Source of the DNA: Bugula neritina
Lineage: Eukaryota; Animalia; Bryozoa
Direction of reading: 5' to 3'
DNA length: 64,000 nt
Assembly (NCBI GenBank): GCA_964035545.1
Contig: OZ037766.1
Span: 31,610,773-31,674,772 of the forward strand
Part shown: positions 1 through 64,000 of the stretch, one piece after another
How positions within the stretch are numbered: position 1 is the stretch's first letter
Layout: every line of letters starts with the position of its first letter
Translations under genes and position numbers: made by a program
Notes under the pieces: generated by a model
The model's database searches: none
What the model was told of the DNA's origin: nothing
What the model saw: only the letters and a program-made list of their open reading frames with translations

Positions 1-94
1 CAACAAACACTTATTACTGTGAATACATTATGAAGAAATGGATGAACTTGAAGAGTGCTTATATAGCAGTGGTATTGTACTATCACAGCCTGAA

Positions 95-210
95 TGATTA
101 TAAATACTGAATCATTATGAATATTGAATCACTATGAATACTGAATCCTTATGAATACTGAATCATTATGAGCACTATATTATTATGACCACTGAATCAT
201 TATAAATACT
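95..210. repeat. Degenerate ~17-18 bp tandem repeat (aatactgaatcattatg)
   Basis: About 6 imperfect copies visible. Confidence 0.75.
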
Positions 211-262
211 GTGACTGAAGTCTGCATTTCACTGTTATGCAGACGTCAGCCAGACTAATCAC

Positions 263-1323
263 CTGGACAAGGCAGTACTTCACAGTCTATGATTTCATTC
301 TCCTCGTCAAAGCACCACGCAGTGTTATTAGGAAGGTGACTCAATATTGATTGAGTCGATCCCAGCACATAGTTGAACAGAGTAAATCTGCAGAACTGAT
401 TGTGTCGAGCGTATGGATACTCAGGAGTGCTGTGCAGAAGAAATGATTTAATTGTAACATAGAATAAAAAGTAATTATGACTATTATAAAAGATATGTTT
501 GATGCCTTAAATAGTAACTTAAACACAATGTAAAAAAGAAGGCAAATTTCTCAACTGAACAGAAAAACAAAAATATTTTTCAATACTTTCAAGATGTTAA
601 ATAGAAGAAGCTTTTATTTTGAAGAATAAGGAATTCAATGATTGCATTAATGAAAATCTGCAACAAGAACATTTCAGAATGAGAACGTAATACTATTTAT
701 ACGTTTAGTATCCGAACAGACCTGCAAAACCCCTGTTTCTACTTGCTATATAACTGTTTGGAATAAAAACACACAAGCCTATTTTATTAAAGGATCACAA
801 AATAATACTCACTCTGCCATTGTGCCATTACAACGTTGACCATGGATGCCATGGTTAGCCTTGCCAGTGTACATATTCTCATAGTCCAGATTTAAATAGC
901 TAAGGCTATCTACACACTCAGTCGCGTCGTCACTTATGGCTCTAATAAAACAATATTTCAGTGAGGACTGAATATGAAATGTAGATGTGTGAGTTCATAT
1001 AGAAAATGCGTATTGAAGTTTCAGGTCAGCTGAAGTGAAAACTGTTCTGGTAGATAACTATGCTTTGAATATTTTGAATATTTCAACTACTACGGCTGCT
1101 AATATTCCTAGTACTAGTGCTACTACTACTAGTACTACTACTGCTAGTGCTACTACTACTACTACTACTATACTACTACTAGAACTGCTATCATTACTAC
1201 TATCCCTACCGCTGCTACTACCATTACTTAATTTTATTAAATAGCCTACTACAGTTAGTAGCATAAAATGCAATTTACTCACAAAATGGCAGGTAGAAAC
1301 ACGAAAAAAGTTACGAAATGCAT
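263..1323 (-). CDS. Secreted kringle-domain protein, 5' part (gene continues beyond the left edge)
   Basis: Exons 1323-1283, 941-813 and 429-263 join in phase (2, 2; last ends phase 1). Protein: MHFVTFFVFLPAILAISDDATECVDSLSYLNLDYENMYTGKANHGIHGQRCNGTMADTPEYPYARHNQFCRFTLFNYVLGSTQSILSHLPNNTAWCFDEENEIIDCEVLPCP. It has a signal peptide and six Cys in kringle spacing (Y-x-G, G-x-x-C, N-x-F-C-R, W-C-F, C-x4-C). Confidence 0.7.
1085..1230. repeat. (ACT)n-type simple repeat in an intron
   Basis: actactact/agtact runs; these generate the spurious Thr/Val/Leu ORFs. Confidence 0.85.
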
Positions 1324-2406
1324 CTTCTACTCCATTTCAAAAACAAACAGTTGAGAAAAAAGATACGAAATAGTTATGGCTTCGATCTGGAAAAGAATGA
1401 ATGCTGTATACAACAATGGGAATCACAATTGTGATATTCATTATTGAACCACTAAGAATTTGAGTTTTTATCTATGGAATGTACACATTATATATTAACT
1501 GAAAATCACCCACAATTATAGAAGAGATAGAAACAAGTGGATGCTTTTGTAAAAAACAAATTGACAATATGTATGACGATAGGTTTAATAATTATTATCA
1601 GCAGTGTTGCTACAATTATGTTTTTGTTCAATATAATAAAATAAAACTAGTTGAATCGTAGTTGAAAGATAATAGAAGATATATACCTTTGAACATACCC
1701 CACCTGAACAGTGTTTAGGAGCAGAGCCAATCTGGTCAGACAACTCTGTCATATTAACTCATCCCACTTCAATAAAATTGATTAACCGAGCTTTTACTGT
1801 ATATCTTAAATTAGGAATAAAATTAGGCTAGATTATTAAATAACTCTATTTTATTTGAACTGAAATACTCCATCATAAAATATTGTGATGCACATTGCAC
1901 AACGCAATTGGAACTTTAAAACATAAAATGTTGATCAACAGGTTCCATATCTTCATCAACCAGATGTACTCCCCGCAAGTCACTCACGTCTTCCGGTATT
2001 ACTACAACAGGAAATGGATATGACATCATAACCTGACACACCGTCTACACACAAAGTCAGTTTCAGTGTAACCCAGTGCTGTTTTAATTGCTAAAATATC
2101 ACAATATTTATGAGTTACATGCCACAAGAAACTACAAACAGTTTGACAGCGTAATGAGACCAAATCTAACAGTATCTACTATACAATATACAAAACTGAA
2201 CTTGTAACTCTATTCAAAAGTGTGGACCCAGCAGGTTCTGCTTGAATTGTAGAGTAACTCATATAGAGGCTACTTTAATATTCTCAAAAACATTTCAATA
2301 TTGTCAAGTCAAGTGGTGAGAATATGAGGGTACCTCCACACTCTTCTAGACTGGTTCTACCCTTATTCTGACTCACAAATGACTCATGAGACATTGCGTC
2401 ACAGAA

Positions 2407-5400
2407 CTAACTGCGGAGGCTCTCACCTGTGTCATCAAAGTAATCCGACCAATGAAACGACTGAGCGTCTTTAAAGCAGTAGGTATCTTCCAGATTTGTC
2501 CCCTCTTCCGTGTGGTACATGAAATAAAAGTTACACATCTCATCATGATTGGACGGTCTACAATAAACCAGCCAATCCAATGAACTTTGCTATAAATGCT
2601 CAAGAGAAGTATATGTAGTGTTGAAGCGGCTGCAAGAATGAATAATCACTTAAGAAGAATCAATATTCATTGCATTACTTTTCAGTATAACAAGTTCTCT
2701 ATAATATTTGCATATAAATCTTTAAGAAATACTTACCCCAATGAAGATGAGGGTTAGCTATTTCAATTGCAGATGTTATTGCTAATTAGTCAAAAAGAGG
2801 TTTCACTGAATAGAAAGCTGCAGACTAATATAGAGATTAGTGTCTCTGTGATATTCAGAGTGTGGAGGCTGGTAAAGCAGCAATACTACTTGCCCAATGA
2901 TGGTGTTTTCAGTCCTAGACACGCTGTTCATAGTGCACCTGGCAGCGATGATGTCGCCCTCCTGGATACTCATACCAGAGTGAGAGACCTGGTAGAACAT
3001 CTGAGGCTGCTGAGGGGACATCCTCCCTATCTCTGTCCACCTGCCATCTCTTATTCGGTATGCAGACGTCACTCTCCCTTTCAACAGCAGCAGACAACTT
3101 TCAATAGAAGCAAATGAGCTCTTGCTGTCACTCATGGCACACGTTTTACACTCAAAACATTTGTGAAAGAAGCAACTAACATTACTTCTTTGACTACTGT
3201 TGCTACTACTGCTTTTACTATTGCCAATTGTGTTGCTGCTACTACAACTAATAAGATTACTTCTTTGCCTGCGTCTACTACTATTGTTACTGCTACTACT
3301 CGTAGTAGTACCACTAGTAGTACCACTAGTAGTACTACTAGTGGTACTACTAGTGGTACTACTACGAGTAGTACCACTAGTACTAGTACTAGTACTAGTG
3401 GTACTACTAGTGGTACTACTACGAGTAGTACCACTAGTACTAGTACTAGTACTAGTAGTACTACTAGTGGTACTACTACGAGTAGTACCACTAGTACTAG
3501 TACTAGTACCACTACCATATTGACTATTCCAACCCACCGAGGTTGTGAGAGTGAGTTCTGTAAGCAAAAGGATAAATCGTAGAATTCTTTGACCATCTGC
3601 AGCCTGACTCCATGTGAAAGTCTAAAGCAGAGACCAAACTACGGGAAAAGACATAAACACTCATTATCAAATATGATTTCAAAGCACCAACATGATAAAA
3701 TTGAAACCGAGAGAAACACACCTGATTGGCCGGCGGGAATAAAGCCCCAGTTTCCCAAAATGTAAAACCCCAATTGCCTTGGCTGCCTGCATAGGGATAT
3801 TAAACAAATCAGCAAAGAGGTTGTGCAGTGTTTGCAGACACCAACATAACATATTCTATTACTTATGAAAGGGTGATACTCTTAAAAGTTGGTAGTTAGC
3901 TTTTAACTAATACTCAACTTTCATCAGTAACTTTGAGAGTAACTCCACTGTGATCTAGCTGATTGTCTGTGAAATGAATAAATATAATATTTGTATCACA
4001 ATGTAAGCAAAATAGACTGAGAATTAAGATATACAACACAACCCATTTAAAACAATGTTAATACTCTAAGAAGGGCTGATAATATAAGTCTATCTAATCA
4101 CTGCATTCATGCCTGCAAGACTATAAATACATGACTGCCACTAAACTACACTATCCAACATGGCTGCCACTAAACTACACTATCCAACATGGCTACTACC
4201 AAACTACATTATCCAACATGGCTGCCACTAAACTACACTATCCAACATGGCTGCCACTAAACTACACTATCCAACATGGCTACTACCAAACTACATTATC
4301 CAACATGGCTGCCACCAAACTACACTATCTAACATGGCTGCCACCAAACTACACTATCCAACATGGCTACCACCAAACTACACTATCTAACATGGCTGCC
4401 ACCAAACTACACTATCCAACATGGCTGCCACCAAACTACACTATCTAACATGGCTGCCACTAAACTACACTACCCAACATGGATGCCAGTAAACTATACA
4501 AATAAGCTTGGCTTACAAACTAGTATATTATCCAAAATGGCTGCCATCAAATGAAGCTATACAACATGGATGCCATACCTGTTGGTTTCTGCTTGTAATG
4601 TAATTGGAGAACCAGATACTGGATGTCTGTATCTCCGCCCACTCTAAGTCCCACCCCTTCTGGTAACTTCTTCTCAGGGGCATCTAAGGCCCAGGCGTAG
4701 ACTATCTTCTTAGGCATACCATGACGACGAACATCACCAACACTGCCACAAACTGGTGCGTCAGTTTCGCTGTGATCTCCACATCGCCTACAGTAACACA
4801 ACTTGTATATAATGTATGTGATATGCCAGTGGCCAGTGTAACACTCCATACTATGTTATTATATACCAATATATTTATTATATTACTGCAAAACAGCATT
4901 GATCTTTGATTATATTATATAATAGTATACCCCACATATAAAACTAGTATTATAACTGCTCAGTTAAAAAATCCTAAAAAAATTATCATGTTCCACACAT
5001 TATACTGTTGCAAGCAAATATAGCATCATAACAATGGCTATTACACCATATAGAGTTTCACACTCTATTATGTAATAAATAATTACCATTAACACAAAAT
5101 ACTTCTCAAACTGAATGGAACTTCAATACTAGTAGTAACCTTACCAGGTTTCAGCCAAAGAGCCTGGTACCTGACAGCCATATATCATCATGTGATGGGC
5201 TACATCTTTGGTGGCTTCGGGTGTGTACTTTACTGTAATATATACTTTACTGTAATATATACTTCACTGTAATATATACTCCACTGTAATATATACTTCA
5301 CTGTAATATATACTTCATTGTAATATATACTTCACTGTAATCTTTACTTTACTGTAATATATACTCCACAGTAATATATACTACACTGTAATATATACTA

Positions 5401-6107
5401 TACTGTAGTATATGCTATACTGTAATATATACTCTACTGTAATATATACTACACTGTAATATATACTTTACTGTAATACATACTTTACTGTAATATATAC
5501 TTTACTGTAATATATACTACACTGTAATATATACTATACTGTAGTATATGCTATACTGTAATATATACTCTACTGTAATATATACTTCACTGTAATCTTT
5601 ACTTTACTGTAATATGTACTTTACTGTAATATATACTACACTGTAATATATACTATACTGTAGTATATACTATACTGTAGTATATACTATACTGTAACAC
5701 AACCAGTAATACAGTAATATATACTTCACTGTAATAGGACCAGTAATACATGTCGTATAGAATACACAAGTCTATACACAGCAAAACTTACAAACATACT
5801 GATGGTGTGTAGAATTCAACCTTATAGAATGACAGACCAACTCATCAGCCTAAAAGAATTAAATTAAAAAGTCCTTAAATCTTTAAGTATTTCGAAATAC
5901 TCATCTGGTTTCCAAGTCCCTCTCCCAGCATAACTAACAACTAGCAAATTACAGTATTGAGTTGTGTTGCTTTGAAACAAATGTTGGTACTACGCAAACC
6001 TCTGAAGGCAGCACTCCAGGCATATGTATGCTGATGTCATAGGTGTCGGCTGCCGTAACGCTGACAGCAACTACTAGCGAGAGAAAGGGAGCTGCTGAGA
6101 GTAACAT
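2407..6107 (-). CDS. PHM: Peptidylglycine alpha-hydroxylating monooxygenase (monofunctional PHM, copper type II ascorbate-dependent)
   Basis: Exons 6107-6000 (signal MLLSAAPFLSLVVAVSVTAA...MPGV), 5849-5792, 5232-5145 (AHHMMIYGC), 4787-4579 (YAWALDAP...YLVLQLHY), 3966-3918, 3786-3722, 3621-3538 (PFAYRTHSH), 3077-2894 (PQQPQMFY...AARCTM), 2557-2427 (DEMCNFYFMY). All CuH (H,H,H) and CuM (H,H,M) ligands are present. The 3' end is either the read-through stop at 2407 or a short last exon at about 2238-2179 (EPAGSTLL...). No PAL/NHL domain follows. Confidence 0.93.
3280..3515. repeat. ACT/AGT simple repeat in PHM intron
   Basis: tagtac/actagt runs; explains the Thr/Ser/Val/Leu ORFs at 2803-3596. 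Confidence 0.9.
4131..4500. repeat. 30-bp minisatellite (atggctgccactaaactacactatccaac-type), ~12 copies
   Basis: Directly visible tandem units in a PHM intron. Confidence 0.9.
5226..5735. repeat. 17-bp minisatellite (tactttactgtaatata) containing the PHM exon-3 acceptor
   Basis: About 29 copies; on the minus strand the unit reads tatattacag|TAAAGTA. Confidence 0.9.
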
Positions 6108-7714
6108 GTTTACACTCCATCAGCAAACTATACAGTACTGAGTAATAGAGAACTAATTTGATGAGTGACAGTATACTGTGTGAACCGACATATGGGTTAC
6201 CATTACTATGGCACTTTAAGGTATAGTTTGGAGTTGTGCTCACTTTGTGAAACAAACTGGTGTAAACCACTATAGAAAAAGAGACTTTAAATTAATTCAT
6301 TTTAATTTTCTCAAGTAGAATTCAAATTGTCATTTTAAATCATTTGTACTCTATGTTTTAGTATCTAATTGAAATAGATTATGACATAAATGTATGATAT
6401 ATTCTTATAGTTGAAGAAATTTAGTCCAATTAGAATAATATTGTATTCTATCATAATTATTTCCATCAGATATTTTATATATGTATATGATATGTTGTAC
6501 AAAATAGTGTTTTGTATCTATAATGCAACATCCTACACTTTATCATCTACAATGTTCCGGTAATAACTGCAATCATAATGAAAGTGATAGGCAATACATC
6601 AATGTACTGTTGTTTTGGTTAGGCCTGCCAAATTTTTGAAATGCAATATTAGTAAAACTGCATAATTTCATGATAAATTCTCACAATATTACAAAATAAA
6701 ATGAATTGACATTAGGTAAATGTAAAATATGTAGGTATCTGACCGAGTTATAGGCTTTAAATAATTCCTGACCATTTTATTTATGTATTAAAATATTCAT
6801 AAATATCTTAGTCATCATCCATACCGACTTTTTGAAGGCTGTATGCTCAGAAAATTCTGTTTTATGGCAAGTTTTGCTCACACATGGCCCCGGGATAAAT
6901 ATGGAATTCCTGATAGTTTGCAGATGGTGTTTTCACTGACTCTAAGATATAATTCTCAAGTCAGCTCAGTGACTAAGCTATGTGTTGCAGCAGCTATGAA
7001 TAGCGTGCAGTGAAGTCAGCAATGACTTCTATTAGATTTATTTCACTACGAACTTCAGAGCCAACCAGAAATGTCATCACCAAGTGATCAGACATCCCAA
7101 ATTGATTAGGGACATGTTTGTGAAAGATTTGTTGCCAGACAAATTTGTTTGAGCTTACAATCCTCAAACAGTATGTAGATGGAAGCTAAGATATATATGA
7201 ATATTTCAACAACGAAAAAATTATCATGTGTCAGGAATATTACTGAGAAATACACAATCAAGATGGCTTCCAGATTTACTGGGCACAATAAAACTTGCTT
7301 GTTTATTAGAGTAGCTCAAAACATTACTAAACGGATAAACTTTACATGCGTAAAAAAGTCTTTAACTCAGTGAAAGATATTAGATTATGCTCTGATATCC
7401 AATCATTCATATAAATATATTGTTTTGTTGTTTTGTTACGCCAATTATTACAACTACGCAGTTCAGTGTTGCACCTGGTGTTAGTAGTAGAGCATTGCCT
7501 ACTGGAAACATTCCTCAGACCTTACACAAGTGATGAATGCAAATGAAGCAACTTGATCAGTCATTGACTGTCACAGTTAAACTCAGAATATCTAATGGAC
7601 CATGTAGCATTCACTGCTCAACAGAGTTGGCAGTCAGTACTCTATATCAGCCCTAGCTTTGTGCTGCACCAACATTCCCAGCCTTGAGTTTCAGACGTTA
7701 TTTTACTTGTGGTT

Positions 7715-10700
7715 ATGGAAATGGTTAAAATTCATCTGTGGCTGACTCTAGTTACCTTTATTTATACCCTAATAGTAGGTAAGTTGAGTGTAAGTGTATT
7801 ATATTGACAGCAGGTAAGTTAAGTGTACGTGCATTAGATTAGCAGCAGGTATGTTAAGTGTAAGTGTATTAGATTAGCAGCGGGTAAGTTAAGTGTAAGT
7901 GTATTATATTAGCAGCAGGTATGTTAAGTGTAAGTGTATTAGATTAGCAGCAGGTAAGTTGAGTGTAAGTGTATTATATTAGCAGCAAGTGTAAGTGTAT
8001 TAGATTAGCAGCAGGTAAGTTGAGTGTAAGTGTATTATATTAGCAGCAGGTATGTTAAGTGTAAGTGTATTAGATTAGCAGCAGGTAAGTTGAGTGTAAG
8101 TGTATTATATTAGCAGCAAGTGTAAGTGTATTAGATTAGCAGCAGGTATGTTAAGTGTAAGTGTATTAGATTAGCAGCAGGTAAGTTGAGTGTAAGTGTA
8201 TTATATTAGCAGCAAGTGTAAGTGTATTAGATTAGCAGCAGGTAAGTTGAGTGTAAGTGTATTATATTAGCAGCAGGTATGTTAAGTGTAAGTGTATTAG
8301 ATTAGCAGCAGGTAAGTTGAGTGTAAGTGTATTATATTAGCAGCAAGTGTAAGTGTATTAGATTAGCAGCAGGTAAGTTGAGTGTAAGTGTATTAGATTA
8401 GCAGCAGGTATGTTAAGTGTAAGTGTATTAGATTAGCAGCAGGTATGTTAAGTGTAAGTGTATTAGATTAGCAGCAGGTAAGTTGAGTGTAAGTGTATTA
8501 TATTAGCAGCAAGTGTAAGTGTATTAGATTAGCAGCAGGTAAGTTGAGTGTAAGTGTATTATATTAGCAGCAGGTATGTTAAGTGTAAGTGTATTAGATT
8601 AGCAGCAGGTAAGTTGAGTGTAAGTGTATTATATTAGCAGCAAGTGTAAGTGTATTAGATTAGCAGCAGGTAAGTTGAGTGTAAGTGTATTAGATTAGCA
8701 GCAGGTATGTTAAGTGTAAGTGTATTAGATTAGCAGCAGGTAAGTTGAGTGTAAGTGTATTAGATTAGCGGCAGGTATGTTAAGTGTAAGTGTATTAGAT
8801 TAGCAGCAGGTAAGTTGAGTGTAAGTGTATTATATTAGCAGCAGGTAAGTTAAGTGTAAGTGTATTAGATTAGCAGCAGGTAAGTTGAGTGTAAGTGTAT
8901 TAGATTAGCGGCAGGTAAGTTAAGTGTAAGTGTATTAGATTAGCAGCAGGTAAGTTAAGTGTTAGTGTATTAGATTAGCAGCAGGTAAGTTGAGTGTAAG
9001 TGTATTAGATTAGCGGCAGGTAAGTTAAGTGTAAGTGTATTAGATTAGCGGCAGGTAAGTTAAGTGTAAGTGTATTAGATTAGCAGCAGGTAAGTTGAGT
9101 GTAAGTGTATTATATTAGCAGCAGGTAAGTTAAGTGTAAGTGTATTAGATTAGCAGCAGGTAAGTTGAGTGTAAGTGTATTAGATTAGCGGCAGGTAAGT
9201 TAAGTGTAAGTGTATTAGATTAGCAGCAGGTAAGTTAGGTGTAAGTGTATTAGATTAGCAGCAGGTAAGTTGAGTGTAAGTGTATTAGATTAGCAGCAGA
9301 CAAGTTAAGTGTAAGTGTATTAGATTAGCAGCAGGTAAGTTAAGTGTACATGTATCGTAGGTATGAGTAGGTTCATACAGGATATTTTAGTACACCTCAG
9401 TATTAACAAGTAATCGTAACACAAAAACATTTCACTATTCAAATTATCTTTCAAAATCAAAATCGTTTTCCAAATGATAAAATAATTGAACATGTTAAAA
9501 TCTCTGTAATGTAGACCTGCGGTGCCTTGAGGTTTTATACCCATGTGCTGGGGATTTATCTGAAAACTGTTGCTAAAACGAACTTATAATTATATGACAT
9601 CACTTTACTTGGCCACAGTCAATAAATAGAACAAACAAGCAGACGTGCAGCCATTGCTCTTGTAACATATTTTATTGTAATTTGTTTTCAACTTACAGGT
9701 GGTGATGCGATGCCCAGTTACTACATGGGAAAATATCCCAAACGTCAGAATGGTGAGCTTTACAATCCATTGAACATATTCAATACTTGTAATGAAGCAG
9801 AATTTTATGCTTTGTTGACTGTGATATATCATATTATATTTATTATTATATATTTATTATATATGACGTGTGTGCGCGTGTAGTATTCTATTATATTATA
9901 ATGAATATATTTTGTATTGGGAGTTGTCTTCTCATAACACAACAACAAACAGCTTATGTATAGCTTAGTTCCAACAACTATTAACTGTTAAATATCTTGA
10001 ACTTGGCTTGTGTTGCCATAGTTACAGTTTCTGTAAGTCACGCGTCACACATACTACATGGCTGAGTTGTCACAAATACTAGAGGGAACACTACACCATT
10101 TTATTAACTTTTCTTTCATCTGTAACTAATATACTGAGATAAAGTTAACTGGTTCATTTGGTTTCTAGTAAAATAATTTCGTAATAAATAGAAAATAATA
10201 AGCTTGTTCTGAAAGAGTTCCATTTTCCTAGCTTACATTTTATGAATTTAACCAATCAAAACGGTTCTTACAGATGACAATACCAACAAAGGCACTACCT
10301 CCAGTAAGAGAAGCGACCAGCTCAAGATAATTAGTGATACACTGAAGCATCTCTCAATTCTATTGGACCAAATAGCAGAAGAGGATTCAACAGCCAATCA
10401 GCGTTTAGCTACTAGTGAACACACGACAGTTTCTGTGATCTCACAACCTACAGCCTCCTATAATGAATATGGTATGAGTGTCCATATTATCTCTGTCCAT
10501 ATTTATTTGTATCTTATAATATCTCTCGAAGTATTTAACCATCCCACAGTATCTCATCCTTTCTCACAGTTTCTCACCCTTTCTCACACTATCCTACAAA
10601 CTCTCACATGATCTGGCCATTTCTCACAGTGCCACCTGTATTAGTTATAACTGACAATTATTTCCTAATAATTCCGCCACAAGTTGCCAAGAGAGTTCCC

Positions 10701-11502
10701 ACAACTCATTATTGAAACATATGAGTGTTACTATTCATTATCTATCACAGTTCGGCAATACCAGCAGTTTCTGTGATGCCCAGTACATGCGCAACAACTT
10801 GGCTCTTGAAAATATGGGTTTGAAATCTTAACTTTACAGATCATGGCTTCCAAGTACAAGCTGAACTTTCGAATTAGTAACTGACTATTTCGAGAACTTA
10901 TAACTACATCAAAATGAATATCAGTGCTTCTAGGTATTGTACATTTTCAGTTTAGCTGTAAATCTAAAAGGTTTGTACAGCAACTGAAAGATTCTGCTCC
11001 GTAATATAAATCTCAAAACCACTGTACTGTGTATTATTATTCACAGAAACCTCTGAGATGGCTTCGAAAGATAAAATAAAACCCTCAAAGTTACTTACGT
11101 TCAGCATTGGACTAAAAATTAGACTAAAATGTAATGATTTAAAGCTAAATTTTCCAGGAAAACCAATTTAACAAGGAGTATGCTAGTTCATGCTCAACAA
11201 TTTATAATTTATTCTAATGCTACAAAACCTGTACCTACTGTCTGTTTGCAAACTAATAAACATGATGAGGCAACTCCTGAATAAATAAAGTGACAATATT
11301 TGTAGACATTACAGCAATACGCAAGAAGTTGGCAGAAACTTTGGCAGACAGAAATACGTTGAATCTATCAGAAAAGAAGTCAAATGCAGAGGCTGACCCT
11401 CACCCCAGATTAGCAGACGATGAGGAAAACAGGAAGTTTAAAAGAGTGCTGACCAAGTGGATGGAAAGAGATCTGGGGGATGACTCAGCTAACATTAGAT
11501 GA
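7715..11502 (+). CDS. Secreted prepropeptide, paralogue A (~170 aa; putative neuropeptide/hormone precursor)
   Basis: Exons 7715-7778, 9699-9752, 10274-10471 and 11306-11502, all phase-1 GT-AG. Protein: MEMVKIHLWLTLVTFIYTLIVGGDA-MPSYYMGKYP-KR-QNDDNTNKGTTSS-KR-SDQLKIISDTLKHLSILLDQIAEE...DITAIRKKLAETLADR...EKKSNAEADPHPRLADDEENRKFKRVLTKWMERDLGDDSANIR*. Signal peptide and dibasic sites; exon-by-exon match to paralogue B. Confidence 0.82.
7778..9350. repeat. 35-bp minisatellite (agcagcaggtaagttgagtgtaagtgtattagatt), ~45 copies, starting at the exon-1 donor of precursor A
   Basis: Directly visible, with interspersed shorter variants lacking the caggtaagt core. Confidence 0.95.
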
Positions 11503-12287
11503 ACTAATGGTACTTGATTTCCTTTGGTGACTAACTTCATACACAAAATACAATATAAAAGTTATGTATATGAGACATTGCACAAGTAGAAATGGCAGTA
11601 TAAATGGTATACACATTTTACATTATATGCTTTGACATCATTATATAACATGAATAAAATATACATGAAAAGAACCCATAAGCACTTCTAACTCCAACAC
11701 AGCACAGCTAAAAGCAAGCATCAAGTCACCTATTGCTGTTCACTCTGTTTAAACATATTATATCCATACTAGCTACTCACATAATAAGATTCCAATATAC
11801 TAACCAATGTAAATGCAGTTCGGAACTCCATGCAATAAAAATAACTATATTTATGTACTAACACCCTCTAGCCAATTTTAGCACAACTAAACTCACAAAC
11901 AGATTAAGCAAATTTATTAATGCTACACAAACAAAATTAAAAAACTTGGGCAGCTATTTAGCTGAGAAAATGTGCAATTAGCTTTACAAGTTCCCCATAC
12001 TTTAAGGTTTACTCTTCATGAAGTTTAGTAAAACCCGGAGGTTCCTGTTTACTCAGTAATGCATAGGAAGAATGACTAGAGAGTTATGTCCTCTTGCTAA
12101 CCAGTATATATCATAACTATATCACAGGAAACACCCAATACTGATTAAAACTCCTTTAAAAGCTGAGAAATATCAGTTTCCTACAAGGAAACACAACTTC
12201 CTTGTATTATTAAAGATGTTGCAGCTTTGTACTCGAGTAAATAACTAAACAACTATAAATGGAGGAATTAGACTATAAATTTTAGAT

Positions 12288-12631
12288 CAGGGCTGTCCAA
12301 CAGCCGGCCCACAGCCTACATTTATGTGGCCCCCAGCCTACATTTATGCGGCCCCAAAAGCATAAAAAATAAAATTGTTTTTCACGCACATATATGAATT
12401 GGAATAGAAAATTGCCTTTTAAATGTCTTGTTTTCATATATGCTAAAAAGCATACAGCCTGCAATAATTATTGGGAGTACATTGTGTAATGATTCATAGG
12501 AAATTAGAATTGAGTAATTAGTAAATTACTGATGTTGTGGCCTCCAACCCAAGCTAAAGTTTACAAGGTGGCCCTCACCACAGAACATTCCATTTAAGCT
12601 GCCCTTGCCCTGAAAAGGTTGGACACCCCTG
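12288..12631. mobile_element. Non-autonomous hAT-like (Charlie-type) MITE, ~344 bp
   Basis: TIRs cagggctgtccaac / gttggacacccctg, subterminal (gc)ggccc motifs, degenerate 8-bp flanks ttttagat / aattagac. Confidence 0.7.
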
Positions 12632-13609
12632 AATTAGACAAATGCACAATTTATGTTTGGAGTTGCCTTTTCTATCTCTTTGGAAATAAGGCTGCATGCC
12701 ACTTCGATATCAAATCAGTAAGCAGTTTACATTATTTTTTGATAAACCCCAGGAGTTGTCCTACCCTCTGCCACCATTTCCTAACTGGATTTGTTGAAAT
12801 AAAAATACCATTCAAATTAATAAATAAGCAGAGAAAAAGACAAACAGCACAGCGTAGAAAACCTAGGCTTCAAAAACCTTCAAATAACAAAAGACTATAA
12901 AAATACTAAAATATTCCCAACCACCTATATACATCAGAAAATAAAATGTTGATTTTTCTTACCTTTTCAAACTTTCATAGCCAGTGGAAATCTGCTCAAT
13001 TGATAAAAATATTTCGTTATCAGATCACATCTTTAGTCCTGGCAGGCAACTCAGATTCTATCTAAAAGATAAAAATAAATAAAATTGAATAGATAAAGGC
13101 AGTTAGAAACTTGACTCAAATGGGAAGAGGGTAAACATAGATATAGATCAATTACATGTAAATATAAAATAAACAATACCACAATACAGAATATTTTACC
13201 ATACCATATTTAGACATATGTAACAGATAAAATTCTGAAATGGAACTATTATGTTATGTGATACTCAAGTCAGATATACAAAAACAATTAAATTACAATG
13301 TATTATTTAAAAAGTGGAAGCAATGCAAACTGGCTGGGGCAATATTACGTCAAAACAAATAGGAGGATTCTGGCCCAGCAGCTACCATATGGTTTACAGA
13401 GCTGAATGAAAACTGCTACAACTAATAAACTGCTAGGCAAAATGACATCTCAATAGCCTATTATACATCATCCTAGTAACTTGGCTATTTTATAATAGTT
13501 TCCCAATACATTATGAAAAACTAAATTAAAATTGTTTTTTTTTATAGAGAGCTTTTGCTCGATTTCAAAATTGTTTTCTTTTTGTCTGTTTTTTAACATT
13601 TTACTTACA

Positions 13610-13714
13610 CTTATGACAGGCTGTCTGGTTGTATTCTTATGACAGGCTGTCTGGTTGTATTCTTATGACAGGCTGTCTGGTTGTATTCTTATGACAAGCT
13701 GTCTGGTTGTATTC
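13610..13714. repeat. 26-bp tandem repeat x4 (ttatgacaggctgtctggttgtattc)
   Basis: Directly visible. Confidence 0.9.
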
Positions 13715-14849
13715 ATGCAACAGTGAAATACCTAGAGCTATTTTAGCTGTTAACTTTATGCATTTCAGTGCTTTTTGTTAAAATATAAATTCTGTGTGCA
13801 AGTGTCTTGACTTATTCATGATTTTTGCACAGCAGCATTATAGAATCAAGACTGAATATAACTAACCTTTACTACATTTTATGCTTGGCTACTGTAATAC
13901 ACTAGAATGGGTTAAAAGCTTAAAACAAGGCTATGCTAAGTGAAAAGCTAGAGCTATCTTGCTACACATATCAATAGTCAAAGCCATTTCTTATCGAAAT
14001 ATTGAATGTTGGAAAATAAAATTACATATTTTCAATTTCGAAGAAAAACAACCTATAACTTATGACAACGGCATCATTTGAACAAATATTTGAGCAAACA
14101 TTGAGAAGGCGTGAAATATTAACATATAATTTTTATAATTTGTTGTTGCCTATGATAATATTATAAAGTGATAATATACAGATCAGCTACTTGTCATTGT
14201 AGCCAAGATATTTCTGCAAATTCTACAGTTAAAAAAATACCCAAGTAAATTAATCTTACTTTTAAAAATTCTAATTGCTTTGAAATTGTCAGCTCATATT
14301 TGGTATGAAATTCAATGTTCATATCTTTAGAAAACAAATCGCTAGTAAGTCTCCAGTAGCTCAGGTCAAGGATGCATACGAGCAACTAGTCCATGACTCA
14401 GGTTAAAAGTATTTTCTTGGAAAATGCTTTCAAAGCCCTCCATTAATAATTTTACAATGAAAACAGGTGAAGCCATAACAAACCTTCAATACATGCTGAA
14501 AAAAATAGAACACCAATAACATAGGGGTTTTGATAAAATCACAGTGTATTTACATCACAACCAATACGCAGCAACATATACATATACACAAACAATAGAA
14601 CTTTTGTTTGAGATCAAGTAAATTATCTCAATGCTCAATCAAGTGTATCGTATGACAAGAGTAACAATACTATAAATATAAACGAGTTTCGTGCTGAGTA
14701 GAGTAGAGCGTAGGTGACCGTAGTATGGTGAGAAACTGACGTGAAAAGATACACACTGTTTATAGCACACAACATTCACCAGCTAAACAGAGTTGACCTA
14801 TAGAATAGCATCTAATCTCAAGAACAAAACAGCAGTTACACCAGCAGAG

Positions 14850-17800
14850 ATGGAAATGTGTAGAGTGATGTTGTTCCTGTCTATGACTACATTTGTAGTG
14901 TTGGCTTCTACTGTTACAGGTAAGTCTAGTACACTCTCAATGTCTAACAAAACTCTTTAATGTTCACCAGAAATAGATATACTTTAAAATATACTTTAAT
15001 AAATTTAATTGTATCTGTACTTTAAGTTTTGGTACAACATTTTTTTGAAAATATAACTAAAAATGGTCTTACTTTTCAGTTACAGCTCAGTTAAGTTCAC
15101 CTAGTCAAATGTGTTTTTACACAGCATTTTTGAGCAATGTATGACTGATAAAATGGCTATACTATCTTATGTCATTAGTTTACAAGAGCAGACAATGATG
15201 AAATAAGCAACACCAATTATGAGAAAGGGTGTTTACATGATAAGATGCAGCAAAACACAAGTTTATGACTCGCTAACTTTGAAGGCAATCCTACAAATAT
15301 GACAATTAAATAATAAAAACTGATATTATCTTCCTTATTATAAGTTTGAATAGCGTGGAGTCTTACAACTTTATGTCTAAATATATGTCATACTAGCTTC
15401 TTATTATTTGAAATCAAATCTTCAAAGAATAAAGTTTGAAAGACGACACAATTTTTGTGACGGAGTAGTTTATTTCATTGACGCATCAACATTTATTTCA
15501 ACTGATGTACTCGAAAATTGAATATTGGTGAATTATTATTGGTGAATATTGAATAATCATTACTCTGCTTGGAGATAAGATTCTAACATAGATTTCTAGA
15601 ATTCTGGTCAACAAGTAAAACGAATGTATGATCTGTATTTATTTTCTAATTTGTTTTGAATAAGCCAAAAGAAGAATTGACTTATAGAAGAAAAAATTAA
15701 ATTTAAAAAAAACAAAACTGAAGTTAAATGTTTATAGTAAAGATTAAAACTGCTAGTACTCGTATGTTTGTGTGTCCAGAATTGAAATTTGGGTGCTAAT
15801 TTTAGAAGTGACTGGAAGATCCAGCAGATACAGATCTGGAAAATATCCCAAGAGAGGAGAAGGTATGTAGAATGCTATTTCAAGGACATTAAAGAAGTAG
15901 CTACTTTTATTATATCTTACACTGAGATCATAGGCTAACTTTTAAAATAATGACTTTCATATTTGAGTTTTTTCCATAAAATTTACTGTAGTTCATAGAA
16001 AGTTTGTTAGGTAAGTTTAAGCTAATTCAATATTATATTTTATTACTCAAAACTCAAAACTTTGGTCAAGTTATACTGAAGGTTCATCAGGATTCAACAG
16101 CAGTTCAACAGAGTGTACCAAGTTGAAATTTTAAAACCTAGAGAAAACTTATTATAGTTAAAGTTAGGTTGGTAAAAGCTAGGCTTTCCTAGATTACAGC
16201 ATCTTCAAGTCATACATAGCTAGCCCATCTATTGGTTACCCAGGGATGGTGTTGCAACAGTAACATCAAATCCCAAAAGATGAAATATACAAGTTTCACC
16301 TGACCTAAGGGACTGTTGACTGTTACGCAATCTATACAATATTACATAATGTAATGACACCTACAACTTTTATAGCAATAAAGAATTTCTGCTATATCTA
16401 TATTTCCGAGTATGTGGTGGCACGACTGAAAACTCTGAAGGCACATGAAAAAGATACATATGCGCTAGAAAACAATAGCTGGCAGTTTAGCCTTTTTAAC
16501 TTTTTCTCAAAGTTAACCAATAACCCTCATTTAAATCTTGTGTTTTTCAAGTTAACTAAATCAGTTATTCTGTTGATTAGGATATTACGCAACTATGAAG
16601 ACTTTAGAGTCAGCAGTTCAACCATATTTCAAAGTTAATAACAGACACCTTTAAAAAGTAAAATTGGCAATTTTACATTTGAATGAACTAATACGAGAAC
16701 ACTTTGATAAAGCCATACTCAATGGGTATTTGAAGGTTCGAGTAAATTTTTAGGGAGTCTTGTTAGCCATTGGTCATTGCTATACTTTGAATACATATTT
16801 ACTGTTTCAAATACCATTATATGTACAACGTATAATAGTTTGAGTTACACCCTAGATATTTCAGTGTTATTAATTTTCTTTACGTCACAAAAGTGTCTAT
16901 AAAACTCATTAATTATTCCAGCCTCCACATTAAATTCTGTCACCCACGCCTGTAGCTCTGCTACCACACAATGCTCAATCTGCTCTCTGATTGGTCATGT
17001 ATAAAGTATTGTCTACTGCAGAGGAGGCAATTGGTGACAGCTGCCAACAGGTTATTTGTAGTATCTATGGTGTGACACCTGGCGAGGTCTTAGACACCTG
17101 TTTTATGATGGATTTGACAATAGTTGCCAGGAGACCAATTAGTAGTGTCAAAACATTTGCTGACATAATTTAATTCAAACTCTGAAAATAAATTGTCAGA
17201 CAGCCAAGGAAGAGGTGTTAGTTTGTTAGTTTGAAAAATTAGAAGTTTCTACAGGAAATGCATGACAAATTCGGAGGCTATATATAAGACCATTCCGGTC
17301 TGCCTACGGCAACAATTCTTTATAGAAACATACTTGACTTGAATTTCAGAAACAAAGCTGATTCACAAAACAAAGCTCTTTGAATGCTACCCACTAATAT
17401 AACAGTATATGTGCATTCACAAACTTCATTTCATTGCGTAAGACATGGTTCAAAACTATTCAAATTTATTGTACACCTTTTATTATTGTTTTCTAGTCAG
17501 CAAAGTCAAATTAAATAATAATGACGAGCAATGAATAGCAAACAGTAGCCAGTTAGCGCTAATGTGGTTTGAGCTTCAAAATATTGCATGCATTATTTCA
17601 TAGTATGAGGCACTACATTGCTGGAAATTAACATCATTATAGCATTATATTATCTCGATATTTTATTATAATATTTTAGACGATATGGTGTATGAAGCAA
17701 CCACTTTACCATATGAAGGCATGAAAAATCTGAGATTGAAGATAATTAGCGACATTTTAGAAGACATTTCTATTCTATTGGACAAAATAGCAGCAGAAGA

Positions 17801-18500
17801 GAATCTAGAAAATCAGCAGTCCTTAGATTCAACTACAGCCATTTCTGTTACCCAGGCATATGGGAATACTCATGAAGGTGAGGCACACAACTTCAAACAA
17901 CTAATCAAAATGCATTCATATTGAAGCTAGACAACTTGTCTTAAAAATATCATGTTAATAGACTTGAAATCAAATATTTATAGTTTGAAGAGTAATAATT
18001 ACTTCTAAGCTTCCACCACCAAAAATTAGTCATGGCCAGACACACCAGATATTTTAAAATGAATTAAACACATTTTAGTTAATCATTTTTATTCAATGTA
18101 TGAATTGTTGATCTAAATGGAACAGAGAATTAATTTATTAATATCAAGTTTCAATACATACAACTTTATAAAAATTTCAAACAGGTGAGCTTGCACTGCC
18201 TAAACTAAAAATATTAAGTAGTAACTATATTATACTTATATGGCAATCATCAACAAGGAGTAACAGTACACTGTGGACCGTATCTGAACAAAAATGTACT
18301 TTTTAGAGTTGGAAGCAATACGGAAGAAATTAGCAGAAACTCTGGCAGACAGACACACTACAGAAGAACCAGAAAAAAAGTCACCCAAAGCATATGACCC
18401 TAAGCCAAGATCAAGTGATGAGGAAAGTGCAAAATTTAGGAGGGTTCTAACTGCATGGATGAAGAGAGAATTGGGCTATGATAAAACTGATATCAAGTAG
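14850..18500 (+). CDS. Secreted prepropeptide, paralogue B (~172 aa; putative neuropeptide/hormone precursor)
   Basis: Exons 14850-14919, 15806-15862, 17680-17877 and 18307-18500, all phase 1. Protein: MEMCRVMLFLSMTTFVVLASTVTEVTG-RSSRYRSGKYP-KR-GEDDMVYE...LKIISDILEDISILLDKIAAEE...ELEAIRKKLAETLADR...EKKSPKAYDPKPRSSDEESAKFRRVLTAWMKRELGYDKTDIK*. Exon 3 is 198 bp in both paralogues. Confidence 0.82.
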
Positions 18501-21500
18501 ATACCAGACAGGGTGTACATTGGCAGGATGTGCCCTGTACAACTATGCTATTTAAATCATGTATGGGCTGCTCTACTTCTAACCTACTAGAATTACTGAT
18601 ACAAAAAAAATATAATTTCATTAGTTTTCTTATAATTTTATAATTAGAAAGTGGACTTTTCAATTTTTAGCATGGTGGTATAATAATTAACTAAGTTACA
18701 AACCATTTTGAGTTTAACTTTGCTGTAAAGCTAATATTTAAAATTGTGCTAAAGGTATTAGAATTCAACAAGTAGCTAGATATTGATAACCAGGACTAAG
18801 AAAAACTTCATCTGCTGATTTTGAGTATTTAAAACTGTCAGAGGATGACTAGAAAATCTTCAGTGCTCCATTTCTACTTCATTATTTTTATTATATATTT
18901 GTATAATATTTTGTTTCATAAATAAAATAAAAGGCCATTAAGCAAATAATGCTAAAAAGGGTGCTAGTTAATGAATTCCAACTACTAATTTACTATTCAC
19001 AAATTTTTTAGCTAAAATTGCATAAAATTTCAAAATAATTTAGGAAAACTTGCATTTGCACCAAAATACTATTTGCTAAGTAAGGTTCACGTAGCCATAT
19101 ATATAAAATATATTTCAGGAATATTAGTAATATTTCTGGAATATACAACTAGATTTAGGCATTACATTTAGCTTAAGCTACAACATTTCATTTAATACTT
19201 GGAAAGAAAAATATAACAGTCCAGACCTGTTCAATTTTTGTGGGAGAAAAACAGCTACTTTCTATCACCATTATTTTGTGAAAGAAACCAGTGACCTTCA
19301 AAACATGACAACATTTGTACCTTAAAAACTATCTAAACCAACGGGGATGTGTGTAACAACCAGCTTACTCTTATTGGCAGAGTAGTTTAAAAATGAAGCC
19401 AAATTTCTTACATGGAAACAAGCAAATTTCTTTACCAGACTCACAGTAACACTCTAACAGTAAACACAAGTATTGGCAAATGATCCCTCCATTTCTACTC
19501 TGAATACAAAACTTTGCCAGCAAGATCGGCCAATGTTGACAACTCTGCCATGTCAATTTGAGTGAAAAATTAAGTTTTTCACATAAACATAATGACAATG
19601 AAATTTAACACACTTGGAGTTGGTGCCAGTAAGTCAAAGTGTAACATCAAATTGAAGTTATTCATTACATTTAAGCATTGTTATTTGACTGTGAGGTCGT
19701 CATCTAAAATTAGCCTGGCTGTGTAAAACCATAATGATAATAATAATTATAATCATGATGAGTAGCATTATCACTATCAATATCATTATGATATTCATAT
19801 TCATATTGGGAATCACAATGATGACGTTTACTTATTTAATTTACTTTTACATCATTACTAATAGTAACACTTATTATAAATTGCAAGTGTGAACTGAAAA
19901 ACTAAAGTAAAAGTAAGAGCCTAAGAGTAAGAGAGAAATAACATTATCATTAATTAAAATTTAGCAAAAACATCACTATCATTACGATCATTATCAGATT
20001 CACTGTTATGATTAAATTTAAAATTAAAGTATTAATAATTTAATTTTTCGAGTTAGCCGTAAAGTTATACTAATGCTTATAGTTATAGTATATGCTACAG
20101 TAAATGATGTAGCGGTAATTTTAAAGCCAGAGTTGCGTGTTCACATATTTAATAGCATAAACTTTCTTCAAATATTTGCAATTTTTAATTTTAATGGGAC
20201 ATTAGCGTTCCTGGAGTTCAATCATCAAGCGTAACTCGCAACTCGTTCAAGCCACTTTCGCTTTACGCGTGCAATCAAATTCACCGTTGGCGCTTTGGAA
20301 ATAGTTGGGTTTCAACTTGTTTATTAAATCGTCGGATTCGCCACCTTGAGGCAAAGACCATGCGTTACCATATTACAACTAAGGTCAGGGATAAAAGTCG
20401 TAAAGCGAAACCACTCCGTGCAATCAATTTATTGGAATGTTGTAGCAGTCGCTATTTTGCTCAGTTTTTATTTTATGCATGGTTACCATTATAATTATTA
20501 TATCTGGTAGTTTATAAAACTGTAGGCCAACAGTTGTGCTGCAAGTATAAGGAAGCTGTTTTCAAGTTGGTTTAGGACTATTGACAGCTCTCAGGAAGCA
20601 TAGCCTAAGCGCTAAGAAGGTGTAGGACTGTAGGATGAAAATAATAAAAAAGGTTATGAAACATGAGATAAATGGATGCAGAAGCTACAGAAAAAAACCA
20701 TATCACTAGTATGAATTGTAGCGTGGGGGAGAATAATTTCAGAATATCAAATTGGTCCGATGAGCCAATGGCCTTTGATTACACATAGTCGAAGTAGTTT
20801 TGATTAACAGTTTACTGACCAATGGTAGATGGTTATATAAACATGTTACATAACTTCTTTAGTGCATGCATAGCAAGCAAGAGTCGGGCAATTTTCATCC
20901 TATTGTAAAATAGATGGTATACGCCTGTCATCTTTCACTGTTGCCACCTCTGTTGGGACTGCCAGTCAATATATTTGTTCACACTACGTAAATTTCTCTA
21001 ATAAGTTATTTAATTGCCTTCCATTGCAGCTTTAGGCTAAGAAGTCTAAATTATTGATGTTTGACGAAGGTGTTTTGCAGAGGGTCCCCATGTATGTTTT
21101 GTAACAGATGAGTATTTCTACGTAAAGCCAATGACTAGCAGGACTGGACAGCGGATGTAGTGTGAATGTTGTATTGGAATGCATAACGTACATGGTAGTA
21201 GTGACCTCAGTGTTATTCAAAGGATTAATAAATAATGCAAAAATGCTCTTGGGATACTCTTTGCATCTCACAGTTCCCAAGTTTCTCATTGGATTTTTTA
21301 TTCAAGTTCACCTCTTTATGTTGCTATTGTTCTCACATATCTATAGCAAGTGACGTTGCTTATTTTGTGGCCTTGCTATCTGAACTGAATGGAGTACAAC
21401 TATATTTCAGTGAAGTACCCAACTGCACTGATCAAGTAGAAAATAAAAGGCATAATAGTAAGACAACTATGCAAGGCAACTAGTGAGCACCGAGTTTACT

Positions 21501-21609
21501 GACATGAAGCTGGCAAACTTTATATTATATTTAAGGGATAATTATAGGCATTCTAATCATTCTGTAATCACTTTTATTCAGTTGAACTTATTAGTAATTT
21601 ATATCATTA

Positions 21610-21756
<147 letters not shown>

Positions 21757-23987
21757 GGAAATAATTTTACAAATTAATTTAAAAATAATAAATATGTTTT
21801 CAAAATTTTTAAAAGCTAATTGTTGCTTTCAAGGAATATATTAGAATTTCTAGAAACATTTTATGCCAGCAGCATTTAATGTTTCTATAAATAAAGGTTT
21901 TGTGATTCACTGGTTATGTTCTATAATACTGTAGACATATTACATATTGTAGACAAATTCTACATTGTAAACACAGTCTACAGAGTAGACACAAATTCTG
22001 TACCACTGGAAGACTGTAGTGAGATAATATGCATGCATGTACAGGAAAAGTAAAAGGCAACCTATATACCAAATTACTTTTGGTTAACTGCAGCACTGAT
22101 AACACATTTTAAGGAATTTATTTTTGAATGCACAATTTATTTTATATGTGATGATATATCAATGTTGGGTTACATCAAACCTATATGAAGTCCATTCACC
22201 TTTACAACATAGAATTAAGAGTTTTCCTCTCTATTACCAAGTGGTAAAATGATGTTATATAACTTTACTATTAGCATAATGTTTACATTTTTCACCATCT
22301 ACGTTTTTTGTATAACTCACAATCTGTGTGAACAACTATTTTATTTCCTGTTGACCCATACTTTTACAATTACTATTATAAAATAATTGTTGGTGAAATT
22401 AATAGTTTGAGTTTATTTTATGGTCTTTAAACTTCTATGTTTTGAGACAAAATGTACTTTTTATATGCATAGAAATAATAATTGGTTAAGCAAGAGAAAT
22501 AAAAACATACAAATTTCAGTTGTTTAAACCAGTTGCAACAAAATATTATTATAATTGCTTCATTTGTCGACTTGCAAAGAGAAGATAACCCTCTAGCCAT
22601 ATATCAATTCAAGACCAAGGTAATTACTGGCTCCATTGAACTTATAGTTTCAGTTCAGTGACTGGCTCTTAGGAACCAAACACACAGGTAAAATATTGGC
22701 ACATGTATCTATGGGAACACAACTTCTACACACAAAATTACATTCACCTGGTTAAGCTTAATTGTAAAGTTTAATAACAATCTTACTATGCAAATTTATT
22801 ACAATTAATTTGTTTATTTCTTGTTATGCTTAGAATACTGTAAACTATAATATTCTCTGAAGCTGAAGTCAACAGAGTCAGTGAATGGTTGTTAGAAGCA
22901 AGGAAATGGGATCATTAAAATTTTAAAAGGTTGAAGTCAGTTTACTGCAATGACTGTCTAAACTGGCAGTCATCAATTTTCTGAGTGCAATAATACAACG
23001 TATACTATCATCTAACTATCCAATGAGAATTATTTGTGTGTTGTCCATTCCTTTAAATGGAGTATTATATTTTGTGTGCCTGTTTGTAGCTTGATTGTTT
23101 TTACTCACCCCAATGCTGTTATTAGTTATAGTTTTTGTTTAATTAATCATTACAATTTTTTAGCTATAACTAAAAAGTTCTTGCTTTCTACATATTCCAT
23201 AAAAATTTATACAATTCTGGTTTTCTTGCCCACAGCATCGTATTTGAAAGTTCTGATCGCTAGTCGAGCTAATATAATTTACGCATACAATACCTTGTTG
23301 TAGTACTTCTAGCCCTATAAGAAGACACAATTTAAGCTTGACGACGATGTGATAAATAAGAAAATAAAAAGTTATGTTCTCCAAAGTAGAGGCAGCCTGC
23401 AGGATAAATCTAAAGTTGAATTGTGTTTAGAGTTACTGTATAGGTAGAGATATAGAACGTACAAGGGGTAAACTAATTATGGCACTCCAGATGAGAATTG
23501 CAGAAAACTATAATATTTTCAAGTCCTAATTCCAAGTGTTCGTAATATTTGAGTAGAAATTGAGTAGTTGGTGAGTAGCACTGGTTATTAGTTGGGAGTA
23601 ATTAAGTAATAGTTGAATAGTGGCCAGCCTTGGGTTTTGCTGTCAGCTTGATTCATTGAAAAGTCATCCAGGATGTGCGTGTCACAGGTTAAATGATTTC
23701 AACAGCACCATTTCCTCTTAAATATGTATCAATTTTCAATAACATTTCCAGTGCAAACCATCAAAACTACTCAAACATGTTGTAGATATTAGTTTATATG
23801 CCCCTGCATGGGTGGTTGACCTTAAAACTGAACAGCAGAGCTGCGCTATGCATTCATTTTCAGTTGACAGGCAGCTTGGGCCAGCATTAGCTTTATAACA
23901 GCAGCAGCAACATCAAGTAAGGCAGCAGGAAAAGTAACAGTTGCAGCGACATCAGCAGCAGAGACAGTTTGTTTAGAAGAAACTAGA

Positions 23988-26900
23988 ATGGTTTCCCTAA
24001 TGCAGTTAACTCAACTGCTAAACTTCATGTTGCTGTTTTCTTTCTCAGTCTTAGCACTAGAAGACTTTACCAACTCATGGGTCGTGGAACTGGACCCAGA
24101 GCTGACGGAAACAGAGGTTAATGATATAGCCAAAGCGGCTGGCTTTATCAACTATGGCAAGGTATTTATATATTGCTTTTTACTCTTTTATACGATTCAA
24201 TTTGACATTTATTACCTACACTCCTAGCTCCTGTGTACAAGTATGGCAACAAACAGCTTTCAAGGGAACTGGTAGAAAAATATTTTTAACTCACAACAAT
24301 AATGATGTTCTTGAATATTTTGTAGTCTAATTTATCAACATATTTTATTACTTTTTTACGTTAGAATACAAAAATAAACAATTTTGGTATTGCTACAGTC
24401 TGTTAGCAACTTTATTTCAGGTGTTTAAAGACAAGAGTCTGTACGAATTTCATCATCCTCGTGTAGCAAAGAGGTCTCTCGGTCATTCTCAGTATCACAC
24501 AGACAACCTTCAAGGTCATGCAAAGGTGTGTTTATACAAATTTTGGTTTAGAACAAGCTTTGAATAGAGGACTCATCTGTCTAGATTCTTATTAAATAGA
24601 AAAAGTATCAATCCAAATGTGGTATAAATATCTAATTCCTTTCCCAAGCAAAAATTTTTTCGTAAAGTTAACTTAGAGTTAATGATCAGTAAAAAAGTAT
24701 TATTAAACACCACATTAACAATAAAAGTTGTGACCATTTTATTGAAAGTTCAAAAAAAGTTTATTTTAATTATAGGAAACAATAGCAATTGCAAAAAATT
24801 CATCTAATTTAATTATCAACAGAACTCTATATTTCTTTTGATCTCATCAGTCAGAGTGAGTGGCTGCAGGCAACTAAACATGGATGTTTGTTTGGAATTC
24901 AGGATACAATTTTAAGCTGAAGAATGCGTGGTGTAACACACACTTGACAATCTCGAAATCTAATAATAATTTGTAGTGATAATATACTTGTAAACCATAG
25001 TATACAATGAAACTTGGGTTTCCAGACTTAGACTAATCACAGATGGAACCAGTAAATGCAGCTATAAGTTAGAGTAACATGCTTACATATCTCTTTCGTG
25101 AGCAGCTACCAGTTCTCAGTTTCACCTGTAGAGGTGGTAACAAAGAAACTGCACCTGAATTTCAACTTGTAGATTAGGTCAGTGGAGCAATTGGTAGCAA
25201 AAACCAGAGTGAAGCGTTCGGCTGATCTAGACAGCATCTTCTCGATGAAGGATCCACTGTGGCAGGACACTTGGTATTTGGTAAGGGTAGAGTTTTCTAG
25301 CTTGTCTATCATATTAGAAAAATAACTCCCATACTAATAATTATAGTATATAATTGTTTGTTTATATTTTATAAACTTTTTAGCTGCAATTCAGGTTAAA
25401 AATAAGAGCCTAAAAAGTTCACTGTAAAATAGCACAAAGTTCATTGCAAAACCGAAAAGGTTTTAAGTTGGTATATTTTACTGGAATACTTTCACATATA
25501 AAATAAGCATCAAGTGATGAAGTAAATCCATACTTTCAGTTGTTAATTAATTTATAGACAGCTGTATACGGAAGCAGTTGAAAATAGTTTATTTGGTTTG
25601 ATAAATTCAATACCATTAGCTCTGCTTTCAATTATATTTACTTTATAGCAACATTTTTAATAACCTTTCTTTTCAGGAGCTAATTCTACGGAGAGATTTG
25701 CATATTTAATCCAATTGCACTGCAAAGGCTTATTGCAAGTTACAGTTTTATCTCTATAGTGTAACAAGGGACATTACTATAAATACTAACACCCGAATAT
25801 GTTTCTGTATAATAGAAGTCAAAAGTATTTAAACCTTGAAATCACCTCCCTTTGTTATATATGGCATTTATATAGTAATAGCTTATTTGAAGTGTACAAG
25901 ATTAAAATAAAATACAAATTAGAAATACTAGTGTTACATTAGCGTGCAATATTTAAATTTAATATTGAATAGTAATGCTAGGGTAACATTATATAATACC
26001 CAGTAACTAAGCTTAGTGCACAGTTGCTAAATGTATAGTTTACAGTAACTAAGTGCATATAATAGTTCTCAGTTACCAAGTGTATATAATTCACGGCAAC
26101 CGAGTATAATTTACAGTAACTAAGATTGTAGTCCACAGTGACCAAGTATGTAGTCACAAGCAATTATTAAAGACTGATTTGTCCTGACAGCATTCGATTA
26201 CAAAATACTTGTTTTGACAGTCCAATGGCAGCATCTCCAGTGACAGCCGCTCTGGTGTCAGCAGAAATATTCTCTGCTCACGAAATTAGAATAAAATAAT
26301 TTATTGCCAATGCATAATGTTACTGGGTGCTGTTAAAGTAGTCAAGAGCTGGTGTTATACTTAGTGAGCTCTGAATCTGGCTAATATCAAATGTTGGCAG
26401 CTATTAACTTATGGTTTTGTGATATATTATGTAATCCTTTATTTGTATTACATAATTGTGCAATCCTGTCCATTATGATTTTATATTTAGTGAATTGCCA
26501 AGTTTTTCCAATTTTTTATATTCAAGAAATATAAAGCTAGTGCTTTGATATAAATTTCAGTTTTGCAGAAAAATTGGCCAATTGCCAATACCAGAAATTT
26601 TGGTAACTGTAGTGATTTTATTTCTACTGAGACAGAAGCTTGGAGATTGGTAAGAGTTTGCCTTCATTCTCTAGATTCTGTAGATTTCAACAATTGTGTT
26701 TCTAGAATCAAGCTGTAACAAATGACTCGCTGTTTGACATGAATGTGGTGTCAGCGTGGAAGAGGGGGTTCACCGGCAGCAATGTAGTTGTCTCAATACT
26801 AGATGACGGTCTCGAACATACACATCCTGATCTGACTAATAATTACGTGAGTTACTAGGAGTTCATCATTAGCATCTGAAAATCTTGTAAAGAAATGGAT

Positions 26901-29736
26901 TACTCTTGTTTGCTCTCCTAATCACATATCTACTGCATGCAGATGTTAGCTTAGTACTTTTACTAAGTTACTAATATATGACAGCTATGACTATTTCTGT
27001 TTCCATTTCCATGACTATAGCTAAGACTAATGCTATCACCATTGCTAATACTTTTACTATGACTAATACTAAATTACTATTACTATGTCTAATACTACTC
27101 TAATTACTATTACTATCACAAAATTACAATTACTATACTAATTAAATTACTATTATTATGACTACTACTACCTCACTATCACTGTGGCTGTAACTATCAC
27201 TACTACTACTACTATCAATGTGACTTGCATGTATCAACAGTGATGACCAGAGTTAGACCAGTGTGTTGACATAAAGCATCCATATTACTATCTTTCACAG
27301 AGAACTGCTACAACATAAACTCTTTTGACCTGATAAATTATATTTTCAGTCTATGGTTATGTTACTAACATTAAAATGCCTCCATCTAGTAGCCAAGTTA
27401 ATTTGCATGAGTTATGTGGCATAGACCTATGACCAGTGCCTGGCTGACCCCACATACATTCTTTCTTAAATATGCAGACCACAAACTATTTCTAGAGTTC
27501 AATGGAATAGCATAGTAGTTTTATTTACAAACATAGAAATAACTTTCTTCTTCAGTTTTAACATCCATGCTTCAAAGGGATGGCATTATTTCATCATCCT
27601 GGTTTGAAAGTGGGATATTTCTAAATGCTAAAACATGTGGCTGCAACCCTATTATAAAAAATCATTTTATAAAAAATAGTTTAAATGATTATTTTTATAA
27701 AAAGTAGGATAAAATTCATTTCACAGCCCTATTAAATGGGATATATGCAATAGCGTAGCACTATTCTACAAACAATCTATCTATATTTGTGAGCTGCTAC
27801 ACCCCCCCCCCCATCCCCCCCCTCCGTCTAACTTTTAGGTTACTAGCAGTCAGGTTTCAATAGCTCAAGGTCTTTCATTTTCTCCATAATTAATTTTGGT
27901 TTGGGACTAAGGTTAAAGATTTAACTTCCTTCCTTGTAGAACACAGGCTTGTTGAGACTATTCATTACTCCACCCTCCTCAATAGTTATGGGCGTAAATC
28001 AAGTATATGTGTTTCAGTGAAAAGCATTTCAGAACGTCACTTATTGAAATAGATATCAGCAAATATCAAAATACTAGGAATGTTTATCTTGACATACAAT
28101 CACAATAAACTAAAGTGTCAATTGTTGAATTTTAGTAATTCTACCCTTACAGTAAAAGGAACAAGATACTTTCACTTGTCTGGTACCAGAGTTGCTGCAA
28201 CATCTGGCTTTTCTATAGGCTAAGTTCTTGTCATGTTGTACCTAATTATAGAGGCCCTGAGAGCTACCTCATACAATGGACCACAGCATGAATTTTGTAG
28301 AAACCCGTCTAGTTGAAATGTTTCCCCTAAAGTAGTCACATATATTTTAGAGAGAGGCATAGAATATTTTGCATATGAGAGCTGAGATAAACAAAAAACT
28401 AACATCATACCATGTGCAAAGTTTTTATTGCTGTTATCTCTACCTAAAGAAAGGCAGTCCTTACTTTTTGTGATGGTCACAGCTGTAAACAAAAATATTT
28501 TTTGTTGGACTACTAGTGGTTTACGAGAATCTTCCTAATACACATCCATTTGCATGAGAATATAACACTTGACATTTGTTAAATAATATTATGTTACCTC
28601 ATTATTTGAATTCTTTTCTAAGACAATTCTATATAAATGTATAATTATGTTTAAATATAAACTATAGAAATTCTACAAAATAATTTCAATGAAATTTCTA
28701 TTGTAATTTTCTCATCAAATAACACATGATTTAAAAACAATAAACTAGTAATCCTATATGAGCGTTGACTTGTTGTGTAGCTGTTGGTGGTTTGCATAGG
28801 ATCCAGAGGCCAGTACAGACCTAAACTCGAGGGATAACGATCCGATGCCCAGATACACTTATGACAATGAGAACAGACATGGAACGAGGTGTGCAGGAGA
28901 AGTAGCAGCTGAGGCTAACAATACAGCATGCTCTATGGGGGTGGCCTATGACGCTTCTATCGGAGGTAAGAATTTGTGGTTATAGTTTCTCAGGGTGATG
29001 TGAGAGAACTAGAGCCATATCATTAAAACCAGGGCTCTCCAAGAGGACGCCCTTCATCAAAACAAAGACAATTTTGGTATTAAGCTAATCTAACTCAAGA
29101 AACAAATCTCTCCAATTTGGTCCCAATATCTTTTGCTGCTCAAGTTTAAATTAATTTATATACTAATATAATATAAATGGATAACCCCAGTTTCTACCTT
29201 GTATCTGCATGAAGTTAGTTTTATGCCAGGTGTAAGGATGCTAGATGGGATTGTAACTGATTCTGTGGAAGCTAGGGCTTTGAGCTTCAACAGAGACTAC
29301 ATTGATGTGTACGTCTCTAGCTGGGGTCCTAGCGATTCAGGGAGGATTGTGGAGAGACCCGCCCGTCAAGCAGCTACAGCTATAAAGGAAGGTGTAGAAT
29401 TGGTAAGCTGCATGTAGTTGTATCATTTTATTAGGCCTGGTTTGGATGAGTAAGTGTCAGTCTACTATTATGTATACGGACTATTCTCTTTGTTAATCCA
29501 GTCAGCTGAGTTAGAGTGAAACTGGGTCTTATGGATAATTGGAATCACAACACCTAGTTACTTGTCAGTATAAGCTACACTCATGAGAACTGCTAAGTTT
29601 AGTTTAAAGAAGGTAGTTTCTGCCTAATAAACTATCAAAACTTCCAATAGCTTACATTGAATTCAAAACCTAAATTCTTCATCAGTAGGCAGTATGCATG
29701 CAATATATATATATACAGTATATATATATATATATG

Positions 29737-29801
<65 letters not shown>

Positions 29802-32800
29802 GCGTATCGATTGTTCCAGGGTAGAGATGGCAAAGGCAGCATCTTTGTGTGGGCATCTGGAAATGGTGGGAGAGATGATGACTCCTGTTCCTGTGATGGC
29901 TACACTAGCAGCATGTACACGCTGTCAGTTAGTGGAGTTACGGAAGGTAACTTACCCCCCTGGTATCAGGAGCAATGCGCATCTACCTTAGCTTCTACTT
30001 ACAGTAGCGGGTCTTCCCAAGACAGAAAGGTAAATTAATTTTAGTATCAACATGGCCGCTAATTAAAATGTGAAATTTTTCGTAAAAAAATTTGAAAAAA
30101 AAATTAATTTTTACTTTTTATTGCCCGAGTGCCAGTTAGTAGTAAGCATGATTTCTTTATCGCTAATAACTCTGCGAGAAAAAAGTTTCTATTGGCAGTT
30201 AAAAAAGAGCGGATAATTTTAAGTTTCCCTGTTTATGACTCAATCATGTTTTACTAGATTGTGACCACTGATCTGCGACATTCCTGCACCATGTATCACA
30301 CGGGGACGTCAGCAGCAGCACCCTTAGCAGCAGGACTAATTGCTCTCATGCTAGAAGCCAAGTAATTAAATTGTGATATAGTATTCTAGTACATATTATA
30401 ATATTCAATTGATATTATTAAAAGAATAATGAATGTTTTCAATAGAGTTAATTGAATATTTTGCCCTAGCACCCTTAGTTTAGAGTGTTTATTAAAGAAG
30501 AACTTTAGAGTAGCTCACTACTCCTAAGTTATGATAGACAAATATTTGTATTTCAAACTGGAAAATCAGATGCAGAAATTATTGCTGATAATTCTATTCT
30601 TTTATTTGAAAGAGGCTAAATTAATGAAGCTTTTTTAAAAACACACTCAAGTTGTGTTTGCCATAAACAGATTCTCAAGAGTAATCTCTAAATTCTAACA
30701 ACTTGGTTGTTTTAGTCCCAACTTGAGCTGGCGGGACGTACAATATATAACAATGGCCGCTGCTAACCCACTTCCTCTATTATCTCAAGGTCAATTTAGA
30801 ACTAATGGAGTTGGAAGGAAATGTAAGTACGATTAACGAGAACCTGTGCCAGCCTGTTGATGGGCGACACATGTAATACTTTACTTTTCTATTAGTTTTG
30901 ATTAAAGTATGAGTTTTTATTCAGCTGATACTGGCTGGGCTGACATTATTATTAGTGATTTTCTGTGGTCAAGGTCAAGTGGAATTACTTGACCTTGAGG
31001 GTCACAATGCATAATATGTGTCCAGGCTTTTATGTGGTCAAAAATATAATGACCTGGGTGAGCGTACTTATCCACATTGACAAAACAGTGTACTCTCGCT
31101 GTAAGGATTGAATCACCAAAACCCACGATATAATGCAAAGAAAATTTATTCTAATTGAGCCTTTAGTTTTGGCAATTCTTCTTAAAATAACATTTTATAA
31201 CTAGTTAGCATCCATATAATATAGCCCAATGGTAATATAGTACAGTATAATATTTGCATAGAGCTATACGAGAGTCATAATATATGGTAATATAGTACAG
31301 TATAATATTTGTATAGAGCTATACGATAGGCATAATAGACCAGTAGTCTTATATAGTTCTTGTTTCTTGCACATGTAGCAGTTTCTGGGTAGCAGGTAAT
31401 TTTGAATGCTGTTGTTTATAAATAATTACTACAAGATATTCTGTGAAGTTGGGCAACTTCAGCTAAAGACTGTTTTAAATCTAGACCATGAAATGAGTTT
31501 TGATTATTCTGTAACGTTTAGACAGTCACAAGTTTGGATACGGTCTGATGGATGGCGGGAAGATGGTAGACCTTGCTCTAAGTTGGAACGGTACTGCACC
31601 CCGCCTTAGACAAAACTTAGCGTCACCAGAGAACACTAGCATGTTAGTACTGACACATACTGTATACTGACACATACTATATACTGACACATACTGTATA
31701 CTGACACATACTGTATACTGACACATACTGTATACTGACACATACTGTATACTGACACATACTATATACTGACACATACTGTATACTGACACATACTGTA
31801 TACTGACACTTACTGTATACTGACACATACTGTATACTGACACACAGTATATACTGACACATACTGTATACTGACACATACTGTATACTGACACTTACTG
31901 TATACTGACACATACTGCATACTGACACACAGTACAGTGATGTGAAAAAGTTTAAGGACGCTTGCAGAAATTTCCATGTACCTTGTTTAATAGGCATTTT
32001 TTGTAAGTTCCTAAATTTTTCCCGCAAGTTCTATATATTAAAATGATCCTTAGAATGTGTTCTACAATTTCCACCAATTAATTCTTACCGTTGTAATGTT
32101 TTCCACCCATTTTCGGGCCAACTACACAAGCAGCTAGGGAAGCGCAACTCCTGTATTTTTATGTAACCAAAGTTTATCGCCTTTTCTTACCACAAAAAGC
32201 TAAATAGTGAAATTTGACTTTGTGCATGGCATCATGTTATCATAAAGTATGACTTCCCTTTATAATTTGAAATCTGTCATTTAGTTGTGAGCTTTTCTAT
32301 GGTGTCCAATTGGCTGCTTCGAATAGACAAAATGCGAGCTGTAAATCTTACTTCAGAAGCAAGGTTTGTAATAATTTTCTTGCATAAGGAAGGTTATTCA
32401 ATTAGGAAAATATCTGAAAAGGTTGGCAAAGCAAAGACAACTGTACATCAAATTATCAAGAAGTTCATGGAGACTGGCACTGTAGCAGATGAACCTGGAA
32501 GTGGACGACCAAAAATAAGCACACCGAGAGATTACAAGGTTCTCATTGGGATCAGCAAAAAGGATCGCCATAAAGCAAGTCCTGAGTTGGCAAGGAATGG
32601 TCAGAATCAACAAGAACACCAGCTTAGACATTTCGGATAAGGTAAGATTGCTAAGCCATAGCTTACATGGCCGCAAAGCAAGAAGAAGCCTCTACTAACC
32701 GAGAAGCAGCAAAAAAGCGTTTACGGTGGGCCAGGGAGCATGGTAGTTAGACAGCAAATGATTAGAAAAAAAAAGTAATTATTTCAGATGAATCCATATT

Positions 32801-35800
32801 TAATGTGAACAGTCATCCTAGAAACTATTGTGTTAGGAGATACCAGTATGAGAAATATAGCTGCCAATGTATACTTAGAACAATTAGGCACCCTACAATC
32901 AGTGTTATGTTCTGGGGTTGTATAACATCAAAAGGTATAGGTCGACTTAATATTTGCTCTAGAATGATGTTAGTACCCAAAAATATATAAATAATCTCAA
33001 TGCTAAACTTCTTCCAATTATAAAAACCATTTTTTCAAATTTAATTTACATATTTCAAGATGACAATGCACTATGCCATTGGGCGAAGAGTGTTAAAGAG
33101 TGAATGAAAAAGTAGACGGTCTCAACGCTCAACTGGCAAGCAGGAAGCCCTGACTTGAACCCTATGGAATATTATGATCAAGAATGGCTAAAAAAGTCTT
33201 CTCAAAAAAGCCAACATCTGAGGTGACACTCACAGAGTCTGTAATTCATGCATGGCATCATGTCGTGACTGAAAATGAGTTGGAGAAGCTGTACCAGTCG
33301 ATGCCTCGTCACTGTCGACTTCTGATTAGGAATAAAGGCTGGCCAACAAAATATTGATACTAAAATTGAGTGCACTGTGTGTTGCAATGTTGCTAGAAGG
33401 TGTATAACAAACTCCATATAAAATCTTTCTATATTTGAAGTAAAATATTCTGATGTCATACAGTGCACACAAATGGTGAGAGTATTGAATAATTCCCATA
33501 TACAGATAGTATCGCAATGTTTCACCCAAAATTTGAGAAAATATAAAAAGAGATACCAATAATTTATATGAATGAGATAAGGAGATCTTAAGGATCATTT
33601 TGATAGGCATCATGCCTATGGAAATGCTTTTGTTATGTCTTAAAATTAACTTGGAACATTACTATTATGGAAAACAGTGAGGCGTCCTTAAACTTTTTCA
33701 CAGCACTGTATATACTGACACATACTGTATACTGACACATACTATATACTGACACATACTGTATACTGACACTTACTGTATACTGACACATACTGTATAC
33801 TGACACACACTACTACAGAATTTAGGTCACTTCCTTTAGTGAAGAAACCAGTATGAGTAAAATATTAATAAGATAAGATGCAGGAACTTGTTCTATGGCT
33901 GATTGGCCAAGGTTTACTTGCTTTTTGTAAGCAAAGCTGCAAGTTACTGTTGAAGTCTGATTTCCTTGCAGAAGTTTGGAAGACATGTACGTGGGAAGTG
34001 TTGAGGTGCCGGAATGTTCTACCAATAGCTCGGATTGTATGAGACACTTGGAGCATGTGCAGTTGATACTTAATATGACCTCTAGCCAGAGAGGTCGTCT
34101 CAGGGTCAGTCTATAGATTACAAATTGCGTATCCACTCTACTCTACTCCTTAACTACTCTATTCTGCTCACTACTGTGTTAGAATTTCTCAAGAAACAGA
34201 CTTGAATTTATTCATTCTTGTGAAATATTTCCTTTCGCCTTTTAAGTTTTAGTAATTGTTTATAGGATAAACGATGGCCAACCACAATATTGTATCATGC
34301 TGCCCTAAGTCATTTTGAGCAGTACTGAAATGTTGCATTAGATGTTGTGTTGCGTGACATGTTTTATGGTGTATATTAGCATTATATTATGGGATATTGT
34401 CTTGTTTTAAAGAAAATACATGAAATATTATATCATGAGTAACAATTTTAGGTAAAAATGGCACAAGTAAAATTGAAATGTTAACAATGGCACAGGTAAT
34501 AATAGCACCGGTAAAACTGGCACTAATGGAAAAGTAGGAAAAAATGGCACACTGATGTTAATATTTCCCAAACCCCAAACTAAAACTCCTATTTCCAACC
34601 CTAAACCCTTATCCTAAACACCCAACCTCACCCCAAATCCTAATATTGAAAATGTGTCGTTTTTACTTACTTTGCCATTTGTGCAATTATCACCTATGCC
34701 ATTTTTACCCGTGCCATTTTTACTGGACACCATGAGTAATTAAAAATGAATAGCCTGTGTTTCACATGTTGCTCTAGGTAAAGTTAACTAGTCCATCTGG
34801 CACAGAGTCTATTGTGTTGCCCACAAGATACATGGATACTGCACCTGGACGTTTTGATATGTGGCCATTTATGTCTGTCCATTTTTGGGGAGAGAATCCA
34901 GCTGGCACCTGGAGGTTTGAGATATCTAATTCCGGAGGGGATGGTAGGCACATGCTAAAAGTAACTTGTTGAAAGTTGGTGTATCATAGTTTATGGTACA
35001 CTATATATAACTGTGCCTTGTTGTTTCACCATGTATGTGCAGTGTAACTACTCAAGTTAATGTTTAAGGGGCTGGTAGTCAACTTGAAGGGAGTGTAATT
35101 AATAATAACATAGAATCTAAAACAAAACATACATAAATAAAATTATGTTATTTAAAATTTTGTTGATTAGTTCTTTCAAAAATTATTTAATTAAAAAAAG
35201 TATTATTTATTTAAAAATATTTTTGTGTCTTAATTTCAATAATTAATTATGTTGAAACTGGGTGATATTCTATCAAGACTACAGTATTTTACTATAGTCT
35301 TAGTAATCTACTGTAGGTCTAGATTTCAGCTACTCTGTAAGTGCTCGTCATGGTACGTATTCATAGTAGATGGTTTAAGACTACTTATTGTCACTGTGCT
35401 TACATGTAACACCCTTTGTGATTGGTCTATTGACATACAAACATCTTTGTTAAACAGGAAATTTGACATCATATCAGCTAGACCTATACGGAGTGACAAC
35501 CAGCCCTTTTAGTGGTGAAGAGCTCGAGCAGAAAAGTGACATAGAAAGTAGGTCTCAAAAGTTCTTCAAGAAAAGTTGATTTTAGGCTTTATAAATGTTT
35601 TTAAATTTAATATTAAAATAGTCAACAGTGTGAAGGTCTTAATTATTTCCACTTTGCAGATAGTATGTTATCAAACTTGTCTATTTTTATTCAGTTTCTT
35701 AGATTTTTAAAGTTATTTTTAAATTTTGTCTGTAATACTTCAAAGTAGCTGTACTGTATCTTTTGTCCATAATGTTGACAATTGTTGAGGACGAGTTTTA

Positions 35801-37094
35801 TAAAGCTATTTGTAATAATAAGGTAAATAAAAATGTTGCAGCTGTAGCCTAAGTTTTCTAACATCATGTTGGCAGGTAGCAAGCAGCCCCCAGTAACAAA
35901 CACTACAGAACACAGGAGATTGTCTTTTAGATCTCGGTATAGCATGGACTGCTCTGCACTCTACAATCAAGTCAGTTTAAATGTCTTCACAAGTATTCTC
36001 AATTATCGAGTAAAAGATTTCCAGACATTGATCTGTAAAACAGGTAAGCTTAAAACTAAGCTCTCACTTCCAAAGTAGTAGTGGCTGTATTCAGTATTCA
36101 GATAAATCTAGATTTAGTATTTAGATAAATGACTGGTTCAATATCTCCTTTCATCACTTTAAAAAATAGTTAGGCTTCCAACTGAGATGAGTGTAGCGTA
36201 GTTAAATTACCCCATACGATATAAAAAGCATCAGCAGGGATATCTGGCTATAATCTGTAGCTCAAATGGTCGTACACTTCAGAAAATAAGAGCTACAATA
36301 TTATTATATAAATTCTTCATACAAACTAATAATCTCTATAGCTGTTACGCATATACCTATAAACCTAAAAATGTTTCTATTTCTATAACTATGAACCATG
36401 AATTAGCCTTTTTTCATTTGACTGTTAGTGTTTTACTTTTCCTAATAACCATGTATTAGCCTTCTAATGTCATTCTTAATTAGTGTTTTAATTTTCCTAT
36501 TAAGATATGAATGAGTTGCAAATTATTTGAAAGTCAAATATAACTTTATGGCTCAATATTAACTCCATGAGTGTGGTTACACTGGTATCTTTCTTTGGAG
36601 TTATTTTCTCTACATCTTCTACCTGCAGAATGCGATATGACTGAAGCTATTGCACCCAGTTATACCTGCGAGGGAAATGACTTAACCGTTACTTGGTACA
36701 CAGACAAGTTGTTTCCACCTGCTGTAACTGAGATACCTGACCCTTGGAATTGCCTCCTCCAGATCCGATTAGAGCCAGCTACCCCCAGAATAGCTGTGAT
36801 GGCAGTGATCAACCACTATCCTATGTGAGTGTTGGTGTTATTATTAAAGAGCTAGACATCAAATTGATAATGAATTTTTCTAAAATAGCAACTGCTTCAC
36901 TTCATACAAACATATAGTATATTTGTTATAACCAGATTGAGTGGTTGGCAGACAGTATAGGAGTTATGTCCTCTCAACTGTTTAGTTTTGTACTTGGCTA
37001 ATGGGAAAATACTTGTGTGTGTTACAGGTTGATATCTCCTAAGGCAAACTCTAGAGGTGAGATGGTGGAAGTAGTTTTAGAAGAAGTAAACTGA
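23988..37094 (+). CDS. Subtilisin/kexin-type proprotein convertase (furin/PC1-like, S8B family), no TM segment found
   Basis: Exons 23988-24161, 24421-24525, 25173-25280 (RVKR|SA propeptide site), 26706-26846 (ILDDG, Asp), 28800-28965 (RHGTRCAGE, His), 29230-29402, 29820-30029 (WASGNGG, oxyanion Asn), 30258-30361 (HTGTSA, Ser), 30716-30822, 31522-31642 (SHKFGYG), 33972-34104 (LEHVQ), 34778-34943 (SPSGT...WGENPAGTW), 35458-~35514 (YQLDLYG), 36629-36824, 37028-37094. Phases are consistent; the last three exons are less certain. Confidence 0.93.
29704..29797. repeat. (TA)n microsatellite in convertase intron
   Basis: Directly visible. Confidence 0.95.
31646..33808. repeat. 17-bp minisatellite (tatactgacacatactg) split by the Tc1 insertion (31646-31932 and 33709-33808)
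   Basis: The same unit occurs on both sides of the transposon. Confidence 0.9.
31935..33708 (+). mobile_element. Tc1/mariner DNA transposon (DD34E type), full length with decayed transposase
   Basis: TA target duplication and 27-bp TIRs cagtg(a/c)tgtgaaaaagtttaaggacgc with one mismatch. Transposase remnants: paired-like HTH ...GSGRPK (32332-32640), [27 protein letters not shown], with stops and frameshifts. Confidence 0.93.
34450..34731. mobile_element. Small foldback-type non-autonomous element
   Basis: ggtaaaaatggcac repeats on the left, inverted gtgccatttttac repeats on the right, central aaccctaa-like spacer. Confidence 0.6.
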
Positions 37095-38671
37095 AGCATA
37101 GAATCTTACAGGATCAGACAATGCTACTCTATATACGCTGCTAGACTTTTCGTAATGGTGTGATATGTTATGCTACCGCAGTTTAAATATCACAAGTATC
37201 CGCTACTCATTTCAGCTACTTGCTTGTATGTTGAAACATTAACATGTTATAAGCAACTGTATTTTGTCTGCTGTGATTGTTAGCCTTTTTATACTATATG
37301 TACAGCAATTTATTACAATTTGACAATGAATATACTCTATTTTATGCCTAAATTGTTGGCTTTAATGCAAAAGTGGTATGATAACTACAGGGTGACATTG
37401 AACATAATGTAAATTCTATAGAGTAGTAAAATATTTGTAAATGATAGAATTCAAGCATTGCTCAAATCTAAGCAAAAATTGCAGATGTGACACCATGTGA
37501 CACATGCAGACACCTGATATGACACCATGTGACACATGCAGACACCTGATTTATTAATTCACTCAACTTTCATCTACCTAGTGCTAAGTTAGTAAGCTAC
37601 CAGCTCATGATATGTATTTGGCTAAAGCTCATGTCAAAACCATCGCCTAATATTCACTACATTTTCATTGATCAAATTGAAGCTGCTTCAGGCTATATGA
37701 AATGGTAACCCAGTAGCTCCACTTAAAAAGACAACTCCAAAGAACCAGTCTTACAATTCTGCCAGCATAATAATAATAATAATATGTGTTGTTACTTGAT
37801 GTTAATAAACACAGCCAACATTATTTAAGTTTAAGTTAATGCTCCTAACAATTGCTTTCATTTCACTTACTCTGCCTTGATGCTTTGCTAAATTGAACTT
37901 GTTGGAATCACAGCTTATAGTGTGCCAATTTTGTAGATTCTAAAAACTATTGAAGCAATTGCATTTTAAACAATTATATGCAAAAATAATATTATTATGT
38001 TTAGGCTTAGATATTTGCAAAATAAAACTATCTATCAACTTATTTTACATATTTTAATGGCTTAGCTTAAAGAAGAATTATATGGTGTATCGAGATGCTT
38101 GTTAAATCTGAAATTATAGAGACCAAGATTTAGCAAAATAATTAAATTAGATAAGTTTTGACTTGAGTTGCACTTCAGTCTTTCATCAGGTCATAAGCTT
38201 ATAAATATTGTTCAAAATTCGTAACTGTTTGCTGCCACAGCTGCTGATTCTTGCCACCTTTTCATTTCACTATAATAAACAACTCAGTTTCGTAAGTGGA
38301 ATAAAGGCGAATGAATGTTAGCTCTTATGGGTTGTGCTTTCATTCAAATGAAATCATAAAATCCACAATTCAAACAATGGGAACGTCGGGAATAGGCTAT
38401 CATATTCACATATATTAAGTACACTACTTAGTAAGTTAGTTTTCCTGGTTTACAGCATTGTTACTTGCTATAACCTTTCTATTGATATAATACGAAGTAG
38501 CTCAACTCAATAGGTCTATACGTTTTATGTTAAACATGTATGCATACTGATAGTTAAGTGGCTGTAAGGAGCAAGTATATCATTCGACAGCTACACCAAT
38601 GACAGACAAGTGCGAAGATAATTCCTCCTCACAGGAACAGCTTCTCACTTGTCACATTGATTAGTAGCAGA

Positions 38672-41600
38672 ATGGCTTCGGGAGTGTCACATAATTCTGT
38701 AGATATTGAATTTAAGGATGATGAAGCTCTGTTGTCAAGTGAAGTTACTCAGGAAACCATAGTTGACCATCTCTGGTCCTCGTTGGTTCCAACATTAACG
38801 CTGCAGCATATGTGGAACATGGTAAGATTAAAGCTTCTCCCAGAGAGTCTAAAGCCGGACACATTGAGTGCCATGCTACTAACATCTGATGACCGTCTAT
38901 TAACTGTCCTCCATCTGGCTGTCATGGAGGACAATAAAGAAACGGTAAAATATCTTTGTAACCAATCATTACCTAACAATAAGCTACTGTTGTGTAAAGA
39001 TAAAAGTTCCAAAACGGCTCTGCATTACGCTTCAAGTAAGGAGGTAGCGCAGTTGCTTGTGGAATCAAACCATCCCTTAGATATGGAAAAATTTGTGTTG
39101 CATCCCAACAGTATTGGAAGAACTGCATTGCATGAAGCCATGGAGAGAAACAACATTGACGTAATCAAATATTTATGTAATCTGCCTTTTGCATGCAATA
39201 AATTGTTGATGATAAAAGATCAATTTGGTAAAACTGCATTGCATTGTGCTCAAACAAGAGAAGGTGTAAAACTGCTCCTTGAATCGGTTCACCGTAAGAG
39301 CCGAACAAGCTATTTATTATCAACCACGAGTAAAAAGGATACAGTCTTACATTTAGCAGCTTCAGCAGGGTTAACAGATTTGGTGGAGTTTTATTGCAGC
39401 GAAGAGATTCTGGAAGAACTCGTTACAGAAAATTTGAATGCAGAAAATGCCTGTGCACTAAACGGTGACTCACCAAAAATTCTGACTGCATGTATTGATA
39501 ATGAAAGTAAAACAACAGCAATTGGGAGAGAAATATTTTTGAACAAAATTTTACTTGCTACAAATGAGACTGATGCAACAGCATTACATTATGCAAGCAA
39601 TAAAACTATTGCCAGGCAGTTAATGGAAGCAGTGGAATACGATAAACAAAAGTCTTTTATACTGGCTAGAGATAACAATCACTCAACTGCACTGCACTAT
39701 GCAGTTATGGGTAACCAAGCAGATGTTGTGGAGTATTTATGCGCCTTTCCTCTGGATGACAATGAACTTGTGTTCAAACGAGATATAGACAATAGGACAG
39801 TCTTGCATATCGTGCTTAGTGAGCAAGTTGCCAAAATCATTATAAGTTCGGTGGGAGCTGACTCGTTGAAAGAGTTTTTGTTAACTGCTGACTCTGATGG
39901 GAACACCGTACTCCACTTCGCTGCCGTTATTGGCAGAATTGATGTAATAAAGTATCTTTGTAGCATAGAGTTACATAGCAATGAGGTGCTGTGGGCGCAG
40001 ACTCTGCGAGGTTACACATTCTTACATATTGCTTACTCTGGAGAAGTAGTCAACGCTGTGTTTACCACAAAGGCATCAGGCTGGATAAAACAGATCTCTG
40101 CTATTGAGGACAATGATGGTAACACTGCAATTCTATCGCTGGTTATCTTTGGACGGTTTGAAGCCCTGGCTGCATTACTTGAAAATTTACAAGAGCTTTA
40201 TCATCCTAAAACTTTTGCTATTCTGATGAGGAAACAAAACAAGTATAGACAAAATGTGCTACATCTGGCTGCCCTCTCCCTAGTTCTAGACGAACTGTAT
40301 GATGTGTTACAAGATTACCTGCCTCATATGGATGTCACGGAAATGATGGGTCCCGATGTCTATGGAAACACACCAATTCATTATGTTGCAGCCAAGTATC
40401 ACACTCAAGTGTTCGCTGACTTTATGCTACACCTGCCGCTGTCTGCCAGACGCTTGACAGCTAATGCGACAAATATACAACTAACAAACTGCAGAATTCT
40501 GGTAGCTAAGGAGCTTTTTGAAGAGACATACTATATACAAAAAGTGCTCTGCGCCAACAACACGCCTTCATTAGCTTCCATGTTTCCAAAATTGCAGTTT
40601 TATTTTTCATCCAGAGTAAGAAATTTTGAACAAAAATTAGCTAATCCTGACAAATACTTCAGTTATGATGAAAAGATGTTCAAGGTACTAAAGTATTCTT
40701 TAAATGAGTATTCCCTGTTAGATACTACCTACAGGTTATCTTCTACCTTCACAAGTTCACATGTCTCTCAGCTGCAAGCAGACCAAACCCTTTCAGATGT
40801 AAGTTTTGTCCCAGAAGCAACAAATTTGCAGTTAATGTACCTCTATATATAATTTTCATGAGTAATAATTTAAAGAAGGAAATAGCTAACATATAGAAAT
40901 AAAGAGCTTACATACTACACTTTAGTAACATGTCATTGTGATTTGCAATATATGTAGGAATATTTATTACTTTAAAATTTTGATGCTACTATCCTCATGA
41001 ACTTGTCTCATAATTAGTTTTCTAACTGCAAAAATAAAATAAATTAATTTTCTTTTAAAACATTGTTGAATTGCTCTTTCCGATCTAATATAAGTTTATA
41101 ATAATAACTTCAAGCAGCTAATCTAAGTTAAACTTGTAGACAAACTCTGCTACAAATGACTGCTTGTCCATCATCATAGACTGTGCAGATGTAGCTGACC
41201 CACAAAGGACTGTACAGGAAGCACTTAACAACATGGATGAAGAGATGTACAATGGCAAACCTAAGGTACTCAAGAATGATAGCCGGACCATATAGGACTA
41301 AATTACTAAGCTAGTTCCCAGCATTTACCCTCATACTATCAACAGCTGATTGCTGTATTTTGATAAATATTGTATTGTGTGATAACACAAAACCTAATCG
41401 GTGAGCTGAGGGGCAGCCAGTCAGCCTGTGAACAGGTTTTCTACAATATGCAAGTGTTCAATTTTCTACCTCAATGCCCTTTAATTTGGCTGGTAATAAT
41501 AGAAATATTTTGATGTGCCTAATCAGTAGCCACTGTGACATATATCCAACTGTCTTACTAAAACCTCTGGGTTTTCCAACATAATACAATGATTGCATAT

Positions 41601-44600
41601 GTCAAGATCTGTGTTTTATTCACTTTTAAACTTGTACACTCTAAAGATATATTATAGCTTTGCACAGAAAAATGAAAATGAGCTTTCAACTGCTTCCTAT
41701 AAATTTAAAATGTTATCTAAGTATCTGGAATTCTCAGGTTAGGTGGTAGTGAAGTTTTGTTTGACAACTTAACTTATGTATTTCTTAGTAATTGCGAGAT
41801 GGCCATCTAAAGCTGGCAGGCATGTGGTGACAACAATGTGGCGGTAGTAATTTTTTGGTAACAATGTGGTGGTAACAATGTGGTGGTAACAATGTGGTGG
41901 TAACTATGTGGTGGTAACTATGTGCTGGTAACAATGTGGTGGCGGCTATGTGGTGGTAACAATGTGGTGGTAACAATGTGGTGGTAACAATGTGGTGGTA
42001 ACAATGTGGTGGTAACTATAATATGATGGTAGTTAGTGGTAGCGATATAGTGACATTGCAATGATTTTTCAACTAAAAACAATTTTTCCTAAACTGAACA
42101 CATAAAGCAGCTTGTTTACTTACCTTAGTATTAAGTTCTATCACAGACTATATACCTTTCTGCAGATAGCAGTTGTGCAGTGTTTAGCAGCAGCAAGCCC
42201 TCTAACTCTCATACCTCCGGGTCCAGATTTTCTCATCCTCACTGTGAAATACTCCACACTAAACTACAAGAGGTTTGAAGTGTCTTATTACATTTATTTA
42301 CTATATTACCAAATTTCTAGCTGATTTCTAGTTTTGTTGAACACATTGTAATATTTTTTCATCCTAATTTTTGCCTCCTATAATGTCTATGAAGCAACAG
42401 AAAAACATATCTATAAAGCTCTGTAATTCAACAAAAGCTCAACTATTTCTGTTTTGTCAATGTACAAAGCTGTTTATGCTTTTGCAATGCATATTTTGAA
42501 ATATATAACTCAACTTTTTACATAGTCTGATACTACATCATAGCTTACATGTTAAAGGTTAGCTTTTTTTTTAAAAGTCAAATAACGCAAAATGCTGACT
42601 TCAAAAGCAAAGACCAGAAGAACTATAATTTAGAATATAAAATTATTGGCTATATCTGGTTATGCATTATTATATTTGTATTGTTATGAATTATTATATG
42701 TATAATGTTATGAATTATTATAATACTGACTTATTTCTAAATAGAGAAAGTCTGCCAGACATTAGGAGTTGTGTATCGATACAGTGGTTGATCAATGAAC
42801 TTACCAAAGATGGAAATGTAGAAACAGTTTCTGTAAACTCTACATTAAACAAGAAAGTTATCAAAGACTATGAAAAGCTAGCAAGAATGCAGGAAAACAA
42901 GGGACAAGTGAAGGAAGCTGTACTGAAAGAAGCTGAGATTCATCAACCTGCTTTGGGTGGTTGTGACGATTACAGCTCATTTAGTGCTAAGAATTCAGCA
43001 AACTTCCAACATCATGTTCAGAATTACCTGCTAATTACTGGAGAGAGAAGGGGAAGAGCTCTGATAATCTGCAACAATGTTCAGCTCACTGCCAATTCTA
43101 CCAAACCAGACAGGACCATATCCTCACTTCGCCAGGAAACTCTGCAAACTGCTTTTAAAGTCTTGGGTGAACATTTCAGACTGCAAGTAAGTTGAATATT
43201 TTGTTGACAAAATTATATATGCAAACTGTTTGTGTAGCACAACTTTCTATTTGGCTTTTGTTGTCATGTGACTTCGACTCTCCACCCCCTTTTTACAAAT
43301 GCGATATGATCTGAAATTGTCCCTACCTCATGATGATGGAATAAGTACTATCAAGTGTTAGCAATACTAGTTTGTATCTATTAATTTAGGTGATTTAAAA
43401 AGTCCTTGGTGCGAGTTTTAAGAATAAATTTAGACCCTATATCAACAAATTTAATCTTTTAGCCTTGCTACGCTAGAATAATTATAGGCTATAGAGCAAT
43501 GTAAGGATGCCAAGGATGCAAGCTATACAAAACCTCAATTTCATCGGCTAAAATTCGAAACGTCTCAACAAATAAGCTGCTAAAATCGAATACCAATGCC
43601 TGGTTTGAATGTTTAATAATTTCACAGGTGGTGATAGAGCAAGATTTGTCGGCAAGTGAAATGTTGAATTCTATTTCATCATTCTCAAAAGAGGATGGAC
43701 ACGGGACAATAGCTGCATTAGCCATCTTTTCTCACGGCACTAATCGGATGATTGCTGGACATGATGGTAGTTCCTCATGCCACGTACAGGAAGTGGTTGA
43801 TCTCTTCAACTCGGGAAATGTTCGTCATATTCCAAAGGTCAAGTCCAGTTACTCTTTTCATCGTTCATTATTGTTTCTAATTATTTACATTGGCACAGTC
43901 AATGCACAACAAACTTGCATTTTGTACCCTATTAGTCTATTAGACAGTGAACCTGGCTATTAGTCCAGTACGACTGTAAACTTGGCTATTAGTCTAGTAC
44001 GACAGTAAACCTGATTTTTCAGAGTATAAACTAATTTAACAACAAAGAAAGTGATAATAAAATTGCTGTGAGAATAACATGCAAAATTTCACAATTTTCT
44101 GTAACTGTGTTTGCAGTTGATCTTCATATCATGCTGTCGAGGGGATTTACCAGCCAAGTACAGTAGGGCTCCAAGCAGCTTTGAATCAAGCGCTGAGTTC
44201 CCGTGGTCAGAAAATGAGATAGAGTTGCTATACAAGCCAACAAGAATACCTCTGTCTACAGAGGACAGGAACAGAGAGTGGAGTCGTCTTCCCTTCCCTC
44301 CCTTAGAAGTTCCGGTTGACTGCTACGTCTGCTTTACTACTTTACCTGATAGCAAGTTAGTCTCATTTTTTATTAAATTGCTTTGTCTGTATTTTCTCTC
44401 TATGTACATATCTGTATTTAAACAAAATGTAGTGCAATTTGAATTATATTGAAATGAAATAGATAAAAAGTTGCAACTTGTTTATTATTGACCAACAACC
44501 CACAATTCTGCTATAGTTTTATGACCATAACATATTAATTCAATGTGCGTGTATGTGTGTGCGTGCAAGGGTGTGTGTGGGCGTGCGAGTGTGCTTTAGT

Positions 44601-45102
44601 TCCTTTCACTACTCTAATGACATACTAGTAGCCATTTAATGAATGCAATTTACATGTCAAGTGGATTATAAAATTAACATTTATTTACCTTTCTAACTAC
44701 ATATTATATATGTTTTTCAATAATACACTAGATATTTTAATAAGTGGTATATCACAATGTTGCTCTATATGCAAATAGATTTTTGTAACAAGCTGCACAT
44801 TTTCTATTGTAGCCATTCTTTATTTTACATGCAGATCCAAGGCTGGCAAATTCTTTAAATACCTGTCTGAGCATCTCTCCCAACTTACGGCAATTTCTTA
44901 CAAAAATGGTGGCACAACTCCAACTAATGCCAACATATCAGTTGAGTTGACAGACCTGCTGACAGATACTGCCGGGATTCTGAGGGAGAAGTTTCAATCA
45001 AAACAATTTGCTAATTTGTGTTACACTCACAACAGACATAGTAAATGGCTACTCATTAATGTCTTTCCTGCCTCCAATGCAAAAGATTCACTACACCAAT
45101 AA
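38672..45102 (+). CDS. Ankyrin-repeat + degenerate caspase-like + caspase (peptidase C14) protein
   Basis: Exons 38672-40798 (~13 T-A/V-L-H ankyrin motifs), 41140-41265, 42166-42272, 42745-43186 (RGRALIICN), 43628-43837 (AIFSHG, His), 44117-44355 (LIFISCCRG, Cys; DCYVCFTT), 44835-45102 (GKFFKYL...ELTDLL). All junctions are phase-compatible GT-AG. Confidence 0.85.
41820..42020. repeat. ~14-bp tandem repeat (ggtaacaatgtggt)
   Basis: Directly visible in an intron. Confidence 0.85.
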
Positions 45103-45627
45103 TTTTGCAACAAGCAATTATATTACATTTTAATACTATTTTATTATGTGGGATCAATGCCTGGAGACATACTAAACATATTCTGTTCAGAAACCCCTTA
45201 AATAGTTATATTATATAATATTTTAAACATTAAATTATGCATGTGCAATTTTTTACTTTCTTATTTACGCTATCCTTCTGAAATTTATATATATGTTATA
45301 GTGTAGCCAAAATCTCTGCCTCAAATTGGTTTCCTCTTATTGTCTCACTCTTGGCATAGAAATTCTAGTCTTTTTAATGACAATCATCTCCCAGTATCAA
45401 ATACAAACAATAAAGATATTCATAGTGTATCTGAAAATACCATATCATGTATGAGTTTGATTATTTCCCATACCATTTTATCTGTAGACACCTAGTGTGC
45501 ATCTAATATTAAAAACAAAGTATTACAGTTATTTTCTATTATATTGAATAAGATATAACACCATAAGATAATAAACAATATTGAATTCCACTATATACTT
45601 TAGTTTAGTATAATCATCAGTATGATA

Positions 45628-47321
45628 CTACAATAACCCAAGTCGACGCTCCATTGCTGCATGGGGGTTTTGTCCTTTTTCTGAAAACTCCATGGGATCT
45701 GTAAAACAAAATTATCTTAAAAGCTTTGAGATAAAGGAGTATGTAACATAACTGTACCGTAACTGTACAGCGCTGTCTGGTGTAAAGGAATTTATAGCTG
45801 ATGCCAGTTTAGATTTAACGATAGAAGACTGAAATTTTATACTTTGGGTGTTTCAAAACACAGCACTGACTACTGAGTATTTGAGAAAATACATTGTTGC
45901 AGCGACACATAGGTAAGTATTGTAGGTTAGGTCAAGGTTAAATAGAGGTGAACAGTACCCAGTGCAGTCACCCGACACCATATTGAGCCACAATTGAACT
46001 TACTGTTGAAAACATCTTCTACAGAGATCAGTTCGTCTTTACCTGTCAGTGTATCTTCCATTAAATTAGATGTCTTTGTAGCCATGCAAGGCAATCGACC
46101 AGCCTACAGTATATAATACATATTCACTACATATACACTACAGTAGATACTACATAGTAATAGGTACATGTTACATATACACTACAGTAGACACTACATA
46201 GTAATAGGTACATAAACAATGCAAGCTACATACTTATTACACACATAATACACAAATCACAATAAGTTATGGCTTGCGTAATAACTGCATGGGATCACAG
46301 TTTGAGGTGACTAGTGAATAGCCATTAGTGTGAGGGAGCATAACTCTTAGGGATAAACTTGGGGCTAGTAAATTGGAACAGCCATGGGCACATCTACGAT
46401 TCAAAACTCATCAGGTCTAAAGTTTAAAATAACTCCGACAGTACTGTGTATAAGGAATTGTCTCCACCTTCGCTATAACATACTAACAGTCTGGTATAGA
46501 GCAACTAAACAAGCAACTTGTAGTTGCCATGACAACGCACTAACCTGGCGCACAGCAAATCTTTCCATTCCTATTTTCATTGGCATGTGTAGCCCTTGTG
46601 TGTTGCGAGACATCTGCATGTTCTTTCTATCTAGCTCCTTGTCCCACTGTTGTACAGAGAACAATATTAGTAACAACAAAACTAAACATTCCTATAGGAG
46701 AATGTTCAGCCGAAAGAACTGGTTAACTGGAATATTATCAGCATAGAGTCATGTATACATACGTTAGCTTCTCTGGATTGGAGGGGGTGGGATGACAGGT
46801 TACCCGCATCTTCCTGCTTGGAAACTAGTCTAAAACATTGACAATATGTGTAAAGGAAAAGCTACAAGTATAGGAAACAAAACTACTTACAAACAGAAAA
46901 GAATATTTGATTTATGAGCATAAACTAGAGTGTAATAGAAGAATAAGTTGAGAATGCAAAAATTACACTCCTGATTGATTGAACAAACAACAAAGAAGGG
47001 AATTGCGCAAAACACTGAAAATTCCCTTCTCTAATAATTATACAAGTAATATGATATAGAAACAGTGATGAAGCAACTATTCGGTATGACTAACTATGTT
47101 GAACAGTAAATAAAAAAATTTACTGCAAAGTCCTTGTTAAGTCATAATACAGTATTACCCTGTTTAGGTACAACTATCAATTCAGTATAACAGCAAGAGA
47201 AAATATAATGATATAAACTGTACCCTGTGTGCATAACAGGTGTGACATCAAACTCCCCTTTACACCTCTGAGAAGATATGGCAGTTGGAGTCATGTCTTG
47301 TAAGCATGGCAGTGAAGCCAT
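45628..47321 (-). CDS. POMP: Proteasome maturation protein (POMP/UMP1), ~145 aa
   Basis: Exons 47321-47224, 46829-46763 (SHPLQSRE), 46646-46545 (RNTQGLHMPMKIGMER), 46103-46004 (GRLPC...SNLMEDTLTGKDELISVEDVFN), 45698-45628 (PHAAMERRLGLL*). Phases are consistent and UMP1 family motifs are present. Confidence 0.92.
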
Positions 47322-47499
47322 GATTTTTCCTGACACATAGAAAACATAACTCAACAACAATGGTATACCAAGCAGAGAAATTATTGCAATTAGAATAAGA
47401 AAATAGTACCTTAGATAAACTATATCTTACATTTGAGCTATCAAACTCAATACAAGTACATCCAACACTAGGAGTAGGAGTACTACTAACCATGTCATA

Positions 47500-50400
47500 T
47501 TATTTGTAATAGTCACTAATACTAATAGTAACAACTCTATCGTGAATTTAAAATCGAGTTAAATAAGTACTCGTAGCAACTTAGCAGTCAATTGCAAACT
47601 ACAAACTTCGCCTTTCAGTTTAAGTTTAAAATTATTGTTTCAAGTTTAGAATTCGATGATGAATCCCACCTTACCTATCAGTTATGAGTTATGTTACGGT
47701 GTATTTCAATTTGCTGTCATAATATCAATATGACACTATAATTATTCATCGGTTATAATTAAATAAAAATTAACTATAATAACAAATAGCTATTTAAATT
47801 ACCAATAACAATAATTTAGACTACAACTCGAATGTTGATTTGATTTCAATTTAATACAAGTTGTCTTACTCTTAGCGTCTTACAGTTACTCTTACTCAAA
47901 CTACTATTAGAGGTAAAACTATTAGTATTAGAATGAGTATTATTATTACTGTATTAGTATTTTTAACACTAACACCAACAGTTACAGTAACAAGTAACAC
48001 TAACAGTAACAGTAACTTAAACCAACAGCAACAGTAACAACTAACATCATAAACATCTGACTCTGTTTAATCTTTTTTTAGTTCTAAGTAGCAAACCATA
48101 TTCATATAATTATATTTATATTAAATTTATTACAATATAAATAGATAACTTGAAAATAAAACTTTCTGCTAAAAAAATCAAATCAAATATTTTCACTTGC
48201 AGTTATTAGAATAAGTGAAAATCAAAGTCGAATTGTGATTCAACAAAAATGATACCTTTTTTCTTTAGTTTCCTTTAGATGGGTAGATGACTAAATTAAC
48301 TTGTCAACGAAAATTTATGTTTTTGCTAAAACGTATGTTTTATATTTTATTTAAAAAATCTTTTTTTAAATTTGCAAAATTTTAAATAAAACTTTTAATA
48401 TACAAACATTTTTTTCTCACAAACATATTTTGCACTTATACGCAACGGCAGTGTTCGATAGTTTTTCGAAGTAAAACCGGAGGTCTTCATAAGAAAACAA
48501 GGTCAAGCTTGTCTAAAACCACTTGAGGGCACTTCTCACAACCACAATGTATTTACTTGCGTTTTATTAATATTCAGAGTAATGTGGATTTATAATAATG
48601 TTTGCAGTAATAAGTAATGTTTGCGACACAAACAATTTCTATAAAAGTGCGGTTGATAATAATACTATTATTTTTATAATGCTGATCATGATGATGATCA
48701 TGATATTCTAATTCATGATTTAATAAATTTATGATTATTGATTATGAAAATTAAAATATAAATATTCGAAGATTAAATTTAATACTAATAGTAATAATAT
48801 TACTATTAGTAATACTAATAGTAATGCTAGTTTAAGTTTTTATAATTTAAATTATTCTATTAGTATTACTATTAGTATTAGATTTAGTGATTAGACTTAC
48901 TCTTCTGAGTCTTAGTCTTAGTCTTACTCTTAGTGAGTGAATACATTTACTAATAGTATTAGTGTATTAGATAAAGATTTATTTTATTAAATTTATTATT
49001 AATAATACTATTGCTATTAGTATTTGTATTACTATTAGTATTAGTATAACTATAAGAATTACTATTACCATTAGTATCAAATTTGCTTGTACTATAACTT
49101 TGACTTGAAACTTCAACTTATAAGTATAAAACTATCATTATTGAGTTTGACTATTAGATCGAGATTAAGTGTAAGTACAACTATAAGATAAAATTTAAGT
49201 ATAAATATATAAGTATAGCTATTGCTATTACTATTAGTGTCATGATTATAACTATTACTATAACTATAATAATAAAATTAAGTGCATAAGTTGGAAGTGT
49301 CAGTTCAGTATCATAGCATCATAGTATTACTATTAGTATAATTATGATAATGATAATATAAATATGATTATCATGATCATAATCATACTCGTACTGGGTT
49401 GTGAGATAAAGTTCAGATAAAAGTTATTAGCTTGAGTCGAAGTGATTAACTAATTATTAATTTTAAGAATATCAAGAAGTTTAAAATTAACAGTGATACC
49501 TTGAAATAATGTTAACTCACATTAGCATTATGCTGCCAGATTAGTATTTGTGACATACCTATCACTATGGCTATTGGACTGGATAATGATAATCATAGTA
49601 TTTAACCATAATTTTCATTATATTTCTGTTTCATCTGTTGTTTCTTCTTTTGGTATTTTTAAACTTATACTTTTTTAAAAAGATTAGCCTTAGGTGAAGA
49701 GCACTAAATATAGGACTTAAAGTTTAACTTCTTACGTGTTCTTCTGGTACTTGTTTTTTTATATGATATATAATGACTCATATTTAATACTAGAGAGTAT
49801 TAGTATAAGTATATACAATAATCATATGAGCTTTTTGTTCAACATGAATTTTCTTGAGATTATTTTACCAGCTGATTCAAATTATAGTTATGACTATGAC
49901 TATGAAATTAATATTATGGCCTTGAGCCAAAATCACAATGAGACTGCTGTCAATGGACCAACAATATCATTCAGTAACTTTAATATTTTTTTTAACAAAA
50001 TCAATTTAATATTTCATAATTCAGCAAGTACACGTTGAAATGGACAATAGTGCTGTAAAATCTAAATTCTGATTATTATGATAGACAAAAATATCAATGC
50101 AGCATAAGTTGATGCAATACTAAATATAAATATTAATATCGTAAAAATGGTTGCTTACTTAGTTTATGTATGTGTAATTTTCATTTGCCATGATTTTGTT
50201 AATTTTTTGTGGTTATTTATTTATATCTGCTCAGTACTGGCTGTGCTCCAAAAGATCAAATTCCGCTGATGTCATGCCATAGCCAGTATCATTATAATAA
50301 TAATGATGATGATTAATACTATTAATATTTAATTCATGATTTAGGAGTATCTACAGTTGATTTGTATAATGATGCTCAGGGATTACTCACTGTGCCTTAA
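47500..50400. other. Very AT-rich low-complexity intergenic region between divergent POMP and VEGFR-like genes
   Basis: Degenerate tattactattag / cttactcttag tracts; no credible coding exon. Confidence 0.55.
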
Positions 50401-52891
50401 ACTCTATGTGTCCAACTCTGTTTTTTATTTTTGTGTCTTGATTTAGTAGACCAGTTGTCCATTTTAAATGTCATTCAGTGCGAAGAATGGCAGCATAACT
50501 TGTTCTCTCAAACTTCTAAAATTAACACAGCTCTGTGAGACTATGACTTTAAGGGTATAATTGAATGCTCAACAAAGTGTTTATGTTTGTGGTGTTAGAA
50601 TAAAAACTAATTAAAACTAACTATAATTTTAGGTGATAATGTTTTTCTTACTGGTTGCCGCTCTAATTATACAGTTATGACATTTCAGTTATTGATATAT
50701 GTTTAATTGGCTTTACATAGAAGATTCCCTAACTCAGATACTTGTACTCAGTTTTATTACTTAAAGGATCTATTATTTCAGTTTATAAACTTAATTTACA
50801 TGGTTTAGTTTTACTTTATAATTCTGAATTATTTGCTGCAAAAGTTTTGACAATTTAGTCAGACATAAATAGCTCTGCAAGCATCTTATTTCAGGAAAAT
50901 TTAAAAAAGGTAATAATCAGCAAGTCAAAGGCTGCACAAAACTGTAACATCAACATAACAGTACAGCTCGTCAGATATGATCTGTCAAATCATGCAGTAT
51001 GCGATATTCTTTCGTAATATATCTGTCAACAGCACGTACTTTCATGCCATATAAAGTACCTTTCAGTTAAGTTAGTTCTTTTGCACTTTGCAGCTTTCCC
51101 ACGAGTTCTGGAAGACAAGTGTTTTTGAAGTATCCATCCCTGTGAGAACCCCTGGTGGTAAGGTAAGGGTTGTTAAGTACTTTAAGGACGTGTTTCTGCT
51201 GTAGCATAAGAGTAATTATGACTGCATACCCTTCCTAGCATCGACAATGACCTCTACTATCCTAACCACTCGACCATGACTGCTTCTTTCCACAAGATGT
51301 CTTAAACTTTTAGCATAATATGCAGTACAAGCCTGCTTGTGTTCATATCTAACTGGAAACTGATAATATTCTGTAATATATTCTTTATATTCTCAAATAA
51401 GTAGATCTGTTGGTTTCTGGTCAGTATTTGTCTACTTGGAGATATTTTTATTATACATGAAAGCATCAGCTCTAGTCTAAAAGTTGTAAAGTAATTTTGT
51501 TTGTTGGTCAATAAATTACGAAACAATCTTTAAATTATGTTGACTGAGATTAAACCCAGATGTGTCATTACTACGACCTATCTAATGTAAACAGTGGTTA
51601 GTCATGCAACAACAATTCAGCATAAATAACTATTGTTTAGATTTCAGTGAATGATGCTTTTATCTATAAAAGTCAAGTAGGGCTTTGGAATTGTTTACAA
51701 CTGTTGACAATTCATAATTGCAATAGATTTTTGTTATCTCTATTCAATTCAACAAATGGTAGGATGGTGTTTGTGCTGATTCCTTGCTCTGAAGTGCAGT
51801 TCTTAGCAGAACTATGTAAACCAGGAAAATATTTAGAACAATAATCTCAGGGTAGCCCTCCATTTCACCTCCACCATTACTAGCTGTACTACAGAGGATG
51901 TTACTATTGCCACACTGCTATGTAAATAACATAGCTAGTTAGCTGCTCTTCTATCCAAACAAAAGAGAAGGTTACATGAAAACTTAGCAGTTTCAATTTA
52001 ACGTGACATAATAAGCAGCTTAGCAGTGAAATGAGTTCAATGCTGACTTTCAAGTGCTGATTAAAATGAAGTTTATTATTTAACTTTGCTTCAAAGCTTC
52101 AAGACATCGTCCAGTCGTGGCCTCTTGGCTCAACCGGTTGTTCGTGCAACTCCCAAAGTTTCTGCTTGCTGTACTTTCAAAGGTTGTTGGTATATTTCTC
52201 AAGGGCTAAGATTGTTTCATTTTAGTAATACAGTATTAACATTAGTAGAATGAATACTCGACCTTATGACACTTGATATAAATAGATACAGCAGAGACCT
52301 CACCACTCCTATCACTACTCCCATAGTTCCACTAGTTCCATAGATGTATAATCTCTACGTACTACCCAACACCACTGCGTTGACTACATACCAGATCTGT
52401 TAAGTCACTTGATTACACAAAAATGTTGTCATCAGCTGAAAATAGAATACAAGATGATAATGAGTAGTAATATGGACCAGTCTATATCTCTGATCATCTG
52501 CGTGGCATATCCCTTGCCAACTAGTTTACCAGTAACAGGCTAAATTCCATTGTCTGTTGCTGATTTTCATGTCTAATTTAAAATATAAGTTCTATTAATG
52601 AAATTTTATCCTGCATGTGTTACCACTCTGTAAGCCACAGATAAAGTGATTCAGGCATCACCTACATTTACTGCACAATCATGCAATTCCATTGCCCAAC
52701 GCTATAATATATATTTCAAATTTTAACATGAGGAAACATATGTCACGTGTTTTTTAGATTGTTGATTTGATACTGTGTTGAAGACTGCAGTGTGTGAGTC
52801 TAGTCACTTCATTCATTACTGGTGAATAGCAAAGATCACAGTCTCACTCTATCAATATGATAAATAACTCGTTCTTCTAATATCAATAAAT

Positions 52892-55800
52892 ATGATGATG
52901 GACAGGAGAGCATATATATCTGGTAAGCTAATACAATGTTATTATAATATATAATATCAATATGTAATACAGGTTACTATACTCAAGTATACTTATACAA
53001 ATACATTCTTATTATGCTGGTATTACATAATGCTCCATAGCCCAAAGTTCTACAGCTACTAGCTAGTATAGAATTGCATTTGCCATTTATTTTTTGGCAC
53101 AATATTGGAGTTTTCAGTTAGGGTAGGGATTGTATTTAGGGGAAGGGTGATAATTAAGGGAAGGAGTAGTGTTTGCTGCCTACTCCTTCCCTTGATGCTG
53201 TCTGTCAGGTGCTCCATTATATTAGTTGGGTTCCTCCACCTGAATATCAAATCATGTGGGTGTTAATGCCTCACCTTCCTCACTGGAGGTGGAGATGATG
53301 AATCTTGCTAGGAACATGAGCTAGAAATTGAGTTATGTTCGAATGCTTAATTGTCTAGTTTATAGCCACTTTTCAACTTGAAGGCTTTACTAAGAATCCA
53401 TCATTTGTTGCCTGTACTGGGTTGGGATTTTTCATAATTTATACTTGTGTTTTTATATTGGATATTTTTCTAAGTTTGGAATGTGATGCTATTTTTAAAC
53501 CCGATTAATTACAGTAATAGTATATTGTATTTGTAGTTGTCTTCTCCATACTGGTATGTCTAGTTGTGTGTGTAAGTACACAGAGTACTATATCATTAGT
53601 ACAAGTATCACCCTCTACTGGTAACTCTTACACTCCTGTACCAGTGACCAACACAGTCAATCAGTATGACATACCAGCAGGATCAAACCTCACTGTAGCC
53701 TGCGGAGAATCAGAAACTAGCCTTAGGTACCCGACTAATCGATTCGCTCAGGTAGGACCTCCTCGTAAAATAATAACTCTGCATAACTTTGGAGTTGCTC
53801 TTTCTCATTATGAAATTATACTGTGGTGAAGAGAGATAACTCTGTACATGTGTATTTAGTTGCTCATTTATTATACAGAATATGTAAAAATTAGTAAGTT
53901 TTAAAAATATTATGTACTTTAACATTCCATTGGGTTTATAAACGGTAATACAATGCATGGGATAACATAATATGACAGTGGAAAATATAAAGCTAGCCTC
54001 TGATCCTTACAGTTTGATAGATTTGGGTTGGGGACCAGAGTGAGAGTCTCGACAGTCAGTACTGGAGACCAATGGACATTCGACTCTCTCAAGTACTATG
54101 ATACTGGTGTGATAGAGTGTTACAACACTGCAGATAGTAACAATGCTAGTCTCACCTCTTCTGTCTATATCTTTGTTTATGGTACGTATACTCACAGGTC
54201 TTGATATCTTATAATGCTTAACTGTTATGTATGGTAATAGACGGTCTATTGGTGATGTTTTATAGACCCAAATGAACCTCTCCATGTACCATTGAGCACA
54301 TCTGGAAGTACTGGATCTATCAGTGTAACTGTGAAGAGAGATGAGTATGTACCATGCCTTCCCACTCACTCCAGCATCACTTTTACTCTTTCTCTGCCTG
54401 GTGGTCCGGTTTCACCAATTGTAAGTCTTTCATTTACCAAGTGTAAGTCTTTTATTTACCAAACACAAGCGCATGATTAACTTACATTAACTTATTGCTC
54501 TTTCAGCATAATAAACTATCATATGCATCAACAACCTTTTGTGCAAACTCAATCTAAAGGATAAGTTTCAACTATACACTAGTTTCTGTCTATCTAATTG
54601 TTATTTAACAGCACTCAAGATACACTAACTTACTCAGCATGTCCGTATATAGTAATGACTTGCTCTAATTCAACCTTGACCCTTCTGTTTGACAGGCGGC
54701 AACTCTAGATTATACTCAAGGTTTCAAGTTGCTGCAGAGTCCCCCTCGCTTACCCCTGTACACTTGTACTTTCACTTATACAGACACTGGTCGCACCGGC
54801 AGTGTTACTATACATGTTACTATTGCAGGTACGTTGTCTTACTTACTCACTTAGTGCCTTACACTCCTGACACTATAAAAGCACTGCTATGTAAAACACC
54901 ACAATTAAATTTTTCATGAGCTTTTAATGTTGCATGTAGACTGACCTATTTGTCAGTTTAATTTGTGAATTATTCAAGTTTTCTTCTCTTTGGCGTCATT
55001 TTGCGGTAGTTTTCAAGTTTTAACCTAGGGCCACACTGTGCGTATTTTCGCATGCAAACATTTAAACCACAAGTAGCAAAGGTGTCCACTGTATGCGTTG
55101 AGAAAACATTCGCACTTGTCGCTCAGCATTCTGAACGCAAGTACGAATCGTCTCTGTCGTCGTCACCTAATTGGCTGGTAGTTATTTAGCAAGCCCAATT
55201 ATTTTATTTTAATGCTACATTCCAGTAAATTGCGTTTTATTGAAAGCGAGTGCGATTTAAAAATGAAAGCTTTATTTATCCCGCATCACTGACGCTACAG
55301 TGGACACCTTTGCTACCCGTGGTTTCAATTTTCGCATGCGAAAATACGCACAGTGTGGCCCTAGGATAAGTACTAAGAAATGTCGGTGTGAGTTTTGTAG
55401 TCACAGAAACAACTTATGTCAAGTTTTATAGTCATGTGCTTAACTCATGTTATTCTTATTATAGCAAATATAAATCTTCCGACACCAACAGTCTTTCCCT
55501 CAGACGGCAAGTATAAACATTTAGCTGGTGAAGATCTCCAGTTGGACTGTACTATCTATGGCTACACACAAATCCGATTTGTAGATTGGAGTTATCCTGC
55601 CCGAAGCTGTGATATTCAACCATCTAACAGCTGCTTAGTGAGTATCACCTCTTCTCATTTTGATCTATTAATAAACTGCGTCAAAATTATACAAGTTGTC
55701 GTTTTGTTTCAAACTAGACAGCACTGTATAATGAGTTTCAACTTGAGGACTTGAGATATCTTAGTACATAAGAACAAGTTTTGATCAATTGCATTGCTAA

Positions 55801-58800
55801 TGCGTAGTTATCCTCTCCCAGTGGGTAACAATATGCATGTTGTTACATTAGTTTGGGAGAGCTCCTCATATTATATAATTGCACTGTTTACTTTTATATA
55901 ATAGCTGAATCAGCAATTTACATCAATTCAAGGCTATTGGTCTAGAGACCTCCTCACAAAACCTTCTGATTTTTCCTTTGTATACAGTAACTATAAGTGA
56001 AGTATTACACTTGAAACTGGTATTCTCCCGCAGGGTACACAGGATAGAGTGACAATACAAGGGCCAAAGATTCTCCCGAATGGTGCCGACGTCTCTGACA
56101 TCTTGACCTTGACCAACCTGCAGGTGTCCGACTCGGGTTCCTATCAGTGTAAATATCAACCTAACACTCAGATGGTGTACAGTGATTCCGCTTCAGTAGA
56201 GATCAGGGTTCTACCTGGCCCCTTCGTCAAGGTGGTGGTGACAGATGAGGAAAGTGAAGTGGAAGCATTGGCTGGGTCTTCCGTCACACTGATAGCACAT
56301 GTGGAGGCAATTCCTACTCCCACTGTGCAATGGCTGTTCAATGGCGAATCTGTCAGTGGAAACAGATTCATACCAGTGTTGGTAGTCATTTCACTTCACT
56401 AAACAATTATAAGTCGATTGTGGTTTCAGGTTTTGCATATCCAGTCTATTTTGAGACAACTTGACCCTGTAGAAGGAAAGCTCATACCTTTTTGCATCAG
56501 AATGTTTATAAATGTGTTTCCTATCCAGTATATGAGAAAACATTATTTAACTTCCTTACCCGGTTTTCATTGCTACTCGCCTACTAGCGTTACCAAAGAA
56601 CTGGAGTTGTCTTCTACTTTTTTGCTACACATAGTTTGTTCTGAAAATATAAAATTAAAAAAATATTTTGCAGCTCTACATATGCTAATTTCCTGGAGAA
56701 CTTTCAGGCGACAACTCATTTTTTAAATTTATAAATTTTTACTAGAAAATAAGCTGAAGTAGAAAAATTTAAAATATTTACATGTTGGTTCTGGCACTAG
56801 TAGATTTAGATCCCAAAGTCAGTTCACTGGTAGTAACTACAAGTATAAACATTCAGCAACTGTAGTTACAATAACAAGCTGTCAGCCAGCTGTATCTAAC
56901 TTTTAAGGGCTATTCATGCCCTGTGCAATTAGATTGAATTGTTATACATATATTCACGTACACAATGCCCTAAAGAAAATGTACTGCTGTATATTTTTAA
57001 AGCTTTAACTCTCTAGTTTTAGTAATTGAAGGGAACAGTATTGCATAAGCCTTGGACAAATTGATTTACAATAGTTGATTTTAGATAGAATTTAAATAGT
57101 AATTTTTGATATTTGTTGATGATGAGTTTATTGTGTATCTACATGCCTGGAATTACATACCTATGAGTGACATAAATTTATGCAGTAAAACTTTGCGCTA
57201 CAAAGGGGTTATATTTAGTATCTTACAGGGTTAGTGTTAGTCTATTTATCTGCTGATTGGCTTGTCATTCTTTCTTACATGTCTGTCTGTATGTCTACAT
57301 TCTCTTTATAGATTTCGATCCACTGGAACCCCCTCAGATTACGAAGTATTTCTCACCATATCTGTCCTGTCTATAGAAGATGCCGGAACATACACACTGC
57401 TTGCCAAATACTCTGGCTCCATCTCTGATCAACAGGATATTCAACTAGTAGTTAACGGTATTTCAGTTTGTTCAACTTTCAGCTTTTACACAGTCTTGTA
57501 ATACTTGTATGTAAATATAATGTATGCTGTATTATGTATATGTAAATATAATGTATATTGTATGTATAGATGGAAATAATGTATATCATAGTATGTACAT
57601 ATAAATGTATCACAGTGATTTTAAGTTTTAATGATTTATTACACATTATCTTTCCTCCAACCTGTTGAGGCCAGCAATCTTAAACCATAGCCTTGATTCT
57701 GATACTCATGTATGACGGGTTGTGTTACAGTCCCCCCTCAAATCATGGTGAGTTATGTGTACGAGTCAGAGACTGTATCAGTGATGAGTAATCCCCACAC
57801 AGCCTTCTTTCAACTCTCCAAGGAGGTGGAGCTAGATTGTACTGTCACAGAAGGGTTTCCCGGCCCTCAACTGTCCTGGATGTGGCAGCCATGTGACAAC
57901 ACAAAACCTGACTGCATAGTTGATGAGGCAGCGTGGCAGACCCTTCCCACCACACTCAGGTAGGTTTTGTAAGACACATTCTCATTGGATAATGCATTTC
58001 TTTGGGAGTTTTGAATGCAACAGTTACTTTTCTTGATTATAGAAATATGATAGTGACCGAATCATATCTAGAATAGAAAAGCTGCGTCACCTGACCGACT
58101 TTCAGGGGGTTGCCCCCACTACAGTGATGTACTATTATGGTCTAACTGAACATTTGTATACATTTAGATGTTTATGAAAAAAAATACAGCTGTCTTTTGC
58201 TGCTTCCAGTTTCAGTATGTCAGTAACATTTTAGAAAAGTTCAACATTAGGTTAAAAAGACTCTTTTCACCGGTGTAACTTGTTCAACAGTTTAATGAGT
58301 ATGAATATATGCTGTTTAAGATGCCTTTTTACAACACTCTGTCTTCAATGCAACACCTGTGGGAAATGTGGTAAGTCATCCATTTCGTGATGGCAGTTTT
58401 CATGACATATTTAGCAGAATATACTAATTGTGTTGCAGCCCTTCAACTACTACTTTGGACAACTCCCCGTACTTTACTAGCTCGAGTTCTAGTAGCCAGA
58501 GTCTCCTTATAAAAACTGAGAGGTCGGGCTGGTACCAATGTCTAGCTGAGAATGGAATTGACTCCCCTGCTATGTACAGGATATTTACTGTAGTTTCAGG
58601 TGTGTATTATAGTACAGGATATAGCGTCAGGTGTGTATTATAGTACAGGATATAGCGTCAGGTGTGTATTATAGTACAGGATATAGTTTCAGGTGTGTAT
58701 TATAGTACAGGATATAGTGTCAGGTGTGTATTATAGTACAGGATATAGTGTCAGGTGTGTATTATAGTACAGTATATAGTGTCAGGTGTGTATTATAGTA

Positions 58801-61800
58801 CAGGATATAGTTTCAGGTGTGTATTATAGTACAGTATATAGTGTCAGGTGTGTATTATAGTACAGGATATAGTGTCAGGTGTGTATTATAGTACAGTATA
58901 TAGTGTCAGGTGTGTATTATAGTACAGGATATAGTTTCAGGTGTGTATTATAGTATAGGATATAGTTTCAGGTGTGTATTATAGTACAGGATATAGTGTC
59001 AGGTGTGTATTATAGTACAGTATATAGTGTCAGGTGTGTATTATAGTACAGTATATAGTGTCAGGTGTGTATTATAGTACTGAATATAGTGTCAGGTGTG
59101 TATTATAGTACAGGATATAGTGTCAGGTGTGTATTATAGTACAGGATATAGTGTCAGGTGTGTATTATAGTACAGGATATAGCGTCAGGTGTGTATTATA
59201 GTACAGGATATAGCGTCAGGTGTGTATTATAGTACAGGATATAGTGTCAGGTGTGTGTTATAGTACAGTATATAGTGTCAGGTGTGTATTATAGTATAGG
59301 ATATAGTTTCAGGTGTGTATTATAGTACAGTATTAATATTATTATTATCATTATTATTCCAGCTCTACCTCCCAGCTCTAAAGGTATAGGATTCACAACC
59401 CAAACAGTTCAGACTGCATCTCAGTTAGTTGTTGGTGATGACCTCCACATGCACTGTCACGTGGCACGCTTTGAGTGTTTAGCTAATCAAGTGGCCATAA
59501 CAGGAAGTGGGGGTGTTCGGTATACTCAAAGTCACGCTGGTGTATTGTGGGCAGAGTAAGTGCTGTTTCCTGTAGATTGTGTGTTTTAGAGATTTTTGAC
59601 AATATTGAAAATTTCTAAGAGTTGTGTAAGTTTTAAATAGCTACTTAATTTTTCACAGGAATGACAACTCCTACATATTGAGTGTTACTCTGACTGGCAT
59701 CACGAGAAACATGACAGGAAACCGGTATTTGTGTGGGTGTAACTCTAAAACCAGTGATGTCATGCTGACCGTACAAGGTAAAAATTTCATCAGGACTCGA
59801 TTGTCTAAGTATGTAACAATTTTAGTTAGATATTGTGTCATGGCTTTGTATTGGTAGAAACATGTAACATATTAGAGCGCCTTATTTAGAGATGTTTGCT
59901 TGAGTCTTATAGTTTCCTCTTAATAAATACTTTAGAGAATGGAGTGTCGGGTGCTGAGTAGTCTTAAATGCATTTATCAACTTCTGATATTGTAGAGTTA
60001 ACTAAGTTGACATAAGTTGACTGTTTTTGACATGTGATGCTAGATTTTGACATGTGTTCGCAGGCGTTGACATGATTTGACATGTGATGATAATTGTTGA
60101 CATGGTCTTGACATGAGTCGACAGTTCTTGACATAAGTTGACAGATCTTGACATGAGTTGACAGATCTTGATATAAGTTGACAGATCTTGATATAAGTTG
60201 GCAGTTCTTGACATAAGTTGACAGTTCTTGACATCAGTTGACAGTTTTCGACATGAGTTGACAGATCTTGACATAAGTTGACAGTTCTTGACATGAGTTG
60301 ACAGTTCTTGGCATGAGTTGACATAATTTATTGGGAGGTGGTTTATTAATTCCTCACAAATCCATCAGGTATCAACGGGCATAGCTTGGTCGAACATGCA
60401 ATAATTTTTTCTATTTTTTATTTTTTCATTATTTCCGAATTACAAAATCTTGTTACCTTGTGGCAGAGTTCATCAGTCCTTTCTGGACGCTACAAGTTGA
60501 GCCGAAGGCTAATATGACAGCCGGAGAGACAAAAACTTTCCAATGTAAAGCAGATGGACAACCTTTGCCGGAGGTCACATGGTATAAGGATGATAAGAAG
60601 ATTTTGAATGATAGTACTACAGTGGTGCTTGGTAGAAATAATCATAGGTAAGTAATACAGTGGTACTCGGTAGAAATAGTCATAGGTACGTACTACAGTG
60701 GTACTCATCTATACAGTAAGTATGTGCAACGGTTGTAGTATTTACAGGTAAGTACAGCAGTAAGTTCCAAGTAGAAGCAATCATAGGTAGGCGAAAAGCA
60801 GAACTATGTAGGAGTGTTAATGAGTAAGAACTATCAAGTAAGTACTAGATAGATTTGTACTGGGTGATACCGTACACTTTGACTTCAATCTCTAGTCAAA
60901 GGTTACTCCAATACATCATAGTTTGTCCGAGTTGTCTGCCCTTTCTTTTGCTCTACTCACTCCATACTCTTACAGTCTGACCATCTACAAGGCTACACTA
61001 GAAGACTCAGGTTCTTATAGCTGTGTTGGTACGACAAGGCGCAGTCTCCCTATTTATAGTAACTTTACTCTCACTGTCACTGGTTAGTATACAACATACC
61101 TTGACCTATATATTAATATGTGCATTGACCTATATATTGATATGTACATTGACCTATATATCTGTGTCATGAGCTGTATATTATGTAGGTGCGACAGCTA
61201 AGTTGAAGGACGGAGAGATAGCTATGATAGTAGTGTTGGTGCTGGTAGTCATTGTCATTGCCGTCGTAATCACGATATGCATTGTCCGGCGGTACTGCAG
61301 AAAGAAATACACGGTGAATAAACTTCATAATATATCTAACGAATTACTCTATTCCAATTTGGTCATAATAATATTTTCATCATCAAACCCGACTTATATG
61401 GAATAATAATTTGTATATACGGAATAGTTATTGCTACTGCAAGTCATTGTCCTGGTTTATATACTGTGTGTATAATGATAGAGTTCTACTGTGAAGTGCT
61501 GTGTACTAATATGTAACTCTGTCTTGTAGTATCTGGAAGGTGACGGTTACTATGACAACACACTATATACACATATATACTGGTTACCTAATAAGTTGCT
61601 ACCTGTTATATATTATGTTCTTTCACTGTTTGCCTGCTTAGTTTCCTTAGTTTCATTTGAGGTTTGAACTGTTCATATAGCCAGATGTTTTGCCAAAGAC
61701 CTCTTCACTTAGTTGTAATCTTAAAATGCGTATCTTACGACTTTCCAAAATTTGCCGTTGATAGGACAATGTCCGATATGATTTAATTTATGATATGATT

Positions 61801-64000
61801 CATTTTCCTAACTTTAACCTGCCTCCAGGAAACCAGGATCCAACAGTGGCCTGACATTGTTATTTTGTTTCTAAGTTGAGTATATGTTGTGTAAAGGCTG
61901 CTCCATACGCTGTAGTACCATCTGTACCAGTTAGAAATGGAGTTGCTGTTCTAACACAGAGTTGTCTGCCCGCCAGATCCTGTCTCTTTCCAGCTTAGAA
62001 ACTCATGCTTTATATGTGTTGTTTTAGCCCCACACATTATTACTGCCTTCCAAAGAGATGATCAACCCCGACATCCCTCTGGACGAACAGACAGACGCTC
62101 TGCCGTATGACATTGGCTGGGAATTCCCTCTGGGTAACCTGAAGCTGGGCATGCTGCTGGGTCAGGGCGCATTTGGCCGAGTTCTAAAAGCTGAGGCTAT
62201 GAACATTGAGGAGGGGGTATCGAGTACCACCGTAGCAGTGAAAACTGTGCGAGGTGGGTTTTTAAATACAACTGGTTTCTTTCAAACTGATTGTGGACAA
62301 AAAGTTGTTGCTATTCTGTATGAAGGGTTTATATTGTGTCTATATTCTCTCTTCTTACAGATCACTCTGATATTGAACAAGTCAAGGCATTAATCAGTGA
62401 GCTGAAGATTCTCATACATATTGGTCAACATCTGAACATAGTAAACCTGTTAGGTGCCTGCACTAAGGATATCAGCAAAGGTGAGTGTACTAACTATATC
62501 AAAGTAAAGGTGGGTGAGCAATACCCCGACCAACTTGCATATCCTGTCACGTGTAGATTATGTCTATAGCATGTCTTCTTGTTTGCAGGTCATATATTGG
62601 TTATAGTAGAGTTTTGTCGCCACGGAAACCTTAGGTCTTATTTACTCAAACACAGAAGCACATACAATCCCAGCATGGATGTGACAGATGGTGAGAACAC
62701 AGCCAGTGTCAAGCTGGGACATGTAGCTGTAGATATGACAGGTGGGTGAACGTATGACACGCCAATACAGGTTCTAGCAGGTGCTTGTTGGTATCTCAAT
62801 GTTACTGAGTAATAATTACTATACTATACTATAATACATACTATACTACACTACACTATACTATATTATATACTACACTACTATATACTACACTATACTA
62901 CACTACACTATACTATACTTACTACACTATACTTACTATACTATAGTTACTATGCTGTAAGTACTATGCTGTAAGCACTATGCTGTAAGTACATAATGTA
63001 AGTACTATACTGTAAGTACATACTGTAAGTACTATACTGTAAGTACTATGCTGTAAGTACTATACTATACCTCAGGTGATGACGACTATCTAAACCCCGG
63101 TACTACTGACGACAAGCCTGTCTCCATGAGAGATCTACTCAGCTGGTGTTACCAGATAGCCCGGGGTATGGAGTACTTGGCCAGTATAGATGTGAGTCAA
63201 TCTGTCTACTCTTGTCGTCATGGTAACGCTCTACTTTGATCTCAATTTCTTATACATTATTTCACAGCTTCCACAACTCTAGACTATGTTAACTTAATCT
63301 CCAACTTCCGGATGTCAAACAGCCTGTTGACTTTCTGATGCCGAAAGCTGTGACCTCAACTGTCTCTATGTGATGCGTTACGTACTGTATGCTGTACATA
63401 GTGCAATCATCTATAAACTATAAACTATGTTGTAGTATATCCACAGAGATTTGGCTGCCAGAAACGTGCTCCTAGCTGATGACAATATTGTTAAGATCTG
63501 TGACTTTGGACTGGCTAAGGACATATACAAATATCAGGAGTACCAGAAGCAGACAGACGTGAGTAACTTGTTCATCAGCTCCTGTCTAACTGAAGAACAC
63601 TGGCTGTAATAGACTGATCGCTGTCCTTTATTATGTAGGGCTCACTACTCTACTCTACAAAGTAATAGACTGATTACTGTCCTTTATTATGTAGGGCTCA
63701 CTACTCTACTCTACAAAGTAATAATAGACTGATTGCTGCCCTTTATTATGTAGGGTCCACTACTCTACTCTACAGAGTAATAGACTGATTGCTGCCCTTT
63801 ATATGTAGGGTCTACTACTCTACTCTACAAAGTAATAATAGACTGATTGCTGCCCTTTATTATGTAGGGTCCACTACTCTACTCTACAGAGTAATAGACT
63901 GATTGCTGCCCTTTATATGTAGGGTCCACTACCGATAAAATGGATGGCACTAGAGTCTCTAACACACAAAGTGTTTAATGTAAGAACAGATGTGTGGGCT
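52892..64000 (+). CDS. VEGFR: VEGFR/PVR-type receptor tyrosine kinase (7 Ig domains, TM, split kinase), 3' end beyond window
   Basis: Signal peptide (52892-52922 joined to 53537-), seven Ig-like domains 53.6-61.1 kb (D4 lacks Cys, D5 has WMWQPC), [22 protein letters not shown] at about 61.22-61.29 kb. Kinase motifs [47 protein letters not shown], short insert, [40 protein letters not shown]. Confidence 0.92.
55024..55365. mobile_element. MITE with ~70-bp terminal inverted repeats
   Basis: cctagggccacactgtgcgtattttcgcatgc...aaaggtgtccactgta and its reverse complement at the right end. Flanks ttaa/ataa; superfamily uncertain. Confidence 0.85.
58593..59332. repeat. 31-bp minisatellite (tcaggtgtgtattatagtacaggatatagtg), ~24 copies, starting at an exon donor
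   Basis: Directly visible; fills almost the whole intron. Confidence 0.95.
60004..60326. repeat. ~20-bp repeat with ttgaca roughly every 10 bp
   Basis: ttgacataagttgacag(a/t)tc units. Confidence 0.85.
62818..63070. repeat. (ACTAT/ACTAC)n followed by 14-bp actatactgtaagt repeats
   Basis: Directly visible in a kinase-domain intron. Confidence 0.8.
63606..63932. repeat. ~55-bp tandem repeat x6 containing the acceptor of the GPLPIKW exon
   Basis: Unit taatagactgattgctgccctttat(t)atgtag|GGTCCACTAC...; the functional acceptor is the last copy (63922|63923). Confidence 0.9.

Follow-up and report, generated by a model that had tools for sequence, protein, structure and literature searches.

A gene of the bryozoan Bugula neritina encodes, in one chain, an array of ankyrin repeats, a caspase-derived unit that is predicted to be catalytically dead (unit 1) and a divergent caspase with an apparently intact catalytic dyad (unit 2). 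The gene is real, intact and selectively maintained, and it lies on the + strand at 38672-45102 of the window (the whole stretch of DNA analysed, 64,000 nucleotides), with seven exons and about 1,172 codons. We favour, as the probable account, an intact gene in which a truncated dead module would act in cis on the live caspase that follows it. Caspases are switched on by pairing, and the control of this pairing is poorly known outside a few model animals. A dead and a live caspase in one chain have so far been described only in corals, there without ankyrin repeats.

Gene structure and family

Exons of the window were searched singly, with database proteins of the orthologue and paralogues serving as stand-ins for the joined spliced protein, and were joined locally for frame checks, alignments, dN/dS and local profile tests. 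Each of the six introns is GT-AG, their phases are consistent, the single stop of the joined frame is terminal, and the exon borders are concordant with tblastn of four database models. The features are as follows.

Exon 1, 38672..40798, + strand: 709 codons starting at ATG, phase-0 end; from the open reading frame, its translation, Pfam and a GTAAGT donor at 40799
Exon 2, 41140..41265, + strand: 42 codons, phase 0 at both ends; TAG acceptor, GTACTC donor; unit 1 beta3-alpha3-GKPK
Exon 3, 42166..42272, + strand: 35 codons and 2 bases, phase-2 end; CAG acceptor, GTTTGA donor; unit 1 beta4-PPGPD-beta5
Exon 4, 42745..43186, + strand: 1 base and 147 codons, phase-0 end; one open frame from the last part of unit 1 through the linker into unit 2
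Exon 4, first part, 42745 to about 42885: unit 1 helix and last strand (VNSTLNK)
Exon 4, middle part, about 42885 to 43050: linker
Exon 4, last part, about 43050 to 43186: unit 2 beta1 (ALIICNN) and alpha1
Exon 5, 43628..43837, + strand: 70 codons, phase-0 end after IPK; Pfam Peptidase_C14; unit 2 beta2-alpha2-beta3-alpha3
Exon 6, 44117..44355, + strand: 79 codons and 2 bases, phase 2; unit 2 beta4, catalytic Cys, loop and beta5
Exon 7, 44835..45102, + strand: 1 base and 88 codons, then TAA at 45100-45102; unit 2 small-subunit helices and last strand

The borders of exon 2 coincide with the points at which tblastn with P0005, P0007 and P0017 stops, exon 3 is spliced in the same way in the annotated paralogue models P0007, P0017 and P0051, and exon 7 is supported by tblastn of P0005, P0007 and P0020 and conserved in the orthologue. 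The length of exon 4 varies between 396 and 675 bases among paralogues because the linker varies. The public models of these genes are all predictions and are mutually discordant; P0005 is without exon 3 and half of exon 4, the database model P0007 is without the start of unit 2, and the public annotation fragments these genes and names one paralogue CASP9 in GenBank, which is a mislabel.

The orthologous locus in a second B. neritina assembly (L047) is colinear, keeps all splice sites including the GTAAGT donor and has no stop, its exons being 92-95% identical (exon 3 95%) and its introns about 84%. Comparison with this orthologue gave dN/dS values of 0.22 for the ankyrin part, 0.24 for unit 1 and 0.28 for unit 2, which shows purifying selection on all three parts. 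At least 11 copies of the gene were verified in B. neritina, and candidate loci of the family number at least 19. The caspase repertoire of the genome is unusually large, and no catalogue of it turned up in a literature search; one intronless caspase (L001) is too divergent to be chained with the ordinary caspase genes.

The ankyrin array

A count by eye in the translated open reading frame at 38657-40852 gives 13 ankyrin repeats, which lie at about 38900-40480, in agreement with the figure of about 13 in the initial annotation. These tandem 33-residue repeats in exon 1 match Pfam Ank families with E values of 2e-42 to 2e-15 (Ank_2 2e-42, Ank 7e-33), and their number varies widely between copies, exon-1 frames ranging from 491 to 3,025 residues. 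The repeats are followed by a conserved helical cap at about 40480-40745, within which lies the most conserved motif of the family, ...LKVLKYSLNEYSLLD, and exon 1 ends in a short tail that is predicted to be disordered. Neither an N-terminal signal nor a death-fold domain could be recognised in the protein, a CARD or DED was recognised neither in it nor in upstream open reading frames of at least 55 residues within 5.6 kb, and it showed no sign of a TRADD-N, Death-like or STAND NTPase domain.

Unit 2, a predicted divergent caspase

Unit 2 begins in the second half of exon 4 and extends to exon 7. Its catalytic His lies in SHG (codon 43733-43735) and its catalytic Cys in SCCRG (codon 44135-44137), as had been read from the window at the outset; the His and the Cys-Arg-Gly are each kept in 11 of 11 paralogues, and both residues align to the caspase-2 dyad. 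Exon 5 alone scored 20.9 bits (E 3e-4) against Pfam Peptidase_C14, for which the cut-off is 21.4, and the database proteins scored above it (47.3 bits for the orthologue P0005 and 56.1 bits for the paralogue P0051:130-438), the match in unit 2 of the orthologue (P0005:200-498) covering profile positions 1-219 of 233. Against solved structures exon 5 matched CED-3 at E 9e-6, and unit 2 matched caspase-2 p18 at E 4.5e-11; phmmer fails on the small-subunit part, which has diverged too far. As far as its sequence allows it to be classed, unit 2 is a divergent caspase with an intact His/Cys dyad.

A loop of the intersubunit type, about 57 residues long, leads to the beta5 strand DCYVCF in exon 6. 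The first Arg of the S1 pocket is present in the window and is Lys in the orthologue, every copy has Ser or Cys in place of the Gln of QACRG (Ser in the window), and the loop bearing the second S1 Arg, read by eye, is shortened. Given the Ser in place of Gln and the shortened S1-arginine loop, cleavage after Asp by unit 2 is not assured.

Unit 1, a dead caspase-derived module

The strings on which the initial annotation based its reading of unit 1 are all there (DC...IIIDC, GKPK followed across an intron by IAVVQC, PPGPDFLILT, SIQWLINEL and STLNKK), and SHG and QACxG, which it had found missing, are absent from unit 1 in 11 of 11 paralogues. In the beta3 strand IIIDC (exon 2) Cys-Ala stands at the position of the caspase His-Gly, and in the beta4 strand IAVVQC (exon 3) the Q of QACRG is retained, Leu occupies the position of the catalytic Cys and R-G is absent; the PPGPD loop between beta4 and beta5 is invariant. 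None of the 11 unit-1 copies has a His at the SHG position, only L029 has a Cys at the catalytic position, and R-G follows that position in none. Short exon fragments were misplaced in the MAFFT alignments and were trimmed, and a few residues of the exon 2 fragments are still misplaced in the final one.

A profile built from unit 2 together with 14 ordinary caspases of the genome matched each of the 11 unit-1 cores in one register, alpha3-GKPK-beta4, and the match crosses the exon 2/3 junction; homology to caspases is detectable for this segment only. Scores were 8.4-19.6 bits (E 1e-4 to 4e-8 per comparison) with 8.8 as the best of 3,300 shuffles, and 9 of the 11 copies outscored every shuffle with this widened profile, whereas with a profile from unit 2 alone unit 1 was indistinguishable from shuffles, separation appearing only after the ordinary caspases were added. 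The gene structure points the same way: the phase-0 intron directly after PK, which the initial annotation had placed in both units (41265/42166 and 43837/44117), is confirmed and is absent from the 14 ordinary caspases, which supports a kinship of the two units. The phase-2 intron past the DFL/DCY strand is likewise found in both, 12-16 codons beyond the strand (42272/42745 and 44355/44835).

We used an AlphaFold model of the paralogue P0007:60-375 (pLDDT 75, 55 rows), whose protein is about 45-50% identical to that of the window, as a stand-in for unit 1; this model has a helical ankyrin-like part followed by two helices and four strands. In a Foldseek search of 350,542 chains the best match to this model was procaspase-8 (E 0.03, probability 0.92), followed by caspase-8, cFLIP-L and caspase-6, all weak, with caspases and cFLIP taking 9 of the best 10 rows; the caspase matches span 124-149 alignment columns at a target-normalised TM of 0.25-0.32, and none of the matches reached E 0.001. 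An ESM Atlas model of P0007 residues 150-372 is caspase-7-like (TM 0.60) and cFLIP-like (TM 0.58), and the language-model nearest neighbours of two paralogues are all caspases. VIA-align and the Atlas shape lists on the good model were uninformative on the sheet part, as they were filled by ankyrin repeats, and AlphaFold on unit 1 without the ankyrin cap (P0007:150-375) gave an unusable model (pLDDT 49).

Standard searches returned little from unit 1. Pfam gave no Peptidase_C14 there, phmmer against 1.84 billion representatives gave no caspase and only Bugula-like fragments and one chance match (P0036, a bacterial cadherin-repeat protein of 2,585 residues, which was rejected), the unit-1 profile against PDB sequences gave no caspase and only chance chemokine matches at E above 0.2, and local hhalign placed unit 1 and unit 2 in register over 31 columns without significance (P 0.05). 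Nevertheless, the profile match, the intron position, the Foldseek matches and the dyad missing from 11 copies together show that the module, as the initial annotation had proposed, is to be read as caspase-derived and, having lost its dyad, as catalytically dead.

Proposed mechanism and alternative readings

We propose that the ankyrin array would bind a partner or ligand and gather copies of the protein together, and that the dead module may act in cis on the live protease through the caspase pairing surface, the last strand and the neighbouring helix, either blocking this surface, with release upon a signal or cleavage, or providing the partner that the protease needs. The proposal is modelled on cFLIP-L, which works with procaspase-8 in trans, and on the inactive domain of coral caspase-X, which works in cis. 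As an extension that we consider tentative and, taken as a whole, rather doubtful, the family might be the sensor-proteases of a colonial animal, in which an ankyrin array of 13 to perhaps 90 repeats recognises a foreign or non-kin ligand and the half-caspase serves as a cFLIP-like gate, forming an immune or allorecognition death switch of an origin independent of coral caspase-X. Such a switch would work without a CARD, DED or NTPase adaptor; that the family has any role in immunity or allorecognition is pure conjecture.

The dead module could also be a spacer or docking piece with no regulatory role on its neighbour, used for instance in pairing in trans or in holding a substrate, with activation arising from induced proximity driven by the ankyrin array. 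Being truncated, unit 1 may not reproduce the caspase pairing surface, many family members reside together and would be available for pairing in trans, and the linker between the units is long and variable among paralogues. However, the conservation of unit 1 across the 11 copies compared is strongest in the last strand and in the helix before it, the elements that form the pairing surface in caspases, and the killing activity of coral caspase-X rose once its inactive domain was removed (PMC4715348). We consider the spacer or docking role unlikely.

More doubtful still is a complete six-stranded caspase fold in unit 1, with beta1-alpha1-beta2-alpha2 supplied by the end of exon 1, that would make a full pseudo-heterodimer with unit 2. 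The motif LKVLKYSLNEY is loosely like the caspase alpha1-beta2 motif, and in the ESM Atlas model, which is of low confidence (pLDDT 0.51), P0007 residues 156-362 align to a cFLIP-like and 184-372 to a caspase-7-like model over 186-187 residues each. In the AlphaFold model of P0007:60-375, however, the stretch concerned, equivalent to the cap, is helical (pLDDT 75-96) and extends an ankyrin-like stack to which ankyrin repeats align at Z about 10, a disordered stretch of about 40 residues separates this stack from the sheet, and all the profile matches lie outside the putative first third. Three details of the initial annotation have to be revised in consequence: EKMFKVLKYSLNEY, taken for caspase helix alpha1, corresponds to a confident helix (pLDDT about 90) of the ankyrin-like stack with disorder after it; the start of unit 1 at about 40650 falls within the same stack; and VNSTLNK, taken for the VN-x-x-V landmark, lies in and just after the last strand of the model and by eye fits caspase beta6 better (Q......S.L.K register). 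Of the caspase fold claimed for unit 1, the caspase origin and the weak structural likeness to caspases and cFLIP stand and the complete fold does not. In the model the F-x-x-L-x-F landmark lies inside the helical cap, which leaves unit 1 with what appear to be four strands, in the order beta3-alpha3-beta4-beta5-alpha-beta6, and without the N-terminal third of a caspase fold; the predicted incompleteness is provisional because the prediction is of a paralogue.

It is very improbable that the model fuses an ankyrin gene that ends near 40850 with an independent caspase gene downstream of it, even though the exon 1 frame stops at 40852, just 54 bases beyond the proposed donor, and GenBank splits some paralogues in this way (P0022 and an 81-residue caspase fragment). 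The junction 40798/41140 drawn by the initial annotation has its GTAAGT donor, retained in the orthologue, and its TAG acceptor; exons 2, 3 and the first part of exon 4, none of which has its own start, nevertheless keep their splice sites and evolve under purifying selection; and GenBank joins the ankyrin tail to caspase parts in P0007, P0017 and P0020. The single chain is upheld further by exon 1, which links the ankyrin repeats to the lead-in of unit 1, by the equivalent of exon 4, which is a single stop-free frame spanning both ends in at least six paralogues as in the window, and by ten paralogous loci with the same order of parts on one strand. That unit 1 is unrelated to caspases, its motifs being a chance likeness in some other alpha/beta module, would suit the empty family and sequence searches and the weak structural matches (best E 0.03), but we regard it as the least credible reading in view of the in-register profile match, the rare PK intron position common to both units, and the caspases and cFLIP that dominate the Foldseek rows and the language-model neighbours.

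Comparison with known systems

In having a long N-terminal protein-binding region before the caspase domain, the protein resembles the initiator caspases (caspase-2, caspase-9 and CED-3), and the large-subunit part of unit 2 is closest to caspase-2 p18, an ancestral effector caspase and CED-3; it differs from them in being without a CARD or DED and in the Ser that replaces the Gln of QACRG. Proteins that join a repeat array to an effector are known from immune and conflict systems, where they form single-lineage expansions (Kaur et al. 2021, PMC8195603). The Bugula family shares with these a superstructure-forming repeat (ankyrin) of variable number, a death-related effector (caspase) and expansion in one marine invertebrate lineage; TRADD-N, Death-like and STAND NTPase domains were looked for in it without success.

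The cFLIP-L/procaspase-8 heterodimer (PDB 3H11, 3H13) offers a dyad-less caspase paralogue that works by pairing with a live caspase, and the protease-like domain of cFLIP is among the best Foldseek matches to both the AlphaFold and the Atlas model of unit 1. cFLIP differs from the Bugula module in being a protein of its own, which carries two death effector domains as well as a complete caspase-like fold and acts in trans at a death-receptor complex; the Bugula module is truncated and shares a chain with the live caspase, and ankyrin repeats make up the N-terminal part.

The closest parallel in architecture is coral caspase-X (Acropora millepora AmCaspase Xa-Xd; Moya et al. 2016), in which an N-terminal caspase domain without His and Cys precedes an active one in a single chain (PMC4715348), so that the dead-plus-live arrangement is less new than the initial annotation supposed. 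The inactive coral domain restrains the active one in cells, its deletion raising killing activity; the two domains were modelled as a cFLIP/procaspase-8-like pair via their last strands, and the authors considered the type restricted to corals (PMC4715348). The inactive-then-active order is found in the Bugula protein as well, exon 4 bridging both units in one frame, and both cases are families expanded in a single lineage, a small one in the coral. Whereas caspase-X is drawn with two caspase domains only, both recognised as such, the Bugula protein has its 13 ankyrin repeats and a unit 1 that escapes Pfam and seems to be without the first third of the fold. As unit 1 has no sequence relatives outside Bugula among 1.84 billion representatives, the likeness is probably convergent, and we do not assign the protein to the caspase-X type. 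A second, apparently independent fusion of a dead caspase upstream of a live one would suggest that pseudo-partners in cis are recurrent rather than a coral oddity; the bryozoan case, tied to a large variable ankyrin array and multiplied into a family, offers in one chain of three parts a compact system for asking whether a partial caspase fold gates a protease.

Gene structure and orthologue

The window comes from C2, a chromosome-scale contig in a genome of 216 Mb. The seven exons of the gene were read directly from their splice sites and checked by script. The introns, all GT-AG, have phases 0, 0, 2, 0, 0 and 2 in order, and the spliced frame across these sequence-predicted junctions is 3,519 bases long with a terminal stop as its sole stop. 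The gene is matched by database proteins named as B. neritina, and its exon borders coincide with the tblastn break points of four database models.

Table. Exons of the gene and other coding features (window coordinates, strand, description)
2803-3567, -, neighbour-gene exon, copper type II monooxygenase C-terminal domain
29694-30038, +, neighbour-gene exon, subtilase
32287-32640, +, Sleeping Beauty-type (Tc1/mariner) transposase helix-turn-helix ORF (E 4.5e-8)
38672-40798, +, exon 1
41140-41265, +, exon 2
42166-42272, +, exon 3
42745-43186, +, exon 4
43628-43837, +, exon 5
44117-44355, +, exon 6
44835-45102, +, exon 7
56049-56402, +, neighbour-gene exon, immunoglobulin domains
62058-62393, +, neighbour-gene exon, tyrosine kinase

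The transposase ORF, about 6 kb upstream of the gene, is what remains of a transposon. Intron 2 holds a 14-base minisatellite (41822-42016; about 14 copies, 85% matches), which gives spurious repetitive ORFs on both strands.

Because the locus in the second B. neritina assembly (L047; GCA_010799875.2, VXIV02002214.1) is colinear with 38259-47000 of the window at a DNA identity of 90% that drops to 84% after the first stretch, and nothing but the gene itself in the genome of the window comes closer than 33% to exon 4, we regard it as an orthologue from a diverged lineage or strain and not a paralogue. All acceptors and donors are retained there, the frame has no interrupting stop and exon identity is 92-95%. 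Among the coding parts, the ankyrin region has a dN/dS of 0.22, unit 1 of 0.24, the linker of 0.23 and unit 2 of 0.28. This conservation argues against gene decay and also against the GenBank model P0005, which leaves out exon 3 together with the opening half of exon 4. Downstream of the gene, a 44-base tandem repeat is present in 2 copies in the window (46104-46213) and in roughly 20 in L047 (7645-8543).

Public annotation of B. neritina splits genes of this family (at L047 and L046; models P0005, P0022 and P0051). P0005 also lacks most of the ankyrin exon, P0022 breaks off within unit 1, with an 81-residue caspase fragment annotated separately after it, and P0051, named CASP9, begins inside unit 1 without its first half. 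Both units are complete in no database protein, the paralogue models P0007 and P0017 lacking the start and the end of unit 2, respectively. The window's exons were joined for local scripts; search and folding tools received single exons or database proteins.

A single chain with an ankyrin array and a caspase

The initial annotation had proposed a single chain, and this is supported by exon 4, a single open frame that runs from the end of unit 1 through a linker of about 55 residues into unit 2, of which it encodes the first strand and helix; it is one stop-free frame reaching both ends in at least six paralogues. The order of ankyrin exon, unit 1 exons and unit 2 exons on a single strand is kept at ten further loci. 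Exon 1 carries the ankyrin array (Pfam Ank_2, E 2e-42) and reaches as far as the unit 1 lead-in, and a recount in the translation gave the 13 repeats originally reported. No signal-like N-terminus was apparent in the protein by eye, and neither the protein nor the upstream ORFs of at least 55 residues yielded a CARD, DED or death domain.

Unit 2 is, by sequence comparison, a real, divergent caspase. Pfam Peptidase_C14 scored 47-56 bits on unit 2 of the orthologue and of one paralogue model, and in sequence it is nearest to the solved structures of caspase-2 p18 (E 4.5e-11), an ancestral effector caspase, CED-3 and caspase-1. The His of SHG and the Cys of C-R-G are found in 11/11 copies. The Gln of QACRG is replaced by Ser or Cys in all copies and the loop that normally holds the second S1 arginine is short; therefore, cleavage after Asp is not to be assumed.

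Unit 1 as a probable caspase derivative

Weighing all positive and negative results, we consider it very probable that exons 2 to 4a (4a being the first part of exon 4, the end of unit 1) are of caspase origin. Conventional searches gave little: Pfam had no match on unit 1 even at E 10, a unit 1 profile had none among PDB sequences, and phmmer of P0007 residues 120-375 against 1.84 billion representatives returned 36 proteins, no ordinary caspase among them and all but one being Bugula-like exon fragments. The exception, a bacterial cadherin-repeat protein, is a chance match. By hhalign, 11 unit 1 and 11 unit 2 sequences aligned over 31 columns in the expected register (P 0.05).

A caspase profile extended by 14 ordinary caspases of the same genome, each as a single-exon ORF, was then used to score the unit 1 cores (exons 2 to 4a) of the 11 copies. 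All 11 matched in one register covering helix alpha3, GKPK and strand beta4, at 8.4-19.6 bits (E 1e-4 to 4e-8 per single comparison), and nine exceeded the top score, 8.8 bits, of 3,300 composition-matched shuffles; since the copies are related, these matches count as one signal. The highest score belongs to the paralogue locus L029 (C4:20317000-20326000), the one copy whose unit 1 carries Cys in the catalytic position (IAVIRTC), without the His.

The profile match crosses the exon 2/3 junction, which is in phase 0 directly after PK, as in unit 2. Since GKPK and QACxG lie within a single exon in 14/14 ordinary caspases of this genome, we take this intron as a derived mark common to both units, favouring the internal duplication proposed earlier, that is, a common origin within the family. 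The split between the units is judged to be old, earlier than the 11 copies, because unit 1 retains G-K-P-K plus a Q that is lost from unit 2.

An AlphaFold model of P0007 residues 60-375 (55 family rows; pLDDT 74.9, pTM 0.52) was searched by Foldseek against the PDB, and 9 of the best 10 matches were caspases or cFLIP, including procaspase-8 (E 0.029, probability 0.92), caspase-8, the cFLIP-L protease-like domain and caspase-6; none reached E 0.001. In a low-confidence ESM Atlas model of P0007, the clusters nearest to residues 150-372 were caspase-7-like (TM 0.60) and cFLIP-like (TM 0.58), and language-model features of unit 1 from two paralogues had only caspases as nearest neighbours (0.86-0.88, a level the tool treats as a lead only).

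How much of the fold remains was read from this AlphaFold model of a paralogue about 45-50% identical. Its residues 1-145 (P0007 60-205) are helical, with pLDDT mostly 75-96, are matched by DARPins and align to ankyrin repeats (Z about 10, 85-90 residues, 2.2-3 A); about 40 disordered residues follow, and then elements that correspond in order to caspase ones.

Table. Unit 1 elements in the P0007 60-375 model (model residues)
191-196, strand, beta3
204-214, helix, alpha3
225-232, strand, beta4
247-254, strand, beta5
274-282, helix
287-294, strand, beta6

By this model unit 1 would lack beta1-alpha1-beta2-alpha2, and the motif originally read as caspase helix alpha1, the family's most conserved, falls inside the ankyrin-like part. 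The ESM Atlas model is partly at odds with it on the extent of the fold, and we regard a full caspase fold as improbable. The pseudocaspase unit of the initial annotation is real, though probably partial. An AlphaFold run without the cap, the conserved helical segment after the repeats, gave no good model, which is weak evidence that the cap may be part of unit 1's structural unit.

Family and range

A paralogue expansion is present, with all parts at 11 or more loci and the ankyrin exon with its cap at 19 or more, many clustered on C8 at 7.33-7.57 Mb and 8.69-8.71 Mb. Open frames of this exon run from 491 to 3,025 residues, and the copies seem to differ about six-fold in repeat number. A metagenome contig (L048; ENA ERZ27264356, k141_273719) carries an ankyrin exon with the family cap motif and stops ahead of where any unit 1 exon could appear; because no locus of the window's genome exceeds 43% identity to its cap, it probably comes from another species and the family probably extends beyond B. 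neritina. The caspase repertoire of the genome is very large, with at least 177 exon-level Peptidase_C14 matches over the cut-off, a lower bound from 150 of 300 candidates scored, many in tandem clusters.

Table. Family and caspase loci in the window's genome
C8:7338258-7574225 and C8:8695062-8707216, family clusters, ankyrin-exon frames 609 to 2,453 residues
C6:3072984, family member, ankyrin-exon frame 3,025 residues
C1:32.8-35.5 Mb, caspase matches (example region)
C6:2.5-6.3 Mb, caspase matches (example region)
C7:5.0-7.7 Mb, caspase matches (example region)

Proposed mechanism and comparison with known systems

The data show that one chain carries, after its ankyrin array, both a dead module derived from a caspase and a live caspase, and that all of these are under constraint. 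The dead module may act on the live protease of the same chain. Caspases pair through the last strand and the preceding helix, and conservation of unit 1 across paralogues is highest in KPKIAVIQ, PPGPDY and its last strand with VNSTLNK. The linker, about 45 to 140 residues across copies and in some with acidic or Ser/Pro-rich repeats, is flexible, and its length would allow unit 1 and unit 2 to fold back against one another.

In full-text searches of incomplete coverage, neither an account of an animal caspase preceded by an ankyrin array nor a survey of bryozoan caspases was found. The initial observation was largely right and its interpretation partly so, and the arrangement has a precedent in coral: caspase-X is an earlier known case of an inactive and an active caspase in one chain, its domain pair was modelled on cFLIP/procaspase-8, and deletion of its N-terminal inactive domain led to more cell killing (PMC4715348).
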